Below are positions 1-64,000 of a stretch of DNA of 64,000 nucleotides, piece by piece; positions within the stretch are counted from its first letter, which is position 1; each line of letters starts with the position of its first letter. The stretch lies in assembly GCA_016180435.1 (NCBI GenBank), contig JACPBG010000001.1, positions 136,358 through 200,357 of the forward strand. The letters are read 5' to 3'. This stretch comes from Candidatus Sungiibacteriota bacterium. GTDB taxonomy: Bacteria > Patescibacteriota > Minisyncoccia > Sungbacterales > HO2-52-23. The translations under genes were made by a program, and so were the position numbers. Under the pieces are notes generated by a model. It worked only from the letters and a program-made list of their open reading frames with translations. It was not told the origin of the DNA and did not search any database.

Positions 1-2394
1 TAAAATATTCCAACACGTTAAGGCCTTCTTTATAAGAAGAGAGTACGGGTAATTCAATAATTTTTCCGGCGGGGTTTACCACAAGTCCTTTCATGCCTGC
101 CATCTGGCGAATCTGGGTCCAGGTGCCGCGCGCCCGCGATTCAACCATGGTTGAAACCGAACTTTCCGGATCAAGCGATGTCGGCACAAGCTTCGTGATG
201 TCTTCCACAACTTTCTGCCATATTTCCACGATTTTTTCATAGCGCTCGCGATCGGTAAGAAGCCCTCTTTGGTATTGTTCAATAATCTGCGAAACGCGCG
301 CTTCCGCATCTTTGATTATTTCTGGCTTGGCATCCGGTATTTTTAAATCATCAATCCCCCATGAAATTCCGGAGCGCGTGGCATATTCAAACCCGAAACG
401 CTTTATGCGATCCAGGATCGGCGGAGTATTCACGATGCCGTAGCGCTTGATGATATGCGCCACTACTTCGGCAAGATCGCGCGATTTCAGCTGCTCATTC
501 ACATATGGAAAATCGTCCGGCAATTCACGGTTAAAAAGCAAACGCCCGACCGATGTCTCAATCAATGTCAGGCCCGTGGGCAATGCGGCATGCGCCTCTT
601 CGGATTTTCGCCCCTCTATTTTGGATGACGGAACCCGAACTTTTATCAATGCCTGAAAATCAACAGCTCCAAACTCGTAAGCAAGCAGGGCATCATCTGC
701 TGATGAGAAAATTTTTCCTTCGCCTTTGAGTCCCTTGCGAACATTGGTCGCAAAATAACAGCCGAGCACCATATCCTTATCCGGATTTACAATCGGATCT
801 CCGGTTGCCGGTTTTAAAAGGTTGTTGGCCGAAAGCATGATATGGCGCGCCTCGGCTTGCGCTTCATCCGTAAGCGGCAGGTGCACAGCCATCTGGTCTC
901 CGTCAAAATCCGCGTTAAACGCCGGACACACCATAGGATGTATTTGAATGGCATCTCCCTCGATTAGAACCGGCTGAAAGGCCTGAATTCCCAAGCGATG
1001 CAGGGTAGGCGCGCGATTCAAAAGAACATATCTTCCCGCAATGACTTCTTCCAATACCGCCCACACGCGCGGATCCTGATCCTCGATCAAGCGGCCGGCG
1101 CCGCGGATATTATGCGCAAATCCCCGCTCAATGAGCTTTCGTATGACAAACGGCTTAAAAAGTTCCAGCGCCATTTTTTTCGGAATTCCGCATTCATTCA
1201 AATTCAAATCCGGCCCGACCACAATGACTGACCGGCCGGAATAATCCACGCGCTTACCCAAAAGATTTTGGCGGAAACGGCCTTGTTTGCCTTTCAAAAT
1301 GTCGGCCAGAGATTTTAAGGGTCGGCGCTGAACTTGGGATGCCACCGGGGCCACTCCGCGGCGGATGGAGTTATCAATCAAAGCATCCACTGCCTCCTGC
1401 AGCATTCTTTTTTCGTTGCGCGTAATAACATCCGGCGCATTCAACTCATGCAGGCGTTTCAGCCGGTTATTGCGGTTTATGACGCGCCGGTATAAATCGT
1501 TTAAATCAGATGTGGCATACCGCCCGCCGTCAAGCTGAACCATGGGACGCAGATCCGGAGGAATAATCGGAATCATGGTCAAAAACATCCATTCCGGACG
1601 TATGCCGGACCGGATTGCGCCCTTAATAATCTGCAGACGCTTCAAGGTTTTTCGCTGCAAAACCGGCGACTGATTTTCAAAATCCGCCTCAAGTTTCTTT
1701 TGCAGATCGGAAAGATTTATACCCTCCAATATCCTCCGGATCGCTTCGGCTCCGATGGACGCTTCAAATGCTTCGCCGAATTTTCTGGACAGGCGGTGAT
1801 ATTCTATTTCCGAAACAACTTGATGCATATGCAGCCCGCGAAGTTCCTCCCGCGCCTTATCGCGGATTTCTTTCAAACTTGCCAGATCTTCGCCGGCAAC
1901 GCCCTTGGATTTTAATTTGAATTCGCGCTCAATTTCCTCAAGCGATGTTTGACGCGCCTCCTCATTTATTTTGGTAATGATGTAACCCGCAAAATAAATT
2001 ACTTTTTCAAGATTCGCGACCGATATATCAAGAATCAAACCGATCTTGGAAGGCACGCCGCGCAAAAACCATATATGCGAAACCGGGGCGGCAAGTTTGA
2101 TATGCCCCATGCGCTCGCGGCGCACAATTGCGCGCGTAACTTCCACTCCGCATTTATCGCATACCACGCCCTTATAACGAATCCTGCGGTATTTACCGCA
2201 ATAACACTCCCAGTCCTTGGTGGGGCCGAAAATCCGTTCATCAAAAAGCCCGTCGCGTTCCGGACGCCCGGTACGATAATTTATGGTTTCGGGTTTAGTC
2301 ACCTCGCCGTATGACCAGCGGGTAATGGCGTCCGGAGAAGCCAGACGCAGGGCAATTCCCGAAAAATCTCCTAAAAATGATTGGATTTCTGGCA
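1..2394 (-). CDS. rpoC: DNA-directed RNA polymerase subunit beta' (N-terminal ~798 aa; ORF runs off the window 5' edge, so it is absent from the ORF track)
   Basis: Manual minus-strand translation from ATG at 2394-2392 gives [58 protein letters not shown]...[15 protein letters not shown], the canonical RpoC N-terminus and catalytic DFDGD motif. The frame stays open to position 1. Confidence 0.9.
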
Positions 2395-2415
2395 TCTATA
2401 CAAACGGTGGTTCTC

Positions 2416-2542
2416 AACAAATATGTTTAAAAATCTTCGTGAAATCCCGCCGTGATTTCACTCATCACGGGTCGGCCTCGCTCGTTCGCTTGCGCTCACA
2501 CCATGGCCGCTCGGCCTCCCAGTGTTTTTAAACATATTTGTC
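2416..2542. repeat. Structured repeat family H, copy 1, in the rpoB-rpoC spacer 22 nt upstream of the rpoC start
   Basis: Core ctcatcacgggtcggcctcgct...ggccgctcggcctcccagtg is shared with 52556-52680. It is bounded by the inverted repeat caaatatgtttaaaaa / tttttaaacatatttg. Confidence 0.6.
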
Positions 2543-2950
2543 TCGACCACCTTATTTTGATTTGCCTTATTATTTTAAATCACTATTTTAATAGTTATTT
2601 CGTGAATCTTTAGGTAGAAAATAAAAAATTATTAATAAACCACTTCACTATTGTAGCAACATTCGTCCGCCTTCGCTAAAGCTTCGGCAAGACATCGGCC
2701 TATCTTTATCTAAATAATCTCAACATTGTAACAGGCCTCGCAATAAACTATCTCCATCCTTTCCGGCGCGATTACAAAATCTTTTTTACAATTTTGGCAG
2801 TTTCGCGTTTCCATGTATTTTATCAATGGCCGCCATCGGCGGCTACATTATGCAAATCTCACTTTTTTCTTTTAAGGCGCTGAATGCTGTTTTGCGCGGT
2901 AACCGATATTTTTTGCAAAACTTTTAAGTGAGTCGGGGGAGGGACAATTT

Positions 2951-3085
2951 CGGATACAGTAATTTCAGACAATGGGAGGCAAAATTTGCTTGGTTCGTCC
3001 CGCTAAAGGCGGGACGAAAATTTTGCCGACCCTTAGCGAGGTTTTCGCAGGAAAAACCGAGACGTGTCTGAAATTACTGTATCCG
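2951..3085. repeat. Structured repeat family A, copy 1 (candidate ncRNA / REP-like element), 10 nt past the rpoB stop
   Basis: Outer 21-bp closing stem cggatacagtaatttcagaca / tgtctgaaattactgtatccg. Conserved unpaired cores AATGGGAGG and CGACCCTTAGCGA, two internal hairpins. Same architecture at 38201-38328 and 63457-63593, with compensatory stem changes. Confidence 0.65.
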
Positions 3086-3094
3086 AAAAATGTA

Positions 3095-6000
3095 TCACCG
3101 GGATACCACTTTCGCACGAGCGGCATACTGCCGACCCGGTTTTCGCTCCTCACCGGATTTCGGCGCCGGCACCTCTTTCTTTATCACGCTTACATCCAGC
3201 GCCAATCCTTTCAGCTCATTCACTAAAACATTGAACGACGCCGGAATATTCGGATTTTTAATTTTTTCGCCATTTATAATCGCCTCATACGTTGCCGAGC
3301 GCCCCAAAACATCATCCGACTTTATGGTCAATAATTCCTGCAGAGTATGGGCGGCTCCGTATCCTTCCAATGCCCAGACTTCCATTTCACCGAATCTCTG
3401 GCCTCCAAACTGCGCTTTTCCTCCCAAGGGCTGTTGAGTAATCAGGGAATATGGCCCGATGGATCGCATGTGAATTTTATCTTCCACCAAATGTATCAGC
3501 TTCATAATATATATATTGCCCACCGTGATTTTCCGGCCAAAACGCTCGCCGGTTCTTCCGTCATAAAGCGGAACTTTTCCGTCCTCGGGAAGCCCGGCTT
3601 TTTTAAGCTCGGCTTTTATCTCTTCTTCCGATGCGCCGGCCAGAGCCGGGGTCACGGCCCGATATCCCAATCTTTGAGCGGCCCAGCCAAGATGGGTCTC
3701 CAGAATTTGTCCGAGATTCATACGAGACGCGACTCCCAATGGATTTAAAATAACATCCACCGGAGTTCCATCTTCCAAATGCGGCATATCTTCCACCGGC
3801 AGAATTTTTGAAATAACACCCTTGTTGCCGTGCCGTCCGGCCAATTTATCGCCCACCGCAACTTTACGGAGCTGGGCAACTTCAACCTGCACGCGCTTGA
3901 TCACGCCGGCTTCCAGCTTGTCGCCGCGCTCGCGCGCAAATACTTTAATCCCGACTATCCGGCCCCGCTTGCCGTGCGGCAGACGCAATGACGTATCTTT
4001 GACATCGCGCGCTTTTTCCCCGAAAATCGCGCGCAATAATTTTTCTTCGGGTGTTAAATCGGATTCGCCTTTGGGCGAAATTTTTCCTACCAAAATATCG
4101 CCGGATCTTACCTCGGCCCCTATTCTTACAATCCCGTCCTCATCCAAATTTTTCAATTTTTCCTCTCCGACATTCGGAATATCATGAGTCGTGATTTCCG
4201 GACCAAGTTTAGTGTCGCGCACATCCACCGAAAAATCTTCAATATGCATCGAGGTAAACCGGTCATTTTCCAGCAGACGTTCCGAAAGAATTATGGCATC
4301 CTCATAATTCGCTCCGACCCAGGAAATAAACGCCACAAGCACATTCTGTCCAAGCGCCAATTCGCCGTCGCTAATAGAGGAACTATCGGCCAAAATATCG
4401 CCCTTCTTTACTTTATCTCCGCGATGCGCGACCGGGCGCTGTCTAATAACAGTAAAGGCATTGGTTCGCAAAAACGAAACCAGAGGATACACTTTCATTT
4501 TTCCGTTTTTATCTTTCACCCGAATTTCACGCGCGTCGGATGATTCCACAACTCCCGCATCTTCGGCGAGAATCACTCTCCCGGAATGGCGCGCCGCATC
4601 AACTTCAACTCCGGTCCCGACATATGGAGCATCGGCGCGGACACACGGCACCGATTGGCGCTGCATGTTTGAGCCCATCAACGCGCGGTTGGCATCATCA
4701 TGCTCAAGAAAAGGGATCAGGCTGGTTGCGATGCTAATTGCCTGCTGTGGAGATACATCCATATAATGAACGTCTTTTTTCTCGATAACTCCCGGGTTTC
4801 CATGTATGCGCGCCTCAATACGCCCAAGTGTGATATTTCCATCGTGATCAATATCAATGCCTGCGTGCGCGATATTAACTTTTGTCTCGAATGCCGCATC
4901 CAGATATTCAATCTCCCCGGTAATTTTGCCGTCCGTGACTTTCATATACGGAGTTAGTATAAGTCCGAGATCGCTTAAGCGCGCGTAACCGGACATATGC
5001 CCCACCAGTCCGATGTTTGGCCCTTCCGGCGTTTGAATCGGACAGATTCTTCCGTAGTGCGAAGGGTGCACATCGCGCACCTCGAATCCGGCGCGTTCTC
5101 TTTGCAGTCCCCCGGGTCCCATGGCCGAAAGACGGCGCTTGTGCTCAAGCTCGGACAACGGATTGATTTGATCCATAAATTGCGAAAGCTGGGATGAAGT
5201 GAAAAATTCCTTGACAGACGCCATAAAAGGACGCGCATTTACCAACTGAGCCGGAGTCAGTGTAACCGGATCAAATGTTGACATGCGATCCTTGACAATT
5301 CTTGCCATGCGCGCAACCCCGACCCGTAATTTATTCTGCAAAAGTTCGCCGACGCAACGCACCCGGCGATTTCCAAGATGATCAATGTCGTCTACCGCCG
5401 CGTCCGGCGCATTATTCAACCGGATTATTTCACGAAGAATCGCAGTAATTTCCTCGGCTCCAAGCACACGATCCTTGGGATCTTTTACGTTTTTTTTCAA
5501 ATCAAGGCGCTGATTCAATTTAAAACGCCCCACTTCTGCCAAGTCATATCGATCCTGTCCGAACATAGCGCGAATAAGAGAGCGCGCATTATCCACGGCC
5601 GCAAGATCCCCGGGACGTATGCGCCGGTATATTTCAATAAATGCGTCATCCGCATTTTTGGAAGAATCGCGCTCCAGGGTTTTTCGCATGTAAGATATCT
5701 CTCCGGTATCAAAATCCTTGAAAAGATTGAGTATGGCGTCATTATCAGCCACGCCAAAAATGCGAAGCAGGACCGAAGCCGGCACTTTTCGCTTGCGGTC
5801 GATTTTCACCTGAATTGCGCCGTCCGAATCTGTTTCAAATTCAAGCCAGGCCCCGCGATTCGGAATTACTTTAGCGCCGAATAGTTTTCTGCCTCGATTC
5901 AAATAAGCCGTGAAATAAACGCCGGAGGAACGTATAAGCTGGGAAACCACAACTCGCTCTACCCCGTTTACTATAAAGGTTCCGCGCGGAGTCATTAACG

Positions 6001-6334
6001 GAAAATCTCCAAGGTATACTTCTTGTTCTTTGGCCTCTTTATTTTGAGAGTTAGTCAAACGCACGCGCACGCGAAGAGGAGCTTCATACGAAAGATTATT
6101 TTCCCGGGCTTGCGCTTCCGTATATTTTGGTTCGTCCAAATAATAATCCGCGAACTCAAATGCCAAACCCTGCTCGCCAAACTCCTCTTTAATGGGGGAC
6201 GACTCCCTGAAAAGTTCTTTAAGTCCGATTTTAAAAAACCAGGCATAGGAATTAACCTGTATTTCGGCAAGATTGGGTAAAGAAATTCGTGAAGCGTGAT
6301 AGCGGGAAAAAATTTTTTTGTTTGACAAAAACAT
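3095..6334 (-). CDS. rpoB: DNA-directed RNA polymerase subunit beta
   Basis: 1079-aa ORF with RpoB signature blocks (GPGGL..[61 protein letters not shown]). It lies directly upstream of rpoC. Confidence 0.97.
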   Translation of the reverse strand: [1079 protein letters not shown]

Positions 6335-6567
6335 AAAATTATTTTTTAAAATATAAAATTAAAACAAAAAAACCCGAACCCAAATATCCCTTCCCTTGGG
6401 GTTTAAATTAACACTTGCGAATATTCAATCTTCTCGCAAATTGTTTCCCGCCGTGTGGCGGATTTTAAAAATTTGATATATATGCAATTCTTTCGCTATT
6501 CTATCGCTTCAATCATCTTACACTGTTAAGTTTACGCCTATTCGCCAATCATGTCAATATACCAGTT

Positions 6568-6981
6568 ATGCACAGTAACAGTAACGGTAATGGTATACAA
6601 ACCTCGAACTTGCATAATTCACCGGATGAAGATAATATTAAACTCATGGGATTTATACTCAAGTTAGCGGCAAGGGTGCTGATAAATTCAGCGGCGCTGT
6701 ATATTGCGGATGAACTATTGGCGGGATTCACGCGCACCAGCGGATGGTATGCACTTCTTATGGGAGCAGTAATCCTGGCCTTGCTAAATACGTTTTTTAA
6801 GCCGGTCCTCCGTTTCTTGACCTTCCCCTTACGCTGGATCACACTGGGATTATTTAACATTGTGATTGCGATGATAATCCTCTGGACATTTGATTTTATT
6901 TCCGTACAATTCACTATAAATGGCCTAACCACGCTTTTTCTAGCGGCTTTAATTATAATGATCGCTAATTCGTTTTTATGA
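6568..6981 (+). CDS. 4-TM membrane protein, phage-holin-4 / DUF360-like (start may be the internal Met near 6646)
   Basis: ORF track; hydrophobic helices with an LLNTFFKPVLRFLTFPLRWITLGLFNIVIAMIILW-type segment. Confidence 0.45.
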   Translation: MHSNSNGNGIQTSNLHNSPDEDNIKLMGFILKLAARVLINSAALYIADELLAGFTRTSGWYALLMGAVILALLNTFFKPVLRFLTFPLRWITLGLFNIVIAMIILWTFDFISVQFTINGLTTLFLAALIIMIANSFL

Positions 6982-7196
6982 AAACAACTCTCATTATCAT
7001 CCAACTCATAGTTTCCACACTGCTTGCCGGCGCTATTCTTCTGCAACAGCGCGGAGGCGGATTATCTCCGGTACTCGGAGGAGAAGGATCGGTATACCGA
7101 ACGCGGCGCGGCATGGAAAAAACACTTTTTGTCGGAACAATAATTTTGGCTGTATTATTTTTTATAACCGGATTACTAAACCTTATACTTCAATAA
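6978..7196 (+). CDS. secG: Preprotein translocase subunit SecG
   Basis: 72 aa, two TM helices flanking the Gly-rich LLQQRGGGLSPVLGG...RRGMEKTL motif typical of SecG. Confidence 0.75.
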   Translation: MKTTLIIIQLIVSTLLAGAILLQQRGGGLSPVLGGEGSVYRTRRGMEKTLFVGTIILAVLFFITGLLNLILQ

Positions 7197-7209
7197 CGAA
7201 AACCAAACG

Positions 7210-8946
7210 GTGGATTTCATACGACTTATCCGCAACTGGAGATTACTTAATTTCAAAAAGCTCCTCTACTTTCCGCACATTTTACATACTTCAGAGAAGC
7301 GTTTTTTTGCAGCGCTTCTCATAGTCGCACTTCTAAGCGGCGGAGCTCTTTTGGTGCGCGGATACCGGATCATCACAATCCCTGCTCCTGGCGTAGGAGG
7401 AACATTTATCGAAGGCGTATTATGGGAGCCGCGCCTGATAAATCCGCTTTACGCGTCGCAAGACACTGACCGCGATATCGCACGCCTTGTATATTCCGGA
7501 CTGCTCTCCTACTCCGGCAACGGAGAAATCATAAACGATCTTGCGGAAAAATATGACATAAGCAGTGACGGAAAAACCTATACCATAATACTCCGCGAAA
7601 ACGCCGAGTGGCATGATGGCAAAAAGGTAACTGCAGATGACATCATCTTCACCGTACACACCCTGCAAAATCCCCAGTATAAAAGCGTCTACCGCGCCAA
7701 CTGGCTTGGCGTAAATGCGGAGAAAATGGATGAGCGTACAGTCAAATTCACTTTGCGCACCGCGTATGCTCCGTTCATAGAAAATCTTACACTTGGCATA
7801 CTGCCCGAGCACATTTGGGGCGCCGTAGGGCCTGAACAAGCACTCATACATGGGGCGAATCTGAAACCAATCGGTTCCGGACCCTATAAATTCAAAGAGT
7901 TCGCCCAGGATAAAGATGGAAACATTGCCTCATACACGCTTGAAAGAAACACAGATTACTTCCTTGAGGGTCCATATCTGAAAACCATACAATTCGTATT
8001 TTTCAAAACAAGCTCCGAGATTCTCGCCGCCTGGAAACGTAAAGCGATTGATGGCTTCACAATCACGGATGAAAAAACGCTGGTAGAAATTAAAGGACGT
8101 AATGAAAACGCGTTGAGAGCCATCGCCATGCCGCGAATAGTAGGTTTATTTTTCAACGAAAAGCACTCGCCTGCGCTCGCCGATAAAAAAATTAGAACAG
8201 CTGTTGCTAAGGCGCTAGACAAAGATAAACTGTCTAAAATTCCGGCAGGCGGAGGTGTGGTGGCCAACTACCCGATTCCTTTTGGGCTGCGGGATAATGT
8301 TGGCACATCCAGCGCATCGGCATATGACCCGGACCTGGCTGCTAAACTTCTGGATGAATCGGGGTGGAAAGACAGAAATAATGACGGAGTACGCAAGAAA
8401 ACGGAACGGGCCAAAGGAAAAGAAACCGAAAAACTCCTGCAATTTACTCTTGCCACATCGGATTGGCCGGAGCTTATACTTGTCGCTGAAAAAATAAAAG
8501 AACAGCTTGGCGCCATCGGTATAGGTGTATCAATTGAAATAAAATCATTTATGGACCTTGAGGCAACTGTTATCCGCCAACGGAACTTCGACATGCTTCT
8601 TTTCGGACAAATATACGGATATGAACCGGATCCGTTCGCATTCTGGCATTCATCCCAAATAAAAGATCCGGGGCTCAATGTTGCACTCTATGCGAATAAA
8701 AAAGCGGATCTACTGCTTGAAGAAACGCGCCGGACATCTGACAAGGAGCTTCGCTCCAAAAAATTTGATGAGTTCTCCAAAATACTTTCCGCGGATATTC
8801 CGGCAATATTTCTCTATACCCAGAATTTTCTATACGTTCTGCCGTCGGATATACAAGGGGCCGAGATTAAACGTGTAGGCGTACCGGCAGACAGATTCAA
8901 TGAGATAAATAAATGGTACAAAGAGACCAAGCGAATTTTTAAATAG
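7210..8946 (+). CDS. ABC transporter substrate-binding protein, family 5 (peptide/nickel type), N-terminal membrane anchor
   Basis: 578 aa with an N-terminal TM and the overall size and composition of DppA/OppA-like solute-binding proteins; no partner permease in the window. Confidence 0.55.
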   Translation: MDFIRLIRNWRLLNFKKLLYFPHILHTSEKRFFAALLIVALLSGGALLVRGYRIITIPAPGVGGTFIEGVLWEPRLINPLYASQDTDRDIARLVYSGLLSYSGNGEIINDLAEKYDISSDGKTYTIILRENAEWHDGKKVTADDIIFTVHTLQNPQYKSVYRANWLGVNAEKMDERTVKFTLRTAYAPFIENLTLGILPEHIWGAVGPEQALIHGANLKPIGSGPYKFKEFAQDKDGNIASYTLERNTDYFLEGPYLKTIQFVFFKTSSEILAAWKRKAIDGFTITDEKTLVEIKGRNENALRAIAMPRIVGLFFNEKHSPALADKKIRTAVAKALDKDKLSKIPAGGGVVANYPIPFGLRDNVGTSSASAYDPDLAAKLLDESGWKDRNNDGVRKKTERAKGKETEKLLQFTLATSDWPELILVAEKIKEQLGAIGIGVSIEIKSFMDLEATVIRQRNFDMLLFGQIYGYEPDPFAFWHSSQIKDPGLNVALYANKKADLLLEETRRTSDKELRSKKFDEFSKILSADIPAIFLYTQNFLYVLPSDIQGAEIKRVGVPADRFNEINKWYKETKRIFK

Positions 8947-8950
8947 TTCT

Positions 8951-9661
8951 ATGAGATTTCCACAATATGAACAATATATAGGCAAATCAAAGGATGAACG
9001 GAGGGAAAAAGTATCCGCCTCGCCCGCGCTTGAACGCAAACGTTTTCTCCTTTCCCGTCATCCGGAATTAAAAGAACGCTTGAAAAAAATACATGAAATA
9101 ATGAAAGAAGAAAAAGCGAAATACCCGGAACTTGTCGCGCTTACACTATTCGGATCACTGACCAAGGGGTATGCGATACCTGAATCCGATATTGACGGTT
9201 ATATTCTAATTGATGAGGATAAAATTCTGCCAAAGAAACCGGAGGAAATTGACTCCCCTAGTGTGTTCTCACACATTCATGATCGGATTAAAGAAGAGTT
9301 AAAACTAAACGCCGAACAAAAGAAAAATCTAACCGCATATATATTCAGCGGAAAACGATTACCGAAGTTACTGACTTATACCCATGATACGACTATTGAC
9401 ATAATGAAGGCCGACCAGCTAATGAGATTTTTCCATCTTTCCATAGGAACCGGAATAAATGACTACCGAAAAATTATCCTCGATACGCTTGAGTCAATGG
9501 GAAAGGACGGAGAAAAAATCTGGAAAAATATATTCAGCCATCTATTCCATTTCGAAAATGGTGGACTTGACACGAAACTATACGCAAAACGCCTCGCGTT
9601 GTATCCGAAAACAATCCAGGAAGCAAAAAAATACTTTCTCCATGAAAACAGTGATCTTTAA
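8951..9661 (+). CDS. Nucleotidyltransferase-domain protein (minimal NTase fold plus helical C-terminal domain)
   Basis: LFGSLTKGYAIPESDIDGYILID matches the GS-x9-13-DxD NTase motif. Confidence 0.5.
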   Translation: MRFPQYEQYIGKSKDERREKVSASPALERKRFLLSRHPELKERLKKIHEIMKEEKAKYPELVALTLFGSLTKGYAIPESDIDGYILIDEDKILPKKPEEIDSPSVFSHIHDRIKEELKLNAEQKKNLTAYIFSGKRLPKLLTYTHDTTIDIMKADQLMRFFHLSIGTGINDYRKIILDTLESMGKDGEKIWKNIFSHLFHFENGGLDTKLYAKRLALYPKTIQEAKKYFLHENSDL

Positions 9662-9665
9662 CAAT

Positions 9666-9700
9666 TTGCAATTTTTTTCTAACTATGCTATACTGCGCAT
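9666..9700 (+). promoter_or_regulatory. Near-consensus sigma70-type promoter (TTGCAA-17 bp-TATACT) pointing towards tRNA-Leu
   Basis: TTGCAAtttttttctaactatgcTATACT read directly; about 285-nt leader before the tRNA. Confidence 0.5.
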
Positions 9701-9985
9701 AACGTAATCTTCCGGAGAGTGGCGCAAAGATCACCTTTCTCCAGAGGACTACTCGTCTTTACACCTCGCACCCGCGAGATTTTCTACGAATAATAATCTA
9801 TTCACATTCGGCGATTCTCCGCTGATATGACGCTGATTACAACGCCGATAAAACGCTGATTTTAATTATTGTATTTACGGGCGAGTGGGTCGCATGCGAG
9901 GTTACACAGCATGCAACGGGCGCAAAAGCGCCCCGGGCCGACACGAGCAACCATTTTTTGATCGAGGCCGTGCCGAGAAAATAAA

Positions 9986-10068
9986 GGGCGAGTGGCGGAA
10001 CGGTATACGCGCTGGCTTCAGGAGCCAGTGGGAGCAATCCTGTGGAGGTTCAAATCCTCTCTCGCCCA
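9986..10068 (+). tRNA. tRNA-Leu (anticodon CAG), class II with long variable arm
   Basis: GGGCGAG acceptor pairs with CTCGCCC. Anticodon stem CTGGC/GCCAG with loop TTCAGGA. T-arm GAGGTTCAAATCCTC. Discriminator A. Confidence 0.85.
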
Positions 10069-10149
10069 TTTTATCTCCTATTTTTAAAATCCTAGACGCG
10101 CTGCAGGATTTAACAACATTCAAGGAACCGAAAATATAAAGTTATAATT

Positions 10150-10605
10150 TTGAGTATGGGTAAAGAATTACCAATTGAGAAACAAAATCTTAATATAGAA
10201 TTTAATTCACGGGCTATAAGCAAACGCCTCGTCGAATTGCTTGATAAACTTTGTGGACAAGTGCAATGGGAAGGTGACACACCCTATAAAATCCAAGTAA
10301 TAGATGCTGATGATAAAAAAGCCTACGTATTTGCTATTCGCAAAGGAGAAAATTGGTATACCGTTCAACAACGAGAAAGTAACAATCCGAGTTTAGTTAG
10401 AACGTATACTCTTGAAAAAAAGACTGAAAATTGGGATTATATTGATCCCTATCAAATAAAGTGTGGTGCGTCTTCACTTCCTGCATTGCGGGGCGTTCTA
10501 GATAAATTACAAAAAGTCTGGGAATTGTCTCAACCCAAGAAAATAGATAGCAACATAGATACCGCAAACAATCCGCTACCCCCAAAGGATCCTCATAATA
10601 CTTGA
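10150..10605 (+). CDS. Hypothetical protein
   Basis: 151-aa ORF immediately downstream of tRNA-Leu in an AT-rich stretch; no recognisable motifs. Confidence 0.45.
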   Translation: MSMGKELPIEKQNLNIEFNSRAISKRLVELLDKLCGQVQWEGDTPYKIQVIDADDKKAYVFAIRKGENWYTVQQRESNNPSLVRTYTLEKKTENWDYIDPYQIKCGASSLPALRGVLDKLQKVWELSQPKKIDSNIDTANNPLPPKDPHNT

Positions 10606-10682
10606 ATGACCTCGATTCTGGATCGTCCCACGCCACCTGAAAAAATTTCATCAAATAGAACCCAAAAACCTCAAAACTAATA

Positions 10683-11141
10683 ATGCGTATGAATAAATTG
10701 CTGGATTTTTTAAGGTCTCAGAAACTGCTTGTCGTGGCCTGCCATGATAAAGACGATATTTGGATCGCAAATGTATATTTCGGGGTCGATGATAATTTCA
10801 AAATATATTTTATAAGCCCCGAAAATACAAAGCATAGTCAGTTGATAGCTGAAAATCCTGCAGTTGCTTTTTCAGTTGCATGGTTTAATCCAAATAATCA
10901 CAAAGATCGAAAGGCAATACAGGGTCTTGGAGTTTGCCGGCCCGCAAAAACCGAAGAAGAAATTGCAGAGGGGGTGCGACTGCATAATCACAATTTTCCG
11001 GAATTTAAAAACAAAATTACAGTGGAGTGGATTCACACCAACGAATACAAATCGCGTGTATGGATTATTGAACCTTCGTATATGAAATACTGGGATGACG
11101 AGTTATATGGCGACAAAGAGACCGAGGAATTCAAATTTTAA
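10683..11141 (+). CDS. Pyridoxamine 5'-phosphate oxidase-like FMN-binding split-barrel family protein (general stress protein 26-like)
   Basis: 152 aa; layout and size typical of the PNPOx-like family; weak. Confidence 0.45.
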   Translation: MRMNKLLDFLRSQKLLVVACHDKDDIWIANVYFGVDDNFKIYFISPENTKHSQLIAENPAVAFSVAWFNPNNHKDRKAIQGLGVCRPAKTEEEIAEGVRLHNHNFPEFKNKITVEWIHTNEYKSRVWIIEPSYMKYWDDELYGDKETEEFKF

Positions 11142-11336
11142 CCCCAGACACGCCCACTCACCTATTTTTGATTTTAACGGAGTTATAATAAAATAATTTG
11201 ATCCTAATTTTTATTTAAATTATCAACATTTTAACAATAAAGGCAAATTTGCACGCTATAAATACGCGACAATAAACGCAATTGCGTTTATATACTGCGT
11301 AGATCTCTTGCGTCTATATTTGTCTCTAAATAAACA

Positions 11337-13124
11337 ATGATCCAGAGAAGAATTGCGCCGCATAGGCGAAGCGCGGCCATGCACGGCGATACGCGCACCG
11401 CGCACCGGCGACGCTTCCCTAAAGCATTTTTTCAGAAAATAATCCCCTCTTTCCAGAGAGGCCAGTTAAAATTTATCCCCTTGGGCGGATGCGGAGAAGT
11501 CATGCGCTCAATGTACATATACGAATACGAAGACGACATCGTAATCATTGACATGGGCCTGCAATTTCCCCAGGAAGATATGCCGGGAATTGATTTTCTG
11601 ATTCCCAATGTGGAATACCTGAAACCGCGCAAAAAAAATATCAGAGGAATAATCATAACTCACGGCCATTATGATCACATGGGCGCAATCCCCTACCTTC
11701 TTGATCCCCTGGGTAATCCCCCAATCTATACTCTGGCGCTCACCCGCGGCATGATTTTAAAAAAGCAGGATGATTTTCCACATTTGCCGCGGCCGAAAAT
11801 TGAAGTGGTTACCACGGAGTCGCGCTTGAAACTAGGCCAAATCGATGTTGAATTTTTCCATGTAAACCACAATATTCCGGATAGCATGGGTATTGTTTTA
11901 AAAACCCCGGCCGGAACCGCAGTGCATACGGGTGATTTTAAATTTGATCACCATCCGGTAAACGAACGCCCGGCTGACATTCCGCGTTTATCCGCCATAG
12001 GCAAAAGCGGGGTACTGCTTCTTGTTTCGGAATCAACGGATGCCGAAATGCCCGGGCACCAAATTTCCGAATCCGATGTACAGCGTTCGCTTGAAGAGAT
12101 TTTTAAGGAGGCACGGGGGCGAATTATTGCCGCAACCTTTTCATCCCTCCTCACGCGGATTCAGCAATTAATCTGGCTTACGGAAAAATATGACCGCAAA
12201 ATTATTATCGAAGGACACAGCATGAAACAAACCGTGGAAATATCGCGGGAGCTTGGATATCTGAAAATAAAAAAAGGCACGCTAATCACCGCCAAAGACA
12301 TTGACCGGTTTCCCGACGGACGAATCGTGATTGCCTGCACCGGAGCTCAGGGCGAAGATCATGCGGTGCTTATGCGTATCGCCAATAGCGAGCATAAAAC
12401 CATTGCCATAAAACCCACGGATTCAATTATATTTTCTTCATCCGTTATCCCGGGAAATGAAGCCACGGTCCAGCGCCTAAAAGACGTGCTTTATAAAAAA
12501 GCCGCCAAGGTATACCACTATGCCAGCATGGACATCCATGCCGGAGGACACGCCAAACGGGATGAGCTTGCGCAAATGATACAGCTGGTAAAGCCTAAAT
12601 TTTTCATACCCATCCATGGAAATTATTTTATGCTTAAATTGCACGCCGAACTTGCGGAAGAGACCGGAATCCCCCGCCAAAATATCATGATTGCCGAAGA
12701 CGGAGATATAATAGCGATGAATCGCGAGGAAATCAAAAAACTTAAAGAAAAAGCGCCGGTTGATTATGTTATGGTGGATGGTCTGGGCGTAGGCGACATC
12801 AAAGAAGTTGTTCTTCGCGATCGCCAGCATCTGGCCGAGGACGGAATTTTTGTTATAATTGCCATAGTAGATGCCAAAACCGGAAAAATGCGCACTTCGC
12901 CCGACATTATCTCACGCGGATTTATTTATTTAAAAGAATCCCAACACCTTTTGAAAGAAGTGCGGCTTAAAACCAAAACCATAGTTGAAGAAATCACCGT
13001 CGGCGGGTCGCATCCCATAAACTGGACGTATATAAAAGACGAACTTCGCGAAAAAATCGGGCAATTCCTATTTACCAAAACGCAAAGACGGCCAATGGTT
13101 TTACCGGTGGTAATTGAAGTATAA
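11337..13124 (+). CDS. rnj: Ribonuclease J (metallo-beta-lactamase / beta-CASP); Arg-rich N-terminal extension, so the start is uncertain
   Basis: KFIPLGGCGEV..MYIYEYEDDIVIIDMG, HGHYDHMGAIPYL (HxHxDH), beta-CASP and C-terminal domain. Confidence 0.85.
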   Translation: MIQRRIAPHRRSAAMHGDTRTAHRRRFPKAFFQKIIPSFQRGQLKFIPLGGCGEVMRSMYIYEYEDDIVIIDMGLQFPQEDMPGIDFLIPNVEYLKPRKKNIRGIIITHGHYDHMGAIPYLLDPLGNPPIYTLALTRGMILKKQDDFPHLPRPKIEVVTTESRLKLGQIDVEFFHVNHNIPDSMGIVLKTPAGTAVHTGDFKFDHHPVNERPADIPRLSAIGKSGVLLLVSESTDAEMPGHQISESDVQRSLEEIFKEARGRIIAATFSSLLTRIQQLIWLTEKYDRKIIIEGHSMKQTVEISRELGYLKIKKGTLITAKDIDRFPDGRIVIACTGAQGEDHAVLMRIANSEHKTIAIKPTDSIIFSSSVIPGNEATVQRLKDVLYKKAAKVYHYASMDIHAGGHAKRDELAQMIQLVKPKFFIPIHGNYFMLKLHAELAEETGIPRQNIMIAEDGDIIAMNREEIKKLKEKAPVDYVMVDGLGVGDIKEVVLRDRQHLAEDGIFVIIAIVDAKTGKMRTSPDIISRGFIYLKESQHLLKEVRLKTKTIVEEITVGGSHPINWTYIKDELREKIGQFLFTKTQRRPMVLPVVIEV

Positions 13125-13128
13125 AAAT

Positions 13129-13152
13129 AAGCCGACGTAACTCGGCTTTTAA
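13129..13152. terminator. Bidirectional intrinsic terminator between convergent rnj and the 256-aa gene
   Basis: Hairpin AGCCGAcgtaacTCGGCT flanked by A/T runs on both sides. Confidence 0.6.
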
Positions 13153-13919
13153 CTTGATAATGCTGTATGAGTCCGCATGGCTGCCAAAAATGTTTTTTCA
13201 AGCTCACGCTTGGCGCCCTCAACGGCATGTTCAAACGCCTTAGACGCCTTTTCCAGAAAAGAATTGCAATGATACTTTCGCATTGCTTCTATGAGTACAG
13301 TAGTATTTTGACGTCTTTTCTCTAATTCCGGTAGTTTTTTTGCTCGATCCTTTAGCAACCTGAATTTCGTGTGCTGCCGCATAAAAATATATACTTTCGT
13401 CCACCAAGGCGATGATTCAAGACCGGACACATCTTTGATTTCTTGCTCCAGCAACCCAGCCCTTGCCTCTAACAAGCAAACAAAATTACGAGACGCCTCA
13501 AGATGTTTTATATACCGTTCATCTTTCTCCAATTCTTCTCGGGCTGCTAAACCATAAGCAAGAAAGGTGTGGACAATAGCTTGAAATGAATTTCCGTTCT
13601 CCACCTGTTTTATCGCATAATCAGCAAATTCATATCCGCGTTTAAATTCAGGCTTTTTAACAATCTCTTCTGCCATCGCTCGACACTTATCACCCATTAT
13701 TTTACCAACGGATTCCAACACCGCCTTATCCTCCGGAATTACCGCATTTCGAATACAGCACCATACGGCATCATTGAACCATCCGAAATCACACAATTCT
13801 TCCAGAGAAATAAATTCCTTGTTGATAAATGGGTTGGGGCATAAATCCGAATCGTCTGAAACTTTCCACACTCTTGTTTCGTGCATCAATTGCGGAGTTG
13901 TACGCATAAAAGTCCTCAA
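13149..13919 (-). CDS. Hypothetical protein (Cys-containing, mostly helical)
   Basis: 256-aa ORF, no recognisable family. Confidence 0.45.
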   Translation of the reverse strand: MRTFMRTTPQLMHETRVWKVSDDSDLCPNPFINKEFISLEELCDFGWFNDAVWCCIRNAVIPEDKAVLESVGKIMGDKCRAMAEEIVKKPEFKRGYEFADYAIKQVENGNSFQAIVHTFLAYGLAAREELEKDERYIKHLEASRNFVCLLEARAGLLEQEIKDVSGLESSPWWTKVYIFMRQHTKFRLLKDRAKKLPELEKRRQNTTVLIEAMRKYHCNSFLEKASKAFEHAVEGAKRELEKTFLAAMRTHTALSS

Positions 13920-13998
13920 ATTTTCAAACGGCTTATATTAAAATATCATCAATGTTCACGGTTTGTCAAACGCCAGCCAAATGCTATAATTAAATAGG

Positions 13999-14370
13999 TC
14001 ACTGCTTTAGCAATGACCTCATGAATTCTTCTTCGCCCGAAAGAGCTTTAGTGAATCTCAGATATTTATCTTCATCGCCGATAATAAAATCCCTGATAAA
14101 ATCGGCATGAAACAAACCAAGAACACTCGTATCTTCTTTTTTATGGCGAACGGATGCGGGCAACTGATCGTTTGTCATCTTCTCGATCTCTCGCACAAAC
14201 CTATCCTCATCGCCTGATACAAATTTATAAATAACAAGCCATACGGCATAACCGAGCGTAACTATTGAAAAAATACTAAGAAACTCTTCGAGCCGGTCCA
14301 ACAAAAAATTTATGGTTGCCATCATTAAAATGACTCTCCGACATTCAATGTACTGTAAATAAATTACCAT
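13999..14370 (-). CDS. Hypothetical small membrane protein (start probably the internal Met)
   Basis: 123-aa ORF with one TM segment. Confidence 0.35.
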   Translation of the reverse strand: MVIYLQYIECRRVILMMATINFLLDRLEEFLSIFSIVTLGYAVWLVIYKFVSGDEDRFVREIEKMTNDQLPASVRHKKEDTSVLGLFHADFIRDFIIGDEDKYLRFTKALSGEEEFMRSLLKQ

Positions 14371-14377
14371 TTTAACT

Positions 14378-15478
14378 ATGGAAAGTCAACAAACATTATT
14401 AAGCGGAATACAACCCTCCGGGGATCTCCATATCGGAAATTATCTCGGGGCGATTAAACAATGGGTGGAACTGCAAAAAACCCACCGCGTTTTTATCACA
14501 ATCGTAGATTTGCATGCCATCACGGTACCGCAAGATCCGGAAAAACTTCGCGAAAAAACTTTAGAAACCGCGGCCTTACTTTTGGCCTGCGGCATTGATC
14601 CCAAAAAATCCGTGCTTTTTATACAATCCCATGTACCGGCGCACACCGAACTTATGTGGATTTTGAATACCCTAACACCTGTCAGAGAACTACTGGAAAT
14701 GACACAATATAAAGAAAAGGCACCCGGACTTAGAAAAATTGTAGCAAGAGGACGTGCGGGACTACTTTCACCGCATGGGGGTGGACTACTTTCACCCGCC
14801 AACATGGAATTAAAAGAAGATTTAGGAAATATGGGCCTTCTCGATTATCCGATATTGCAGGCCGCCGATATTTTACTTTATCAACCGGACATAGTGCCAA
14901 TTGGTGAAGATCAACTTCAACATCTGGAACTTACCCGGACCCTGGCGCGAAAATTCAATAATCGCTTCGGGGAGACATTCAAAGAGCCAAAAGCCCTTAT
15001 TAATGCAGGTACCGGACGCATCATGGGACTTGACGACCCGTCCAAAAAAATGTCCAAATCCGCCCAGAGTCCAAATAATTATATCGCTTTACTTGATTCG
15101 CAGGATGAAATCCGCCGTAAAATTAAAATCGCCGTAACTGATTCAGAAAAAGGAGGGACCGAATTCTACAAAAAGGCGCGACCGGGCGTGGTAAATCTTT
15201 TAGCGATTTATGCGGAATTTTCGGATTTGACTATGGCTGATACTCTGACTAAAAGTTGGGAAAACTATAGTAACAGATATAGTGAACTAAAACACGATGT
15301 AAGCGAAATTGTAATAGAAAAACTTTCCAAAATTCAAGAAAAATACAAGGAAATTTCTACAGACAAAGAGGGGCTTCTCACGATCCTCAATTCCGGCTCC
15401 CAAAAAGCCGCCGAAGTTGCCAATAAAACTCTTACCGAAGTGAAAAATAAAATTGGGCTTGTTCCGTTAGAGTTTTAA
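14378..15478 (+). CDS. trpS: Tryptophan--tRNA ligase
   Basis: Class I signatures: HIGNYLGAI and KMSKS. Contains an in-frame tandem duplication (GLLSPHGG/GLLSPANM) at about 14755-14800. Confidence 0.9.
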   Translation: MESQQTLLSGIQPSGDLHIGNYLGAIKQWVELQKTHRVFITIVDLHAITVPQDPEKLREKTLETAALLLACGIDPKKSVLFIQSHVPAHTELMWILNTLTPVRELLEMTQYKEKAPGLRKIVARGRAGLLSPHGGGLLSPANMELKEDLGNMGLLDYPILQAADILLYQPDIVPIGEDQLQHLELTRTLARKFNNRFGETFKEPKALINAGTGRIMGLDDPSKKMSKSAQSPNNYIALLDSQDEIRRKIKIAVTDSEKGGTEFYKKARPGVVNLLAIYAEFSDLTMADTLTKSWENYSNRYSELKHDVSEIVIEKLSKIQEKYKEISTDKEGLLTILNSGSQKAAEVANKTLTEVKNKIGLVPLEF

Positions 15479-15509
15479 TACTTATCTAAATTATTTTCCA
15501 ACGTTAATC

Positions 15510-15538
15510 AATCCGGATTATAACCGGAATATTTTTAT
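15510..15538 (+). terminator. Intrinsic terminator after trpS
   Basis: Hairpin TCCGGattataaCCGGA followed by a T-rich run (atatttttat). Confidence 0.55.
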
Positions 15539-15589
15539 CTATTGACTAAAAAACTCTAATGGGATAAAAGAAAGAATGGGATTTGTTCT

Positions 15590-16213
15590 TTGATAGACGG
15601 AGTATGCAATATGCCGTATGATGAGAAATTCTTTGAGGCATACCGGGAATACTTGAAAGAGCCGATAGTACGCAAAAATCATGATCATGTTTTCCGGATC
15701 TTTGCCTATCTTATGCTCACCGAAATCCCGCACGTTATGGATCTTGGCTGTGGCATTGGCGAATATGCCATGTACGATCCGTATCACATGAAATATGTTG
15801 GAATTGATTTGCATAACCCCGAGGGAATAAAACCCTTCATCCAGACGGACTATACCGCGCTTGATTTCATGGGCAAAACTCCTTTCCGCCCGAATGCATT
15901 CATCAGTTTGTTTTCCACCGAACTTTTCCTATCCGACCGCGCCAAATACGCTTTTTATGAGAGGATTTTTCGGGAACTTCTCCACATACGATTCGGTATG
16001 GTAAGCGGATTTTTTTATGAATCCAGACGCCGCCAAAAAATACTTAAGGAACTTGAGGGAACAGACAAAGAGGTTACCAGCCGCCAGACAATTGAGCATC
16101 CTTCGCGTTATATCTCTGATCATTTTACGGAGATGCGAATCCATATGCATACGCCCTCACAAATGTTTGGCCAAGACGTGGTTGAAGTATGGAAAATTTT
16201 TGTTAGACGTTAG
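15590..16213 (+). CDS. Putative SAM-dependent methyltransferase-like protein (start likely MPYDEK at 15611)
   Basis: VMDLGCGIGEY resembles class I methyltransferase motif I; otherwise unassigned. Confidence 0.4.
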   Translation: MIDGVCNMPYDEKFFEAYREYLKEPIVRKNHDHVFRIFAYLMLTEIPHVMDLGCGIGEYAMYDPYHMKYVGIDLHNPEGIKPFIQTDYTALDFMGKTPFRPNAFISLFSTELFLSDRAKYAFYERIFRELLHIRFGMVSGFFYESRRRQKILKELEGTDKEVTSRQTIEHPSRYISDHFTEMRIHMHTPSQMFGQDVVEVWKIFVRR

Positions 16214-16772
16214 CAAAAAAGAATCTCCACGGCTTATTTCTCCACTTTCCGGCATAATCCACCCCGATCCGTTTGCCGCGCTTAATATCTCGCGCAGAAA
16301 TTCTAATTCCGCGGTCTTCTATCCAGAGACCGCTTTTTTTATTGGCGGACATTTTATTGAACCGCTTATCAATTTTAAAATATTTACACACTCTCCCCGG
16401 ACCCGTTATCATCTGCGTGAATCCGCGTATAGATCCGCGTGGATCCGCTTCTACCCCCACAGAACGTATCAAAATTGCCGCCGGATATCCCTCGCGCTCG
16501 GTTATGATGTTCAGACAATGATGCATGCCGTAAACAAGGTACACATACCAATACCCTGGTTTTCCGAACATAACTTCGGTGCGCGGAGTTTTTCCGCGGG
16601 ATGCGTGCGAAGCGCGATCATACGGCCCCACATAGGCCTCAACTTCAGTGATTATTCCTTCAATCCGGCGCTTGCCGATTTTTCGCACTAAAAATTTACC
16701 CAAAAGTTTAGGGGCAATTCTTAGTGTTGAATCATTAAAAAAAGAGGTGATAAGTATCATTTTTTGCCGCAA
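16203..16772 (-). CDS. mpg: DNA-3-methyladenine glycosylase (Mpg/AAG family)
   Basis: ITEVEAYVGPYDRASHASRGKTPRTEVMFGKPGYWYVYLVYGMHHCLNI matches the Mpg family core. Confidence 0.8.
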   Translation of the reverse strand: MRQKMILITSFFNDSTLRIAPKLLGKFLVRKIGKRRIEGIITEVEAYVGPYDRASHASRGKTPRTEVMFGKPGYWYVYLVYGMHHCLNIITEREGYPAAILIRSVGVEADPRGSIRGFTQMITGPGRVCKYFKIDKRFNKMSANKKSGLWIEDRGIRISARDIKRGKRIGVDYAGKWRNKPWRFFFANV

Positions 16773-16816
16773 AACAGTGACAGAGATAATATAGAGATTA
16801 CATTAAGGTCTATCAA

Positions 16817-16858
16817 TGTTTTTCATTAATTCGCGATCGCGAATTAATGAAAAACATA
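16817..16858. promoter_or_regulatory. Perfect 42-nt palindrome (family F, copy 1) about 45 nt upstream of mpg
   Basis: atgtttttcattaattcgcgatcgcgaattaatgaaaaacat; near-identical copy at 43659-43693. Confidence 0.5.
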
Positions 16859-16897
16859 TAAAAATATTAAATTTCAGATTAATCAGAGTCCGGCTTG

Positions 16898-18094
16898 TTA
16901 AATCTTAGCTAGTGCCAACTTTAAATCCTCAATCAAATCCAGAGGGTCTTCCCTGCCGATTGATAATCGCAAGGTCCCTTGAGTAATTTCAGCCTTGGCG
17001 AGTTCTTCTTTAGTCAATTGCCCGTGCGTAGTGGTGGCCGGATGAATCACAAGTGAACGCGACTCACCAATATTTGGCGCATGCCAAAAAAGGCGCAATG
17101 ATTCCAGCACGCGTTTAGCGTCACGTCTTCCGCCTTTTATTTCAAAGGCCATGAGTCCCCCAAAACCCTGCGGCATGATTTTTTTATTCTCCCGCGCACG
17201 GGGACCGAAAGCGGGATAAAATACACGCCGAACTTTGGGGTGCTTTGAAAGAAACCGGGCAACCCTAAGAGCGTTTTTCGAGTGTTCCATGACCCGGCCA
17301 AAAAGCGACTCGGCATGCGATAGAAAAATCGCGGCATTGTCCGGAGACATGCAAGGCCCCAATGTCCTAAACCAACCAAGTCGCATGTCGTCAATCAATC
17401 TTTTCTTCCCGACAATGCATCCGCCGATCACCTCGCCATCGCCAAAATATTTTGAGAGCGAATGCCACACGATATCTGCGCCCCGTTTCAAAGGCTGCGC
17501 CAGAGCCGGGGTTGCCAAAGTGTTATCTATAACCAATTTTATGCCATGACGATGCGCGATTTTAGCAATCGGACGCGGATCAAACAAATCAATAAGGGGA
17601 TTGGATGGATTTTCCAACGCAAGAAACCGGGTATTAGACCGAATGGCGCGTTCCCACTCGTCAAGATCATATGGATTTTCCAGGAGAGTAACCTCAATAC
17701 CAAGTTTCGGGAGCAATTCACGAAAAAGATGCAACACGCCGCCATAGAGCCGGTTAGACGAGACAATATGTCCGCCGCCATTCGCGAGGTGCAAAGATAT
17801 TATAAGAATCGCGGACATGCCGGACGAAGTAGCAAGTCCGGCCTCTGCTCCTTCCAACACTGCGACCCGTTTTTCCAAACGATCAACAGTGCGATTATTA
17901 ATACGGCTGTAAATAAAACCCCCTTCCTTTCCTTCAAAAAGGCGTTTGGCTCGTTCAAAAGATCCAAGGGGGTAAGCAGTTACGCGGTCAACCACGGGCC
18001 GAAGTTCGTGATCTTTGAAATCACCTCCTCCATGTATTTCAAGGGTTCGCGGCCTCAATTTCCATAGATTTTTTGCTGAAAGTTTTTTCTTCAT
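16898..18094 (-). CDS. PLP-dependent Cys/Met-metabolism enzyme (O-acetylhomoserine sulfhydrylase / cystathionine gamma-synthase family)
   Basis: TLEIHGG N-terminal motif, HSLSKYFGDG with the PLP lysine, overall family fit. The track ORF extends to 18163 across the tRNA region, so the start is placed at the internal Met (MKKKLSAK). Confidence 0.7.
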   Translation of the reverse strand: MKKKLSAKNLWKLRPRTLEIHGGGDFKDHELRPVVDRVTAYPLGSFERAKRLFEGKEGGFIYSRINNRTVDRLEKRVAVLEGAEAGLATSSGMSAILIISLHLANGGGHIVSSNRLYGGVLHLFRELLPKLGIEVTLLENPYDLDEWERAIRSNTRFLALENPSNPLIDLFDPRPIAKIAHRHGIKLVIDNTLATPALAQPLKRGADIVWHSLSKYFGDGEVIGGCIVGKKRLIDDMRLGWFRTLGPCMSPDNAAIFLSHAESLFGRVMEHSKNALRVARFLSKHPKVRRVFYPAFGPRARENKKIMPQGFGGLMAFEIKGGRRDAKRVLESLRLFWHAPNIGESRSLVIHPATTTHGQLTKEELAKAEITQGTLRLSIGREDPLDLIEDLKLALAKI

Positions 18095-18103
18095 ATCGGT
18101 TTT

Positions 18104-18160
18104 AATCGCCCCATGGGGAATTGAACCCCGGTTCCTAGGCCCTGCCCTCCCGCCTTTTAC
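18104..18160 (-). pseudogene. tRNA-like 3' fragment (D-arm remnant fused to T-arm and acceptor 3' strand; no anticodon arm)
   Basis: Minus strand: GGGCCTAGGAACCGGGGTTCAATTCCCCATGGGGCGA; T-loop TTCAATT within a GGGG/CCCC stem. Confidence 0.35.
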
Positions 18161-18164
18161 CAAT

Positions 18165-18239
18165 CAGCCTCACCGGGATTCGAACCCGGGTTACCAGGAT
18201 GAGAACCTGGCGTCCTAGACCAAACTAGACGATGAGGCC
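18165..18239 (-). tRNA. tRNA-Glu (anticodon CTC)
   Basis: Minus strand: GGCCTCATCGTCTAGTTTGGTCTAGGACGCCAGGTTCTCATCCTGGTAACCCGGGTTCGAATCCCGGTGAGGCTG. Anticodon stem CCAGG/CCTGG with loop TTCTCAT. Confidence 0.8.
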
Positions 18240-18270
18240 AAAAAGGTGGGAAGGTGAAAGAACCTAGTGT

Positions 18271-18349
18271 CCTAGGCCACTAGACGATAGGGGCATAAAT
18301 CGCCAGAATTTTGGAAAAATCTGGACTAGACCGGACTAGACGACAGGAG
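18271..18349 (-). repeat. Repeat family G, copy 1: tRNA-Glu-like 5' fragment (acceptor plus D-arm) plus upstream region with further D-arm-like GTCTAGT words
   Basis: Minus strand: GCCCCTATCGTCTAGTGGCCTAGG..; about 85% identical to 34318-34395. Confidence 0.55.
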
Positions 18350-18468
18350 TATAAAAAATGGGTCGGTCGGAGCCGTAACGTGTTATATCTCATCATATAC
18401 CATCATCTTACAATGAATAATGATAAATGAGGAGTTATTTTGCAGGAGGTCTATATATTCACCGGACC

Positions 18469-18825
18469 TTATTTCTTAATTAAATTAAACAAAACCGCGA
18501 AAAGCCATACTCCCAGAAACGCAATTATATTCCAGATGACCAGGCCGGAAAGAAATGTGCCAAATGTCAAAACGTTGCGGCCCACATCAAGATCAGTGTG
18601 AAGAGCGTACATCATAAATCCAAAACGGATCCCGGGAAATAATGCCACTCCGGTAAAACATATTACATAGACCGCACTAATCCAGGCGGCACTAACTTTT
18701 AAAAGATGCATTGTATTAATCATTATTTTAAAAATATTATTACAGTTATGCTCGACCTTTTGACGATTTTCTCCACCACTAAAATGACGATATAATCCAT
18801 TAATTATTTTTTTACAACTATCCAA
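18469..18825 (-). CDS. Hypothetical multi-TM membrane protein
   Basis: ORF track; hydrophobic segments; last gene of the minus-strand redox operon. Confidence 0.35.
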   Translation of the reverse strand: MDSCKKIINGLYRHFSGGENRQKVEHNCNNIFKIMINTMHLLKVSAAWISAVYVICFTGVALFPGIRFGFMMYALHTDLDVGRNVLTFGTFLSGLVIWNIIAFLGVWLFAVLFNLIKK

Positions 18826-18995
18826 ATAAGAAAACCTATAACGGCCACTGCCAGGAATCCCGCCAGAATCAAAGAGCCGATCGCCGGGCCAGCCGCAACT
18901 GTCTCTCCGGCATGCTCTTCTACCTCCTCACCCGCGTGCGCGAGAACAACGGAAACCGGAAGTAAAAAAATAATTGCTGAAAAAAATTTTCCCAT
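18804..18995 (-). CDS. Small exported/membrane protein with signal peptide, acidic His-containing segment (HAGEEVEEHAGE) and C-terminal TM
   Basis: 63-aa ORF overlapping its neighbour. Confidence 0.35.
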   Translation of the reverse strand: MGKFFSAIIFLLPVSVVLAHAGEEVEEHAGETVAAGPAIGSLILAGFLAVAVIGFLIWIVVKK

Positions 18996-19248
18996 GTTAT
19001 TAAATGCGTGGGTTTACCCCACACTTAATTTTAACTGCCGCTTTCGTTTCCATCCAAGGCAAGATGAACATCTGTTAAGAAATGCGGGCGTATCACACCA
19101 GCTTACTCTGGACGGCACGAAAACGGCCTGCCCGCCATATGCCCGTCTCACAAGTAAAGGCGTTACTCGAAACTTCACTGCAGTACTGAACCCCGTCTTA
19201 ACTTCATATACAGGCGTATGGCAGGCGGGTTAAAATTAAGTGTGGGGC

Positions 19249-20373
19249 CTACATCGCCGGGGCAAAAAACGGAAATGTAAGAAGACCCCAGAGGATAAAA
19301 ACAATAAATAATATCGCAAAAGTCCTACGCGACATTTCTTTTTTTTTCTTGAAATAATACCAGATAAGAACGGCTGACGGCACAATCAGATTAAACCAGG
19401 CGCCAAGCCAAAAGAGAGGCACCATCTCTTCCACCAAAGGAATCGCCGCTTCAGCTATCCGCTTTCCACCGATATCACTTACAAAGCGATTCAGTCCTTC
19501 ATGAAAAATAGAGCCCTCGTACCACATGTGCCCGAAAATGCCGTTTAATATGATAAAGGACGAAATTCCAACTAATGCCCAACCGGTAATTTTATCTACC
19601 ACGGCTTTACGTTTGATCAATCCACCGGTGGCATTAACCCCTAATATGCCAAGAACCGAAAAGAAGAGAAGGGGTAAAACTCGTCCCAAACCATTTACCG
19701 CCATGTACCAGGCGCCCACGGCAATACTGCCTGTTCCAGCCGCGGCAGTCAATATCAAGTATGTTACGGGATTGGGACAACCTACACCGGCATTGCCCAG
19801 AAAAAAACCCAGAAACAAGGCCTTAAAATAATCAGGCTGTTTCTGAATAAACGACGGCATGCCGGTATAGGCGGGCATCTTGAAACCAATTAAGGCAAGC
19901 TCGGACATGCCGAAAATAAAAGCTGCAACTCCGGCTATAAAATAAAGAATCCGGGTCGCGCTATCCAATCCTAAATATTGGCCCACCATGGCAATACCGG
20001 CTCCATAAACCGAAAGCATGGCAATCAATCCAACCCCAAAAAGTAAAGCTATGGTCAAGCCTTTACGGTAACCCTTGCCCATAGAAAGCGGGACTATAAT
20101 AAAAACCAGAGGCAAAGTGCAGGGCAACACAATATTGGAGACACCTCCGACGAAAGAAAGAATAGTGGTCAGCGTTTTGGCGGGGGAAGTTGCCAGATAG
20201 GTAAGAAAAATTATTATGGCTGCGAGCATAGCAAAAGCCAGCCCAACAAAAAACATTTTCATTTTCTGTGTTGACTGCGGCGATATTTCTTCCGGCAAAG
20301 ACGCGGCTGTTTCTTCCGGCGAAGGTGTGATTGTTTTGTTGTCCATATTAAGACCCCTAATTATATCCCGCAA
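19249..20373 (-). CDS. CcdA/DsbD-like thiol-disulfide transmembrane electron transporter with extra C-terminal TM helices
   Basis: Two conserved TM cysteine motifs, LPCTLPL and GCPNPV, as in the CcdA/DsbD core; 374 aa. The true start is probably the MKMFFVGL Met. Confidence 0.6.
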   Translation of the reverse strand: MRDIIRGLNMDNKTITPSPEETAASLPEEISPQSTQKMKMFFVGLAFAMLAAIIIFLTYLATSPAKTLTTILSFVGGVSNIVLPCTLPLVFIIVPLSMGKGYRKGLTIALLFGVGLIAMLSVYGAGIAMVGQYLGLDSATRILYFIAGVAAFIFGMSELALIGFKMPAYTGMPSFIQKQPDYFKALFLGFFLGNAGVGCPNPVTYLILTAAAGTGSIAVGAWYMAVNGLGRVLPLLFFSVLGILGVNATGGLIKRKAVVDKITGWALVGISSFIILNGIFGHMWYEGSIFHEGLNRFVSDIGGKRIAEAAIPLVEEMVPLFWLGAWFNLIVPSAVLIWYYFKKKKEMSRRTFAILFIVFILWGLLTFPFFAPAM

Positions 20374-21353
20374 CCGCTTCCTCCGCGCGACGGCGCGTCA
20401 CTTTCCACTCCGCATCCCCCGCTCCCTCCGCGCTGCTCTTTCGGCTGAACAACTTGCGCCGCGATCCTCGCATATCCTTGAGAGCTGGAATAATTGATTC
20501 CAAGAACTTCCTGCGGATTCACGTCCTGCCACTCAATACCCTTATTATTTTTCATATAAGTTGCAATAGTGAGATATGTGTCCGGAAACCAATAGGCATT
20601 CACCTGCAACGCGACTTTATACATCATCTGCTCGCTCACGCCCTGGGATGCCATTAGTTCAAGAAGCCCGAGCATGGCCATGCCGTGATTGCAATCCGGG
20701 AAATGGGTTGAATTTCCGCAACACGGCCGGTATATGCCGCGCGACACCTTGTCCACTAAGGCCTGCTGTTCCGGCGTCAAAACTATGAAAGGATGCCGGC
20801 TGTAATGCTCCATGGCATTACCGCGGGATAATGTCCAGCCGCCGGTAGATGCAAAATTCTCCGCTCCGCCATAACGCGAGTCCGCCATCTCACCGCTTTC
20901 CAAAATATTATTCTTTGTCCCGAGTCCCAATGCCCAAAACATATTCAAAATCAAACCGGAGTTTTCGGAAGTAATTTTAAGATTGCTGTTTGATTCGCCA
21001 TAAAGTAACCTTTTTATTTCACTATTTAACCCGCCTCGACCCGCATAAAGCTGTTCAAATTTTTGAGCGTCAATCACCCCAACGCTTACCATTTTAGCGC
21101 CAAGATCGCCCCATCTGACCGGCAATACCACGCCGTCTACAGGCAAAACTTTTTCTTCAAGTTCCGATACCTCGGTTTTGGGAGTAATATCTTTTTTGGG
21201 GGGGGTATAAGCATTCCTGGGGCCGGAGGTATAAACCCACGCGCCGGCGATAATAAGCGCTGCAGCGACAATATATACACCGAGGTGCTCATTATTTACG
21301 CCCGCCTTTTCATCCGACATTTTGAGTTCCATATTTTGTTCTTCATTTTTCAT
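20361..21353 (-). CDS. Hypothetical exported protein: N-terminal TM anchor, CCGNSTHFPDCNHG motif, Gly/Cys-rich C-terminal tail
   Basis: 330-aa ORF whose 3' end overlaps the CcdA-like gene by 13 nt. Confidence 0.45.
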   Translation of the reverse strand: MKNEEQNMELKMSDEKAGVNNEHLGVYIVAAALIIAGAWVYTSGPRNAYTPPKKDITPKTEVSELEEKVLPVDGVVLPVRWGDLGAKMVSVGVIDAQKFEQLYAGRGGLNSEIKRLLYGESNSNLKITSENSGLILNMFWALGLGTKNNILESGEMADSRYGGAENFASTGGWTLSRGNAMEHYSRHPFIVLTPEQQALVDKVSRGIYRPCCGNSTHFPDCNHGMAMLGLLELMASQGVSEQMMYKVALQVNAYWFPDTYLTIATYMKNNKGIEWQDVNPQEVLGINYSSSQGYARIAAQVVQPKEQRGGSGGCGVESDAPSRGGSGCGI

Positions 21354-21479
21354 CCCGTTAGAAATTTGCCTGCCCCGTAGCGAACGCGTAGCGTTCTGCT
21401 ACTGGGGTTTGGACATATTATTTATGTTTCGAAGTCCGACTTAAATAGCACGCTATTGAAGTCGGACTTCATTAAGCTA

Positions 21480-22250
21480 TTATTTCAGCCAGCCGGTTAT
21501 CGTCTGAACAAGCTGATTAAGATAAATGTTTATTTTTATTTGAAATTCTCCTCCGCCCATCGCCAGCTGGTTTGTTATTGCGAGGTATAAGATAAAAATG
21601 CCCATCAAAAAGAAGGTTATGCCGGATATCACATCGGCTATCGCAAGATTAATTTGCCTCGCGCCGATTGAATAAGACAGGCGTTTATTTGATTCCATAA
21701 GTTTTTTAGTGAAGTTGTTTTTATCCAGGAGATGGGCAATCAGGAAAAGAGGGGCAACCATTCCTAAAACATAGGCAAGAGCATAAACCCCTCCCCAAAA
21801 AATGGAATTAGGCAAAACAGATAAAGCCACAACACCGGCCAAAACCGGAGCACAGCACATGGTCGCAAATCCCGAAAAAATACCGAGTGTAAAAACCGAG
21901 CCCGCACTATTGATTTTTAATTTCGGACTAACGGAAAACGGCATTGAAAAATGCTGCCCCAGCAGTATCAATGCCCCTAGAAATAAAAGGAATATTCCTC
22001 CGGCAATAAATATCGGATCGTGATATTCACTGAATAACTTCCCGAGGCCAGCCGCCCCCATACCCAGCGGCAGGAACACCGCGAGAAGTCCCAGGAAAAA
22101 TACAAAAGTCATCCAAAACACTTTTTGTTTTTCCCTGAAAATAGAACCCAAATATGAAGGCAGTAAAACAGTGATACAACAAGGCGCAAAGAGCGCCGCT
22201 ATTCCGGCGATAAACGCGGTTATAAGCGATGCGATAATTAATGTTTCCAT
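21480..22250 (-). CDS. DsbD_2/MerT-like membrane protein with two Cys-Cys-x-Pro TM motifs (internal duplication)
   Basis: FAPCCITVLLP and FATMCCAPVLAG. The track start at 22283 is non-ATG and lies inside a repeat, so the start is moved to the METLIIAS Met at 22250. Confidence 0.5.
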   Translation of the reverse strand: METLIIASLITAFIAGIAALFAPCCITVLLPSYLGSIFREKQKVFWMTFVFFLGLLAVFLPLGMGAAGLGKLFSEYHDPIFIAGGIFLLFLGALILLGQHFSMPFSVSPKLKINSAGSVFTLGIFSGFATMCCAPVLAGVVALSVLPNSIFWGGVYALAYVLGMVAPLFLIAHLLDKNNFTKKLMESNKRLSYSIGARQINLAIADVISGITFFLMGIFILYLAITNQLAMGGGEFQIKINIYLNQLVQTITGWLK

Positions 22251-22267
22251 GATTATTGAATCCTCTC

Positions 22268-22367
22268 TAGACCTACTGCACAAAGATTTTCGTCACGAAA
22301 TTTAAGAATTTCGAGGCAAAATCGCTGAACAAACTTTGCGGCCTATCGCTTAGATAAGCCAAAAAGC
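22268..22367. repeat. MITE-like family B, copy 1 (left arm plus centre); overlaps the 3' end of the thioredoxin-like gene and provides its stop codon
   Basis: tagacctactgcacaaagattttcgtcacgaaatttaagaatttcgaggcaaaatcgctgaacaaactttgcggcctatcgcttagataagccaaaaag is near-identical to the first 100 nt of 53158-53321. Confidence 0.7.
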
Positions 22368-22918
22368 GGGTCATCCAGCGTAAATCTGATTATCCCGTTT
22401 TTATCAATAATAAAATAGGTGTGGCCGGGAAAACCGCCCGGATGCATTGATGAATTTAAGTATAACACATCATACGCCCGAGACACGGAGCGCGCGGCGT
22501 CAAAAAGAATTTTGGATTTTGCCAGATTCGGCGATTTACTTACGATTTCCTGCCATTGACCCTTAGAATCGACAACAATGGAGAAAGCCGCTACATTTTC
22601 GGTATCAAATCTGGGATCATTACCAAACCCCGCTATCTGATCCCAACAAGCCGGATAACACATCGCCCCCTCATTAAAGAAAAGCACTACGTTTTTACCG
22701 AGATAATCGTTTAATTTAACTGTTTTCCCGTCAATACTTTCCAGCGCAAAGTCCGGAGCTTTTTTGCCCACCGCATCTTTAAAAACCAATTTTTCTTTAG
22801 AATTTACATCATTCGTGATGGCTAAATTTATATCGGGACGGTTTCCTCCCGCGGTGAAGATAAGAAATCCGCCGATAATAATTGCCGCTGCGCTTATAAT
22901 TATTGTTTTTTTACCCAT
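22343..22918 (-). CDS. Thioredoxin-fold thiol-disulfide oxidoreductase (TlpA/ResA/redoxin-like), N-terminal membrane anchor
   Basis: KAPDFALESIDGKTVKLNDYLGKNVVLFF..CYPAC (CxxC) layout typical of TlpA-like redoxins. The C-terminal FGLSKR* is encoded by repeat B. Confidence 0.65.
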   Translation of the reverse strand: MGKKTIIISAAAIIIGGFLIFTAGGNRPDINLAITNDVNSKEKLVFKDAVGKKAPDFALESIDGKTVKLNDYLGKNVVLFFNEGAMCYPACWDQIAGFGNDPRFDTENVAAFSIVVDSKGQWQEIVSKSPNLAKSKILFDAARSVSRAYDVLYLNSSMHPGGFPGHTYFIIDKNGIIRFTLDDPLFGLSKR

Positions 22919-22924
22919 AGTATT

Positions 22925-23033
22925 TAGAACTTACGCGTTTAAATGAAAAGACCCGCTTTTGTCATTCCCGTGAAAACGGGAATCCAGTATTTTAGGCATA
23001 TATCGGGAATGACATTAAACGTGTAAATCCTAA
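22925..23033. repeat. MITE-like family C, copy 1
   Basis: acttacgcgttt...gtcattcccg..cgggaatccagtattttaggc is shared in inverted orientation with 27691-27824. Confidence 0.65.
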
Positions 23034-23117
23034 TATTGAAGAAATTACAAGAATAAAAAATCTCCGCTCAAGGAGATTGAAAAGGCGCGCGACATAAAAC
23101 CAATTCGACAAACGGTT

Positions 23118-23546
23118 TTACCCCGGCGCCTTAAAAAAAGATGGGCTATTTTCATGGAGCGCAAGCCAGCGAATGAATTTCCGATGGCGCGAAGAAACGG
23201 GCCATTCCGATAAATGGCGGTTTGAATAGATACCAATCAAAGCGGGGCTATGCCAAAAATTCCCGGCACCGAAAATCCAGAAAGTTAAAACCGACATCAG
23301 GAAAGCCGCCAATATGCCTAAAAGATTCTTTGCAAAAGTGGCGGTTAAAATGCTTTTCAACGCATCAAAATGGAAATTCAGAAAAACCAGTGAAACGGTG
23401 TCTTCCGGGCAATCAATGCCTTTGGCGGCGGAGGCAATACACCCCTTATGGCTGTTGTCGGAACCGTGATCCATGGCAAACACGCCGGCATTAGCAATGC
23501 CCATGATACTTAAGATTACTATAGCCGCAAGAATAATTTTTATCAT
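23118..23546 (-). CDS. Hypothetical exported/membrane protein (signal peptide, two Cys, HGSDNSHKGC segment)
   Basis: 142-aa ORF directly downstream of the giant surface protein gene. Confidence 0.35.
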   Translation of the reverse strand: MIKIILAAIVILSIMGIANAGVFAMDHGSDNSHKGCIASAAKGIDCPEDTVSLVFLNFHFDALKSILTATFAKNLLGILAAFLMSVLTFWIFGAGNFWHSPALIGIYSNRHLSEWPVSSRHRKFIRWLALHENSPSFFKAPG

Positions 23547-26500
23547 CTAATTATGGATAACAGCTTATTTAAATCCTCCGTCAGAATTCTTAATGCCTCG
23601 GCCAAACTTGCCGTCTGCGAAGAATTCGGGGCAAGCAAAATAGACCCTCCTCCGCCTCCTCCACCGCCTCCGCCGCTGCTTGCTACCACGATACTAAACC
23701 CAACGCTGTTGGTGTTTACGCCTCCGACGCATTCTTTTGACGCGTCGCAGAATAATATTAAGTAATCGCCGGCGCCTCCTTCGTTAAAAATTCCCCATCT
23801 GTTCAAGAAAATATATGTATTGGTATTTAACGCGATGGACGCGCTGGCCTGAATCAGCGTCCTTACATTATCTTTATTTCTTACCGCGTAAATATCAACC
23901 GGATAATAAGCTGTTTTGCCGTCAGCCCGGCTGGAAGTTAAAACAAGAGTGTCAGTCGGCGCGTAAGTAGATTTATCCAACTTCATAAAGAAGCCCGGAT
24001 AAGATGACTGTAAGCTCACAATGCTAAACGGCGCGTTGCTCATATCGCTATTGCCAGTTTCAGTTTCAAGGATTAAAATCTTGTAATCGCCAGGACTCAA
24101 TACCCTTTGTAAATTGCCTTGATCACTTGCGACGATTACCTGTCCAACTGGCCAACTAAAAACTTGTTTGTCTGCAGCAATACCTTTAACAGTTGCAATA
24201 TTGCCTTGCCCAAAACCGTTTTTATCCACAACACTTATCGCGTATGTTTTCCCGAAGCTTCCAATCCAAGTAATTGGTTGCGCCGCACCTATCTGAAATT
24301 GCTCTCCCCCATTCGGAGAAAGAACGGTGATGGAGGGTTGGGTCGCGGCCGTGACAATCTTAAAGTATGAATCGCTTCCGTCAAAAAGAGTTAGGCTATT
24401 ATATGAACTCTTTATTTCCAACGTATATGCTCCGTCAGGAATAGAGGATGGAATGGGAATCTCCTCATAACCGTCGTTAATCGTATTATTGATGAGATAA
24501 TATTCAACTCCGTTGTCGTATCCTCTTAAGCGAATTAAATCTAATACTGCCGAGGATGAAACTCCTGAAGTAGTCCACTTTGCGAAAATGATGCCATCTT
24601 TGCCATTTCCTTTATAATACGTCTCCCCTCCATTCGGCGAAAGAACGGTAATGGAGGGTTGGGAGGTTGGCTGATTAACCGTAATCTGGAATTGTTTTGA
24701 AGCTGATTTCCCGCCGGAGGTTACGGTAACTGTAAATGTATAAGTGCCCACGGCTGTCGGCGTTCCAAAAATAACTCCGTTGGTAGAGCAGCTTCCCGCG
24801 CTATTGCAGGAAACAGGAGAAGTTGAAATCGTTAAACCCGGCGGCAAACCGATTGCGGTCCATTTAGCATCTGATCCGATCCCTGAAGCAGTAATGTTAG
24901 GTTGAGGATAAGCAACTCCCACAGTGCCGGTTGGCAAATCGGCGGCATTAATAATAATTATAGGAACTGGCGTTGGAGCCATAATACTAAACGGAGAATT
25001 TGATGAACTTACTGACGGCGCTGTTTGTCTGACGATTTGAATGTAGTAGGACGTTTCCCCAGGGGCGAGCGGCCCAAGTTTTCCGTCATATAACGTACCG
25101 ACGTTCCAAACAAATGATGTACCATAAACCTGGTTTGCAATAATTCCGTACGCGCCTCCATCTTTACGCACTGCAAAAACTGTATAGTATACATTGCTCG
25201 CATACGCAGAATCCGTCCATTGAATGGTCTGATTTGTTCCTGATTGCCACGCGTGTCCATTCGGCACAGTAACGGTGATGGAGGGTTGAGTATAAAATTT
25301 CTCCAGATAATTTTCCGTCACCCAGCCGTCCGCTCCGGAATCAAAATCTATATACCACCACCAATAACCATTTACATAAATAGGATAGGTAGCGAGGTTA
25401 AGAGGTGAAGGAGAAATAGTGCCAAGAGCGCCAACGGCTTGGGTGCCGCGGATTGGACTGGCAAAATTTGACAAAGACGGAGTGCCCCGCACATTAACTA
25501 TAGCGGTGGTTTTTACCCTATCGCCGATTTGAAATCTTGCAGAAGGATCTATAGTAACCGTCATGCTTGTTTTGGCGATAAGGCCCTGGTTGTCGGTCAC
25601 ATAGAAAACCGGGGTATATACACGGGAGTTAGCGTAAGAATGAGTAAATGTCGCGGTTTGTTGAACCGGAGCCAATGAAAGCGGGACCGGAGAAGGAGAA
25701 GGCATTGGTTGAACCGCTTCATCTCCCCAAACAACCGAATACGAAAGCGGCCCATTTTCCGGATCATACGCACTAACACTCCATGTGCCGGTTTCTCCGA
25801 CTTTCAGCGCAGTCGGACCTTTGACTCCGGAAATAACCGGTGCTTGATTATTAATCGGAGGCGGTGTTGGAAATGGAGTGGGGAACGGCGGAGGAACTTC
25901 AAACTGCGAAAGATTAATTGTCGCAAAAGTCACTCTGCCCGCTCCTATAGAAACATCGGTTTTATTTTTATCATATCCTTTCGCGCTTGCAACAATCGTA
26001 TATTCTCCCGCGCGTAAATTCTCAAAAAACGCAACTCCGCGTTCCGTGGTCTGCGTTCCGATCAGCGTGCCGGACGCGTCATACAAATCAACCGTTGCGT
26101 GATAAATTGTCCCGCAAGGCGGAAGAATTATTGAGGGTCCTCCGTCTGAATGTCCTCCGCCCGAGCCGCCACTCTGAATTTGTTGTAAGGAAGATGACGA
26201 TAACACGCACATTATATTCATACCATTCACACTGACCTGTAAGGATCCGTAATTTTGCGCGGGCCTAGAAAGATCGCGTATAATCAACGCTTTAATGTTC
26301 TGACTACTGTTAGTGTAGGAGCCGTAAATATTCAAAATATCCCCAACCGCTATCTCGGAAAGCGCCATGGAAGTCCTGTCTCTTTGCAAAATGGCTGTTT
26401 GTGAAGTTACTTCAATTAAATATTTCCTGATAGCCGGATAATAATCGGGACTAGCTCCCATGGCTCCCGCGCCTGGTTGTGGCTGCTCTTGAATTTCCAG

Positions 26501-27265
26501 TCCCATGGGACAGGGCAGAGTAACGCCGCTATTTGGATTATCACTAAAATCACGGCAAGGAGAAAAGTATTTATTCACAACCGTAAAACTTGCGGGCGGA
26601 ACTCCGGAAGAGGGCGCAGACAACACTTCCATATTATTTAATTGGATAAAACTCAATCTGACGGGCTTGGTAAGATTCCTCACAACCAGAGCGTCTATGG
26701 AAGAAACTCCGGAATTCGTAAATCCATATACGTTTATGCGGTTTCCGACTTCAAAATCAGACAAAGAAGCCCTTTGCCGGTTTCGCAGCAATAATCTTGT
26801 ATCTGAATCTAATTGGATCGTGTAAAGAACGGATGGCGAAAGCGGGCAGGGGTATTCAACTCCACTCGCGCTTTCGGATTGAAATTTTTGACACCTAACT
26901 CCGACTTCGTAAGATGCTTTGATTTCAGCCGGGAAAGACGGACCGGAAACGCTGCGGACAATAAGATTATTGAACTGCACAATATCATCAAAATCGTCGT
27001 CAAAATCAGGGGGTGGAAAAGGCGGCATGTTTGGCATGGGTACGGATAATAATGTGGGGCTACCCGCCGAACCGCTTCCGCCAGCGACGCCCCCGGCGCC
27101 GGACTGCGCTTGGCTTTGCGACGCTTGTAATTGCTGAACTTTCTCCATAAGAACTTTAAGTTGAGCCTGCAGAGCCGCAATGGTTTCTACATTGATCTGG
27201 GCATAAGTCCAAAAAGGCGCGATCAAAACTGCGCCAAACCATAAACTTATTATATATTTTTTCAC
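23543..27265 (-). CDS. Giant secreted cell-surface protein (1240 aa) with repeated Ig-like/beta-sandwich modules
   Basis: Signal peptide MKKYIISLWFGAVLIAPFWTYA; Gln/Ser/Gly-rich linker; PPFPPPDFDDDFDD; three internal repeats beginning QPSITV(L/T)(S/V)PNG; Pro-rich PFPTPFPTPPP; Gly-12 run near the C-terminus. Confidence 0.65.
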   Translation of the reverse strand: MKKYIISLWFGAVLIAPFWTYAQINVETIAALQAQLKVLMEKVQQLQASQSQAQSGAGGVAGGSGSAGSPTLLSVPMPNMPPFPPPDFDDDFDDIVQFNNLIVRSVSGPSFPAEIKASYEVGVRCQKFQSESASGVEYPCPLSPSVLYTIQLDSDTRLLLRNRQRASLSDFEVGNRINVYGFTNSGVSSIDALVVRNLTKPVRLSFIQLNNMEVLSAPSSGVPPASFTVVNKYFSPCRDFSDNPNSGVTLPCPMGLEIQEQPQPGAGAMGASPDYYPAIRKYLIEVTSQTAILQRDRTSMALSEIAVGDILNIYGSYTNSSQNIKALIIRDLSRPAQNYGSLQVSVNGMNIMCVLSSSSLQQIQSGGSGGGHSDGGPSIILPPCGTIYHATVDLYDASGTLIGTQTTERGVAFFENLRAGEYTIVASAKGYDKNKTDVSIGAGRVTFATINLSQFEVPPPFPTPFPTPPPINNQAPVISGVKGPTALKVGETGTWSVSAYDPENGPLSYSVVWGDEAVQPMPSPSPVPLSLAPVQQTATFTHSYANSRVYTPVFYVTDNQGLIAKTSMTVTIDPSARFQIGDRVKTTAIVNVRGTPSLSNFASPIRGTQAVGALGTISPSPLNLATYPIYVNGYWWWYIDFDSGADGWVTENYLEKFYTQPSITVTVPNGHAWQSGTNQTIQWTDSAYASNVYYTVFAVRKDGGAYGIIANQVYGTSFVWNVGTLYDGKLGPLAPGETSYYIQIVRQTAPSVSSSNSPFSIMAPTPVPIIIINAADLPTGTVGVAYPQPNITASGIGSDAKWTAIGLPPGLTISTSPVSCNSAGSCSTNGVIFGTPTAVGTYTFTVTVTSGGKSASKQFQITVNQPTSQPSITVLSPNGGETYYKGNGKDGIIFAKWTTSGVSSSAVLDLIRLRGYDNGVEYYLINNTINDGYEEIPIPSSIPDGAYTLEIKSSYNSLTLFDGSDSYFKIVTAATQPSITVLSPNGGEQFQIGAAQPITWIGSFGKTYAISVVDKNGFGQGNIATVKGIAADKQVFSWPVGQVIVASDQGNLQRVLSPGDYKILILETETGNSDMSNAPFSIVSLQSSYPGFFMKLDKSTYAPTDTLVLTSSRADGKTAYYPVDIYAVRNKDNVRTLIQASASIALNTNTYIFLNRWGIFNEGGAGDYLILFCDASKECVGGVNTNSVGFSIVVASSGGGGGGGGGGSILLAPNSSQTASLAEALRILTEDLNKLLSIIR

Positions 27266-27440
27266 TGTGAATATGCGGAACTGACGCCCCCCCCCGCTAA
27301 AGCGAAAAGAACAGGTCGCCGGTTCCCATTAAAATATTGATAATGGTGACCAATTTACTGTCTTGACAAGTAGGACCACTTCAGTCTAATCATAAAGCCA
27401 AGAAAATAAACAGTCAATTAACTCGCTTTTCCGTCCGACA

Positions 27441-27644
27441 CTATATACAGCTGCAATGATCTTCGGATTGTCCACATGCCTTGCATTTTACCCTAAATTT
27501 ACCGCCGCCCATACATTCTTTCCAATGAAACGGATCATAATGACCCGAGGATTTACCGCATTTCGGGCATTTCATTCCCTCGCCTTCTCCGCCGCAATGA
27601 CTACAGTGCTTGCTGGAAATATGATGTTTAATATGTTCTGTCAT
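27441..27644 (-). CDS. Small Cys/His-rich putative metal-binding protein (tandem CxxC zinc-ribbon-like motifs)
   Basis: 67 aa with 10 Cys and 8 His: HCSHCGG...CPKCG...CKACG..HCSC. Confidence 0.45.
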   Translation of the reverse strand: MTEHIKHHISSKHCSHCGGEGEGMKCPKCGKSSGHYDPFHWKECMGGGKFRVKCKACGQSEDHCSCI

Positions 27645-27690
27645 ATTTTTAACTATACCATAGCTTGATATAAATAAAAGCTTACTATTT

Positions 27691-27824
27691 TAGGACTTAC
27701 GCGTTTGATGTCATTCCCGACTTGATCGGGAATCCAGGAAACCCATATTTGCCTAAAATACTGGATTCCCGTTTTCACGGAAATGACAAAAATGGGTCTT
27801 CCCATTCAAACGCGTAAGTCCTAT
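27691..27824. repeat. MITE-like family C, copy 2 (full palindromic form)
   Basis: Terminal inverted repeats aggacttacgcgtttga / tcaaacgcgtaagtcct; inner inverted repeat gtcattcccg / cgggaatgaca. Confidence 0.65.
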
Positions 27825-27908
27825 ATTTAAAAGAATTACAACACTTGATTAAATGTGCCTAATATAGTAAGCTTATGCATATAATTTCCGGAACCGAAGG
27901 AAAGAAAA

Positions 27909-28358
27909 ATGAAGAAAGTTCTTTTTTTTATAAGCGCATGTCTAGTTTCAATTTTTATGGCGTCCATGGCGGCCGAAGGGCAGATTTACAAAAGAACGGT
28001 AAACGGAATTGAGGAGTATGAATGTTTACTTCTCAACGAAACGAAAAACTACATCGTCATAGTGATTGATGGAAAACGGGTGGGTACTCTTAATCCGGTT
28101 GAAAACCACCCGAATACCTACGATCGGTCGGCTCAAAAAATATGGCTTTCCCTCGGACCGCATGTAATGACTGCGTTCGGTTATCCCTCTCAAGCAAACA
28201 TTACCAGAGAGAAGCCCTCGGTTCAGACCAAAGAACATATTTTCGACATCAGCAGCCGCATAGACCGAAATCCGAATCCCAACGGATCATACAATCTGCC
28301 AGCATTCATTCTGGAAGATATCCTTTTCAAACCATATCAATCAACCCGCCACCACTGA
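27909..28358 (+). CDS. Hypothetical secreted protein
   Basis: 149 aa with N-terminal signal peptide. Confidence 0.4.
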   Translation: MKKVLFFISACLVSIFMASMAAEGQIYKRTVNGIEEYECLLLNETKNYIVIVIDGKRVGTLNPVENHPNTYDRSAQKIWLSLGPHVMTAFGYPSQANITREKPSVQTKEHIFDISSRIDRNPNPNGSYNLPAFILEDILFKPYQSTRHH

Positions 28359-28461
28359 TTCTAATGCGCCGCCCATAACAAAAATGACTTCCGCTTCCGG
28401 AAGTCAATTTTTTATCCCCACACCTTCCCGGAATACCCAGCAGCTTGCTACGGGATGAATG

Positions 28462-28498
28462 GGCGTTTTAAAAATCCTACGGGGTTTAATACCCGTAG
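28462..28498 (-). terminator. Intrinsic terminator after typA
   Basis: Hairpin CCTACGGGtattaaaCCCCGTAGG followed on the minus strand by atttttaaaac. Confidence 0.6.
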
Positions 28499-28512
28499 GA
28501 AGGTGTGGGGAT

Positions 28513-30333
28513 TTATTTTAACCCGTTGGCGCGGCGCGCCCGGCTGCGCTCAACTTCGGTAAGATATTGCTTGCGCAAACGCACGCTTTTGGGGGTAATT
28601 TCCAAATACTCATCCGCGGCCATAACTTCAAGTCCGCGCTCAATGGTAAGTTCAAACGGAGGCGTTAAATCAATCGCATCATCCGCAGCCGCATCCCGGA
28701 CATTGCTCAATTGTTTCCCTTTGGTCGGATTAACCGTCATCTCCTCGCCTTTGGAAGTATTGCCGATCACCATTCCATTATATACTTCCGTTCCCGGACC
28801 GATATAAAGCGTTCCCCGATCCTGCAAACCCCAAAGGGAAAACCCAAGCGCTTTTCCGTCCGCCATTGAGATCATGGAACCGACCGCGCGTTTGCGTATT
28901 TCCCCGGCGTATGGCCAAAATCCCAAAACGCGCGAAGACATAATCCCTTCGCCTTTAGTATCAATGACAAAAAGATTGCGATATCCGAGAAATCCGCGGG
29001 TAGGCCCCTCAAAAATTAAACGCACGGATTCAGCATGATGCCGAATATCTTTCATGATAAATCCGCGCGTGCCGAGCCGTTCAATCACCACCCCCTGAAA
29101 TTCCGAAGGCGTATCCACCACCACTTCTTCAAACGGTTCAAGCTTTTCCCCGCCTTCTTCGCGGATAATAACCTGCGGCTGAGAAACCTGAAGTTCGTAT
29201 CCGGCCCGCCGCATATTTTCAAGCAAAATCGCAATATGCAGCTCTCCCCGGCCGAATACGCGTGAACTATCCGTGGAAGAAAAATCAATACGAAGTCCCA
29301 CATTTACTTCAAGCTCGCGCTTGAGATATTCGCGAATCTGGCGGGATGTCACGTATTTTCCCTCGCGCCCGGAAAGTGGAGAATTATTTACAAAAAAATT
29401 CAGTGCAATGGTCGGCTCATCCACCGCAATGGCGGGCAGCGGCTCTGATTCCGGATCGGTGGTTATGGTCTCTCCGATATCAATATCCGGCAAACCGGCT
29501 GCAAGCACGATATCTCCCGTACTTGCTTCTTTGGTTTCTATACGTTCCAGACCCTGAAAAGTGAAAAGTTTTGTGATTTTTCCGGAGCGTATTTTGCCGT
29601 CCGGGTTTTTTACAAATACATTCGCGCCCGGTACCGCAACACCCTCATATACGCGGGCCACGGCCAGCCGTCCCATAAAATTGTCATATCCCAGATTAAA
29701 CGGCTGCATGCGCAAAGGTTTTTTAACACGCATATCGGAAAAAGCATTCGGCACATGCTCTAGAATCATATCTAAAAGCGGGGTTAGATCCGCCGACGTA
29801 TCGCCAAGTTTCCGTTTCGCGATCCCCTCGCGGCCGATAGAATACACCACCGGAAAATTCGCTTGCTCCTCATTCGCGCCAAGTTCCAGAAATAATTCAA
29901 GCACCTGCTCTTCCGCACGCGCCGGATCGGCCGACGGTTTGTCTATTTTATTGATAACGACTATGGGGCGCAATCCGAGTTCCAAAGATTTTTTCAGCAC
30001 AAACCGCGTTTGCGGCATGGGTCCCTCCTGCGCATCCACCACCAAAAGTACCGAATCAATTGCGCGCAGAACCCGCTCGACTTCGGATCCGAAATCAGCG
30101 TGTCCGGGCGTATCCACAATATTAATCTTTGTTACGGGACGTCCCGAGCTTGGCGAAGGATAAAAAATCGAGGCGTTTTTGGCATAAATCGTAATGCCGC
30201 GCTCTTGCTCAAGCGTATTTGAATCCATGGTAACGCCTTCTTGGGCGGCTCCGGTTTGGCGCATGATAGCATCCGTCAGCGTGGTTTTGCCGTGATCCAC
30301 ATGCGCGATTATCGCGATATTTCGAATCTCCAT
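28513..30333 (-). CDS. typA: Translational GTPase TypA/BipA
   Basis: [33 protein letters not shown]-motifs; 606 aa EF-G-like architecture. Confidence 0.92.
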
Positions 30334-30364
30334 GATTATTCTTCCTAAATTTTAACTTGATAAT

Positions 30365-30512
30365 TCCGACCAGCTTGCTGGTCGGTTACCATTGATAGGT
30401 TCTCGACCCGCTTCGCTCTCGCTCCAGCGAGGCGAGCAGGCTCGAACAATATTTTTCGAGCGAAGTCGAGAAGATACCCTTGATGATACCGACCTGCTTG
30501 CAGGTCGGAGGT
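30365..30512. repeat. MITE-like family D, copy 1 (with about 30-nt internal insertion)
   Basis: Hairpin termini tccgaccagcttgctggtcgg / ccgacctgcttgcaggtcgg and core ttcgagc..gtcgagaa; inverted copy at 43914-44027. Confidence 0.65.
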
Positions 30513-30520
30513 TCATTTAT

Positions 30521-30634
30521 TAGACCTACTACGCAAAGATTAATCTACTGCAATTTAATAATTTCGGCCAAAATCGCTTCAAAACTTTTTGGCTTATCTA
30601 AGCGATAGGCCGCAAAGTTTGTTCAGCGATTTTG
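30521..30634. repeat. MITE-like family B, copy 2 (inverted; right arm plus centre), supplies the obg stop codon
   Basis: Reverse complement matches 53207-53321. Preceded by ttattag, like the full copy. Confidence 0.7.
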
Positions 30635-31697
30635 TTTTTTCTATCGCATCATAATCATAAATTGAAAAAGCGCCGACAAGCATCTTCTTCTTTTTCAGTA
30701 AAGAAAGTTTCTTTTTTAACTCTGACCGAGAAACCGTATCGCTCTTTCCCAAGAAAATAAATTCTTTTTTATCTAAAAGCGCTTTACTGTATATTCCAAG
30801 CTCTTTCCGGACGATTTTATAATCTTTATATGGATCGGCTGATTCCGCGGAAATAATATGAAATAAAACTTTTGTCCGCTCGATATGGCGCAAAAATTTT
30901 ATGCCCAGCCCCCTTCCGCCGGATGCCCCTTCTATTAACCCGGGAATATCTGCCAGCACAAGCTCATAATATACCCCCAGATTCGGCTCCAGAGTTGTAA
31001 ACAAAAAATTTCCGACCTTGCTTCGGGCGTTAGTAAATTCATTCAACAAACTTGATTTCCCGACGTTGGGCAATCCTATAAGCCCCACATCGGCAATAAG
31101 TTTTAATTCAAGCCGTACGGTAAAATTTTCTCCCGGCGCGCCGTATTCAAATTCTTTGGGCCGGGTATTTACGGAGGACCGAAAATGAAAATTTCCTCTA
31201 CCCCCGCGCCCGCCTCGGGCCGCCAGAAAACGCTCGCCAATGGATACGATTTCTCTATCATTTTTTACCCCGTTAGAACGCTGCCGACTCCTGCTCGCCT
31301 CGCTAAAGCTATGGCGAAGCGGGTCGGCGGTAACGGCAGAGATAGCCGATGGGGATATAATACTCTCATTGGCAGGTCGCGAAGCGTCCGTTCTAACGGG
31401 GTTTGCAGTAAGATTATGGATAATCGTTCCCACCGGCACATATAAAACAAGATCTTTCGCATTGGGTCCGTCGCGAAATTGACCCTTGCCGTCCCCGCCG
31501 TTTTTTGCGGAAAATTCCTTTTTGAAACGGTACGAGCTTAAAATGCTAAAATCCGACGATCCCTCAAAATAAATATCCCCGCCGTCACCCCCTGACCCGC
31601 CCACCGGGCCGTATTGATTCAAATTTTTGTTAAACAAAACAGCGCCCCGTCCGCCGCTTCCCGCACGTAGTTTTATTGTGATGTCGTCTATAAACAT
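30594..31697 (-). CDS. obg: GTPase Obg/CgtA
   Basis: N-terminal Obg fold MFIDDITIKLRAGSGGRGAVLF...GGDGGDGG and G-domain motifs GLPNVGKSSL, DIPGLIEGA. C-terminal ...KLCGLSLR* is encoded by repeat B. Confidence 0.9.
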   Translation of the reverse strand: MFIDDITIKLRAGSGGRGAVLFNKNLNQYGPVGGSGGDGGDIYFEGSSDFSILSSYRFKKEFSAKNGGDGKGQFRDGPNAKDLVLYVPVGTIIHNLTANPVRTDASRPANESIISPSAISAVTADPLRHSFSEASRSRQRSNGVKNDREIVSIGERFLAARGGRGGRGNFHFRSSVNTRPKEFEYGAPGENFTVRLELKLIADVGLIGLPNVGKSSLLNEFTNARSKVGNFLFTTLEPNLGVYYELVLADIPGLIEGASGGRGLGIKFLRHIERTKVLFHIISAESADPYKDYKIVRKELGIYSKALLDKKEFIFLGKSDTVSRSELKKKLSLLKKKKMLVGAFSIYDYDAIEKTKSLNKLCGLSLR

Positions 31698-31760
31698 AAA
31701 TTAAAAAGGCGTTACGCCGAAGCCACGCCCAAACGCATTATAAAAATTACTAACTCTTAT

Positions 31761-32012
31761 TTATGCAGTGACGTGATTAGTAGACAACCAATCAATAAGT
31801 TTCTTGCGATGCCGGGCGATTGACCATGTGTCACCATGCCTGAAAAGCCCCGGATTAATACTTTGAAACTTTTGCAATATAGCGACCGATACGCACGGAA
31901 AACCATTTGGAATATTTTTATTATAATCAGCCAGAAACGCCAAAAGAGGCATCGGTATCAAGCTTTTTTCATATTCTTTATACTTTCTTTTCATTGCTAA
32001 CCCAGTATACAA
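31761..32012 (-). CDS. Hypothetical small protein
   Basis: 83-aa ORF, no motif recognised. Confidence 0.3.
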   Translation of the reverse strand: MYTGLAMKRKYKEYEKSLIPMPLLAFLADYNKNIPNGFPCVSVAILQKFQSINPGLFRHGDTWSIARHRKKLIDWLSTNHVTA

Positions 32013-32072
32013 TAAAACGAATTAAAAATCAATTTATACGCGGAAAACAAAACCAACAAGCTTAGGGATAAA

Positions 32073-32816
32073 TTAAAATAATCCTTGGCCGCCGAATCTC
32101 ACAACCTTTTTCTTGATTCCCGACACACACTTATTCAAATCAGAGACGATATCCCGCTCCATCAAATGCATCACGACCCATCCAATTCTTTTAAGCGCGC
32201 GGTTTTTGGTCTTATCTTTATCAAGCTGGCGGCGTCCGGAATGAGCTTTGCGATTATCGCACTCAACCGCAATTTTACCCTTCCGGCATAATACCGCAAA
32301 ATCAAGCGAATAACGTTTTCCGCCGGAGGAAATCCTATACTGCGGAATAGCTATAATGCCCGCGCGACGCAAAGCCCTCTCTATAATTGATTCTGTCGGA
32401 GCCACCCGATATAGTTCCAAAATATTTCTGGCGGTCTTGAGGCGACCCAGCGTAGCAAATCCAAAAGACACCCGGCGCGGCGGCATATTTCGGATAGGTC
32501 GCTTAAGTTTTTGAATGCGTCCCAGCCATACCTTTTGATATTCTTTACCAGCTGCCGGATGCTTAATTTCCTCCGGAAGTATTTCAAGGCGTTTCTTTAA
32601 CTCAATACGAAGTGCCCGCGCGTAATACTTGATTTGCTTGCCTCCCGGACCGAAACGCGCGGGTTCGTAAAAAGCCAAAAAATTAAATTTTCTCCGCGGG
32701 GATTTATCCGCCGGCATACGATACCAATGCTCATGCAAAAGAATTTCAAGATCGCTTTTTCGTTTAAGCACTCCCACGAGCGCCATTTCTTTTTCTTTGT
32801 CAATTTTTGCCATCAA
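32073..32816 (-). CDS. DUF559 (Vsr/PD-(D/E)xK-like endonuclease-domain) protein with unknown N-terminal domain
   Basis: C-terminal KRYSLDFAVLCRKGKIAVECDNRKAHSGRRQLDKDKTKNRALKRIGWVVMHLMERDI resembles the DUF559 endonuclease-like domain. Confidence 0.55.
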   Translation of the reverse strand: MMAKIDKEKEMALVGVLKRKSDLEILLHEHWYRMPADKSPRRKFNFLAFYEPARFGPGGKQIKYYARALRIELKKRLEILPEEIKHPAAGKEYQKVWLGRIQKLKRPIRNMPPRRVSFGFATLGRLKTARNILELYRVAPTESIIERALRRAGIIAIPQYRISSGGKRYSLDFAVLCRKGKIAVECDNRKAHSGRRQLDKDKTKNRALKRIGWVVMHLMERDIVSDLNKCVSGIKKKVVRFGGQGLF

Positions 32817-32861
32817 ATTCTCCAGTCACAACATCCTTACAAACTTGAGAATGTAAGGATG

Positions 32862-33149
32862 TTATTTTATCCGCCGGAAGGATTCTAAAAATTTAACAAA
32901 CATCTTGCCATAAGGCGAGAGAGCGTGCTCCACGAATTTACCGCGGTATTTTTTATTGATAAGCCCGGCCTGATAAAGCCGCCGGGTGTGTTCTCCAATG
33001 GTTTTCTCGTTGGCTCCGAGTGTTTCAACTATATCCTCCAGGGTAACGCCATCGCGTTCGGATACCAAAAACAATATCTCAATGCGATAGTGATTGGCCA
33101 TCCCTTTAAGATGGCGCTCCATTTGTTTGGCTGTCTTCACCTTCTTCAT
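32862..33149 (-). CDS. ArsR/SmtB-family winged-helix transcriptional regulator
   Basis: 95 aa; MANHYRIEILFLVSERDGVTLEDIVETLGANEKTIGEHTRRLYQAGLI is a typical ArsR HTH. Confidence 0.6.
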   Translation of the reverse strand: MKKVKTAKQMERHLKGMANHYRIEILFLVSERDGVTLEDIVETLGANEKTIGEHTRRLYQAGLINKKYRGKFVEHALSPYGKMFVKFLESFRRIK

Positions 33150-33156
33150 CTCTTTA

Positions 33157-33215
33157 TGTTACACAACATACCAACATTCTCAAGTTTGTAAGTATGATGT
33201 AAATGTGTTGTGACT
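33157..33215. promoter_or_regulatory. Palindromic putative operator upstream of the ArsR gene
   Basis: cacaacat...atgtgttgtg inverted repeat enclosing acattctcaagtttg. Its complement caaacttgagaatgt recurs inside the hairpin at 32823-32855, downstream of the gene. Confidence 0.45.
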
Positions 33216-33252
33216 AGATTGCCGATACGATCCGCATCCGTAAAAAATTTAT

Positions 33253-34125
33253 TTAAAGTTTGGCTTTTTGGTCGGGGATATAGGCGGCATACACTTCGGC
33301 TTTTTGGGCAAATTCTTGGGATTTTGGAATATCCCCTTTTCGACGGGAAATATCCCGAAGACACCGCGCAACTCTGGCCGCTTGTCCATACTTACCCATG
33401 TTTTTAGAAATTTCTTCGGCGGAAGTATTCTCCGTAGGCCACGGATATTTTTCGGCAAGTTTAGACATCTTAGTTGAGTATGTATCGGATGCTTTTTCCT
33501 TTCCGTATCTTTTTGCAATATCAAACGCGCCCGCCAGCAAAAATATTTCCGTATGCGGAGCAACATCTTGCCCGGCGTTTCGTTCTTCGCGCACCTTTTT
33601 TAATCCGGCGCGAATGGCAGTTAGGGCCGCCGCGTCAAAATCACGAATGGGGTCATTTTTCTTAAAAACCAAAAGACCCCGAAGCGGTTTAACAAGAGGC
33701 ATGGAATCGGCAACCTCGGCCGCGCGCCGATAGACGGTCTGCATAACATCAAGTTCGCTGGAAGTCATTCCGTTCAGAGAGACCGGAATCAGGCCGGCTT
33801 TCCGGCCCCCCTGTTTCTCCATTTCTCTTTTTATACGTTCTTGAAGCGCGCGCAGGGCTTTATTCATATACATTCCCACATTTCCCGCGGCCTTCACTTT
33901 TTTTTCTTTCCAAAGACGCGATGCAGCCGAATAATAATTACTCGCATAATTAACAAGCGCCGCATCCCGATCTCCATGCTCGCTCCGAAATTCAAACACC
34001 CTATCCGCCAGCGGCAGAGCTTCATCATATTTTTCCTCCCAGTTAAGCCGGCCAAGCCGCTTGGCCGCGTCCTCAAAATTTTCTTTGGTTAGCGCTTCAA
34101 ATTGTCCAAGTTTTGGTCTTTCCAT
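33253..34125 (-). CDS. Hypothetical helical protein
   Basis: 290-aa ORF, no motif recognised. Confidence 0.45.
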   Translation of the reverse strand: MERPKLGQFEALTKENFEDAAKRLGRLNWEEKYDEALPLADRVFEFRSEHGDRDAALVNYASNYYSAASRLWKEKKVKAAGNVGMYMNKALRALQERIKREMEKQGGRKAGLIPVSLNGMTSSELDVMQTVYRRAAEVADSMPLVKPLRGLLVFKKNDPIRDFDAAALTAIRAGLKKVREERNAGQDVAPHTEIFLLAGAFDIAKRYGKEKASDTYSTKMSKLAEKYPWPTENTSAEEISKNMGKYGQAARVARCLRDISRRKGDIPKSQEFAQKAEVYAAYIPDQKAKL

Positions 34126-34190
34126 GGCTAAAAATAATGCGTAAAAATGTATAAAGGGGATAAAAAGGTGTCACCTTCTTTTTTTATATT

Positions 34191-34304
34191 TTACATTATA
34201 ACACGAATTCCGTGTATTCTAAATCCGCCCGGAAGCGCAAATTCTCCCTCGCCATGCGAACCTTTACGCTTACCGAGTAAAATAGTGCCGTCTTTCAAAA
34301 TCAT
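34191..34304 (-). pseudogene. Truncated Nudix-hydrolase N-terminal fragment (37 codons), fused behind a tRNA 5' fragment
   Basis: MILKDGTILLGKRKGSHGEGEFALPGGF then stop, before any Nudix box. AGGAGG RBS and ATG lie inside repeat family G, copy 2. Confidence 0.4.
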
Positions 34305-34317
34305 TACACCAACTCCT

Positions 34318-34395
34318 CCTAGGCCACTAGACGACGGGGGCATAAATCGCCAGAATTTTGAAGAAATCGGGAATAGACCGAAATAGACGACAGGA
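34318..34395 (-). repeat. Repeat family G, copy 2 (tRNA-Glu-like 5' fragment plus upstream region)
   Basis: Minus strand: GCCCCCGTCGTCTAGTGGCCTAGGAGG; about 85% identical to 18271-18349. Confidence 0.55.
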
Positions 34396-34580
34396 ACACA
34401 AAATGTTTGATTTCTTATCTTACTACAATTCTTACTACGATATACTAAAAATAAAGCGCTTTCACAAGGAAACTTAATCACGGAATGGCTTTTTTTATTT
34501 GACAAAGCCAAAAAATAGATGTATTAAATCTGTATTAAGAGGGTTGGCTCTTTTAAAACCCAGTATGGAGGAGGCTCAAA

Positions 34581-36125
34581 ATGGCTGATAAAACAGTGTG
34601 CGTTGTTTCGGCAGAAGCAATGATTCAGGGGTTGGGACCGTTTGCCTGCGGTGCCAATCAAAGAGGCGGCCTTGGCGACCTGTTCGGCCACATGATGGAA
34701 GGTTTTGTAAAAAATGAAATCCGCGTAATCCCTATAACCTATTTTTACCCGCGCGATTGGCAGACGGGTGAAATGGTTGACTACAACAACACACCCGCGC
34801 GTTGTAACTACAACCTGGATGTTGATATCTATTGGCAAAAAAGAAGCGTTCCAATATTTACCATTGATCAGGCCGGTGCTCGAGTATACGGCATCAATGA
34901 TCCCGAAGCTGGCATCATTTATCCGGACACATGGAAAAAAGTGCGCCAAGCCGCTTTCTTTGGAAGAGCGGCGCATGCGCTGCTTAAAAAGCTTAATGAA
35001 AGACCGGAAATTGTATGGTGCCAGGAATGGCCGACTATGCCGGTTATTCCGAATTTGCGAGATGATCCATTTTTTGAAAAAACAAAATACATTTTCACTC
35101 TTCACACCTCGGTGCATGACGCCCTCGATTCCATGCCAAATGAATGGTACAGCGAATTTGCGATTAGCGAAAAATATCGCTCGGCATTTTTAAGAGACGG
35201 GGTTTTGGATCCAACTCTGGCCGGAGTGCGTATGGCCGATCTGATAACAGGCGTCAGCGACGAACATGGCGGCGAGATTCGCAGAATGTATCCGGAATAT
35301 GCCACCGAAATAAAAGGATTCAGGAACGGCACCAGCCGCAGTTCTCTCCTTTCACCGCGAATCAAAGCGCTTCCGCACGTCAACCCATATTCTTTATGGA
35401 CAGCGCATCTCGGAGATAAGGCCGAACTTCACGAAGAAATCCGTAAAGAAACTGGGGTTTCGCTGGATCCGGAACGCCCAGACATCGCACTATTTAGACG
35501 AGAAGCAGATTATAAAAACCGACGCCCGATGTTTGAACCAATCATAAAGGCGATTTGCGCCCCACGCGGAAAAATACTTGAGGATGGGAGAAGAGGTCTG
35601 GGCGCGAATGTAATATTCGGGGGCGTGGCGCATGAGAACGACCCAGCGGGCCGGGAGAATATGGAACTTTACCGCAGATGGATGAAAGATCCAGACCTTA
35701 AAGGAAGATTTGTCTATCTTTCGTTCTACAACGCAGCGTGGCGAACTCTGGCAGTAAGGGGATGCGATATTCACGTTGAATGCCCGCAACCCCGATGCGA
35801 GGCCTGTGGCACCAGCTGGATGCTCGCCCTACTAAACGGAGTAATGAATGTCGCAACTTTGGGCGGAGGACACAAGGGATTTAGCAGACCGGCTGATCCG
35901 CAAACAGGCGAAGGAGATACGCTTTTTATTGAACCGTATAATTCAGAAACTCTTTATTTGCAACTGGACAAAGCCGACGGCTGGTACTATGACTGGACAT
36001 TAAACCAAAATGATTGGTGGCCGCGGCTCAAAATGAATAATTTTCTACGCGGCGAAGAAGTGGACATTACAAAAATGATCGAGAGATATAACACACTCTG
36101 CTTTGAACCGCTTCTTGCGGCCTAA
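34581..36125 (+). CDS. GT-B-fold glucan phosphorylase/synthase-like glycosyltransferase (divergent)
   Basis: N-terminal RGGLGDLFGH (GGLGD motif of glycogen synthase/phosphorylase) and C-terminal EACGTSWMLALLNG resembling the phosphorylase EASGTSNMK motif but without the Lys. Confidence 0.45.
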   Translation: MADKTVCVVSAEAMIQGLGPFACGANQRGGLGDLFGHMMEGFVKNEIRVIPITYFYPRDWQTGEMVDYNNTPARCNYNLDVDIYWQKRSVPIFTIDQAGARVYGINDPEAGIIYPDTWKKVRQAAFFGRAAHALLKKLNERPEIVWCQEWPTMPVIPNLRDDPFFEKTKYIFTLHTSVHDALDSMPNEWYSEFAISEKYRSAFLRDGVLDPTLAGVRMADLITGVSDEHGGEIRRMYPEYATEIKGFRNGTSRSSLLSPRIKALPHVNPYSLWTAHLGDKAELHEEIRKETGVSLDPERPDIALFRREADYKNRRPMFEPIIKAICAPRGKILEDGRRGLGANVIFGGVAHENDPAGRENMELYRRWMKDPDLKGRFVYLSFYNAAWRTLAVRGCDIHVECPQPRCEACGTSWMLALLNGVMNVATLGGGHKGFSRPADPQTGEGDTLFIEPYNSETLYLQLDKADGWYYDWTLNQNDWWPRLKMNNFLRGEEVDITKMIERYNTLCFEPLLAA

Positions 36126-36149
36126 TATCATCCATAGCGGCATATGCCG

Positions 36150-37481
36150 CTATTTTCTTTTCCAATTTTTATCCTGCCGCACAAGTAACTCACCGGCTTT
36201 TTCCGGGTGCGCCATAATTTCCTCCACGACTTTCTCCATGCGCATGGACTGACTGCCTTTTACTAAAATCAGGTCGCCTTCCCGAATCATGGGATCAAGC
36301 GTTTTTCCGGCGGATTCGGAATCGCCAAATTTAAATATCTGTAATAATGCATGTCCGGCCTCCCGCCCCATTTCATGGGGCGAGGCTCGCCCAGATTGCT
36401 GGGCGGCATCTGCAATGAATTTGGCGCGCGGTCCTACGCAAAAAAGTAAATCCACGAATTTCGCGGCCTGATCTCCTACGGCGCGGTGCGCTTGTTCAGA
36501 GTATTTCCCGATTTCCAGCATATCGCCCAAAACCGCTATTTTTCTTTTTCCCGGAAGGACGCGCAGGGTATCAAGCGCCAACCGCATAGATTCGGGCGCC
36601 GCATTATAAGTATCATCAAGAATCCAAGAATTTTTTATCCCATCCAACAGTCGCAGGCGCCCCGAGATCGGATTAAAACTTGCCAGCGCCTCGGAAATCT
36701 CAACAAGATTGAGTCCCAGCGCAATCCCCACTGCCGCGGCCGCTGCCGCAGAATACACTTGAGGCATGCCAAAGGTATTTTTAAACCGCGCCGGCATCAT
36801 ATTTCCCTGATATTCAATTTTGAATGAAACTCCATCGGGAATATCATTACCTTGATTATCCTTTATAATTTGTAGTTTGTAGTTTGTAGTTTTGATATCG
36901 GAATGTTCTTCCGTGCCAAAAGTAATTACACGCGCTTTAGTTTTATCTTTCATGCCATACACCGCAAAATCATCGTGATTTAAAACCGCCAGGCCGCCTG
37001 CCGGAAGTGCTACAACCAGTTTTGCTTTTTCCATAATAAGTTCCTCAATGTCCTTAAAAAACTCAACATGCACGGGAATATCTCCAATGGCAGTGACCAC
37101 CGCAATATCGGGTTTGGCAATGGATAAAAGATAATCCATGTCGCCCGGCCTATCCATGCCATATTCCAACACTAACGCCTCCGGATAAGGACTGCGCCAA
37201 ACTATTCTCCTATTCGCGCGAATAAGTCCATAGAGCCATCCGAAAATGTTACGTCCGCAGTGCGGGATGCCCAAAATAGCAAGCGGAAAACCGATTTCAT
37301 TGTTGTAATTTTTCTCCGCTTGTCTCACGCGATACTTTTTGGAAAGCACCGCAAAAACCGCCTCCCGCGTAGAGGTTTTCCCCACTGATCCGGTAATGCC
37401 GATTATTTTGGGCTTATACTTCCGTATGGTTGCCCGCGCCAGTATTGCCAAGATTTTTTGAAGAATTGACTTTTGAATCAT
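36150..37481 (-). CDS. murF: UDP-N-acetylmuramoyl-tripeptide--D-alanyl-D-alanine ligase
   Basis: Mur ligase P-loop GITGSVGKTSTRE, family layout, position in the dcw cluster. Confidence 0.85.
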   Translation of the reverse strand: MIQKSILQKILAILARATIRKYKPKIIGITGSVGKTSTREAVFAVLSKKYRVRQAEKNYNNEIGFPLAILGIPHCGRNIFGWLYGLIRANRRIVWRSPYPEALVLEYGMDRPGDMDYLLSIAKPDIAVVTAIGDIPVHVEFFKDIEELIMEKAKLVVALPAGGLAVLNHDDFAVYGMKDKTKARVITFGTEEHSDIKTTNYKLQIIKDNQGNDIPDGVSFKIEYQGNMMPARFKNTFGMPQVYSAAAAAAVGIALGLNLVEISEALASFNPISGRLRLLDGIKNSWILDDTYNAAPESMRLALDTLRVLPGKRKIAVLGDMLEIGKYSEQAHRAVGDQAAKFVDLLFCVGPRAKFIADAAQQSGRASPHEMGREAGHALLQIFKFGDSESAGKTLDPMIREGDLILVKGSQSMRMEKVVEEIMAHPEKAGELLVRQDKNWKRK

Positions 37482-37532
37482 ATAATGCTAATATATATTA
37501 AGGTCATTTTCAGATCATAATTAGGAGGAGAA

Positions 37533-37670
37533 ATGAAACTAAAATTGGTCTTAGGGGTAATTGGGATCTTATTAATTGTCAATCAAATAATCAACTGGAG
37601 TCAGATAGGACTTATAGGTTTTTTCCTTGGTGGTCTTATGCTTGCCGCTTCGTCTGATGAGTTTCTTTAG
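37533..37670 (+). CDS. Small 45-aa membrane protein (below the ORF-track cutoff)
   Basis: AGGAGGAG RBS 3 nt upstream of the ATG (AGGAGGAGaaATG); MKLKLVLGVIGILLIVNQIINWSQIGLIGFFLGGLMLAASSDEFL. Confidence 0.3.
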   Translation: MKLKLVLGVIGILLIVNQIINWSQIGLIGFFLGGLMLAASSDEFL

Positions 37671-37737
37671 AATTTTTTGCAGGATTGACTTCATAATTTC
37701 ATTATGCTATACAGCATAATAGCACATTTCCATTATT

Positions 37738-38076
37738 TTGGGGGGCGGCCACATGAAAAAGTTCAGGATATATCTGATCATTCACCTCATCTGCGGCCTA
37801 TTGGCGCTTGGGATGATACGATTTGCCGGATTTGAAACTGATTATTATCATAGAGGGGAGTCCTTAGAAAATGTACTGACACACATTAATAGCCCCATAC
37901 CAAACATTTTGTTACCAGTTTTCGGTCCACTAGCGCTCGTCACGGTGCCTTTTCTCATATACCTCGTTAATGAAACCGGGCATCCATTATTCGGCGTCAT
38001 GATTACCAAAGATCTTCGCTGGCCGGATTACCATCCTGACTTTAAATCAATCCAGAGTCCGGCAAAATCGCCCTGA
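37738..38076 (+). CDS. Hypothetical membrane protein
   Basis: 112 aa with two hydrophobic helices. Confidence 0.4.
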   Translation: MGGGHMKKFRIYLIIHLICGLLALGMIRFAGFETDYYHRGESLENVLTHINSPIPNILLPVFGPLALVTVPFLIYLVNETGHPLFGVMITKDLRWPDYHPDFKSIQSPAKSP

Positions 38077-38200
38077 TTTTTATCATACCTGACCCTTCGG
38101 GTCATTTTTTTATTTTTCAAAGCGCGGAGCGCTACCTTAATACAAACCGCACTCCCCACACCGAGATGCCGCAAACATCAATAAATGTATAAGGGCGAGC

Positions 38201-38328
38201 GTATCACTATTTCAAAACAATGGGAGGACAAGTTTGCATGGTTCGCCGTCTGCAGACGGCGAAAACTTGTCCGACCCTTAGCGAGTTTTTGCGCTGGCAA
38301 AAACGAGCGTGTTTTGAAATAGTGATAC
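38201..38328. repeat. Structured repeat family A, copy 2, 7 nt past the ftsI stop
   Basis: Closing stem gtatcactatttcaaaaca / tgttttgaaatagtgatac covaries relative to copies 1 and 3. Cores AATGGGAGG and CGACCCTTAGCGA are conserved. Confidence 0.65.
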
Positions 38329-38334
38329 CGAACC

Positions 38335-40062
38335 CTATTTTTCATCCGGCGGTATCTCGTAATAATTCAAAATATACTCCGCCAAATCATGAAACGCCGT
38401 AGTCAGAGTGTTAGCCGCAAAACGATTCCCCGTAGGAGAGTTAAGCTGCAAAAATACCAGAAACTTCGGATTAAACGCCGGCGCATATCCGACAAAAGAA
38501 TGAATTACTTCATCCGAATACCCCCGGCCGTCGCGACGTGGAATTTGAGCTGTGCCGGTTTTTCCTGCCACAAAATATCCTTTAACGCCTGCCCGATTTT
38601 CATATCCTATCCGCACCACGGAAATAAGCATTTTAGTCAGAGTTTCGGCGGTTTCTTTGGAAATCACCTGCCGCACTTCCTGCGGTTCCTTTTTAATTTC
38701 ATTCCCCGAATCATCCACAATTCTTTCAACAACATAAGGCCGCATCAATTTACCCTCATTAGCAATGGCGCCTGCCGCCATCGCCATCTGCAAAGGGGTT
38801 ACGGCGATTCCCTGCCCGAAAGATGCGGTGGCAAAGTCAATTTCCCGCTCCGCGGAAAGATTGGAAATATTTCCGGAGACCTCTCCCGGCAGATCAATGC
38901 CGGTTTTTTCGCCAAACCCAAATTTTTTCAAAAAAGCCCACTGCCGGTCGCGGCCCAATAACCGTGCCACGTGCACCGCCCCGGTATTTAACGATTTTTC
39001 AAGAACCTGAGTCATAGTCTGCGTTTTATAGGTTTTGCCGTCAAAATTTTTAATGGTATAACCCTTGATCTTTATCTCTCCGAAGTCATAATAGGTCGAA
39101 TCCGGACGGACCACGCCATCTTCGATACCTCCGGCCATGGTGATGGGCTTCATAACCGATCCCAATTCATACATTGATTCCGCCGCCGGATTCAAAAAAA
39201 CAGAAAAATCCTTTTCCCTTGAAAAAGCATTCGGGTCAAATGCCGGAGATGAAGCCAGCGCCAGAATTCTTCCGGTCCTCGGCTCAAGAACAATTGCCAG
39301 ACCCCGATCCGCCTCCCATTTTTTTCTATAGGCCGCGAGCACTTCTTCCGTTTTTTGCTGTATATTGTGATCCAGCGTCAAAAAAAGTTTTGATCCCTCT
39401 TTGGGCGGATGGATGATCCGGCGTCCGAGGGCCACCCAAAAACCGGCAGCATCTTTCACGCCCTCAAGCATCCCCTTGTTCCCGGCAAGGTCCGATTCGT
39501 AGTAACGCTCCAATCCGTATCGTCCTTCCTCATCCTCCTGAATCCTGCTGACAAACCCGAGTAAATGCGCAGCCATGGCGCCATACGGATAATAACGCGC
39601 CTTCCCCTCCTCAATATAAATGCCCGGCAGGCGGCGCGCCGCAATGCGCTCAGCCGATTCCCGGCTGATATTTTTTTCTAATACTTCGTAAAAGTCCCCT
39701 TTCTTCCCAAGTTTAGCGAAAATCTCTTCCTGCGGAAGCGATAAGTCCTTTCCAAGAATTTCCGCGAGTTCAGCAGGACTTGCGATGTCTTCCGGGGATG
39801 CAATAACCGCCCAAGACGATCGGCTGATTGCCAATGGTATGGAATTACCGAATTTATCGCCGGCAAAAATGGAACCCCGTTCTGCCAAAAGTTCCACAAC
39901 CTGCCGATGCTGGCGGGACGCGGATTTAACAAAATCCTTATGATCAATAATCTGCAATTGAAAAAGCCTGCCGAGAAGAGCCAGTCCTGCCGTCAAAAAA
40001 AAGAGGAGGATCCAATTCATCCGCCTCCTTATACTTGCGTCAAATTTAGGAATGCGTGGCAT
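38335..40062 (-). CDS. ftsI: Peptidoglycan D,D-transpeptidase (PBP2/FtsI class B penicillin-binding protein)
   Basis: SVMKP (SxxK), KTGTAQ (KTG) and N-terminal TM/dimerisation region; position after ftsL. Confidence 0.85.
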   Translation of the reverse strand: MPRIPKFDASIRRRMNWILLFFLTAGLALLGRLFQLQIIDHKDFVKSASRQHRQVVELLAERGSIFAGDKFGNSIPLAISRSSWAVIASPEDIASPAELAEILGKDLSLPQEEIFAKLGKKGDFYEVLEKNISRESAERIAARRLPGIYIEEGKARYYPYGAMAAHLLGFVSRIQEDEEGRYGLERYYESDLAGNKGMLEGVKDAAGFWVALGRRIIHPPKEGSKLFLTLDHNIQQKTEEVLAAYRKKWEADRGLAIVLEPRTGRILALASSPAFDPNAFSREKDFSVFLNPAAESMYELGSVMKPITMAGGIEDGVVRPDSTYYDFGEIKIKGYTIKNFDGKTYKTQTMTQVLEKSLNTGAVHVARLLGRDRQWAFLKKFGFGEKTGIDLPGEVSGNISNLSAEREIDFATASFGQGIAVTPLQMAMAAGAIANEGKLMRPYVVERIVDDSGNEIKKEPQEVRQVISKETAETLTKMLISVVRIGYENRAGVKGYFVAGKTGTAQIPRRDGRGYSDEVIHSFVGYAPAFNPKFLVFLQLNSPTGNRFAANTLTTAFHDLAEYILNYYEIPPDEK

Positions 40063-40065
40063 ACA

Positions 40066-40452
40066 TTATGGAATTTGTGCCGAGAATTGAGAGGCAACGA
40101 AACTTGAAGGAGTAATAAATTGCATCACCGATATCTTCTGCATAGATTCTAAAACGTTTTTATGCTCGGATGCAAGCGAAGAAAGCGCGATTTGCGCTTC
40201 AATCTCCTTTTCTTCAAGCGCCACCTCGGCTTTACGAAGCTCCGCGCTATTACTGCGAATTTGAAACCCGAGGTCAAATGTCATATAAAGCGCAGCGGCA
40301 TAAACCAGAACGGATATGGCGACAAGCGCCAGAAGAACCGCCGAGAACGAACGCGTACGCATGATTTCCCGAATCGTAAAATATCTAACGGACGGAAACC
40401 GAAAAAACGGGAGTCCAAGGATTTTTTGTTGCGCCAGAATTAAATAAGTCAT
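40066..40452 (-). CDS. ftsL: Cell division protein FtsL-like (single TM plus coiled coil)
   Basis: 128 aa bitopic protein between rsmH and ftsI. Confidence 0.5.
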   Translation of the reverse strand: MTYLILAQQKILGLPFFRFPSVRYFTIREIMRTRSFSAVLLALVAISVLVYAAALYMTFDLGFQIRSNSAELRKAEVALEEKEIEAQIALSSLASEHKNVLESMQKISVMQFITPSSFVASQFSAQIP

Positions 40453-40531
40453 ATACGAGAACTTAGATCTTAGAATTTAGAACTTAGAGTCTAAAATATT
40501 ATATAAATATAAATTTTCTAAGTTCTATGTT

Positions 40532-41422
40532 CTAATACGCTTTTATGGCGGCGCGGAGCTTAGCCGAGCGCGCCCTCGGATTTTCCATTATTTCAATCCA
40601 CGACGCTTTAATCGGCTTTTTAGTCAAAATTTTAAGCGTGCCCGATTTTGATTCTTTTTTAAAAAATTCTTTGACGATACGATCCTCAAGCGAGTGGAAA
40701 GAAATCACGACAATTTTGCCACCCGTTCTAATCGCATCCCGCGCAACCGGCAAAACATTCTCTAAATTTTCAAGTTCGTGATTGACCGCTATACGAAGCG
40801 CCTGGAAAGTGCGGGTGGCGAAATGAATCCGTCCATAGCGGTAACCGGGCGGGACGCTTCGCGAAATAATTTCGACAAATTCAGCTGTCGACTGAATCCG
40901 ATGTTGGCGGCGGGCGCGCTCGATACCCTGCGCAATTTGACTTGCAAATCGCTCTTCTCCATAGAGGCGAAGGATATCCTCAATTGCCGCGCATTCCCAA
41001 GTATTGATGATTTTCTCTGCCGTAAGGCCATTGAATTTAACATCATACCTCATGTCGAGCGGTTCTCGTTTCAGGAACGAAAACCCGCGACCAGATTCTT
41101 CAAGGTGATGCGAACTAAAACCAAGATCAAAAAGGATTCCGCAAGGCGCATCCAGATTATGTTCTCGTATAATATCTCCAAGATTTGCATAATTATCACA
41201 AACTAATTTTATATTTTTATTTCTAAGTTCTAAGTTCTTGACTCTAAGTTCTTCGATGAGATCGCAATCCCAATCTATACCAAGCACCAATCCTTTTTCT
41301 CCAACTCTTTCGGCAATCGCCCTGGCATGCCCTCCGCCGTTAACTGTTGCATCCACATACACCTCACCTGGTTGAGGATTGAAGATTTCTAGAACTTCGT
41401 TCAGTAAAGCCGGCTTATGCAT
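40532..41422 (-). CDS. rsmH: 16S rRNA (cytosine1402-N4)-methyltransferase RsmH/MraW
   Basis: Family-wide similarity (GGHARAI..., DLGFSS, FHSLEDRIVK). Confidence 0.9.
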   Translation of the reverse strand: MHKPALLNEVLEIFNPQPGEVYVDATVNGGGHARAIAERVGEKGLVLGIDWDCDLIEELRVKNLELRNKNIKLVCDNYANLGDIIREHNLDAPCGILFDLGFSSHHLEESGRGFSFLKREPLDMRYDVKFNGLTAEKIINTWECAAIEDILRLYGEERFASQIAQGIERARRQHRIQSTAEFVEIISRSVPPGYRYGRIHFATRTFQALRIAVNHELENLENVLPVARDAIRTGGKIVVISFHSLEDRIVKEFFKKESKSGTLKILTKKPIKASWIEIMENPRARSAKLRAAIKAY

Positions 41423-41492
41423 ATCTTTACGAAATACGAATTTTTGCGAATGTACGAATTCGTATATTCGTACTGATTCGTAATTCGTAAAG

Positions 41493-41927
41493 TTAATAAA
41501 GTCCCAGTTCCCCTAATTTCTCCGCTATCATATCCGCATTCTTCTCAACCTCTTTTTTATAATTTTCCCAGCGTTCCATATCCCAAATTTCCAAACGGTT
41601 CTGCACTCCGACAATCGTCACCCTTTGGGCAAGGCCCGCATATTCTTTAAGATAGTCCGGCACAAGTATCCTTCCCAACTGATCAAGTTCCACCTCAACC
41701 GCGCCGGAGAACTGCAAACGCAAAAAACTTCGCGCATCCGCCTGCCCCGTAGAAAGTTGTTCCAATTTTCCACTAACCCTCGCCCACTGTGCCATAGGAT
41801 ACAAAACCAGACAGTTGTTAAGGCCTCTTGTCAAAATCGCCTTCTCCCCGATTTCTTTGCGAAGTTTAGCCGGCACCGCAAGCCGTTTTTTGGAATCAAT
41901 ATTATGAAGGTATTCACCAATTAACAT
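41493..41927 (-). CDS. mraZ: Transcriptional regulator MraZ
   Basis: Duplicated MraZ fold, MLIGEYLHNIDSKKRLAVPAKLR..; first gene of the dcw cluster. Confidence 0.88.
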   Translation of the reverse strand: MLIGEYLHNIDSKKRLAVPAKLRKEIGEKAILTRGLNNCLVLYPMAQWARVSGKLEQLSTGQADARSFLRLQFSGAVEVELDQLGRILVPDYLKEYAGLAQRVTIVGVQNRLEIWDMERWENYKKEVEKNADMIAEKLGELGLY

Positions 41928-42195
41928 AGCAGTGATGCCAATCTACGAATTTAATGCCAATCTACAAATTGCGAATTTACGAATCCTCTACTTCCCTCCC
42001 GCCTAATAAGTTAGTAAGTCCTATTTACCCGGCGAGATGATCCGATTTCGAGACCATGATTTGGTCGAGCGGGCATGGTTCCGAGCGAAGCCAAATTTGA
42101 TTTGGCGAAGCGAGGAGAGCGAGACCAAATCCTGAGGTGAGCGAGCACGCCGGGCGAGCGATAGCCGAGTCGAGAAATTGGATTATCTCGTCGGG

Positions 42196-42300
42196 TTATC
42201 CCCAAAACAACTAACTTATCCACAATCTTATCCACTTTTCACCACTTCACTTATATATTATCCCACTTTGATACATTATGCAATGATGTCAACCCACTTT
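42196..42300. promoter_or_regulatory. Cluster of DnaA-box-like 9-mers (TTATCCACA, TTATCCACT, TTATCCCAC, TTATCCCCA) upstream of mraZ
   Basis: Read directly: TTATCCACA at 42216-42224 is a perfect consensus box, with three one-mismatch boxes within 100 bp. Confidence 0.45.
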
Positions 42301-42377
42301 ATTCAAAATAAAAAACGGCTTATCTAAGCCGTTGATCCAAGAATTCATTCACAGGTTTTCCACTATTCAGGAAATCT

Positions 42378-43532
42378 CTATAAAATTACCCCGGATAGGC
42401 ACTTATAATGAATACCGCGTTGCCTAAGATGATCCAGCATGAAAATGAAATTTCCTTCGGAACGTCCGATGTATTCGGGCGGATTTATGCCTCTTCGCTT
42501 GAATTTACCGTCAAGAATGAGACGCGCTGCGCCGGTTGCGGTATATCCGGTAGTGCGGGCCATGGAAGTAGTCTGGGTCAAAAAATCATACTGGTCAAAA
42601 AGGTTGTAGGTAATTTTTTGAGAAATGCCGTTACACGTACCTTCAATAACCAAACGAACAACGGTCAATTCCTTTTCCTGTTCACCGAGCCGCCACTTGT
42701 TCATAATAATTTTTGTGTTGAAATCAAAAGGACGAATGACATTGCCCTCAAATTCTATGGGCGCGAGCGATAAAAAACCGCTGGCCTGCAATGCCTTATA
42801 TAAACCGATATGACCCGGGTATCGAAGAGTTTGCTCTTTCATATTCGGAATGTGTTTCATAGTATGAAGAAGCGTGCGCAAGCCATCCGTGTCAAATGCC
42901 TCCAGTGTCCCAACGGTGTCAAATTCTACGGTCCGTATATTTGAAAGAGCCGGGACCGTAACCACCTGACCATTTTCCACAAAACGCGCAGGGCGCGTGT
43001 ATTCCTCAATAACGTCGGCTGGCGAAAACGGCGCCTTGTATTCCCAAGGCCATTTACGAACAACCGGCAATCCGCCTACCAAGGCCTCGTAATGCGTAAT
43101 TGCCATATGCCCATCATGGTATCCGAGAATAATGTTGGTCATGCCCGGACATACGCCGCAATCCACTATGGCGATAACATCATTTTTCCCGGCAAGCTCG
43201 TCTAATTTTAACGGATCTTCTGCAGAAAAAGTTATGTCCACCACATTTTTTCCGGCCTCAATAATATTCTTAAGCGTGGCAAATCCCATCCGGCTTAGCA
43301 CGGCCGAGACCACCAGATCGGCATCCTTTATAACTTGGCGCAGTGTTTCGGCATTGGATATATCCGCGCACACGGTTTGTACGCCATTTTTAGCCAGAGG
43401 TTCAAGCCGTGTTCGGTTTATATCCACCGCGGTCACCAAATAGTTTTTATTAAGATCAACCGCAATGGCTTTACCAACCATTCCTGCGCCCAATACCACA
43501 ACATGTTCCTCTTTCAAGGTGCTCTCCAACAA
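42378..43532 (-). CDS. Saccharopine dehydrogenase-family NAD(P)-binding oxidoreductase
   Basis: N-terminal Rossmann motif VVVLGAGMVGKAIAVDL. Confidence 0.65.
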   Translation of the reverse strand: MLESTLKEEHVVVLGAGMVGKAIAVDLNKNYLVTAVDINRTRLEPLAKNGVQTVCADISNAETLRQVIKDADLVVSAVLSRMGFATLKNIIEAGKNVVDITFSAEDPLKLDELAGKNDVIAIVDCGVCPGMTNIILGYHDGHMAITHYEALVGGLPVVRKWPWEYKAPFSPADVIEEYTRPARFVENGQVVTVPALSNIRTVEFDTVGTLEAFDTDGLRTLLHTMKHIPNMKEQTLRYPGHIGLYKALQASGFLSLAPIEFEGNVIRPFDFNTKIIMNKWRLGEQEKELTVVRLVIEGTCNGISQKITYNLFDQYDFLTQTTSMARTTGYTATGAARLILDGKFKRRGINPPEYIGRSEGNFIFMLDHLRQRGIHYKCLSGVIL

Positions 43533-43658
43533 AAGATCAAAACTATACCATGCATATCATGATCAAGTTTAAATTACAATATAGACCCTATCACGTCGCC
43601 ATCGAACTGGATTATATATTTTAGCAGGCCGAAAAAATTCTAAGTTAGATTTATTAAT

Positions 43659-43693
43659 GTTTTTCACTAATTCGCGATCGCGAATTAGTGAAA
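43659..43693. promoter_or_regulatory. Perfect palindrome (family F, copy 2) upstream of the saccharopine-DH-family gene
   Basis: tttttcactaattcgcgatcgcgaattagtgaaaa; same TTCGCGATCGCGAA core as 16817-16858. Confidence 0.5.
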
Positions 43694-43913
43694 ATTAATA
43701 AAAAATGGGTCCCCATGGGCAAGCCCCGTCACCAAAATTTTGACAGTTTCTGTGCCGCCCCGAATAAGCTGGCGGGATATACTCTGTATTTCTTGATATA
43801 TGTTCATCTCTCTTGGGATGGAAACGAAAGCGGCAGTCAAAATTTGGTGCGGGGCAAGCCCATGATCTTTTGGAGCATGGATAAAAATCCGCCTAAAGGC
43901 GACTACAATGAAG

Positions 43914-44027
43914 CTCCGACCTGCAAGCAGGTCGGTATCAAAGGTATCTTCTCGACTTAGCTCTAAGAATATTGTTCGAGCCTGTCGAGAACCTACCAAT
44001 GGTAACCGACCAGCAAGCTGGTCGGAA
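43914..44027. repeat. MITE-like family D, copy 2 (inverted)
   Basis: Reverse complement aligns with 30365-30512, minus its 30-nt insertion. Confidence 0.65.
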
Positions 44028-44049
44028 TTATCAAGTTAAAAAACCAATT

Positions 44050-44076
44050 ATACAAAAAGCCCGAGAGAATTCGGGC
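44050..44076 (-). terminator. Intrinsic terminator after aspS
   Basis: Hairpin GCCCGAgagaatTCGGGC followed on the minus strand by tttttgtat. Confidence 0.6.
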
Positions 44077-44098
44077 CTAAAATGAGTAAGAGGATTCA

Positions 44099-45514
44099 CT
44101 ATAGAGGCTTAGCCTCTATAGTAATATGCAGTTCTTTAAGCTGTTTTTTGTCTATTTCCGAGGGCGCATCCATCATAAGATCCCGGCCGTCGCCGGTTTT
44201 CGGAAAGGCGATGACTTCACGGATATTCGGCTCATTTTGCAGAATCATCACCAAGCGGTCAATTCCCGGAGCAATTCCTCCGTGCGGCGGCACTCCATAA
44301 CGAAACGCTTCCAGCATATGGCCAAATTGCCGCTCTACTGCCTCCGGCGCATTGCCCAACGCCTCAAACACGGCTTTCAGAAGTTCCGGATCATGAATGC
44401 GGATGGATCCTCCGCCGATCTCGTATCCGTTCAACACAAAATCGTATTGGTCGGCCAGCATCTCGCCCGGCCGCTCCTTAAATTCTTTCCAAAACATTTC
44501 TACATTCTCCACGCGCGGTTTGGTAAAAGGATGATGCGTCGCATCCCAACGCCGTTCGGTCTCCTTCCACTCAAATGCCGGAAAATCCACCACAAAAAGA
44601 AAGGCAAGTTCATCCTTATCATTTTTATCTTTACGCACATCCGGCTTATCCGTACCGTATTTTTCCATGGCTTCCTTATACGTCATAACCGGGATTCGGC
44701 CATCCGCTTCAAGCGTTAATCTCTTATCTGGAAATAATGTCCTCACCAGGGATAAATACAATTTTTCGGTCATAGCAAGTATTTCTTCTCTGTCGGTAAA
44801 ACTCATCTCTATATCAAGCTGGGTAAATTCCGGCTGTCTATCCCCCCTGGTATCTTCATCCCGGAAACAGCGGGCAATTTGGAAATAGCGCTCAATTCCG
44901 GCAACCATCAGAAGCTGTTTATACTGCTGGGGTGATTGGGGAAGCGCATAAAATTTTCCCGGATAAATGCGGGAGGGCACCACATAATCCCGTGCGCCCT
45001 CGGGCGTTGACTTGGTAAGAATCGGCGTCTCAATTTCAATAAAATTATTTTTGTGCAAAAAATCCCGCATATAAGCAATCACTTTATCGCGCACAACCAG
45101 ATCGTTTTTCAGACGCTCCCGGCGCAAGTCCAAATACCGATAATGCAGACGATTTTCCTCGCCTATCTCGTATCCATCCGTATCCAGAGCAAAAGGCGGG
45201 GTCTTTGATTCATTAAGTATATTCAGGCCATCCGCTTCAACTTCAATCAAACCCGTCGCCAAAACAGGATTTTCCATGTTTTTGGGGCGTTTCTTTACCG
45301 TGCCCCGAATTTCAACCACCCATTCGGAACGAAGCTGATTGGCACTCGCCAGCAATTCCTTACGCGCCGGCGAAAAAACAACCTGCACAATCCCCCAACG
45401 GTCGCGCAAATCAATAAAAATAAGTTTGCCGTGATCGCGCCGCACATGAACCCAGCCCAGCAGAGTTACCGATTCGCCTATTTTGTTTACTGTGTCTTTA
45501 GTGAGAGTACGCAT
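44099..45514 (-). CDS. aspS: Aspartate--tRNA ligase (short, archaeal/eukaryal-like form, likely non-discriminating)
   Basis: Class II motifs, N-terminal OB fold, 471 aa with no bacterial GAD insertion; QSPQ..., GGGSIRIHD, GIDRLVM. Confidence 0.9.
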   Translation of the reverse strand: MRTLTKDTVNKIGESVTLLGWVHVRRDHGKLIFIDLRDRWGIVQVVFSPARKELLASANQLRSEWVVEIRGTVKKRPKNMENPVLATGLIEVEADGLNILNESKTPPFALDTDGYEIGEENRLHYRYLDLRRERLKNDLVVRDKVIAYMRDFLHKNNFIEIETPILTKSTPEGARDYVVPSRIYPGKFYALPQSPQQYKQLLMVAGIERYFQIARCFRDEDTRGDRQPEFTQLDIEMSFTDREEILAMTEKLYLSLVRTLFPDKRLTLEADGRIPVMTYKEAMEKYGTDKPDVRKDKNDKDELAFLFVVDFPAFEWKETERRWDATHHPFTKPRVENVEMFWKEFKERPGEMLADQYDFVLNGYEIGGGSIRIHDPELLKAVFEALGNAPEAVERQFGHMLEAFRYGVPPHGGIAPGIDRLVMILQNEPNIREVIAFPKTGDGRDLMMDAPSEIDKKQLKELHITIEAKPL

Positions 45515-45561
45515 AGTTTATACCATAACATATTTTACATAAAATTCTAATCTCTAATTTC

Positions 45562-45671
45562 GAGTTTGGTGAATAATGCATAAATAAATTATTTTTCGAG
45601 CAAGCCGCAACAGCGGCGCGTCGAGAAATTACCTTAATCCATAATGTACTTCTCGACAGGCTCGAAGAATA
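45562..45671. repeat. MITE-like family E, copy 1 (inverted, one terminus only)
   Basis: Matches the reverse complement of 60105-60247; shares the ttcgagcctgtcgagaa core with family D. Confidence 0.65.
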
Positions 45672-45718
45672 AAAGTTGCTTAAAATCTTAATTCTAAAAC
45701 ATAGATTCGACAAGATCG

Positions 45719-47341
45719 CTATAAATTCTGGGATTCCTTATTGAACGGAAGTTCAACGAAGAAAGTGGACCCCTTTCCCGAACCCCCTGATTCCGCCCAG
45801 ATTTTCCCTCCGTGATCCTCCACAACTTTTTTGGCAAAATACAAACCCAAACCCAATCCATTCGGATCAACGCGCGCCGCATCCTCAACCCTGGCAAACT
45901 TCACAAAAAGTTTATGTATATTTTCGGGGCTTATTCCGATGCCGTCATCTTTAACGCTTATTCTGATTTGGTCGCGCATCCTATTTATGGATACCAGCAC
46001 TTTCCCGTTGCGCTTGGTATATTTTACCGCGTTATCCACCAAATTAATGAATACCTCGCGGATTTTATCTTTATCACAAATTGCCCAAAGTTCGGTTCCG
46101 GCCCTATTTTCAAATTGCAAATTAAGTTCAAGTTTTTCGGCTTTAATTTTTAATCCGTCAACCGCATCATCCAAAATTTTAACAACATTATTTTTAACCA
46201 TCTCGTACTGTATTTTTCCGGATTCAATGCGCGAAAGATTCAATAAATCGGAGATCAGACGTATAAGATTCTCCGTGGAAATCGCCATCTTGGTAATCAC
46301 TTCCAGCGCCTTTACGCTTAATTTGCCAAATCCGCCCTCCAGAAGCATGGAAGCGTATCCTTTGATCGCAGTAAGCGGGCTGCGCAACTGATGGGATGCG
46401 ATGGAAAGAAATTCGGACTTGGCCTGATCAAGTTTTTTCAGTTCTTCATTGGCAATTTCAAGATCATGCGTCAACACTTCCAATTTTTCACGTTGCTCAG
46501 CTTCGCGCACAGTACCCCTGATCAGTAAATAACTGAATATGCCGCCTCCAATCAGTAAAATGACTTTTCGTATAAGCTCATCCGTAGTGCGCGAAAGAGA
46601 CGTTTCAATGAAAAATATGATAAGAATGATCGCAACGAATATTTCGGTTGCAATTAGACGGGCATTAAGCAGGCGGTGCATGGTAATCGCGTAAGTTATA
46701 AGTATTACCCAAACAATCGTAGAAACGGGTCCGATCCAAATATATTGAAATATGTTCAAGAGGGGCGCAAAAACATTTGTAATAGCCGCAATTGAAAGTA
46801 CAATATAGGTTCCCAGGGTTATATACAAAATCTGGGTTTTAAGATTTTCATCTTTAAGTTTAATCCGTGTTTTGATCAATTTTAAAAGGGCAAGTCCCAT
46901 AAAAACCCAGAGTTGAATGTCAAAAAGCAGGCGCCCCGGTCCGTAAAGAAATCCCTTTATTCCCGTATCGGTAACAAAATAACCTCCAATTATGAAATCA
47001 GAGAAGAAATAAAGAATAAACAATATGAATGACGTAACAAATATGGCAAAAGTTTTTATGCGCGGCAATTTACTATCAGAAATGAAGGTTTCAACAAAAA
47101 AATAAAACGCCGGCGCTGTAAAGCCGCCGGCTAAATATAAAAATCGCGCCGACAAATCAGAAAGCATTGGACTGGAAGTCCATAAAAATAAACTCACTCC
47201 GAATCCCCACATCGCGGCGGTAAACACAAAAATCGAATACGCAACGCTTGCGACATATCCTTGGCTTTGAAAATAAAATATGAGTGAAATAGCGGCAACA
47301 ATAAGCGCGACAAGCAATGTTGCCAGAATTATTGGATCCAT
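45719..47341 (-). CDS. Sensor histidine kinase with large polytopic N-terminal membrane domain
   Basis: HisKA H-box SEFLSIASHQLRSPLT, then N, D/G1 (DDGIGI) and G2 boxes; no response regulator in the window. Confidence 0.8.
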   Translation of the reverse strand: MDPIILATLLVALIVAAISLIFYFQSQGYVASVAYSIFVFTAAMWGFGVSLFLWTSSPMLSDLSARFLYLAGGFTAPAFYFFVETFISDSKLPRIKTFAIFVTSFILFILYFFSDFIIGGYFVTDTGIKGFLYGPGRLLFDIQLWVFMGLALLKLIKTRIKLKDENLKTQILYITLGTYIVLSIAAITNVFAPLLNIFQYIWIGPVSTIVWVILITYAITMHRLLNARLIATEIFVAIILIIFFIETSLSRTTDELIRKVILLIGGGIFSYLLIRGTVREAEQREKLEVLTHDLEIANEELKKLDQAKSEFLSIASHQLRSPLTAIKGYASMLLEGGFGKLSVKALEVITKMAISTENLIRLISDLLNLSRIESGKIQYEMVKNNVVKILDDAVDGLKIKAEKLELNLQFENRAGTELWAICDKDKIREVFINLVDNAVKYTKRNGKVLVSINRMRDQIRISVKDDGIGISPENIHKLFVKFARVEDAARVDPNGLGLGLYFAKKVVEDHGGKIWAESGGSGKGSTFFVELPFNKESQNL

Positions 47342-47414
47342 AATTTTAGTTTAACAGCAAATATACAAATTTAAAAGCCCCGATTTTTGAAACCAGAGGG
47401 CCTGATTATCTATA

Positions 47415-48512
47415 CTATATACGTATGATCGCGGAGCCATACTGCAAACCAGCTCCCAACGCGGAAAAAAGAACAAGATTTCCACTTTGTATCTTGTTGG
47501 CGGTCTTGGCTTCGTGAAATCCAACCGCTAATGTGGCGGTATCAAGATTCCCGAATCGGTCCACATGAATCGTAGTTTTTTCAGGAGGAATACCCAGGCG
47601 CGAAGTAAGCTTCTCCAGAATTACTTTATTAATTTGATGGAATACAAAGTAATTTATGTCTTGGATGGACATGTTGGCGTTTTTGAGCACTTCGTGCACC
47701 GTTCTCTCAAAATACGCCGGTGCCTTTTTTTGGACCATCGGCGCGTCCAGATTGAAATAATGGACGCCCGAAAGCACCGATTCTATGATTGCTGGATTTC
47801 GCGACCCGCCCTTAAACGTAGCGAAGTTGTTTGCGCCATCCGCGCCCCAATACGTGGCGAGAAATTTTTCAGGTGAATGCGGCTTAGATTTTTGCAGTAT
47901 CATTGCTCCAGCGCCGTCTCCAAACAGTGAGGCATTGAATCGGTCGCGCGCCATTAAAGCGCGCTGTCTCTCTGCTGTAATGCCATTTTCGTAGTAGCAT
48001 ACTGCATATGAAGATGTTGAGGTAGATGCGCTGATCAAAACTGTCTTGGCCTGACCGGACACGATGAGCGAGTTTGCGATAATCATCGCATAAATAAATC
48101 CTCCGCATCCGACGGTGGTCAGACCGAATGCAGATGTATTGGCGCGTGTCGCTCCGAGACGCATCATAAGCATTGGACCGGGATCCGGCATAAGGTCCTC
48201 GGGTGTAGAACTTGCGTAAATTATCACATCAACATCATCAATGTTGATGTTCGCATCTTGTAAGGCGTTTCGGCTGGCTTTTTCTGCAAGGTCCAAATCG
48301 TAAAACCCTTCCCTCATTTTGCCGGCGCTAAAATCAAATGCGAAGTGCCGCTCTTTAATTCCGAGTTTCTTCTCAATCCATTCCGGGCTCCAATCAAAAT
48401 TCTGATTGAATTCCGGCAATTTTCCGGTGGGGAAAATTCTGCAGAGCCCCTCGTTTGTCATAACAAACGGGGGCATGAACATGCCACTTCCGATTATCTT
48501 TGAATGGCGCAT
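47415..48512 (-). CDS. 3-oxoacyl-ACP synthase III (FabH)-like condensing enzyme
   Basis: Thiolase-fold size and layout with candidate active-site Cys in the TVGCGGFIYA context. Confidence 0.6.
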   Translation of the reverse strand: MRHSKIIGSGMFMPPFVMTNEGLCRIFPTGKLPEFNQNFDWSPEWIEKKLGIKERHFAFDFSAGKMREGFYDLDLAEKASRNALQDANINIDDVDVIIYASSTPEDLMPDPGPMLMMRLGATRANTSAFGLTTVGCGGFIYAMIIANSLIVSGQAKTVLISASTSTSSYAVCYYENGITAERQRALMARDRFNASLFGDGAGAMILQKSKPHSPEKFLATYWGADGANNFATFKGGSRNPAIIESVLSGVHYFNLDAPMVQKKAPAYFERTVHEVLKNANMSIQDINYFVFHQINKVILEKLTSRLGIPPEKTTIHVDRFGNLDTATLAVGFHEAKTANKIQSGNLVLFSALGAGLQYGSAIIRI

Positions 48513-48578
48513 ATTTCTCCTGGATGAATTTTTTCGAGAACTTCCCTGATTATACCATAAATTTATGATTTATACAAA

Positions 48579-48603
48579 TTTTAAAAAAGCCCTTAAAAGA
48601 GGG
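48579..48603 (-). terminator. Intrinsic terminator after the amidinotransferase-fold gene
   Basis: Hairpin GCCCTcttttaAGGGC followed by a T-run on the minus strand. Confidence 0.5.
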
Positions 48604-48605
48604 CT

Positions 48606-49511
48606 TTAAATATCTGATTTTACGCTGTACAAAAAGGTTGAATTCAGCGAAATCACGAGGCAGCGGGCGCTTCCGCCAGCTTTATGGAATTCGGAAAGAT
48701 ATACAACTCCGAGCTCAATATCGCGCTTGGCGAGTTCCTTGCGTAAAGCCGGCGATGGCTCGGTGGTAATCAATTTCCAATGGGTCAATTCCCTGGTTCG
48801 TGGATCCAGCTTCATTATCGGAATTCCGTTACAGACAAATTGCATGGCATCACGGTATGAAACAGGAATAACCTCGCTGTGATTTTCTATCACTCGAAAA
48901 GAGTGGGCATCAAATGCTTCAGGATAACATAAAATATATTTTCCGATAGGGCAGAGGCATGTGTCCAAATGATAAAAATCCGGATGAATGAGCTTCACCA
49001 ATATCGGGCTTTTTTTAATGCACTCGGCGGCATTAATGGCTCCGCGCTCGCTTGTACGAAAATAATTTCTCTCATCAGTGTCGCTGTAGCCGCAAAAAAG
49101 GGTTTCTTTCTCGTCAAAAATAAACAGGGCATCTCCGTGTCCTTCAAATGTCCCTTCGCACAACTCATGGATTTTAAACCCGAAACTCTCAAATGCGGTT
49201 TTAAAATACGCCTCCTCCTTCCCCCGCTCTTTCCGGAAACGAAAATGACTTAATACAAAATCGTCTTTATACACCAATCCGGCATTGGCGATAAAAACCA
49301 TGTCCGGAAGTCCCTCGGCCTGATCAGTGAAATAACTGCGAATTCCCTCCTGCTCCAGGGCATGGCGCAATCCATACCATTGAAATTTTGCGCCCGCAGG
49401 ATCAACCGGTTTCTGTCCCTTACGCCTCATGTGCGTGTTTATTTTATAGAAAACTCCGTAATAATCAGGACGGCACATCAGAACAGCCGAATTTTCTTTA
49501 AACGCTTCCAT
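48606..49511 (-). CDS. Guanidino-group-modifying enzyme superfamily protein (amidinotransferase/DDAH/arginine deiminase fold)
   Basis: FYHLDTCLCP and C-terminal GGSARC (candidate catalytic Cys). Start moved to the MEAFKENS Met because the upstream Cys/Arg-rich extension looks non-coding. Confidence 0.5.
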   Translation of the reverse strand: MEAFKENSAVLMCRPDYYGVFYKINTHMRRKGQKPVDPAGAKFQWYGLRHALEQEGIRSYFTDQAEGLPDMVFIANAGLVYKDDFVLSHFRFRKERGKEEAYFKTAFESFGFKIHELCEGTFEGHGDALFIFDEKETLFCGYSDTDERNYFRTSERGAINAAECIKKSPILVKLIHPDFYHLDTCLCPIGKYILCYPEAFDAHSFRVIENHSEVIPVSYRDAMQFVCNGIPIMKLDPRTRELTHWKLITTEPSPALRKELAKRDIELGVVYLSEFHKAGGSARCLVISLNSTFLYSVKSDI

Positions 49512-49652
49512 AAACTCCTTATTTGCACATTTTGAAGGTACGCGCCTTTTTTGAATATATGCTTTTGCGTAAAAAAGGCAACGGGGTTGAAAAATCAGGC
49601 ATATCGTTATACGATTCCGGCAGAACATTGACATTTGTTCGAGATCATATAG

Positions 49653-50927
49653 ATGTGGAAATTCCCTGATCCCATTGGCTGGATTCCGCCCGGAGATGCC
49701 GGACAAGCGCTTATGCGATTCATTATAGCATCGCTTAATCTGGAAGATGCGCAAAAAACAGCGCATATTTTCAGAGAAATACTAGAACCATACAAAAACA
49801 ACCTGGGATGGCATTTCAAATGCCTTATGCTTCTTGCCAAATTTTTCCCGCATGGTTTTAACGCCTTATTCCGCATCGGCACGTCGCTGTTTTTTGAAAA
49901 ACGTTTTATGGCGGCCAATGGCGATACGGGTATTGTGCTGGCTGTTTCGCGAACATCACGCCAAGGGTTAAAAACAAATTTTGATATTTTAGGAGAAGCG
50001 GTTACATCGGAAAAACAAGCCGAACGTTATGTCCAATCGTATCTTGCACTTATACGACAACTTATAACCTGTATGCCGCCGCATGAAATCAGCATATCAC
50101 TGAAACCCTCGGCATTTTATTCGCAAATTCAGGCTGCAGCGCCGGAACATTCGGCTGAAGTTATTGCCAAACGCCTGGAACCGATAATCGCCCTGCTTAA
50201 AAAAATCGGCGGACACGCCTACCTTGATGCGGAAGAATCCGAGATGCTTGAAGTGCAGAAACTGGTTTTTAAAATTCTATACCTAAAATATGGCAGCGCA
50301 GTCCGTTTCGTTCTGCAGGCCTATCTTAAATCCTCATTCCATACTCTAAAATGGCTAGTTTCCATAAATAATCCGGATGACCCCATACATTTCCGCTTGG
50401 TACGCGGAGCATATTGGGACCATGAATGTATGCGCGCCGAGCGGCTGAACTGGGATGAAACGCCGGTATATACCGATAAAGACGAAACCGATCTCATGTA
50501 TCATACGCTCATCTGGCAGGGCATGCGGCATGGACTTGTCGTGAATCTCGGAACGCACAATATCATAAGTATTGCCAACAGCATAAATTCCTATATTTCG
50601 ATGCGCGCCTGGGGTTTTGAATGCAGTATCCCGGAATTCCAAATGCTGCACGGCATGCCGGGCGTTAAAGAATTTGGCAAAATACTTTGCCAAAAAGGCT
50701 ATTCGGTTCGTATTTACAGTCCGGTCATATATCCCGAAGGCGAAACCCGCGAAGGAATGGCATATCTTGTGCGCAGAATTTTAGAAAACCAGTCCCAGAT
50801 GTCATTTCTGGTACAGCATTCCGGAACAAAAATGCGGGAAGCAGTTGGTATTTTACAAAAAATACCGGCCCGCAAAGATCTTCCGGATATAATCAAACAA
50901 ATCCGTATTCCCAAGGAGGCGGCCTAA
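49653..50927 (+). CDS. Proline dehydrogenase (PutA PRODH-domain-like)
   Basis: FAD-barrel family pattern including RLVRGAYWD (the VKGAY motif region); adjacent to P5C dehydrogenase. Confidence 0.65.
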   Translation: MWKFPDPIGWIPPGDAGQALMRFIIASLNLEDAQKTAHIFREILEPYKNNLGWHFKCLMLLAKFFPHGFNALFRIGTSLFFEKRFMAANGDTGIVLAVSRTSRQGLKTNFDILGEAVTSEKQAERYVQSYLALIRQLITCMPPHEISISLKPSAFYSQIQAAAPEHSAEVIAKRLEPIIALLKKIGGHAYLDAEESEMLEVQKLVFKILYLKYGSAVRFVLQAYLKSSFHTLKWLVSINNPDDPIHFRLVRGAYWDHECMRAERLNWDETPVYTDKDETDLMYHTLIWQGMRHGLVVNLGTHNIISIANSINSYISMRAWGFECSIPEFQMLHGMPGVKEFGKILCQKGYSVRIYSPVIYPEGETREGMAYLVRRILENQSQMSFLVQHSGTKMREAVGILQKIPARKDLPDIIKQIRIPKEAA

Positions 50928-52550
50928 ATGAATACCTTGCATGAATTCAAGAATGAACCGCACCTGGACTGGACTAATGAGGAAAACCGAAACGCCATGC
51001 GAAATGCCCTGCAACGGGTAAAAGGCGAGTTCGGAAAATCATATCTGATTATTATTGACGGAGAGTGGTCGCTTGCCAAAAAATCATTTTATTCGTTTGA
51101 TCCGGCGACCTGCAATCCGCGTATAAATCCGCATGGTTTTGATCCAACCCGCGACATAATAGGCATTGCATATACGGCTGGCCCAAATGATATTGACCGC
51201 GCAGTTAGAGTTGCTGAAAAAATAATTACGGAATGGCGCAAACTTGGCGTGGAAAAGCGCGCCGAATTGCTTTGGCGCGCCGCGCAAATCATGCGCGAAC
51301 GAAAATTTGAACTCGCCGCCTGGCTGGTTTATGAAGTGTCAAAATCCTGGGATGAGGCCATAAGCGAAGTTGAAGAAGCGATTGACTTCATTGAACTTTA
51401 TGTCCGCGAGAGTTATTTCTTTTTCGGTGAATTCCCTACGGCATCGCTCAAATCCGAAGAAAATATTCTTACAGCGGTTCCGCGCGGTCCGACTGCCGCC
51501 ATATCAACTTGGAATTTCCCGATCGCTTTGGCAGTTGAAAAAATAGCCGCATCGCTTGTTTGCGGATGTCCGGTGCTTTTCAAGCCGGCGGAACAGGCCT
51601 TTGTATGCGGATGGATGGCGGTTAAATGTTTTCTGGATGCGGGAGTGCCCCCGGAACTTATTGCTTATCTTCCGGGCGGGGATGAAGTTGGCAAAGCACT
51701 GGTAACATCCCGGGGAATCGCGCAAATCGCTTTTACTGGATCGGTTGAGGCGGGCATTGCCATAAATTTGTCCGCCGCCCAAACTCCCGGAAAATTCGGC
51801 ATCAAGGGGTTTGAACCGGAACTTGGCGGCAATAACGCCGTCATTGTTTGCCCGAGCGCCGTGCATGATTCCGCCATACGCGACATCCTGCATTCCAAAT
51901 TCGGCTTCAACGGCCAAAAATGCTCGGCACTGCAACGCCTTATTTTCGTGGGATCGCCGCTGGATTGCACGCCGCGAAAAATATGCGAAGGAGTAATTGA
52001 GGCTGCCAAATCGCTTGAATACGGGCATCCGGAAAATCCGGCTTATCGCCACACCTCTCTCATTGACAACGATGCCTATAAAAAAGTCCTTGAACGAATT
52101 GAGGCCTTGAAATGCTACGCGAATCCTTGTTATGAGCAAATGTTAAAAAAAGTTGATCGCGGGTATTTTGTAGGTCCGATTATTTTTGATAAAATTCCGC
52201 CTCATCTCGGATTTGTTCAGGAAGAAATATTCGGTCCAGTGCTTATGATTTTTTATGCTAGATCCTTGGAAGATGCGGTTTTACTTGCCAATAGCACTCC
52301 CAATGCCCTGACTGGAGGGGTTTTTACGGAGTTGGAAAGCGAGATTGAATACGCCAAACAAAATATTGATGTGGGAAATTTTTACGCCAACCGCCCTATC
52401 ACTGGGGCCATGGTCGGACGCCAGCCTTTCGGAGGATTTAAATTTTCCGGCAATGGCAAAAAAGTGGGGTGTCCGGAACGCCTGAATTTTTTTCTGAATC
52501 AAAAAACAGTGACGATCAACCGCGAGCGCTACGGCGCTTTGCTGAAGTAG
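50928..52550 (+). CDS. Aldehyde dehydrogenase family, likely 1-pyrroline-5-carboxylate dehydrogenase
   Basis: ALDH signatures ELGGNNA and FGFNGQKCSALQR (catalytic Cys); translationally coupled to the PRODH gene (stop/start overlap). Confidence 0.75.
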   Translation: MNTLHEFKNEPHLDWTNEENRNAMRNALQRVKGEFGKSYLIIIDGEWSLAKKSFYSFDPATCNPRINPHGFDPTRDIIGIAYTAGPNDIDRAVRVAEKIITEWRKLGVEKRAELLWRAAQIMRERKFELAAWLVYEVSKSWDEAISEVEEAIDFIELYVRESYFFFGEFPTASLKSEENILTAVPRGPTAAISTWNFPIALAVEKIAASLVCGCPVLFKPAEQAFVCGWMAVKCFLDAGVPPELIAYLPGGDEVGKALVTSRGIAQIAFTGSVEAGIAINLSAAQTPGKFGIKGFEPELGGNNAVIVCPSAVHDSAIRDILHSKFGFNGQKCSALQRLIFVGSPLDCTPRKICEGVIEAAKSLEYGHPENPAYRHTSLIDNDAYKKVLERIEALKCYANPCYEQMLKKVDRGYFVGPIIFDKIPPHLGFVQEEIFGPVLMIFYARSLEDAVLLANSTPNALTGGVFTELESEIEYAKQNIDVGNFYANRPITGAMVGRQPFGGFKFSGNGKKVGCPERLNFFLNQKTVTINRERYGALLK

Positions 52551-52555
52551 TCCGG

Positions 52556-52680
52556 AAACTGCTTTTAAAAATCTTCGCAAAATTCCACCGTAATTTTGCT
52601 CATCACGGGTCGGCCTCGCTCTTTCCGTTTCACGGAAAACCGTGGCCGCTCGGCCTCCCAGTGTTTTTAAAAGCAGATTT
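52556..52680. repeat. Structured repeat family H, copy 2, immediately after the ALDH stop codon
   Basis: Same core as 2416-2542; closing inverted repeat ctgcttttaaaaa / tttttaaaagcag (differs from copy 1). Confidence 0.6.
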
Positions 52681-52801
52681 CCTTCCTTAATGGATTTGCT
52701 TTAAGTTTATGCGGCATTTTCTATGCCGCATTTTTAATTTTTGCATTTGCATACACAATAAAATGTGTTATATTCAACGCAGTTCCTAAAAAAGTTAAAG
52801 A

Positions 52802-53128
52802 ATGAATGATATAGAATTTTTCTGTCCGCAGTGCTATAAAAAAGCCGAATTTGCGACGCACTATTGGATTAAATATTCTACGGCTGGATTGGAATTGCCT
52901 ACGTTTTTGTGCGTGGATTGTCACACAGCATATATTGATTGGCCCGTTGTCAAGCGTAAAATCCGCCGATGGAGAAATGCATCAAAATATGCGAAAGCAA
53001 AAATTTCTTATTTCGCGGTTGTCATAGAAATTATGCAGTGGCACCGTGAAAACCTGGAAGAGTTTTTTATAAAGCGACTTGGATATCGCGAAGTGAAATT
53101 TTTAAAGCGGCGTAAAGCCAAAACTTAA
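52802..53128 (+). CDS. Hypothetical zinc-ribbon protein (CPQC...CVDC)
   Basis: 108-aa ORF with two CxxC pairs. Confidence 0.4.
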   Translation: MNDIEFFCPQCYKKAEFATHYWIKYSTAGLELPTFLCVDCHTAYIDWPVVKRKIRRWRNASKYAKAKISYFAVVIEIMQWHRENLEEFFIKRLGYREVKFLKRRKAKT

Positions 53129-53156
53129 AACGCGGATTAATCGCGTTTATTTTTTA
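53127..53156 (+). terminator. Intrinsic terminator after the zinc-ribbon ORF
   Basis: aaaaCGCGGattaaTCGCGtttt then tttttt. Confidence 0.65.
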
Positions 53157-53157
53157 T

Positions 53158-53321
53158 TAGACCTACTGCACAAAGATTTTCGTCACGAAATTTCAGAATT
53201 TCGAGGCAAAATCGCTGAATAAACTTTGCGGCCTATCGGCCAAGATAAGCCAAAAAGTTTTGAAGCGATTTTGGCCGAAATTCTGAAATTGCAGTAGATT
53301 AATCTTTGCGCAGTAGGTCTA
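53158..53321. repeat. MITE-like family B, full-length palindromic copy (about 164 bp, 22-bp terminal inverted repeats)
   Basis: tagacctactgcacaaagatt ... aatctttgcgcagtaggtcta; the terminal cta provides the TAG stop of the minus-strand ORF 53319-53573. Confidence 0.7.
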
Positions 53322-53573
53322 TTCAACTCCTCCGACTTTTTCCACAATAGCGCGGTTAATTTCATCTTCAGTGGCGCCTTCGGGCAAACCGAGTTCTTTG
53401 ATCAATTCTTCGCGCTCCTTTCTTTCTTTTCGCTCTTGCAATTTTTCAAACGGCAAAACTTTGACTTTTTGTCCGGGCTTTTGCCCGGATTCCGGTAGCG
53501 GCTTTTCTTTCCGCTGGCGGTATTCATCAAGGTTCACGACGTTTTCGAAATTATTTTGAGGAGTTTTTTCCAT
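53319..53573 (-). CDS. Hypothetical small charged protein
   Basis: 84-aa Lys/Glu-rich ORF. Confidence 0.35.
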   Translation of the reverse strand: MEKTPQNNFENVVNLDEYRQRKEKPLPESGQKPGQKVKVLPFEKLQERKERKEREELIKELGLPEGATEDEINRAIVEKVGGVE

Positions 53574-53813
53574 AAATTTTTGCGATATAAATATAGATAA
53601 AATCTTGATCTACTTATACAACCAAGCTTGAACGCACTTTATCATAAATTTTTGAGCTAAGATAGTCCCGCCCCGCGAGCAGGACGGGCATTCCGTCGCT
53701 CTTCCCAACAAGGCATCAAAACTCATCCCAAAAAACACGCAAAAAAAATAAATTTGCGGGTGGACGCGTGCGGAATTTTCTTTTTAATTAGGGATCAATT
53801 TAATACAAACAAA

Positions 53814-54005
53814 TTATCCAAATACAGTGTAAAAGACGGCGATAATTACTATTGCAATAAGAATAATCCATTTCCAGCCACGAGATGACACTTGGGACAT
53901 ATTTTTAGCCTGATACTCAACCCGTTCTGCTGTGCGTTGCATGCTATCAAGCGTGCTCATGGTGCGGTCTACTTTCTTAAAAACATCAAATATTTTATCA
54001 AACAT
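53814..54005 (-). CDS. Small tail-anchored membrane protein
   Basis: 63 aa with C-terminal TM. Confidence 0.3.
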   Translation of the reverse strand: MFDKIFDVFKKVDRTMSTLDSMQRTAERVEYQAKNMSQVSSRGWKWIILIAIVIIAVFYTVFG

Positions 54006-54031
54006 TTTATTTATTTAAGTCAGGTAATTAG

Positions 54032-54667
54032 TCAGAAACGTAAATTATTATTAATAAGTTTTGCAAAAGCAATTAATTGTTCACGAGTAAATTTTTCATC
54101 AGCCATTAAAGTTACGAAGAAGCGACCAGAGCTATCAGCAAACATCAAGGATCTCTCAAGATTTTTTTCTTTATCCATATAAAAGTAAAATCCTTTCTTA
54201 CCGACATCAATATTGTCTATGCTAGCGCCGCCCAATTTACCCAAAGCCTCATATGAATCGAGCATCTTAAACGCTGAGTCTGCATAAATTACGTTGGCGC
54301 TTATATTAATATTATTATTGTTTCCATATTGACAAAAAATAATTTTTTCAGTTTGAAACGCATCCATCATGGGGTCGGAAGCCAAATTTGTATTCACTAA
54401 AAATAGTTTGTTTACATCTTTTGCCGAAGCTATTTGTGAACAACTAAATTTAAAACTACTGGAACCAATTTTGTCATTCGACGGTACTTGAGTCGGCGAG
54501 GCAGAAGGCGTTGTTTTTTGTGTAAACCCTTGCGGGCCAGACGGCGTTGATCTGCTTATAGTGTTGATGGCTCTATTGTAAAAATAAAATGCGCCTCCTA
54601 TTACAATTACTGCTGCCGCAACGATCACTAGCAATGAAATATATCCGCGATTATTTGATGTTTTCAT
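54032..54667 (-). CDS. Hypothetical membrane-anchored extracellular protein
   Basis: 211 aa, N-terminal TM, Ser/Thr/Pro-rich linker; low GC. Confidence 0.4.
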   Translation of the reverse strand: MKTSNNRGYISLLVIVAAAVIVIGGAFYFYNRAINTISRSTPSGPQGFTQKTTPSASPTQVPSNDKIGSSSFKFSCSQIASAKDVNKLFLVNTNLASDPMMDAFQTEKIIFCQYGNNNNINISANVIYADSAFKMLDSYEALGKLGGASIDNIDVGKKGFYFYMDKEKNLERSLMFADSSGRFFVTLMADEKFTREQLIAFAKLINNNLRF

Positions 54668-56430
54668 TATTTTATATTTTCTTCTTGGCCAATATTAATA
54701 GTTGGCTCCACTGAGGCGTATTTTCGGATGAAATAAATATCATTCGCGTTTTGTATGGTATCTATGCCTCTGGTTTTATCATACCTGCCTCCGATATTGT
54801 AATTCAAAACTGATACGGGTGCGGTTTGATTTTTTCCAGTTCCGTCTCCAAGTTGTCCAGTTTCATTGCCGCCCCAACACTTCATTTCTCCATTCGATAA
54901 CAAAGCGCAGCTATAATTTACACCGGCCGCAATGGCAACAGCGTTAGTGATGGCAGAAGAAGAAATCTCGCCCCCTGCACTCCCGCCCCAACATTTTACT
55001 TGTCCGCTTGATAACAAGGCGCAAGTATGAAAAGATCCAACCACAACAGATGTAGCATTGGAAATGCTGCCGCCATTAAGCTGGCCGCCACCATTATCGC
55101 CCCAGCATTTAATTGTGCCACCAGTTAGCAAAGCGCAGGTATGGCTTTCGCCAGCACTTAAAGCAGATACGCCATTTAAACCAGAAACCACAACTGGCGT
55201 GGCTTCGTATTGAAGCTTTGTAGAAGCGCCTAACTGTCCGCTAGTATTCCAGCCCCAGCATTTTACGGTGGCGTTGGAAAGCAAAGCACACGTGTGGTTG
55301 CCGCGAGCTATCAGTGCTACTGCATCATCAATACCTATAACTGATATTGAGGTATTTTTAGAAACAGTTGTCCCATCGCCTAATTGACCATGACTATTTT
55401 CGCCCCAGCATTTTACAGAGCCGTTTGATAATAAAGTACAGGTGTGCTTCCAGCCAGCCGCTATTGCTATCGCATCATTTATTCCTGAAACCAAAACCGG
55501 AGAACTTTTACTTGTTCCGTAACCGTCTGTTCCTATACCTAACTGGCCATAGAGATTATACCCCCAACATTTCACGTTCCCACCGGAAAGCAATGCGCAT
55601 GTGTGTTTCCAGCCAGCGCTTACGGCCATCGCATTATTTATGCCTGACACAGCAACGGGCGTAGATTTATAATCATAAGACGCGCTTGAACCATATCCTA
55701 GCTGGCCCCAATCATTTTGGCCCCAGCATTTAACCCCACCACTCGAAAGTAAAGCGCAAGTATGTGCGCCGTTTGCAGAAATAATATTTTCCTTTTTCAA
55801 ACCAAACGCCAAAAAAGTATTTTGTCCGTTGCTTAGAAAAGATGCTGACGCGTTGCCGTAATATAAATAAATTTTGCCACTGGGCGCAGTGATAGACGGA
55901 ACTTTTACCCAAATTTTTGAATTCTCCGAGTTACATCCGGATTCCATCCAGTAATTAAGCAAAACAGTGCTGCCAAAATCAGTAAATCGCATATCGCCAC
56001 AATCTGAACGCATTTTGCCTGCAGATACAAGCGAGGCAGTATCTAAAGATATTAAAATCTGATAATTGGAAAGTGCTGTGGCAGAAGATATAGAAATTAA
56101 TTTTCTATATTGCCAATTTGGCAAAATTTTTACTGGTTCGGATTTAAGTACTGTCGGCGTTGGAGTTTGACTTGGTACTATGATTTTTGGTGTAGCAGGC
56201 CGCACAGTGGGCGTTTGAGTAGACTGGGTGAAAGGCGCTGTTACTTGCAGCTCCGTTTCCGAAGGCGCGGCCTGTTTATCTTTTGGCTCCGGAAAAGATA
56301 AAGGATTTGATGTAATCTTTTGTGAACCTGTCGGCACTGAAGAAGGATTAATGAAAATATTTAAATAAACATAAGCGCCCCCAAGTAAAACAGCGGCGAT
56401 AATTATAGAAATTATTACTAATTTAACCAT
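54667..56430 (-). CDS. RCC1-repeat (beta-propeller) surface protein with N-terminal TM anchor
   Basis: About eight repeats of the HTCALLS.G.VKCWG.N..GQLG pattern; PT-rich linker. Confidence 0.7.
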   Translation of the reverse strand: MVKLVIISIIIAAVLLGGAYVYLNIFINPSSVPTGSQKITSNPLSFPEPKDKQAAPSETELQVTAPFTQSTQTPTVRPATPKIIVPSQTPTPTVLKSEPVKILPNWQYRKLISISSATALSNYQILISLDTASLVSAGKMRSDCGDMRFTDFGSTVLLNYWMESGCNSENSKIWVKVPSITAPSGKIYLYYGNASASFLSNGQNTFLAFGLKKENIISANGAHTCALLSSGGVKCWGQNDWGQLGYGSSASYDYKSTPVAVSGINNAMAVSAGWKHTCALLSGGNVKCWGYNLYGQLGIGTDGYGTSKSSPVLVSGINDAIAIAAGWKHTCTLLSNGSVKCWGENSHGQLGDGTTVSKNTSISVIGIDDAVALIARGNHTCALLSNATVKCWGWNTSGQLGASTKLQYEATPVVVSGLNGVSALSAGESHTCALLTGGTIKCWGDNGGGQLNGGSISNATSVVVGSFHTCALLSSGQVKCWGGSAGGEISSSAITNAVAIAAGVNYSCALLSNGEMKCWGGNETGQLGDGTGKNQTAPVSVLNYNIGGRYDKTRGIDTIQNANDIYFIRKYASVEPTINIGQEENIK

Positions 56431-56947
56431 TAGAATTAGAAGCTGACCCTTGAATTATCGGATCATAATATTTTCCGACACCCTGTTGCATTATTAAGGC
56501 AAACGCATAAATTCCAACAATTCCGCCGATGGCGTTTATCAGCCAGAATACTATGCCGCCAAAAACACCCAATCCGGACAGGCCGCCCAGAATTCCAAAA
56601 ATAATCCATATCGCAAGACTTGGATAGAAACATAACTGAAAAATATTTGTTATATTGAACGCCCAGCCGAATAAAATCCTGGCAAGCTTAAGCCAGAAAT
56701 CAAAAAACATAGAAAAAATCACTCCGCCTATGGCGCCGCCAATTACTGACAAAACAATATTATAAATGAAATTTCCTAAACCAAAATAATTTGACTTAAT
56801 TCCAAAGGCTATCAGATCGTCTATTGCTCCTCCCCCGGGGATAGTAAAAAATCTAACACTAACAAAAGTAGCAATCCCAATAATTACTCCGTAAACGGCC
56901 GATCCTATGGCGGACCAATATATTGTGTTTTTTGTGCGTTCATCCAT
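56423..56947 (-). CDS. Hypothetical polytopic membrane protein
   Basis: 174 aa Gly/Ile-rich with 4-5 TM helices; first gene of the operon (8-nt overlap with the next gene). Confidence 0.45.
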   Translation of the reverse strand: MDERTKNTIYWSAIGSAVYGVIIGIATFVSVRFFTIPGGGAIDDLIAFGIKSNYFGLGNFIYNIVLSVIGGAIGGVIFSMFFDFWLKLARILFGWAFNITNIFQLCFYPSLAIWIIFGILGGLSGLGVFGGIVFWLINAIGGIVGIYAFALIMQQGVGKYYDPIIQGSASNSNG

Positions 56948-57180
56948 ATAAACATTATACGCGAAACGAGATTAATGAAAAGAAAAACTATCCACACGTA
57001 GAACCAATCCTTTTATATAAAAATACCATCACTCATTGGGCAGACACCAACCCTCCCAATTTATTTCTAATTAAAAAGAAAATTCCGCGCGCGCCCACCT
57101 CCTCCACCAAAGACGAATTGCGGATTTTGGGGGATAGCCGTTGCGAGGCGGCTTCCTCTGGCTTGCGCTTTTCTAAAGTG

Positions 57181-57252
57181 TCCTCCCACCTGGAATCGAA
57201 CCAGGACCAACGGCTTAAAAGGCCGCTGCTCTACCAATTGAGCTATGGGAGG
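57181..57252 (-). tRNA. tRNA-Lys (anticodon TTT)
   Basis: Minus strand: CCTCCCATAGCTCAATTGGTAGAGCAGCGGCCTTTTAAGCCGTTGGTCCTGGTTCGATTCCAGGTGGGAGGA. Anticodon loop CTTTTAA. C1-G72 pair. Confidence 0.8.
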
Positions 57253-57267
57253 ATAAATTTTAGTACG

Positions 57268-57290
57268 GGACCAATTGAGCTATGGGAGGG
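57268..57290 (-). pseudogene. Duplicated tRNA-Lys 5' fragment (acceptor plus D-arm, about 23 nt) 15 nt upstream of tRNA-Lys
   Basis: Minus strand: CCCTCCCATAGCTCAATTGGTCCC. Confidence 0.5.
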
Positions 57291-57292
57291 AA

Positions 57293-57832
57293 TTATGATC
57301 TCCGCCATTCGGATTTATTGCCCTTGCGCTGATTTTCTGCCATTGCCAGCTCATCATATATACCGTCAATAAGCCGATAGTTTTTCGCCTCCTCAAGAGT
57401 TACCCAACGAAATTCGTCGGTCTCATCCGGTTTAAGCGCAACTTCGCCCGATTGATAATCAGCGAGGCATGAAATAACCAAAGATGGATTTCCATCGCCA
57501 TGCACAGTAGCCAAACTTGTAACATAGGCAATGTTCGCAATATTCAATCCGACCTCCTCTTTTACTTCGCGCCGCAAAACTTTTTCCAGCACATTATACC
57601 AATAATCGGCAGTATCTTTGGGTAAATTAATGTAATCATTGATTTCCAACTTGCCGCCCGGAACAGTCCACATTCCCGGAAAACGTTTTTTGTTAGATGA
57701 ACGCCTCGTAATCAAATACTTTCCGTTTTTTACAATGATAGCGGTAATTACTACTTCGTGAAGATGCTGATTTTTATTATCCATATTTTTAAAATTTTTG
57801 GGGGGTGGGTTTTTTAAGCCGAAGCGTACCAT
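57293..57832 (-). CDS. Nudix hydrolase
   Basis: Nudix box G(x5)E(x7)REVKEEVGL present. Confidence 0.75.
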   Translation of the reverse strand: MVRFGLKNPPPKNFKNMDNKNQHLHEVVITAIIVKNGKYLITRRSSNKKRFPGMWTVPGGKLEINDYINLPKDTADYWYNVLEKVLRREVKEEVGLNIANIAYVTSLATVHGDGNPSLVISCLADYQSGEVALKPDETDEFRWVTLEEAKNYRLIDGIYDELAMAENQRKGNKSEWRRS

Positions 57833-57990
57833 ACATATTAGTATTATTGTATCACAAATATACTTTTATGACAAATTCTACGAAGTTACAAAAATATATG
57901 CGCGATACAAAGTGGCGTTATCTATTTTTGCTGATGCAATCTCACTAAGTTCTTGAAAATGCGTAAAATTTATCGTAACCTGTAGAAGTT

Positions 57991-60099
57991 ATGGCGCAGG
58001 ATTATTTTTTGGCCTTGATTTACTACCTGGTTTTTCTGGCATTCGCACCGGCCGGATTTTGGGCTGCGCAGATTTTCATATCCGATTTTCGCTCGGCCTA
58101 TGCTGTTTCCAAACTCCTCGGACTTCTTATTTTCGGATATTTTATTTGGCTGCTATCTTCTCTTCAATTCCTTGATTTCCAAAACATCTTTTTTATAAGA
58201 ATGTTTTTTATGCTGCTTGCGTCTGCAAGTATCTGGACGCTGTTTAAATATTGGCCCGAAGAATGGAAAAAAAACCGCAAGACCAATTTTAAAACCGTGC
58301 TCATGACCGAGGCCTTTTGGATTATTTTATATTTGGCCTATCTCTGGTTAAGATCCCATAATGCCGAAATTCACGGAACCGAGCGCTTTATGGACATGGC
58401 ATTTCTTAAAGCATCATCTCTGACCGATTACTTTCCGCCGATTGATCCCTGGATGGCGGGAAACCCGATAAATTATTATTACTACGGCCATTATCTTTTT
58501 TCTTTGGTCTCCAATCTTTCCGGTATTGGCGTAAATTTCACATATACATTTGCCCTCGGAATTATTTTCAGTTCCTCGCTGATGCTTGCCTGGACCTTTG
58601 TAAGGCGCTTTGTAAATTCCAAAACTTTCGCACTGCTTGCCGCATTTTGGATCATTATTTCCGGTACAGCCGCATTTGGCGCATGCATTATTCAAACACT
58701 CGGCGCATGTTCCTACGTAAAATCAACCCGGCTTTACGAGCCCTCATATATAATCAATGAAATTCCATCTTATAGTTTTACGGTCGGAGATTTACATGCG
58801 CATCTTATTGCCCTGCCGTTTTTTCTCTTGGTATTATTTTTTTTATATGAACTTTTCAACAAAGAAACATTCGGTTTCGGCCTAATCGGAATAATGGCAG
58901 TTATTTTGGCATCGCTCGGCATGATGAACCCATGGGATTTTGTTTCATTGGCAATGATCGTTTTTTTAATCGCCGTATTCAGAATATTTCGCGCTAAAAA
59001 ATCCGGCATTACCTGGATTAAGGCCTGGGACATGGAAAAAATGATCGTGGTCAAAACAGTATTTTTGGGAGTTTTTGCGGTTATTTTAATGCTGCCGTTT
59101 TTAATGCATTTTGAAGGCGGAGCCGGAGGAATAGGATTTTCCCCGGTATATGCGGCAAATCATAATCTTCTTTATAACTATCAATATCCGACGCCGTTTT
59201 GGGGGTGGATCGGCATTTGGGGAGGTTTTGCCCTAATTTTGGCGCTTAGTGCCGCGATACTGCGGAGAATCTTTTTCAATGCGCAAAACTTTACGGCTCT
59301 TCTTATTCTGGCCGGAATTTTGCTTTTGGCCGGAGTGGAACTATTTTTTGTAAAAGACATTTATTCGCTTGCCAATCCCCCGTATTTCAGGGCAAACACG
59401 GTTTTTAAATTCGGCTTCCACACCTGGACCCTTCTTTCGCTGGCAGCCGCAAGCACTTCGGCACAGGCCCTGCGCGAATACAAATTTTCCAGGACCAGAT
59501 TAAAAAATGCGCGGATATACGCCCGGATCCTGCCTGTCATTATAACTATTTTGGTTTTGCTCGGACTTTTTTATCCGATCAAAGCCCTGAATGAATTTTA
59601 TCTTTCCTCAAATTCTGCACAAACGCTGGACGGATCTTTGTTTTTGAAAACGCTTTATCCGGACGATTACGCGGCAGTCATGTGGCTGAACAACAATGCG
59701 CGCCAACGTGAAGTGCTTATTGAAGCGGCCGGAGACAGTTATACTGATTACGGAAGAATAGGAATTTTTTCCGGAATGATGAATCCCATAAATTGGATGA
59801 CGCATGAATGGGGCTGGCGCTTCAAGCCGCAGGGCGAGCCCCCAGCCGATCCGAATGCGCCGCGGGAATCGGGCTGGAGCAAAGTTGCCGCCCTGTCCGG
59901 AGAAATACGCGGAATATACGAATCAAACGACCCGGAAACAACCCGCGCGCTACTACGCAAACACAGCGCCGGATTTATTTATATCGGCGACCTTGAAAGA
60001 AAAGAATATCCCAATCTTATGGAATCAAAATTTTATCAGCTTGGGTCAGTGATTTTTTCTTCCGGCAACGCCAAGTTATTCAAGTTGGAATTTGAATAA
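57991..60099 (+). CDS. Large polytopic membrane protein of the DUF2298 / Chlor_Arch_YYY family
   Basis: Signature PINYYYYGHYLFSL and about 14 TM helices. Confidence 0.65.
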   Translation: MAQDYFLALIYYLVFLAFAPAGFWAAQIFISDFRSAYAVSKLLGLLIFGYFIWLLSSLQFLDFQNIFFIRMFFMLLASASIWTLFKYWPEEWKKNRKTNFKTVLMTEAFWIILYLAYLWLRSHNAEIHGTERFMDMAFLKASSLTDYFPPIDPWMAGNPINYYYYGHYLFSLVSNLSGIGVNFTYTFALGIIFSSSLMLAWTFVRRFVNSKTFALLAAFWIIISGTAAFGACIIQTLGACSYVKSTRLYEPSYIINEIPSYSFTVGDLHAHLIALPFFLLVLFFLYELFNKETFGFGLIGIMAVILASLGMMNPWDFVSLAMIVFLIAVFRIFRAKKSGITWIKAWDMEKMIVVKTVFLGVFAVILMLPFLMHFEGGAGGIGFSPVYAANHNLLYNYQYPTPFWGWIGIWGGFALILALSAAILRRIFFNAQNFTALLILAGILLLAGVELFFVKDIYSLANPPYFRANTVFKFGFHTWTLLSLAAASTSAQALREYKFSRTRLKNARIYARILPVIITILVLLGLFYPIKALNEFYLSSNSAQTLDGSLFLKTLYPDDYAAVMWLNNNARQREVLIEAAGDSYTDYGRIGIFSGMMNPINWMTHEWGWRFKPQGEPPADPNAPRESGWSKVAALSGEIRGIYESNDPETTRALLRKHSAGFIYIGDLERKEYPNLMESKFYQLGSVIFSSGNAKLFKLEFE

Positions 60100-60104
60100 A
60101 GTAG

Positions 60105-60247
60105 AGTTTGGTGAATAATAAGATTAAGCCAATTTTATTCTTCGAGCCTGTCGAGAAGTACATTATGGATTAAGGTAATTTCTCGACGCGCCACTGTCAC
60201 GGCTTGCTCAAAAAATAACCTATTTTATGCATTATTCACCAAACTCA
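60105..60247. repeat. MITE-like family E, full-length palindromic copy
   Basis: Terminal inverted repeats gagtttggtgaataat / attattcaccaaactc around ttcgagcctgtcgagaagtacattatggattaaggtaatttctcgac. Confidence 0.65.
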
Positions 60248-60325
60248 AAGTAACAAATTTGCATAAATATATGCGTTGTGTAAAATTAAATTGTCGCAAC
60301 ATTATAAAAGATATCATTAAAATCT

Positions 60326-61336
60326 ATGAAAAATACACTTTTTATCACACTTTTTCTGGCTCTGGCCATGCCCGCATTCGGCCAGGAAGCCGGGGTATAT
60401 CTTACCGATGCCAGCGGAAACAAAATAACGCAATTTAATGTCGGGGACTCGGTTTATCTTGAAGGCATCTGCCCTTCGGCCGGAGGAGTTAGTGCAAGAA
60501 TCTATATTACTCCGGATAAAACCTGGAAAGCCGGAGACCAGTTGCAGGATGTTTCCGCCGGAATTGAGGCCCTGCAAATTCCAAGCAATGGCACGATAGT
60601 GTCCACAAAAATCTGGAATTACGCCAATGGAGGCGCGTATGACGCTATCATTGATACAAATAATGATATGATTTTGCAGGATTACGAAAGCTGTATTGTC
60701 GGCAAAACCGATATCGGATTTCGCGTAGGAATAGTGGCTACTCCGACTCCGACACCCACGCCGGTACCTACGCCCACTCCAACCCCCGTTGTACTTACGC
60801 CATCTCCAACGCCAACTCCTGCGCCCGTAACGCCTGTGCCGTCTCAACCCTCGCAATTATTTACGCTTGATTCTTATGTTGAAACAAAAAGCCTTGCCAA
60901 TGTCCGGAAATCCCCCGGTGGAACCCTGCTTGGACAGCAACTTAGCGGAGTCGGCGGCACTGTAATAGGCGGACCGGTACAAGCATCTTTATCCGGAATC
61001 CCGCAATGGTTCTGGAATGTGAATTTCAATGATGGCCCTGACGGCTGGGTTGCGGAATTTACGCTGAAATCCGCAACAAAGCCGGTGCCGAAAACAGAGC
61101 CCGAGCCAACACCCGAACCCGAAGCCACTCCGGAACCGTCCCAAGAAGTGACAATTACGGAACCGGCTCCGGTTTTGACAGAAAAACCGTTTGAAGGAAA
61201 TCTTGCGCAGGTATCGGAATCCGCGGGAAATTCCGGATGGAATTCTTTCCTGGGCGCAGCAGTCATCGGACTTGCTATTTTACTCGGACTTATCATTGGA
61301 TCCTCAATCATTGCCCGCGCTATTCGCAAAAATTAA
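60326..61336 (+). CDS. Secreted surface protein with Pro/Thr-rich linkers and C-terminal TM anchor
   Basis: Signal peptide MKNTLFITLFLALAMPAFG; TPTPTPTPVPTPTPTP linker; C-terminal hydrophobic helix plus RAIRKN. Confidence 0.55.
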   Translation: MKNTLFITLFLALAMPAFGQEAGVYLTDASGNKITQFNVGDSVYLEGICPSAGGVSARIYITPDKTWKAGDQLQDVSAGIEALQIPSNGTIVSTKIWNYANGGAYDAIIDTNNDMILQDYESCIVGKTDIGFRVGIVATPTPTPTPVPTPTPTPVVLTPSPTPTPAPVTPVPSQPSQLFTLDSYVETKSLANVRKSPGGTLLGQQLSGVGGTVIGGPVQASLSGIPQWFWNVNFNDGPDGWVAEFTLKSATKPVPKTEPEPTPEPEATPEPSQEVTITEPAPVLTEKPFEGNLAQVSESAGNSGWNSFLGAAVIGLAILLGLIIGSSIIARAIRKN

Positions 61337-61354
61337 AATCACTTTTTCTGTCCT

Positions 61355-61382
61355 CAAAAAACCGAGTCCAACTCGGTTTTTT
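61355..61382 (+). terminator. Intrinsic terminator after the surface-protein gene
   Basis: AACCGAGtccaaCTCGGTT followed by ttttt. Confidence 0.75.
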
Positions 61383-61570
61383 GTATACTGACTCGAATAA
61401 TACGAAATAAACCCTGGTTCAAACTCTGCTCATTTCATGGAAATTTTCTATCTTATGCTTATCCGCGGTCGCGGATAAGCATAAGATGGCATAGCTTAAA
61501 ATAGTTCGGACGGTTTTCATTACAAGTTTTTCTTTGCTTGCCGGCTGTAGTTTTAACGAAGGCTGGGCGG

Positions 61571-61611
61571 CAAATTCTTTGAAAAAGAAAATCGCCTTCC
61601 GAAGAAGGCGA
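61571..61611 (-). terminator. Intrinsic terminator after the ASCH-like gene
   Basis: Hairpin TCGCCTTCcgaaGAAGGCGA followed on the minus strand by ttttctttttc. Confidence 0.7.
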
Positions 61612-61627
61612 CGATATACGATTCGGC

Positions 61628-62086
61628 TTAAAGCGAGACACCTATTTCTTTGAGAGCCTTGGCCACAATAAAGACCGGAACATTGAATAGTCTGACTGCC
61701 CCTTGCGGTGGCTTGAACGGAACTGGCTTTTTGAAACGCTTAAGGTTCTTGAACTCATATCGCCAAGATCCGGCGCCAATACTGACTGTACCGGTGTCGT
61801 TATCAAACTCTCTCTCAATCTGCTCTGCTTCCGCATCGGTGAGTTCTCGAACCGGAACAAGTTCTCCTACGCCGACAAGAACACCACGAAGGGTATTTTT
61901 GGAATCAAGACCGTGTGCTTTCGCAACATCACGGGCAGTGCTCGTAGAGGTGTAAAGAAGGGTCAGCCCTGTATGGCTCCAACGCCATGTACGTGTCTTT
62001 GCCGAGAGCTTCCCTCGAAGCAAAAGCTCATTGTATGGGAACGAATTGGGAAATGCGGGAATAGTCTTGCCATTGCCGTTTTTCAT
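61628..62086 (-). CDS. ASCH-like (PUA-fold) domain protein
   Basis: ELLLRGKLSAKTRTWRWSHTGLTLLY resembles the ASCH N-terminal GxK..E.R.W motif; weak. Confidence 0.4.
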   Translation of the reverse strand: MKNGNGKTIPAFPNSFPYNELLLRGKLSAKTRTWRWSHTGLTLLYTSTSTARDVAKAHGLDSKNTLRGVLVGVGELVPVRELTDAEAEQIEREFDNDTGTVSIGAGSWRYEFKNLKRFKKPVPFKPPQGAVRLFNVPVFIVAKALKEIGVSL

Positions 62087-62237
62087 TGTTTTCCTCCTGT
62101 TTGGACTGGGAAAAGATCTACGTAGAGGTTAGCAAATATCAGTATAAAATGTCAAGAGGCGGCCAATGCCGCTTCTTGAAAAAATCTTATAAAATTTTTC
62201 TTTTCACAAAATTAAAATGCGGTTCGAACCGATATTT

Positions 62238-62308
62238 TGGACCCGAGGAGAATTGAACTCCTGTTTCCCGCGTGCAAGGCGGGTGCTCTACCACTAAGCT
62301 ACGGGCCC
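62238..62308 (-). tRNA. tRNA-Ala (anticodon TGC)
   Basis: Minus strand: GGGCCCGTAGCTTAGTGGTAGAGCACCCGCCTTGCACGCGGGAAACAGGAGTTCAATTCTCCTCGGGTCCA. Anticodon loop CTTGCAC. G3-T70 wobble. Confidence 0.85.
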
Positions 62309-62344
62309 TCTCAAAAAATGGAAGAGTGAACAAGCCGGGTACAT

Positions 62345-62722
62345 TTAAGCGGCCCTGAGATTAGAAGAATTTTCTTCTAACTCGTCTTTATTTTCTTCAT
62401 TTGCCGGCTTGGCTTCGTCATAACTCAACCACGCATTGGTCCGAGACGCTTCCGTCTCTTCAATTGTTTTCAGCGGAGAAATTTCGTGAAAATTAAGCCA
62501 GGCGTCCACTTTATTTCCGTCCGGCAATACAAACTCAACGAGCAAATCCTGAACAGATCCTCCAATCTGCTTTATTTTACCAACCGTACCCGGAGCCACA
62601 CGGCAATCCTTATTTCCGAGCCTGCCTGGTATAGTTACCCAATTTTCCAGACGAGCTGATATGCCTACTTTCCATCCTTCCTCCGGTTCATTTTTTTCGA
62701 ATTTTTTAGATGATTCCTTCAT
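62345..62722 (-). CDS. Hypothetical protein
   Basis: 125-aa ORF. Confidence 0.4.
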   Translation of the reverse strand: MKESSKKFEKNEPEEGWKVGISARLENWVTIPGRLGNKDCRVAPGTVGKIKQIGGSVQDLLVEFVLPDGNKVDAWLNFHEISPLKTIEETEASRTNAWLSYDEAKPANEENKDELEENSSNLRAA

Positions 62723-62756
62723 GTTTTTTATAAATCTACCAAATGGTTAGAAAAAA

Positions 62757-63296
62757 TCAAGTGTCCGACTCAAACCGGCGAAATAGGATAATCACGGCCA
62801 GAGGCACAATCACCCACCAGATATGATAGGCGGGATTCGCAAATACGGTTCGGGTGAACGGCGCCAAAATTTCAAATCGGCCCGGCGGCAGAAAGCTCAA
62901 AAAAATGTGGATTAGAAGCCCGGCCTGCAAAAAACACAAAATAAATATTTTCCACCAGGAACCGGCGGGCGTAATTCCCCGGCTCCGCCTGGAACCCAGC
63001 GAAAATGCAAGCAAAAGGAAAGTCGCCGTAAAAACCGCTGTTTTGGCAAAAAATTCCTCAACCTCGCTGAAATTTTTAAACCAAGCGCCTAACGGCAACG
63101 CCAAAAACAGCGCATATGCCGCATAAGTATAAATTATTGTCGCGGCAACGCGCGATTTTCCGGCAAAAATCCCGTAAAAAAACCCTCCGGCGATCAATGC
63201 CAAAATAGAAATGATATCCCAGGTCGGATGGGACCAAATCGCTTGTGCCGTTGCGCTTATGGCTCCAAGTTCAGGCATAATTATATTATAGCACAA
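62757..63296 (-). CDS. Hypothetical polytopic membrane protein
   Basis: 179 aa with 4-5 TM helices; start possibly the MPELGAIS Met. Confidence 0.4.
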   Translation of the reverse strand: MCYNIIMPELGAISATAQAIWSHPTWDIISILALIAGGFFYGIFAGKSRVAATIIYTYAAYALFLALPLGAWFKNFSEVEEFFAKTAVFTATFLLLAFSLGSRRSRGITPAGSWWKIFILCFLQAGLLIHIFLSFLPPGRFEILAPFTRTVFANPAYHIWWVIVPLAVIILFRRFESDT

Positions 63297-63456
63297 TTAC
63301 TATATATTTAAATCCCCACCACGTGGGGATTTAAATATATTCATACTTAACTTTTCTTCTTAAGGCGCATGCCGTGTATGAACTTACTATCAAGATAATT
63401 CGGTCGAGGCAATATGATTTTGAAACAAAAGCCCCCAGTGAGTTATTGCGGCTTCG

Positions 63457-63593
63457 TATATTGTAATTTCAGACAATGGGAGGACGCGAAAGCTTGGTCC
63501 GAGCACTCAAAAATTTTGAGTGCTCGGTTTCGCGTCCGACCCTTAGCGAATCCCGCGCTGGACGGGACGAGTCGTGTCTGAAATTACAATATA
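63457..63593. repeat. Structured repeat family A, copy 3, 70 nt past the groEL stop
   Basis: tatattgtaatttcagaca ... tgtctgaaattacaatata closing stem. Conserved AATGGGAGG and CGACCCTTAGCGA cores. Internal hairpins differ from the other copies with compensation. Confidence 0.65.
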
Positions 63594-63662
63594 CGAGAGC
63601 CGCGTAAGCGAGTAAACGTGTTTCAAAATCATGTTGCCGAGTAAACCGAATTATCAAGTCCA

Positions 63663-64000
63663 TTAATAATCCTCATGCGGCATCGCCGGCATCTTTTCCT
63701 TCTTCTCCGGCAGTTCCGCCACCGCGGCTTCGGTAGTAAGAAACATGGCCGCCACGGATACCGCGTTCTGCAGGGCAAATCGCACAACTTTCAACGGATC
63801 AATGATACCCGCCGCAAACATATCTTTTACAAGCTCTCCGGAAAGCGCGTTATATCCTCCGTATTCTCCGGTACGGATAAGATTGGCAATAACCACGCCG
63901 TCTTCCCGGCCGGCATTAGCCACAATTTGGCGCAAGGGCTCCTCCAGCGCGCCCATTAAAATTTCACGCGCGGAATCAAATTCTCGTTTAGTATCTGCCG
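63663..64000 (-). CDS. groEL: Chaperonin GroEL (C-terminal end only; gene continues past the window 3' edge)
   Basis: ...[34 protein letters not shown]... matches the GroEL C-terminal equatorial domain. Confidence 0.85.

Follow-up and report, generated by a model that had tools for sequence, protein, structure and literature searches.

Among the systems closest to the locus described here, CusF of E. coli and the membrane-anchored CupA of S. pneumoniae are periplasmic or exofacial acceptors of Cu(I) exported by CopA, and TlpA reduces ScoI and CoxB. In the TlpA-ScoI work, a TlpA-type reductase reportedly readies the cysteines of a copper chaperone, an idea that we also propose here. In the Scs system, known from Salmonella, Proteus and Caulobacter, the DsbD-like membrane reductase ScsB works with thioredoxin-fold partners, ScsC and ScsD, which bind Cu(I) besides performing thiol chemistry; ScsB and ScsC are Cu(I)-binding thiol oxidoreductases, and are induced by copper stress (PMC10907172; PMC3322552). 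Transcription of tlpA in C. glutamicum is likewise induced 235-fold by copper (PMC3140484). The gene cluster compared with these systems lies in a 64-kb stretch of DNA, referred to as the window, from a Candidatus Sungbacteria genome (Patescibacteria), and comprises the following features.

23118-23546, minus strand: G, a 142-aa two-TM protein and first gene of the conserved module, outside 18469-22918
22343-22918, minus strand: A, a membrane-anchored exofacial thioredoxin-fold protein (Pfam AhpC-TSA 6e-21, Redoxin 1e-12)
21480-22250, minus strand: B, a DsbD/CcdA-family membrane protein, most likely of 256 aa (the ORF extends to 22283)
20361-21353, minus strand: C, 330 aa, exofacial and membrane-anchored, from a protein family not previously described
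19249-20373, minus strand: D, a 374-aa DsbD/DsbD_2-like membrane protein
18804-18995, minus strand: E (63 aa), which has a signal peptide, the motif H-x-G-E-E-V-E-E-H-A-G and a TM anchor at the C-terminus
18469-18723, minus strand: F, a DUF5676 two-TM protein (Pfam 6e-9), probably of 84 aa, within an ORF that reaches 18825
18164-18240, minus strand: tRNA-Glu(CUC), detected by ARAGORN, the downstream boundary of the cluster

A previous sequence-only reading had proposed a co-directional, operon-like block of overlapping or abutting genes bounded by a tRNA cluster, and the six minus-strand ORFs of 18469-22918 (A to F) are indeed present at the positions it gave, with all of the quoted motifs. 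However, only C and D overlap (by 13 bp), the remaining gaps spanning 59-253 bp; ARAGORN returns a single tRNA at the boundary; and the conserved module reaches further upstream, to the omitted gene G. The supposed 118-aa membrane protein F is probably 84 aa long, as is its orthologue in locus L092, in which case E and F do not overlap, while the start of B is most likely the ATG at 22250, since the resulting length equals that of its closest homologues. Synteny elsewhere had been suggested as a check on the block, and it is found: the order G-redoxin-B-C recurs in other genomes (L005, L012 and L029), as does C-D-E-F (L092), which confirms that the clustering is real and exceeds chance.

The core of the cluster is formed by two membrane proteins of the DsbD superfamily, B and D, in keeping with the extracytoplasmic thiol- or metal-handling class to which it had been assigned. 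In Pfam, AhpC-TSA/Redoxin is matched by A and DsbD_TM by B (33.5 bits against a gathering score of 27.1), D scores slightly below the DsbD_2 cutoff (24.6 against 24.9 bits), its homologues carrying PF02683 and PF13386, and MerT is matched by no cluster protein at E<=0.1. Both half-repeats of B bear vicinal cysteine pairs (APC24C25 and TMC132C133AP), and all four cysteines are 99-100% conserved in 115 sequences, with His77 and His100 also conserved; D has one cysteine per half-repeat (LPC85TLP and GC199PNP) and is extended at the C-terminus by a region in which His282 and His291 are conserved. B is 100% identical to Candidatus Sungbacteria HYT98_00765, and is annotated in public records as 'cytochrome c biogenesis protein CcdA'. 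An A-type redoxin adjoins B in 14 of 16 loci. The motif of A, which had been taken for a TlpA-like CxxC, proves to be CX3C (M-C-Y-P-A-C-W, or C87-Y-P-A-C91), invariant in 16 relatives together with two histidines (SSMH159 and PGH166), and HMMER alignments place His166 at the catalytic Arg position of peroxiredoxins.

The locus resembles Scs in pairing a DsbD-superfamily membrane protein with exported Cys proteins, and in its genetic tie to copper stress, but it differs in several respects: B is minimal, of CcdA size and with doubled cysteines, where ScsB has three domains; the partner is a CX3C+His or an Ig-like DUF1573 protein rather than a DsbA/DsbG-like CxxC protein; C and G lack Scs counterparts; and the host, a CPR bacterium, is monoderm-like. 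The adjacency of a CcdA-size DsbD_TM protein and a membrane-anchored AhpC-TSA/Redoxin-fold protein also recalls CcdA-ResA/TlpA, although A has CX3C in place of CxxC, B has CC pairs in place of single cysteines, and no CcsBA, cytochromes or oxidase are in view in the window. A is reminiscent of Sco/SenC in its thioredoxin/peroxiredoxin-like fold, CX3C and membrane anchor, and its distal histidine stands just ahead of a '...F/Y-I-I-D-x-x-G' strand, as in the Sco motif. This resemblance is at motif level only, however, as the cytochrome oxidase client is absent here, no SCO1-SenC Pfam match was returned for A at E<=0.1, and no Sco structure occurs among the best 60 of its 113 PDB profile matches.

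The 330-aa protein C had been described, but it went unrecognized that the system has this unannotated, conserved protein as its hub. The family counts over 7000 homologues, with 718 clusters at an identity level of 50%, and is present in at least 576 GTDB species genomes; identity is ~60% across Parcubacteria, and numerous aromatic, Gly and Asn residues are invariant. C gave no sequence match in Pfam, NCBIfam or PDB, and no PDB fold match with Foldseek. A family so widespread, strongly conserved and Cys-rich has yet to be described. The protein is extracytoplasmic, as had been proposed, but has an N-terminal membrane anchor (helix 24-42 in the AF2 model) and no obvious cleaved signal peptide. 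Its predicted fold is mostly helical, with pLDDT above 90 in the core, and Cys221 opens helix 222-236. The invariant loop R-P-C-C-x-N-x5-D-C-N-H-G (R209-P-C211-C212-x-N214-x5-D220-C221-N-H223-G) is accompanied by an ASTGGW motif, and by a Gly-rich, disordered and flexible C-terminal tail in which Cys314 is invariant (100%) and a second GCGI follows. As a membrane-anchored protein rich in soft ligands and encoded beside an ATPase, C is comparable to CusF and CupA, and its islands also contain CupA-like cupredoxins, but its fold is unrelated, and it offers Cys3His plus a tail Cys in place of Met/His/Trp or C...CxMxM.

Linkage to copper genes was counted for 80 species loci, of which 25 have full 10-kb flanks. 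A P1B ATPase lies within 10 kb of C in 24 of the full-flank loci (63/80 overall), and among 59 full-length ATPases adjoining C, 30 carry the CopA-type signature (CPC+YN+MxxSS) and 16 the CopB-type (CPH+MSxST). Other neighbors of C encode CsoR, YHS, DUF302 and DUF3105 proteins, a CupA-like Cupredoxin_1 with the C...CxMxM motif, and HMA-DsbD_2, a fusion of a cytoplasmic HMA domain to DsbD_2 that is found in 21/80 loci; the CsoR, HMA-DsbD_2 and CupA-like genes are frequent among them. In L093, a distant C homologue of ~35% identity, which carries a fused CxxC membrane domain, belongs to a tight csoR-x-ATPase-C-cupredoxin operon and lies 16 bp from the ATPase. Not only C but, separately, A+B, D and F are tightly linked to copper ATPase, CsoR and HMA genes. 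In one genome of Aenigmarchaeota, where C is missing, redoxin+B+DUF5676 adjoins a YHS-ATPase. Of the two alternatives raised previously, this linkage favors the metal one, with copper as the metal, given the CopA/CopB signatures, CsoR, HMA-DsbD_2, Cupredoxin_1 and YHS, rather than mercury. It is very likely that the cluster handles copper outside the cell membrane.

Upstream gene content, counted in the 66 loci with enough upstream sequence, includes a DsbD-like membrane protein in 58, an exported Cys partner in 62, and the G family (fam2) or an alternative (fam41) in 59. The module takes two nearly exclusive forms, DUF1573+fam5 (46 loci) and redoxin+B-type (11 loci), and that of the window is the minority form, redoxin with a CC-DsbD protein; in three loci (L014, L043 and L048), C is linked to G and DUF1573 but any DsbD-like gene is missing, which speaks against the relay put forward below. 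By hhalign, B-type proteins are homologues of fam5 (82%, E 1e-5), which has C57, C174xxxC178 and three conserved histidines, while DUF1573 carries SCxC (CxC) plus GMPGHGG. DUF1573 proteins include a selenoprotein in which the motif is UGC (PMC9312934), in line with a redox-active CxC. G, which matches no Pfam family, has an exofacial pair, Cys36 and Cys46 (100% and 98% conserved), His59 and a conserved C-terminal WLxLxENSPSF. D follows C in L092, L026 and L011, and its homologues are known from CPR, DPANN, Nitrosopumilaceae and Pseudomonadota; in archaea and proteobacteria, an HMA or YHS gene and Thioredoxin_3 lie downstream of them, and some neighborhoods also hold a TrxR-like gene and a P-type ATPase. 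E gave no family match, but L092 encodes a counterpart of the same length and position that is ~70% identical, and DUF5676 genes adjoin P-type ATPases in six loci (L007, L017, L019, L045, L090 and L091).

Taken together, we consider there to be about an even chance that G-A-B-C-D-E-F constitutes an accessory copper-homeostasis module of Patescibacteria, operating as an Scs-like thiol relay on the outside of the cytoplasmic membrane. B and D would ferry reducing equivalents across the membrane from cytoplasmic thioredoxin-type donors, an electron input supported by the Thioredoxin_3 and TrxR-like neighbors of D homologues, and B would hand them to A, which has a Sco-like ligand set in CX3C+His. 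A and B may thereby hold the exofacial cysteines of C reduced, such that C could take up Cu(I) expelled by copper P1B ATPases, via its Cys3His loop and flexible C-terminal Cys arm, and pass it on. The system may also undo copper-catalyzed disulfides, in C and in other envelope proteins, with G (through its Cys pair), E (a His/Glu peptide) and F serving as small accessory membrane proteins within the same island. The sequences show the family memberships, the invariant Cys and His residues, the conservation of gene order and the linkage to copper genes; passage of electrons, and not of metal ions, through B and D, binding of Cu(I) by C and the direction of transfer are all inferred. The Cys3His site of C may alternatively hold zinc in a structural role.

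Considerably less probable, though still to be reckoned with, is a relay of the metal itself, in which B, D, fam5 and HMA-DsbD_2 would be Cu(I) permeases of the DsbD/LysE superfamily, and A, DUF1573 and C exofacial Cu(I) chaperones that exchange the ion with them in the way that MerP works with MerT/MerF, with the C-terminal CC tails of fam11 and fam17 as cytoplasmic acceptors. Vicinal cysteine pairs are typical Hg/Cu ligands and poor at forming disulfides, and the LysE superfamily includes metal transporters; the vicinal CC pairs and conserved histidines of B, CX3C+His in A, and CxC+GMPGHGG in DUF1573 look more like metal sites than like sites of thiol-disulfide exchange, which counts against the electron relay, and B and D may therefore carry Cu(I) itself. 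The conserved cysteines and histidines of fam5, the HMA-DsbD_2 fusions, a natural fusion of fam17 (TM 'CPICAG', C-terminal 'NCC') to C in P0126, and the CxxC membrane domains joined to C in 21 aligned proteins point the same way. Yet every characterized member of Pfam DsbD_TM moves electrons, B has a thioredoxin-fold partner, as is classical for CcdA, the D family has Thioredoxin_3 and a TrxR-like gene as neighbors, copper import beside an exporter has no obvious logic, and MerT is not matched. It is unlikely, in turn, that C is a new-fold thiol-disulfide oxidoreductase or isomerase which repairs or forms envelope disulfides, with copper only the stress, Cys221 reactive at its helix N-terminus, the tail Cys a shuttle arm and Cys3His possibly holding structural zinc. 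The conservation of C is unusually high for a metal sponge, its flexible Cys is invariant, fam33 (a VKOR-partner-like Trx protein) lies upstream of C in 9 loci, and Scs sets a precedent for disulfide repair countering copper stress (PMC10907172). However, C resembles no known oxidoreductase in fold or sequence and shows no recognized cofactor-binding motif, and the L093 operon and near-universal ATPase linkage in full-flank loci suggest that it deals directly with copper.

The remaining roles, namely a general reductase for surface or pilus disulfides, CcdA-ResA cytochrome c maturation, or a mercury-type MerT system, seem highly improbable. A 1240-aa surface protein does adjoin the cluster, but it has no homologue in any of 84 related loci, and the surface or pilus role lacks support. 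Cytochrome c maturation, despite the CcdA annotation of B, had rightly been judged unlikely: the window contains no WWD heme-handling motif and a single stray CxxCH, and Patescibacteria generally lack respiratory chains (PMC8672522). Resemblance to MerT/MerF/MerP extends to the vicinal TM cysteines of B, an exported Cys partner and the CC tails of fam11/fam17; membership of MerT is not sustained, as MerT homology is absent, no mer-family match was found among the scanned neighbor genes, and the linked pumps bear copper-type signatures.

The copper-linked relay proposed above may be compromised at this particular locus. No P1B ATPase, CsoR, DUF1573 or fam5 gene occurs within the whole window; this copy stands apart from the island that other loci show. 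Short repeats, with copies elsewhere in the window by self-BLAST, also occupy three intergenic gaps, and a palindrome follows B.

22922-23006, between G and A: 85-bp repeat with hairpin core ATTCCCGTTTTCACGGGAAT
22268-22366, spanning the A-B junction: ~100-bp dispersed repeat
21431-21470, beginning 9 nt past the B stop codon: 40-bp near-perfect palindrome with 19-nt arms
19009-19124, in the D-E gap: 117-bp repeat

The A-B junction repeat (95% identical copy at 53158-53257, partial copy at 30585-30634) supplies the last 7 codons and stop of A, which lacks ~17 C-terminal residues conserved in its relatives, and this replacement of the 3' end may impair the window copy. The palindrome, which is followed by no U-run and was not found in related loci, is probably an intercistronic RNA hairpin. 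The 117-bp repeat has an inverted copy at 43746-43862 (79% identical), and the 85-bp repeat one at 27742-27826 (88% identity), the hairpin core of the latter giving two matches where 0.01 would be expected by chance.

Between 18469 and 22918 the window carries six co-directional minus-strand ORFs, A to F, and all the ORFs and motifs quoted by an earlier sequence-only reading are present exactly.

Genes of the cluster, in order of transcription
A, 22343-22918, minus strand: 191 aa, redoxin; Pfam AhpC-TSA 6e-21, Redoxin 1e-12
B, 21480-22283, minus strand: 267 aa, DsbD-superfamily membrane protein; Pfam DsbD_TM 33.5 bits (cutoff 27.1)
C, 20361-21353, minus strand: 330 aa, membrane-anchored; Pfam none
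D, 19249-20373, minus strand: 374 aa, DsbD-superfamily membrane protein; Pfam DsbD_2 24.6 bits (cutoff 24.9)
E, 18804-18995, minus strand: 63 aa, signal-peptide protein with His/Glu motif; Pfam none
F, 18469-18825, minus strand: 118 aa; Pfam DUF5676 6e-9

Scanning A to F against NCBIfam added nothing decisive to Pfam. The description of these genes as overlapping or abutting holds for C and D, which overlap, but not for the others, which are separated by gaps of 59-253 bp, and the supposed tRNA cluster at one boundary reduces under ARAGORN to a single tRNA-Glu (18164-18240). The ORF of F is present at 118 aa as described, but its product is probably 84 aa long, as in a close relative, in which case E and F do not overlap. 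Promoter and terminator scans scored no better than shuffled sequence. On the same strand, an ORF at 16898-18163 encodes a Cys/Met-metabolism PLP enzyme (O-acetylhomoserine sulfhydrylase or methionine gamma-lyase-like) which as listed abuts the tRNA-Glu, and whose true start is probably an internal Met (MKKKLSAKN...).

Homologues of C number more than 7000 in a collection of 5.8 billion proteins, all annotated as 'hypothetical', the best 120 at 58-100% identity. The family comprises 718 clusters at 50% identity, and by title all of the species genomes that carry it are Patescibacteria. A large part of bacterial diversity belongs to this group (CPR), whose genomes are tiny and whose members are, with few exceptions, uncultured; as no fewer than 576 GTDB species have C, at ~60% identity across lineages, a gene set retained so faithfully must be important to these cells. 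Among 114 divergent members, R209, P210, C211, C212, N214, D220, C221, N222, H223 and G224, together with Cys314 of the Gly-rich tail, are 99-100% conserved, with 93-98% for the ASTGGW motif (residues 168-173). In the AlphaFold2 model, residues 60-302 form a confident, largely helical core (pLDDT above 90), with a membrane helix N-terminal and a disordered tail C-terminal to it. Searched as a single sequence or as a 47-sequence profile, C had no match in Pfam, NCBIfam, PHROGs or PDB, and Foldseek comparison of confident AlphaFold2 models of C and of a natural fusion with the PDB returned noise only (best E 2.4 and 0.3). Assignment of the 330-aa protein to a known enzyme, which would have counted against the sequence-only reading, did not emerge; no described family or fold matched. 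Literature searches on the C motif and on DUF5676 found no paper.

To place C in context, ORFs were extracted and clustered from 80 species-representative loci, together with several metagenome contigs, and upstream modules were counted in the 66 loci where the sequence ahead of C extends to 3.5 kb or more. Co-occurrence of the gene set elsewhere, a check proposed with the sequence-only reading, was seen, in that a module upstream of C recurs and the order C-D-E-F is found in a second locus (L092), where E is ~70% identical. A DsbD-like membrane protein lies upstream of C in 58/66 loci and an exported Cys-bearing partner in 62/66. As a gene of the family of G (142 aa, 23118-23546), or of its alternative fam41, is also upstream of C in 59/66 loci, the conserved module starts at G, outside the span 18469-22918 first reported. 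The module takes two almost mutually exclusive forms: type I (46 loci) pairs DUF1573 (SCxC and GMPGHGG) with fam5, a CcdA-like protein of 259 aa, and type II (11 loci), the arrangement of the window, pairs a CX3C redoxin with a CC-bearing DsbD_TM protein. The membrane proteins of the two forms, fam5 and B, are homologous (hhalign probability 82%, E 1e-5, 189 columns). Three loci (L014, L043 and L048) lack any DsbD-like gene and carry upstream of C an ORF of ~520 aa in which DUF1573 is fused to an apparent YVTN-type beta-propeller, judged by eye from L048.

The neighbourhood of C is rich in genes of copper homeostasis. A P1B ATPase lies beside C in 24/25 loci with full 10-kb flanks (63/80 overall), and a CsoR-family gene near it in 13/25 full-flank loci. 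Among 59 full-length ATPases near C, 30 carry CPC, YN and MxxSS, the P1B-1 CopA signature of Argüello's classification, and 16 carry CPH and MSxST, the P1B-3 CopB signature. Also recurring beside C are CsoR-family repressors, HMA-DsbD_2 fusions, YHS/TRASH peptides, DUF302, DUF3105, SHOCT and ICMT-like proteins, and Cupredoxin_1 proteins whose C...CxMxM motif is CupA-like. One distant C homologue, itself a fusion protein, is encoded in a compact operon of the form csoR-x-ATPase-C-cupredoxin. For the C family as a whole, the linkage to a copper-type P1B ATPase and to CsoR by which a copper-resistance island is recognized is present. The association of redoxin plus B, of D and of DUF5676 with copper genes is independent of C: redoxin, B and DUF5676 adjoin a YHS-ATPase in an Aenigmarchaeota genome that has no C gene, and DUF5676 genes usually abut the ATPase in related loci. 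In the 64 kb of the window no ATPase, CsoR, DUF1573 or fam5 gene was found; this copy is detached from the rest of the island. The CsoR-like regulators beside C (fam9) show a C-H-H type fingerprint (YCxD...ENHLxxH), in contrast to the x-C-H-C of canonical CsoR, and they may respond to a metal or ligand other than that of the textbook protein.

The two membrane proteins belong to the DsbD superfamily by different margins. B exceeds the curated PF02683 (DsbD_TM) threshold over residues 19-184, in line with the DsbD affinity anticipated for it, and its homologues are all PF02683; it is identical (100%) to HYT98_00765 of a Candidatus Sungbacteria MAG, which places the window in a Parcubacteria-type member of the Patescibacteria. 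The likely start of B is the ATG at 22250, for a length of 256 aa, that of its homologues. Its motifs APC24C25 and TMC132C133AP (99-100% conserved, n=115 sequences) place a post-Pro Cys in TM1 and a Cys in TM4 of two 3-TM half-repeats, each doubled, a doubling atypical of the DsbD/CcdA family. The CC motifs had suggested a MerT-like import or detoxification module; B has no match to MerT (PF02411) at E<=0.1, no mer-family matches occur among the neighbours scanned, and the neighbouring ATPases are copper-type; MerT membership was rejected. A-type redoxins adjoin B-type genes in 14/16 loci, and likewise in Aenigmarchaeota L090 and in L091. B (P0391-P0510) is 80-90% identical across many Parcubacteria lineages, among them Giovannoni-, Yanofsky-, Wolfe-, Nomura- and Woesebacteria, and 64% in Aenigmarchaeota, whereas C is only ~65% identical in three loci with the same gene order as the window (L005, L012 and L029). 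That B is more alike across lineages than the neighbouring C suggests that the redoxin-B cassette is horizontally mobile. D falls just short of the curated PF13386 (DsbD_2) cutoff, and PF02683 and PF13386 are found in homologues 50-90% identical to it; in its family, neither Cys85 nor Cys199 varies. Homologues of D are 50-60% identical across CPR, DPANN, Nitrosopumilaceae and Pseudomonadota, and are followed downstream by an HMA or YHS gene and a Thioredoxin_3 gene, sometimes with a TrxR-like gene and a P-type ATPase. In L085, L086 and L087, a D homologue is grouped with a small protein of HMA or YHS type and with a Thioredoxin_3 protein in a conserved trio, followed by a thioredoxin-reductase-like gene in L087 and by a P-type ATPase in L086. 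To our knowledge, this cross-domain module is uncharacterised so far.

A had been described as a TlpA-like CxxC redoxin. The thioredoxin fold itself holds, given the AhpC-TSA match, the Redoxin match that the proposed HMM search returned, and ResA structures matching at 1e-4 to 1e-7, but the motif is CX3C (M-C-Y-P-A-C-W), which, like SSMH159 and PGH166, does not vary among 16 relatives. The CxxC active site of TlpA/ResA-type oxidoreductases is absent, with C-Y-P-A-C in its place in 16 sequences. Peroxiredoxin identity (AhpC/TSA, Bcp) is rejected: in HMMER alignments to peroxiredoxin structures the Thr position of T/S-x-x-C is unconserved and the catalytic Arg position is occupied by the invariant His166, and NCBIfam Prx models score at most 36 bits against cutoffs of at least 140. 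A is thus neither a peroxiredoxin nor a classical TlpA, on account of its CX3C motif and His166. The ligand set of A, CX3C with conserved histidines (H159 and H166) on a thioredoxin-like fold, recalls Sco/SenC proteins, but A has no SCO1-SenC (PF02630) match at E<=0.1 and no Sco protein is among the best 60 of 113 PDB profile matches; Sco membership seems unlikely.

Set beside these observed family memberships, invariant residues, synteny and fusions, the reading that we rank first, and consider evenly poised, is a Scs-like relay of electrons and Cu(I). A thiol relay would operate on the outer membrane face, with B and D passing electrons from cytoplasmic thioredoxin to an exofacial partner. 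Electron transfer through B and D is favoured by a Pfam family whose characterised members all move electrons, by the classical pairing with a thioredoxin-fold partner, by the Thioredoxin_3 and TrxR-like neighbours of D, and by the precedents of Scs and of tlpA, which is copper-induced in C. glutamicum (PMC3140484). As both ScsB and ScsC bind Cu(I) in addition to being oxidoreductases (PMC10907172, PMC3322552), transfer of electrons and of metal are not mutually exclusive. Direct metal transfer, with the membrane proteins acting as metal permeases, ranks second; it is consistent with the doubled cysteines and conserved histidines of B and fam5, the CX3C and His of A, the CxC and Met/His of DUF1573, and the fusion of HMA to DsbD_2. 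It also draws on proteins in which C is naturally joined to a membrane domain that has CPxC or CxxC within the membrane and a CC tail in the cytoplasm; two types of fusion were found: fam17 (TM 'CPICAG', cytoplasmic 'NCC') in P0126, and a multi-TM, fam18-like domain with intramembrane GCPxCG in P0167, P0174, P0237 and 18 others (alignment A3), and in L093. We find the permease version unlikely. By the Rosetta-stone argument the same fusions indicate that small Cys membrane proteins work with C. That C is itself an enzymatic oxidoreductase ranks third, and seems to us improbable.

Like Scs, a known kind of system, the Scs-like relay proposed here sets a DsbD-like and thioredoxin-fold pair in copper defence; it differs in its minimal, doubly cysteinylated DsbD with interchangeable partners, in its host group, and in the undescribed hub C and companion G. 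The chance that C exemplifies a class of copper-handling proteins not seen before is substantial. A fuller proposal is tentative, and in our estimate somewhat more apt to fail than to hold: that C combines a new fold with a new class of exofacial copper-handling protein, bearing a Cys3His loop and a swinging C-terminal Cys arm, and is the hub of an undescribed, Patescibacteria-wide defence system, which takes Cu(I) from CopA/CopB at the outer membrane face, has its thiols serviced by interchangeable DsbD-like modules (redoxin with CC-DsbD, or DUF1573 with CcdA-like), and in some lineages has a CxxC membrane partner of its own as a fused domain. With this, C, until now a 'hypothetical protein' whose homologues run to thousands, becomes a candidate open to testing, proposed as the extracellular partner so far missing for ATPases that export copper from cells that have no periplasm. 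More broadly, DsbD/CcdA-type proteins, routinely annotated 'cytochrome c biogenesis', would be placed in the copper homeostasis of cytochrome-free organisms, and if CC-bearing DsbD variants carry Cu(I) and not electrons, then this would add a new kind of transport to what the family is known to do.

Other roles were considered and set aside. System II cytochrome c maturation, already thought unlikely in the sequence-only reading, finds no W[GA]x[FYWLIV]WxWD motif in the six-frame translation of the window, and one stray CxxCH (in a 109-aa ORF segment); electron-transport chains are absent from CPR genomes (PMC8672522). The idea that the cluster services disulfides of the adjacent giant surface protein lost its footing, as that protein has no homologue in any related locus. 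Upstream of the surface protein, a minus-strand ORF of 67 aa (27441-27644) carries 10 Cys and 8 His (MTEHIKHHISSKHCSHCGG...CSCI), and could be a metallothionein-like or zinc-ribbon protein; a link to the cluster was rejected, as it has no homologue in 84 related loci and sub-threshold zinc-ribbon matches only.

Three intergenic gaps of the cluster contain short repeats with further copies elsewhere in the window, and one gap holds a 40-bp palindrome.

Repeats and palindromes in and around the cluster
22268-22366: ~100-bp dispersed repeat at the A-B junction; copies at 53158-53257 and 30585-30634
21431-21470: near-perfect 40-bp palindrome, 19-nt arms, 2-nt gap; 9 nt past the B stop, without a U-tract
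22922-23006 and 27742-27826: 85-bp element with hairpin core; inverted copies, 88% identical
16816-16857: perfect 42-bp palindrome, intergenic
16811-16864 and 43650-43704; 18270-18356 and 34317-34403; 19009-19124 and 43746-43862: further short dispersed or palindromic intergenic repeats

A second GC-rich stem (CCCCAGTAGC...GCTACGGGG) lies between the 40-bp palindrome and C, and neither is conserved in other loci. The last seven codons of A (LFGLSKR) and its stop come from the ~100-bp repeat, which displaces ~17 C-terminal residues conserved in relatives, and looks like a MITE-like insertion that remodelled the coding 3' end. The inverted 85-bp copies bracket G, the 1240-aa surface protein and the Cys-rich micro-protein; as G directly follows the copper ATPase in other genomes, the bracketed block may have been rearranged or inserted in the window.

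Follow-up and report, generated by a model that had tools for sequence, protein, structure and literature searches.

A widespread and apparently undescribed hairpin repeat family of CPR bacteria with an invariant branched core and covarying stems

What kind of element carries the same structured core both behind a proline-catabolism operon and in front of rpoC, enclosed in the two places by stems of unlike sequence? The question is raised by family H, one of two structured repeat families (A and H) that an earlier note had recognized in the window, the 64-kb stretch of Candidatus Sungiibacteriota DNA analyzed here. CPR/Patescibacteria genomes, small and compact, are regarded as poor in repeats and mobile DNA, but these 64 kb contain five A/H elements. 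The H copies belong to what is apparently an undescribed but widespread family of CPR hairpin repeats, ~130-250 nt in length, which occupy the very short spacers separating housekeeping genes.

Two copies make up family H in the window (Table 1). Core blocks of 23 nt and 30 nt are identical between them, and the shared core that had been claimed is confirmed by the two blocks listed in Table 1, each of which occurs exactly twice in the window, where 100 shuffles give a chance expectation of none. The closing inverted repeats differ between the copies as described, but the stems are longer than had been stated; similarly, the element had been correctly located, but H extends beyond the bounds first assigned to it. 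Aligned over ~170 columns, the copies are 81% identical, with the differences clustered at three places. Compensatory differences are also seen in two internal hairpins, such as GTGAAATC...GATTTCAC in one copy versus GCAAAATT...AATTTTGC in the other. Each copy is self-complementary, as had been observed, and on either strand both fold far better than shuffled sequences (z -3.8 to -6.7). The distances to the neighboring genes had been given about correctly: the stem of copy 2 begins 3-8 nt after the ALDH stop codon, depending on how the start of the stem is defined, and the rpoC start codon is 22 nt from the stem of copy 1, or 10 nt from its outer helix P0.

Table 1. Coordinates of the A/H elements, their parts and neighboring features in the window
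Feature	Position	Strand	Remarks
rpoC	2-2395	-	Pfam-confirmed; ATG 2393-2395
H copy 1	2406-2551	-	P1 2417-2433/2525-2541; P2 2440-2462
H copy 1, outer helix P0	2406-2411/2546-2551		GGTGGT/ACCACC
H copy 1, internal loop P0-P1			CTCG/TCTCA; G.A-type on minus strand
H copy 1, closing inverted repeat	2417-2433/2525-2541		ACAAATATGTTTAAAAA/TTTTTAAACATATTTGT
H copy 1, P3	about 2484-2499	-	GUGAGC-GCAA-GCGAAC with tandem G.A
H core block CTCATCACGGGTCGGCCTCGCT	2461-2482 and 52599-52620	+
H core block GGCCGCTCGGCCTCCCAGTG	2505-2524 and 52644-52663	+
Family A copy 1	2949-3087	+	Sister subfamily; TGGGAGG 2973-2979 ... CCGACCCTTAGCGA ... 3039; 7 nt from rpoB stop codon (3095-3097, minus strand); antisense to rpoB
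rpoB	3095-6334	-	Pfam-confirmed
Family A copy 2	38196-38333	+	Abuts PBP gene stop codon (38335-38337, minus strand)
Proline dehydrogenase (Pro_dh) and aldehyde dehydrogenase (Aldedh, ALDH)	49653-52550	+	Pfam-confirmed; ALDH stop codon TAG 52548-52550
H copy 2	52554-52682	- (folding G-rich strand)	P1 52554-52571/52664-52682 (+ strand coordinates)
H copy 2, closing inverted repeat	52554-52571/52664-52682		GGAAACTGCTTTTAAAAA/TTTTTAAAAGCAGATTTCC
H copy 2, P2 hairpin	52577-52599	+ strand reading	Loop CCACCGT
H copy 2, core CTCATCACGGGTCGGCCTCGCTC	52599-52621	+ strand reading
H copy 2, P3 hairpin	52622-52638	+ strand reading
H copy 2, core ACCGTGGCCGCTCGGCCTCCCAGTG	52639-52663	+ strand reading
Intrinsic terminator, canonical	52709-52741	+	9-bp stem and T-run; ~27 nt downstream of H copy 2
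Family A copy 3	63399-63657 (inner element 63453-63597)	+	Enclosed by another, outer long hairpin whose P1 arms are A-like; adjoins groEL 3' end (groEL on minus strand)

The shared core blocks of both H copies read on the + strand, with ALDH on the + strand and rpoC on the minus strand, so that the copies have opposite polarity relative to their adjacent genes. In its folding sense copy 2 is antisense to ALDH, and the G-rich strand of copy 1 has the same polarity as rpoC. Because they are oppositely oriented to their genes, the copies cannot be the same mRNA element, and the single RNA element that had been implied for a 3' UTR and a 5' leader is not upheld; both orientations relative to genes are found across 79 unique copies.

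To describe the structure, 13 H copies were aligned on a hand-specified structure, with which RNAalifold agrees; they were taken from groundwater metagenomes and a Saccharibacteria MAG as well as from the window and a Parcubacteria genome. Pairing is possible in 97.1% of the cells of this alignment, and 17 of the 37 pairs show double changes. None of 500 shuffles reached any of five measures of covariation, and in a control in which the 3' partners were slid by 1-3 columns pairing fell to 31-51%. The covarying pairs include 10 of 17 in P1 and 7 of 8 in P2, and P3 has 13 distinct sequences in the 13 copies, which form 89 Watson-Crick pairs, one G.U and one A.C. In other words, all three variable stems of H covary; the covariation proposed in the earlier note is real, but it is not confined to the closing stem. 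At the base of P2, the pair next to the tandem G.A also covaries (CGA...GAG vs UGA...GAA). The central helix (12 pairs: CAC/GUG, GGG/CCC, GGCC/GGCC and GC/GC) is essentially invariant, which is partly a matter of ascertainment since the copies were fetched by the core pattern, yet positions outside that pattern are also conserved. In many copies the rod continues outward, via GAG/GAG internal loops, to another helix, which is typically GCGGUU/AACCGC, and some copies are nested in a second rod or have extra hairpins in P2. Stems of family A are also free: among 67 unique copies, the 8-bp arm (Pxa) has 30 distinct sequences (524 Watson-Crick, 5 G.U, 3 A.C and 4 other pairs) and P3 has 54 (425 Watson-Crick, 8 G.U and 5 A.C pairs).

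When H is read on the opposite strand, it has the architecture and the core of A: UGGGAGG-N8-SCNYGGU-hairpin-CCGACCC-N5-GA-hairpin-GA. The 5' part of the common plan consists of P1, ACAA (in A) or AACAC (in H), UGGGAGG, an 8-nt stem arm, (G/C)C-N-Y-GGU and the P3 hairpin. The 3' part consists of the returning stem arm, CCGACCC, UUAGYGA (A) or GUGAUGA (H), the P2 hairpin with a loop of CGCNGGA (A) or NCGGYGG (H), GA(R).. and P1'. Each unit can be described as a long rod, made up of an optional P0, a P1 of 17-25 bp punctuated by tandem G.A, and a three-way-junction cap. In the two junction arms (P2, and the GGGAGG/CCGACCC arm with P3) the stem sequences are free and the nucleotides of the junction, bulge and loops are fixed. 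A and the reverse complement of H share ~25 invariant positions, and one A/H pattern retrieves all five copies in the window and nothing else there. Judged by this common core, H and A are sister subfamilies of one superfamily. The view that H repeats the pattern of family A is thus correct, but the description of the sequences as unrelated fails.

The mismatches in the stems show which strand folds. Among tandem mismatches of P1 that are flanked by Watson-Crick pairs, 24 read 5'-GA/5'-GA on the G-rich strand and none the mirror TC/TC, and single mismatches on that strand are G.U in 45 cases and A.C in 21. Some P2 and P3 stems are also sensible on the G-rich strand only, for example GCGAGC/GCGAGC or the P3 of window copy 1. 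The conserved fold is that of the G-rich strand, which for H is the minus strand of the window and the complement of the strand on which the element had first been written. Where the G-rich strand is antisense to the flanking genes, G.U still exceeds A.C by 16 to 7; since the asymmetry stays the same whichever way the host gene runs, selection at the level of the mRNA was rejected.

The same stems bear on whether the folded strand is DNA or RNA. G.U pairs are strikingly rare for an RNA, the stems being almost purely Watson-Crick. Triloops are the commonest hairpin caps, with nine cases of C-GNA-G and none of its mirror, and none of 10 tetraloops is a GNRA. By established hairpin thermodynamics, Watson-Crick-only stems, tandem G.A and GNA triloops are more typical of very stable DNA hairpins, such as the d(GCGAAGC)-type mini-hairpins, than of structured RNAs. 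From the near-pure Watson-Crick stems, and from the C-GNA-G triloops in place of GNRA or UNCG tetraloops, we infer that, on the evidence of sequence, single-stranded DNA is more likely than RNA.

Relatives of the two H copies were found well beyond the window. In a search of one genome per species, the two-block H pattern matched five loci, four in Parcubacteria group bacterium GW2011_GWA2_45_30 and one in a Saccharibacteria MAG. The core is identical in these five loci, and P1, P2 and P3 are of other, self-complementary sequence, so that Parcubacteria and Saccharibacteria have the same combination of a fixed branched core and stems that covary freely. The A/H pattern matched at least 120 loci in metagenome contigs; among the matches listed there were, after deduplication, 67 A copies, 12 H copies and 11 chance matches in GC-rich sequence. 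The thirteenth H copy of the alignment is a GGA-variant in locus L001 that the pattern does not retrieve. The contigs with real matches are AT-rich and of groundwater type, and the IMG versions of GW2011_GWA2_45_30 are among them; A/H elements are present on more than 100 metagenome contigs at sites that include ribosomal-protein and RNA-polymerase operons. The elements are multi-copy within genomes, with four H in GW2011_GWA2_45_30 and five A and H copies in the window. The window itself belongs with Parcubacteria-like CPR bacteria to judge by its elements and flanks, and exact matches to its ALDH protein were confined to Logan assemblies of runs SRR12113383-429. Absence of the core from related genomes, which had been named as evidence against a family, is not what was found: the core is abundant there.

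Comparison with described families and with other replicons returned no counterpart. At gathering thresholds, an Rfam 15 scan of the whole window found only four tRNAs, and scans at E<=10 of both H copies, eight A loci and the CUGAUGA variant gave scattered sub-threshold matches, none of which recurred on the element. No described Rfam family (hammerhead, twister, pistol, hatchet, retron msr, SRP and riboswitches included) and no described REP/BIME class was matched, a match to the latter having been the other finding that was said to count against the proposal. A search of the literature on repeats or structured RNAs of CPR, Patescibacteria, Saccharibacteria and Parcubacteria found no description of the element, though absence there is no proof of novelty. 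In the IMG/VR viral collection the A/H pattern had two matches only, both by chance in coding sequence, and phage and plasmid records gave no blastn match to H; an origin from phages or plasmids was rejected on these grounds. Two P1 arms of 21-22 nt were without a match in viral contigs, which led to the rejection of guide RNAs with the stems as spacers.

The neighborhoods of the copies are ordinary. The 95 non-redundant flanking ORFs were compared with Pfam and have housekeeping functions such as PBPs, MreB, ClpP, SufB, EF-Tu, S19, L4 and RRF. Among the 25 most frequent of the 96 Pfam families matched by these ORFs there was no transposase, recombinase or reverse transcriptase, and tblastn with approximate IS608 TnpA and RAYT-like queries, a weak test, found no Y1/HUH transposase in ~1 Mb of loci and the window. 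When copies inside called ORFs were included, 24 antisense and 13 sense copies were located between co-directional genes, 11 between convergent genes and 3 between divergent genes. The 3' end of the G-rich strand lies within a few nt of the gene boundary for 28 of 35 stop-facing and 10 of 21 start-facing neighbors, and the 5' end is usually 16-30 nt or ~100 nt from genes. Such tight abutment is seen in 28/35 cases at one end versus 6/23 at the other, a difference that is not explained by simple selfish insertion.

This placement could indicate a cis-acting RNA element of the host in intercistronic and UTR sites, for example a processing site (e.g. for RNase III), a 3'-end stabilizer, an attenuator or insulator, or a means of translational coupling, with the junction binding a host RNA-binding protein. 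Elements are located exactly between the stop and start codons of co-transcribed housekeeping genes, few (3 of ~47) are between divergent genes, and P1 and P0 together provide at least 20 bp of near-perfect duplex. Different element types also occupy the same junctions in different lineages. The C-rich strand of H has UUUUU after a GC-rich arm, and P2 plus GAAGAUUUUU on the G-rich strand scores as terminator-like. However, the UUUUU is paired in P1, subfamily A is without a U-run, and copies are found inside operons. A separate canonical terminator follows H copy 2 (Table 1), so that H is not needed to end the ALDH transcript and is not simply its terminator. Further, the element is present in mRNAs in both orientations, with about two thirds of the copies putting the less stable C-rich strand in the mRNA, and even there the non-canonical asymmetry favors the G-rich strand, whereas selection on the mRNA would be expected to produce the reverse. 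Related genomes without the element have spacers of only 12-39 nt at the same junctions. A cis-acting RNA of the host is an unlikely explanation of the family.

Presence of the element at orthologous junctions is variable. At the tuf-rpsJ junction L038 has an H element where L081 has a plain 13-bp hairpin, at rpsK-rpsD L040 has an A element where L078 has a 36-nt spacer, and at another orthologous junction a 200-nt A element in L035 corresponds to 12 nt in L081. In the window the mraZ leader is 39 nt long; that of L114, which contains a nested A element, is ~400 nt. Elements also replace one another: the site before rpoC is occupied by H in the window and by A in L104 and L027, and the site after rpoB by A in the window and by a different long hairpin in L104. 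Copies of a ~290-nt unit made up of a companion module and the A rod, ~93% identical, were found at four different gene junctions, where they fill exactly the gap between the stop codon of one gene and the start codon of the next; to judge by its N-terminal residues, one of these downstream genes appears to be serS. In the Parcubacteria genome a pair of H copies with 92% identity have unrelated-looking flanks, another copy shares the P1 and P3 of this pair and has a wholly different P2, and nested and mosaic copies were seen. Such turnover is the behavior of a dispersed, recombining and probably mobile repeat family. Neither a target-site duplication nor conserved termini were found; the filled and empty sites compared, at 70-90% flank identity, are too diverged to define junctions. 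The sequence CGAG...CGAG flanks many copies, forms a C-G/G.A/A.G/G-C helix and is absent in some (e.g. L040); these flanks are better explained as structural tandem G.A than as a duplication.

These observations also bear on the proposal that A/H is a non-mobile site in chromosomal DNA, for instance a cruciform or a single-stranded hairpin to which a host protein of recombination, replication or the nucleoid binds. In its favor are traits of very stable DNA hairpins (stems of Watson-Crick pairs only, C-GNA-G triloops, tandem G.A) and a conserved helical core with fixed bulges, as is typical of protein recognition. Near-identical units at unrelated junctions and the variable presence at orthologous sites are at odds with a fixed site, and the tight tie to codon boundaries and gene direction would be unexpected for a replication or nucleoid site; a non-mobile site is improbable.

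In 12 copies a companion module is found on the 5' side of the element, consisting of a GC hairpin, TAC(A/C)(A/T)TAAGA and TAAGYGAG. It is always on the same strand and 45-62 nt before the core, or 111 nt in two nested copies. This module would be consistent with an independently transcribed, multi-copy structured ncRNA from the G-rich strand, possibly a new class of self-cleaving ribozyme or the partner of a dedicated protein: the module is only 5' of the G-rich strand and never on the other strand, and TAC(A/C)(A/T)T, which is followed by AAGA...TAAGYGAG, resembles a -10 box. Spacers on the 5' side cluster near 100 nt, with genes directly adjoining the 3' side, it is always the same strand that folds whatever the neighbors, and ~25 invariant junction and loop positions with freely covarying stems are the signature of a ribozyme or aptamer. 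However, many copies in ribosomal-protein operons have 0-27 nt on the 5' side, which leaves no room for a promoter, G.U pairs are very scarce for an RNA, and GNRA and UNCG tetraloops are lacking.

One likeness to a known ribozyme is that to the hammerhead, whose core is C3-U-G-A-N-G-A ... G-A-A with an A15.1-U16.1 pair and the H17 cleavage site between stems III and I. H is likewise a multi-copy three-way junction with covarying stems, and its (G/C)UGAUGA-stem-GAA, in which tandem G.A extends that stem, is close to this core; one copy has CUGAUGA. However, C3 is replaced by G in 12 of the 13 H copies, and the nucleotide after GAA is G. The register of P1 in H leaves CAC/GA unpaired rather than forming the A-U pair followed by H17, and the UH site is out of register. 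Subfamily A has UUAGYGA, which is not a hammerhead-like heptamer, and neither the hammerhead nor other ribozyme models of Rfam gave a match even at E<=10. The hammerhead was accordingly rejected, and an independent ncRNA is, on balance, distinctly unlikely.

Among known repeats, the closest in function are the ERIC/IRU, REP/BIME and Correia elements. ERIC/IRU elements are imperfect palindromes of ~130 nt that form a long rod, lie within transcribed intergenic regions in either orientation and often follow directly on stop codons; they have longer forms with internal insertions, are conserved across genera and encode no protein. H/A elements are also palindromic rods, intergenic, in both orientations and often at stop codons, and they have the features of the ERIC-like class: a palindrome of ~100-250 nt, intergenic, non-coding, in both orientations, variable at orthologous sites and, presumably, co-transcribed. 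Copies of ERIC share their stem sequence, whereas in H/A the stems are free and the three-way-junction core is fixed. The hosts differ (Enterobacteria and Vibrio versus CPR), there is no sequence similarity, and the TA duplication of ERIC was not seen in H/A.

REP, BIME and REPIN elements, which are associated with RAYT (Y1) transposases, are likewise high-copy extragenic palindromes at the 3' ends of genes that form mosaics of modules, and a trans-acting enzyme is presumed to act on their folded single DNA strand. In contrast to H/A, which is 130-250 nt long with a branched tip, REP is a simple hairpin of 20-40 nt with a conserved stem and a GTAG/CT signature, near-identical within a genome. 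Membership in REP/REPIN was rejected on account of the length and branching of H/A, of stems that differ within one genome, and of the lack of a RAYT-like gene in the ~1 Mb searched with approximate queries. Correia elements (CREE/NEMIS) of Neisseria and MITEs such as RUP and BOX resemble H/A in being non-autonomous, modular, co-transcribed and located beside housekeeping genes; they are 100-160 nt long, and their hairpin RNA is processed. MITEs end in conserved inverted repeats and are flanked by target-site duplications, whereas the termini of H/A are its most variable part, its center is conserved, and no duplication was detected. With P1 and P0 arms that differ among copies and 10 of 17 P1 pairs covarying, H/A was rejected as a MITE defined by conserved terminal inverted repeats.

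The explanation preferred here, held tentatively at a probability of roughly 0.45, is that H and A are REP/ERIC/Correia-like non-autonomous dispersed elements of CPR genomes, whose G-rich strand is recognized in folded, single-stranded form through the invariant junction. Such an element would propagate, or be acted on, as a folded single strand, and a putative trans-acting protein would recognize it by the invariant junction. After insertion it would be co-transcribed with its neighbors, as its position in the tuf-rpsJ and rpsK-rpsD operons suggests. It may be tolerated because the rod would keep the stop codon before it and the start codon after it near each other in minimal gaps, and it may secondarily affect mRNA ends. 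The family joins two traits that are not normally found together, a genomic behavior of the REP/ERIC type and a conservation like that of ribozymes or aptamers.

Some observations do not favor this reading over others. The same junctions (upstream of rpoC, downstream of rpoB, tuf-rpsJ) are repeatedly occupied by one or another hairpin element, which a function for the host fits as well as insertion hot spots do. That the gene-abutting end is always the same physical end is accounted for neither by dispersed elements nor by the rivals, and the antisense orientation of the G-rich fold relative to the host mRNA in about two thirds of the copies is likewise left unexplained by all four readings. 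More speculatively, the A/H junction (UGGGAGG / YGGU bulge / CCGACCC / NUNANGA-hairpin-GAR, with G-rich loops) could represent a CPR-specific class of functional nucleic acid that is new, either an active (e.g. self-cleaving) RNA or the folded-single-strand recognition module of a mobilization or processing system, acting on the G-rich strand irrespective of host transcription; this possibility is rather doubtful. Once identified, the reader of the A/H core could reveal a new mechanism of mobility, or a new layer of control at gene boundaries, in a large group of uncultivated bacteria.

Several narrower likenesses were also considered. GUGAUGA of H equals the box C consensus of box C/D k-turns, and tandem sheared G.A and CPR hosts are further points in common with TIGR-Tas systems. 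TIGR-Tas loci are tandem arrays beside Nop-domain tas genes in CPR bacteria and phages, with two unpaired spacers of 8-12 nt per unit, flanked by box C/D motifs (PMC12045711). They were rejected as a match, H/A copies being dispersed singletons beside housekeeping genes with all variable parts base-paired. The msr of retron Ec86 contains ACCCUUAGCGAG, as does subfamily A; the motif is placed differently relative to the closing stem, no reverse transcriptase is nearby and Rfam msr gave no match, so a retron msr/msd was rejected and the likeness taken as coincidence. The GGGAGGC-GAG likeness to the SRP Alu domain was set aside, since there was no Rfam SRP match and the element is multi-copy. A small ORF in the element was likewise rejected: the AUG in ACAAUGGGAGG is followed by no conserved frame, and H lacks that AUG. 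Finally, the TTATCCACA boxes at 42196-42236 were rejected as an oriC, their neighbors by Pfam being mraZ, a dehydrogenase and an aminoacyl-tRNA synthetase, and an argument from replication-strand bias was dropped. In practice, A/H elements could serve as markers of CPR contigs, and they could also cause breaks in assemblies.

Copies of A and H, sister subfamilies of dispersed hairpin repeats sharing an invariant three-way-junction core, were counted as pattern matches, and variant and truncated members on related metagenome contigs (at L046 and L030) escaped the search pattern. One missed copy was an A-like variant, UGGGAGAG...CUCGACC, which carried a compensatory change in an arm that is otherwise invariant; a truncated member kept only the P2-J3-P1' half (internal hairpin to returning arm of the closing stem), after a TAAGTGAG box. 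The counts therefore understate both the size and the diversity of the A/H family. Long imperfect hairpins that lacked the A/H core but had the GAG/CGAG internal loops of A/H at intervals were also found in intergenic DNA; at L104, such a hairpin takes up the site after rpoB. As a feature of CPR intergenic DNA, the tandem-G.A-punctuated rod may extend beyond the A/H superfamily.

Relative to the G-rich strand, the strand on which the A/H fold is conserved, a companion module was found on the 5' side only. Its order was a short GC hairpin, often with a C-GNA-G triloop, followed by TAC(A/C)(A/T)T, which resembles a -10 box, and by AAGAA; TAAG(C/T)GAG comes after a further 5-10 nt. This module may serve as a promoter or processing signal, or may be an additional mosaic piece.

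Other repeats were present in the window. A 42-nt palindrome, a further repeat family unrelated in sequence to A/H, had a stem of 14-19 bp and a folding z of about -5 to -7 in its two copies. The ~80-nt repeat, with 98% identity between two copies, contained a small hairpin, and one copy lay just past the terminator of a 108-aa ORF that is itself downstream of H copy 2, the copy after ALDH. The 87-nt direct repeats were 87% identical with no obvious structure (z -0.4), and one of them adjoins a tRNA gene.

Features in the window and at related loci (L-numbers)
Feature	Position	Strand	Remarks
Companion module	L012, L014, L023, L027, L048, L052, L054, L057, L093, L094, L123 and others
Companion module, weaker forms	window 52690-52745; 2556-2600	minus
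Variant/truncated A/H members missed by pattern	L046 about 8150-8320; L030 2835-2960	minus (L046)
Core-less GAG/CGAG hairpins	L023 2354-2700; L104 about 2850-2950		L023 site = same locus as L084
42-nt palindrome	window 16806-16865; 43647-43706		near-perfect, ATGTTTTTCATTAATTCGCGATCGCGAATTAATGAAAAACAT
~80-nt repeat	window 22263-22348; 30516-30566; 53153-53238		TAGACCTACTGCACAAAGATTTTCGTCACGAAATTT.AGAATTTCGAGGCAAAATCGCTGAA...
87-nt direct repeat pair	window 18270-18356; 34317-34403		TCCTAGGCCACTAGACGA...GGACTAGACGACAGGAG...; first copy beside tRNA
tRNA gene	window 18165-18239
Zinc-ribbon ORF, 34 aa	window about 2710-2815	minus	between rpoB and rpoC; CxxC...CxxC, METRNCQNCKKDFVIAPERMEIVYCEACYNVEII
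mraZ	window 41493-41927	minus
Three direct TTATCC(C/A)C(A/T) boxes	window 42196-42236	+	upstream of mraZ
587-aa protein	window 54667-56430	minus	seven RCC1 repeats + DUF2341
65-nt periodic repeat, seven copies	window 54851-55764

The rpoB-rpoC spacer, at 700 nt, is unusually long because it houses the zinc-ribbon ORF. The L104 orthologue of this ORF has the same beginning, with an interruption or extension of ~230 nt ahead of the common C-terminal ...EIVYCEACYN motif.

The TTATCC(C/A)C(A/T) boxes, which sit within a block conserved between the window and L114, were considered as DnaA boxes of an origin. This was rejected on the identity of the neighboring genes (mraZ, a saccharopine-dehydrogenase-like gene and a class II aminoacyl-tRNA synthetase), which make an MraZ operator or promoter region more likely than an origin. 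The 65-nt DNA periodicity is explained by the seven RCC1 repeats of the 587-aa protein.

Follow-up and report, generated by a model that had tools for sequence, protein, structure and literature searches.

A foldback MITE-like element and its decayed copies at the 3' ends of genes in a Sungbacteria genome

The genomes of CPR bacteria are tiny and densely packed with genes, and mobile DNA is usually said to be scarce in them. The 64-kb stretch of a Sungbacteria genome analyzed here (the window) contains three copies of a foldback element, family B, one of them complete and two truncated, and each copy contains the stop codon of an adjoining gene. We consider it likely that family B is a non-autonomous, TA-duplicating foldback MITE and that the tails it has given to proteins are by-products of its decay, at positions shaped by selection. 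The analysis follows up an original prediction, in which the repeat was said to write the C-termini and stop codons of three genes including obg. For one of the genes the comparison with relatives points to an insertion that left the protein as it was, and for the other two to an additional loss of DNA on the side of the gene.

A foldback element in three copies

The terminal 21-mer of the element, TAGACCTACTRCRCAAAGATT, occurs four times in the window (22268+, 30521+, 53158+ and 53301-) versus no occurrence in 100 shuffles, and the core 18-mer AAACTTTGCGGCCTATCG occurs three times where 0.1 is expected. The copies and the genes that they adjoin are collected in Table 1. The full copy is a near-perfect palindrome that folds as a single hairpin, with a folding energy of -85 kcal/mol as RNA (z = -13.6) and of -51 kcal/mol as DNA (z = -11.9). 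Its terminal inverted repeats (TIRs) were at first thought to be 22 bp long; they are 21 nt with 20 of the 21 positions matching, and pairing runs on along the whole element. The 21-nt termini, for which the motif can be written TAGACCTACTGCGCAAAGAT, are not self-complementary. No ORF of transposase size was found inside the element, the longest being a 60-aa ORF that starts outside it and a 23-aa ORF, and a search of the element against Rfam 15 gave nothing at the gathering threshold (the best hits were plant miRNA-precursor hairpins with 29 bits versus the 211 required). A T-tract 3' of the hairpin is absent. The description as a palindromic MITE-like element is borne out by the TIRs, the TA duplication, the many copies, the non-coding sequence and a relative with an empty site (see below).

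Table 1 Positions of the family-B copies, of the genes and sites that they adjoin, and of further dispersed repeats in the window.
Feature	Position	Strand	Remarks
Family-B full-length foldback MITE	53158..53321	+	164 bp, duplicated TA at each end included
Left TIR of full copy	53158..53178	+	TAGACCTACTGCACAAAGATT; first two bases are one TA of the target duplication
Right TIR of full copy	53301..53321	-	TAGACCTACTGCGCAAAGATT on the minus strand; TAG at 53319-53321 is the orf84 stop
Truncated copy 2	22268..22367	+	Element positions 1-100; right arm gone
Truncated copy 3	30521..30634	-	Element positions 50-164, inverted; left arm gone
orf84, conserved 84-aa hypothetical protein	53319..53573	-	Native TAA changed to TAG by insertion
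Bidirectional terminator-like hairpin	53128..53148	.	Between orf108 and orf84; MITE wedged between hairpin and orf84 stop
AhpC/TSA-redoxin (TlpA-like)	22343..22918	-	Pfam; last 7 codons and stop (LFGLSKR-stop) are element
Native redoxin 3' remnant, untranslated	22253..22267	-	GAGAGGATTCAATAA, E-R-I-Q-stop; beyond element, 2 nt before ccdA ATG
ccdA (DsbD_TM), downstream operon partner of redoxin	21480..22250	-	Pfam
obg (GTPase ObgE)	30594..31697	-	Pfam; last 12 codons and stop ((T)KSLNKLCGLSLR-stop) are element
Further repeat	2949-3086 / 38208-38331 / 63453-63596
Further repeat	18270-18356 / 34317-34403
Further repeat	2426-2532 / 52564-52671
Further repeat	45544-45694 / 60113-60264
Further repeat	22922-23036 / 27687-27826
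Further repeat	19009-19083 / 43788-43862
Further repeat	16806-16865 / 43647-43706

Identity with the full copy is 98% over 81 nt for copy 2 and 94% over 84 nt for copy 3, while the 50 nt common to copies 2 and 3 are 100% identical; folding of the truncated copies gives only -29 and -34 kcal/mol. The three copies stand at the coordinates first assigned to them, and all three stop codons, each on the minus strand (orf84 53319-53321, redoxin 22343-22345, Obg 30594-30596), lie physically within the element. Two details of the prediction had to be modified. The sequence ttattag does precede the full copy, but its second instance is at copy 3 and not at copy 2, where ctctc is found. The element is indeed read on opposite strands in the tails of Obg and the redoxin, but the two peptides hardly differ (GLSLR-stop in Obg and GLSKR-stop in the redoxin), the hairpin tip GGCCTATCGCTTAGATAAGCC being nearly palindromic. 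That copies 2 and 3 might be the halves of a single element split by an inversion, as their 50-nt inverted identity (22317-22366 / 30585-30634) could be taken to mean, was rejected because re-inversion would abut two truncated convergent genes.

Insertion into the stop codon of orf84

Homologues of orf84 without the element are 84 aa long and end in E (four out of four), and the relatives L111, L110 and L107 have GAA TAA at the insertion point. In the relatives the DNA reads ...GTT GAA TAA, followed by an A-rich spacer and the terminator hairpin, which is kept in relatives without the MITE, and in the window it reads ...GTT GAA TA[GACC...GGTC]TA ATAAAAAATAAACGCG.... Aligned as empty and filled sites, the relatives have GAA-TA-A... 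and the window has GAA-TA[element]TA-ATAAAAAA, and the single TA in L111 and L110 versus the TA...TA around the window element is a target duplication by this empty-site comparison. The element has thus entered the TA of the native TAA stop and duplicated that TA. A TAG stop was regenerated at orf84 because the first base of the element after TA is G, and the encoded protein is, as judged from the orthologues, unchanged by the insertion. The TAG stop was rightly placed within the element, but the C-terminus is not altered, orthologues without the element having the same length and the same last residue. Four such element-free orthologues were found, and it was this observation that had been named beforehand as speaking against a change of the protein.

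Logan contig L048 (SRR12113385) is 99.9% identical to window positions 56573-53273. At 3256-3350, inside the right arm, it turns to a 93-nt short variant of family B, and the other terminal TAG of this variant is the stop of an rplO-like ORF (...PALEKLK-stop). L048 is probably a chimeric join through the repeat, and it reveals a fourth family-B copy in the same population. No population-level empty sites were seen in Logan, where every contig with orf84 or ccdA either holds the element or breaks within it. As a separate observation, a gene for an rve-family integrase (268 aa, PF00665) adjoins the orf84 homologue in this part of the relatives L107/L108 (300-1106); the window locus lacks it.

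The redoxin-ccdA junction

All 17 redoxin homologues examined (200-220 aa) end in ...FTLDDP-NMALANDKLIKEIEKLK, with several nearly invariant tail residues. The window protein ends ...FTLDDP-LFGLSKR-stop; the native tail NMALANDKLIKEIEKLK is lost and the conserved 17-aa C-terminal helix is replaced by 7 aa. In an alignment with 2ywn, a Bcp-type peroxiredoxin of solved structure, the lost segment falls on the C-terminal helix region.

How this came about can be read from L053, an element-free relative with 84% protein identity, in which the region is GACCCG AATATGGCTTTGGCCAACGATAAGTTGTTTAAGGAAA TA GAGAAGATTCAATAA TC ATG, the ATG being that of ccdA. The window has GACCCG [element positions 100 to 1] TA GAGAGGATTCAATAA TC ATG, and the remnant at 22253-22267 aligns base for base with GAGAAGATTCAATAA TC ATG of L053. 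Copy 2 has in this way preserved half of an empty site (native GAAA-TA-GAGAAG versus the element end followed by TA-GAGAGG). Since the native last four codons and the stop survive past the element, the insertion was at the TA of ATA, four codons before the stop, and a full-length insertion at this place would have yielded the redoxin tail ...KEI-DLLRKD-stop. The comparison shows a later deletion of about 101 nt (37 native and 64 element bases), which took the right arm together with 13 redoxin codons. The original prediction was right in that the redoxin C-terminus differs from those of the orthologues and that the stop lies in the element, but insertion alone did not produce this tail, as the secondary deletion recognized with L053 is needed as well.

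In L053 the redoxin stop is only 2 nt before the ccdA ATG. In the window the distance from the new redoxin stop to the ccdA ATG is 92 nt, of which the element accounts for 75 nt, the remnant for 15 nt and the native spacer for 2 nt. The junction between the L arm and ccdA is reproduced in five Logan contigs, assembled from five or more sequencing runs. We also looked for microhomology at the junctions. At the redoxin the element sequence CTTTTTGGC resembles native GCTTTGGCC seven nt away, and at obg there are only A-runs; we find neither of them persuasive.

The obg junction

A ...KILNxLxKxK tail is present in 19 of 19 Obg homologues (320-334 aa) and is replaced in the window. The closest homologue (77% overall identity in BLASTP and 87% in the aligned columns) ends ...YDYEAIEK-IKKILNKFMKEKHV-stop and the window protein ...YDYDAIEK-TKSLNKLCGLSLR-stop, the last approximately 14 aa, with the native tail IKKILNKFMKEKHV, being swapped for 13. 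Starting at the C of ACA, 50 nt of the obg DNA match copy 2 without a difference, which identifies the new tail as element sequence.

The obg DNA was also compared by alignment with that of the relatives L050 and L051. In the relatives an alpha/beta-hydrolase gene overlaps obg or follows it within 10 nt, and in the window a second repeat (30350-30517) and typA stand 3' of obg in place of the hydrolase gene. No remnant of the obg 3' end is left past the element, and therefore a deletion or rearrangement joined obg codon ~354 to element position 50. Here too the C-terminus differs from that of the orthologues and the stop is in the element, but not by insertion alone, the copy being truncated on the gene side. 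As this is true of both copies with altered tails, the notion that insertion as such writes the tails had to be given up.

The element-coded Obg tail (window 30594-30644) has LNKL where native tails have LNKF or LNKL, and the codons, CTG AAC AAA CTT versus TTA AAT AAA TTC, differ mostly at synonymous sites. The match may be due to chance, to a resemblance in sequence that directed the join, or to selection acting on this essential protein. The apparent retention of LNKL is something that a purely random deletion does not predict; this and the different downstream gene of the relatives, which obscures the order of events at obg, count against the explanation that we favor.

The support from independent assemblies concerns the L-arm/ccdA junction and not the gene-side junctions, the Obg and redoxin protein sequences being found on one contig only in the collection searched. 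This single occurrence would fit an origin of the truncated copies and fused gene ends as metagenome-assembly artefacts caused by repeats, as would the fact that short-read assemblies break at repeats: the Logan contigs with the L-arm/ccdA junction stop 30 nt into the L arm, and L048 switches to another copy inside the right arm. We nevertheless find an artefact hardly credible, because the junctions are at non-repeated intragenic positions, with no shared k-mer for mis-joining, and because the redoxin-ccdA synteny is intact on either side of copy 2, down to the 15-nt remnant. Both ORFs are moreover still open, and analogous fusions are found in unrelated assemblies.

A proposed course of events

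We propose that family B is a 160-190-bp foldback element with conserved ends of approximately 37 nt, which would insert at TA in AT-rich DNA and duplicate the TA. It may be mobilized in trans by a transposase of the Tc1/mariner/IS630 type, the TA duplication being the one feature that points to it. Both ends read TAG inward, so that an element entering a TAA or TAG stop at its TA restores a stop codon and leaves the protein as it was. Genes abut or overlap in the host genome, and tolerated insertions would consequently be those at or just inside gene 3' ends. At redoxin-ccdA the element would have landed four codons before the redoxin stop, and in the redoxin and obg alike a subsequent deletion reaching into the element would have taken one arm and the adjoining native codons. 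Illegitimate recombination provoked by the hairpin is a plausible cause of such deletions. Each shortened gene would then read into the leftover element up to the first in-frame stop, and losing an arm of a -85 kcal/mol hairpin within an operon may even be favored. The mechanism of deletion, the type of transposase and the tolerance or selection of the truncations are the parts of this scheme that we infer.

Where the reading ends depends on the frame. One frame meets the TAG immediately and the other two stop 4-20 codons into the element, and there are stops in all three frames close to both ends of family B. Partial copies are common. The element-coded tails are by-products of decay and not a function of the element.

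Family B in other genomes

When one genome per GTDB species was scanned with the terminus GACCTACTRCRCAAAGAT, 47 loci were returned. By our own arithmetic about 69 chance matches are expected for an 18-mer in 596 Gb, and lone matches in Proteobacteria, Firmicutes and similar groups were therefore discarded; we retained only those loci that whole-element BLAST or paired TIRs confirmed. A Sungiibacteriota MAG from Californian groundwater has 12 loci with an exact terminus match, including five full copies at 84-87% identity. The other hosts are a member of the Jorgensenbacteria, two MAGs of the "Parcubacteria group", a Sungbacteria MAG and two MAGs labelled Saccharibacteria, together with bins labelled Pacearchaeota and Nanoarchaeia (DPANN), and a scan of JGI metagenomes added further copies. 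Two viral matches in IMG/VR, with 3 mismatches over a 20-mer, were counted as chance, and similarity to annotated IS elements of plasmids and phages did not exceed chance (E >= 0.1).

There are 38 TIR pairs in other assemblies, about 30 of them distinct, and TA...TA bounds 35 of the 38. The sizes are 42, 75, 111, 127, 160-165, 178-205 and 357 bp. All copies from other genomes share the conserved terminus, and the ends of approximately 37 nt are 78-100% identical across these copies and 78-97% between subfamilies. The interiors of different subfamilies are only 32-62% identical, that is, essentially unrelated, and all still form hairpins; in four subfamilies compensatory changes keep the pairing at 16 of 51 consensus pairs.

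In L002 (labelled Pacearchaeota), L039 (labelled Nanoarchaeia) and L030/L045 (labelled Saccharibacteria) the copies of one subfamily share 89-96% identity over their entire length. This near-identity across archaeal and bacterial bins would mean either that the element was recently transferred horizontally or that contigs are mis-binned or mislabelled; the NCBIfam matches on the "archaeal" contigs (a dimeric GlyRS, an IleS fragment and a CcrM-like methylase) are non-diagnostic for taxonomy. A more far-reaching reading takes family B to be a "stop-codon-safe" foldback transposon that spreads actively and horizontally, in shared groundwater, across DPANN archaea and distant CPR classes (Paceibacteria-type Sung- and Jorgensenbacteria, and Saccharibacteria), with TA+G termini and three-frame stops as adaptations to near-zero intergenic DNA and with a hairpin that is required for transposition. 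We mention this as a speculation, and rather doubt that it is correct.

Gene ends and element-coded tails

The position relative to genes could be assessed for 56 ends of full copies in other genomes, counting as inward ORFs those of at least 100 codons within 60 nt. Twenty ends lie at most 60 nt past the stop of an inward ORF, two of these directly after TAA, six ends (five distinct) contain the stop of an ORF, and 30 are without such an inward ORF. Element-coded tails were found in other genomes as well: Tgt of a Jorgensenbacteria MAG ends ...ENK-LDLLRKDFRHEISKS-stop, a 480-aa protein ...NS-LDLLRKDFRNEIS-stop and a hydrolase ...KRN-RPTA-stop.

It had been suggested that the element targets gene ends, in which case its transposase would recognize stop-codon or termination contexts and the donation of tails would belong to the biology of the element. 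The many copies that lie 3-20 nt past a stop codon, the two directly after TAA and the several that contain an ORF stop would agree with targeting, as would the TAG read inward from the termini, which makes insertion into a stop codon silent, and the stops in all three frames near each end. However, more than half of the assessable ends (30/56) have no inward ORF, some copies abut gene starts (flanks such as cat followed by TA), and TA in AT-rich DNA is where stop codons and terminators are located anyway. Selection would in addition purge interior insertions from a genome that is ~90% coding, and the two changed tails in the window required further deletions. A preference for TA in AT-rich DNA combined with purifying selection, where there is almost no intergenic DNA, gives the same picture of gene ends. 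Targeting is thus unneeded, with only six ends containing an ORF stop, and we give it little credence.

The hairpin and the search for a partner

The extreme stability of the hairpin, its maintenance in four subfamilies with unrelated interiors by 16 compensatory pairs and the typical location of copies in 3' UTR positions could suggest that the repeat is a selected RNA or DNA signal (a terminator, an RNase III site, an sRNA or a protein-binding hairpin) instead of a selfish transposon. A signal of this kind would not explain the TA duplication and the empty sites, the copies within coding sequence, the decayed half copies or the range of lengths from 42 to 357 bp, and there is neither a T-tract after the hairpin nor an Rfam family at threshold; homogenization of the DNA from arm to arm would yield the same covariation. 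We regard a selected signal as quite improbable for the family, although individual copies may possibly have been exapted secondarily.

An inverted doublet forming one long hairpin is also the architecture of REPINs, and the termini contain GTAG/CTAC motifs, with GCAGTAG present twice in the right arm. However, family B being a REPIN-like REP doublet moved by a RAYT (IS200/IS605-type) enzyme is very improbable. Insertion of REP/REPIN leaves no target duplication, whereas the target TA is duplicated in family B, the 21-nt termini are not themselves palindromes, and no RAYT or Y1 transposase was found among the scanned ORFs of the 64-kb window.

For the TA-duplicating MITE that we favor, an autonomous partner was sought in several places. 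Thirty-six of the largest ORFs in the window were scanned and include no transposase, and a partner was found neither beside single-end copies nor, in about 100 fetched loci, as TIR pairs with a spacing above 420 bp. The TIR scans of GTDB genomes, JGI metagenomes and IMG/VR returned short copies only. A TIR-like site 1.2 kb from the copy in L002/L075 was considered as the second end of an autonomous element and dismissed, as it flanks a Ca/Na antiporter gene and not a transposase.

Comparison with known repeat families

The kind of event described here is already documented; family B itself is new, and a full-text literature search found no paper describing MITEs in CPR/Patescibacteria. The Correia elements (CREE/NEMIS) of Neisseria are foldback MITEs of 100-155 bp that duplicate TA and lie close to gene ends. 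When transcribed together with neighboring genes they form long hairpins, which can be substrates of RNase III. An IHF site and promoter elements are part of their sequence, they are confined to Neisseria, and an autonomous partner is not known for them. Family B resembles them in foldback shape and TA duplication but differs in terminal sequence. The core of the characteristic 26-nt Correia TIR (TATAGTGGATTAA...) has no match in or near the copies, and a single match with 2 mismatches at 15278 is at chance level in the window. General features of the Correia elements have been published (PMC2229807).

Stop-codon-donating MITEs had been called rarely documented, which is an overstatement, as the QMITEs of Coxiella and the RPEs of Rickettsia already provide MITE-derived C-termini and fusions. 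QMITE1 and QMITE2 are, like family B, small non-coding MITEs with a stable stem-loop that overlap gene 3' ends (by 1-50 bp, among them those of ubiB, pntAA, mutT, nagZ, ruvB and recN) and undergo secondary indels, and in Coxiella burnetii Dugway a QMITE supplies the C-terminal 33 residues of EnhC after an indel (PMC5896051). They differ in sequence and in belonging to an unrelated host lineage, QMITE2 has variable direct repeats and not a fixed TA, and no distribution across phyla is reported for them, unlike for family B. The Rickettsia RPEs are palindromic repeats of ~150 bp in a reduced genome that join protein-coding genes, as family B does, and make in-frame fusions with them (PMC10969869); RPEs, however, insert in frame in ORFs and are translated through, whereas family-B copies mostly lie after or at stops and here terminate ORFs. 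MITEs derived from Tc1/mariner/IS630 (relatives of ISY100, and the eukaryotic Stowaway type) are mobilized in trans by a DDE/D transposase (PMC2170065, PMC2831304) and share the TA duplication and short TIRs with family B. An IS630-like element with family-B termini was not found, and derivation from this superfamily is suggested by the TA duplication alone.

Implications

The main appeal of family B lies in its breadth across candidate phyla and in its effect on essential genes in minimal genomes. Its activity has sufficed to reshape the ends of housekeeping genes: the essential GTPase Obg has a changed tail, and the redoxin has lost a conserved helix and has been uncoupled from ccdA. Annotated C-termini in these MAGs are unreliable, because element-coded tails (...LDLLRKDFRxEIS-stop, ...RPTA-stop) recur on unrelated proteins, and family B breaks short-read assemblies. 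As its termini are nearly the same in several candidate phyla, family B could possibly serve as a marker of gene flow among episymbionts.

Other repeats in the window

The MITE-like repeat load of this CPR stretch is unusually high. A repeat termed family A has two inverted copies at 30350-30517 and 43907-44041 with 92-97% identity. The first of these lies between obg and typA, separated by 3 nt from the right end of copy 3 of family B, and holds a nested insert of ~30 nt (30404-30440); a Logan contig with typA ends inside the family-A repeat. At least seven further families of dispersed repeats, 60-150 nt long and 64-97% identical, are present in the 64-kb window (Table 1).

On the minus strand obg itself has an in-frame insert of 44 codons at 31272-31403 (NPVRTDASRP...SRQRSNGV), which is absent from 19 of the 19 closest homologues, is bounded by inverted repeats of 12-14 nt (CCCGTTAGAACG / CGTTCTAACGGG) and shares a 37-nt motif with 30404-30440. 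The insert resembles a Rickettsia RPE and looks like a candidate third MITE family, translated within the essential GTPase. Finally, seven tandem repeats of ~114-159 nt at 54851-55764 lie in the gene of a 587-aa RCC1-repeat/DUF2341 protein (54667-56430, minus strand); these are ordinary protein-repeat periodicity and not a mobile element.
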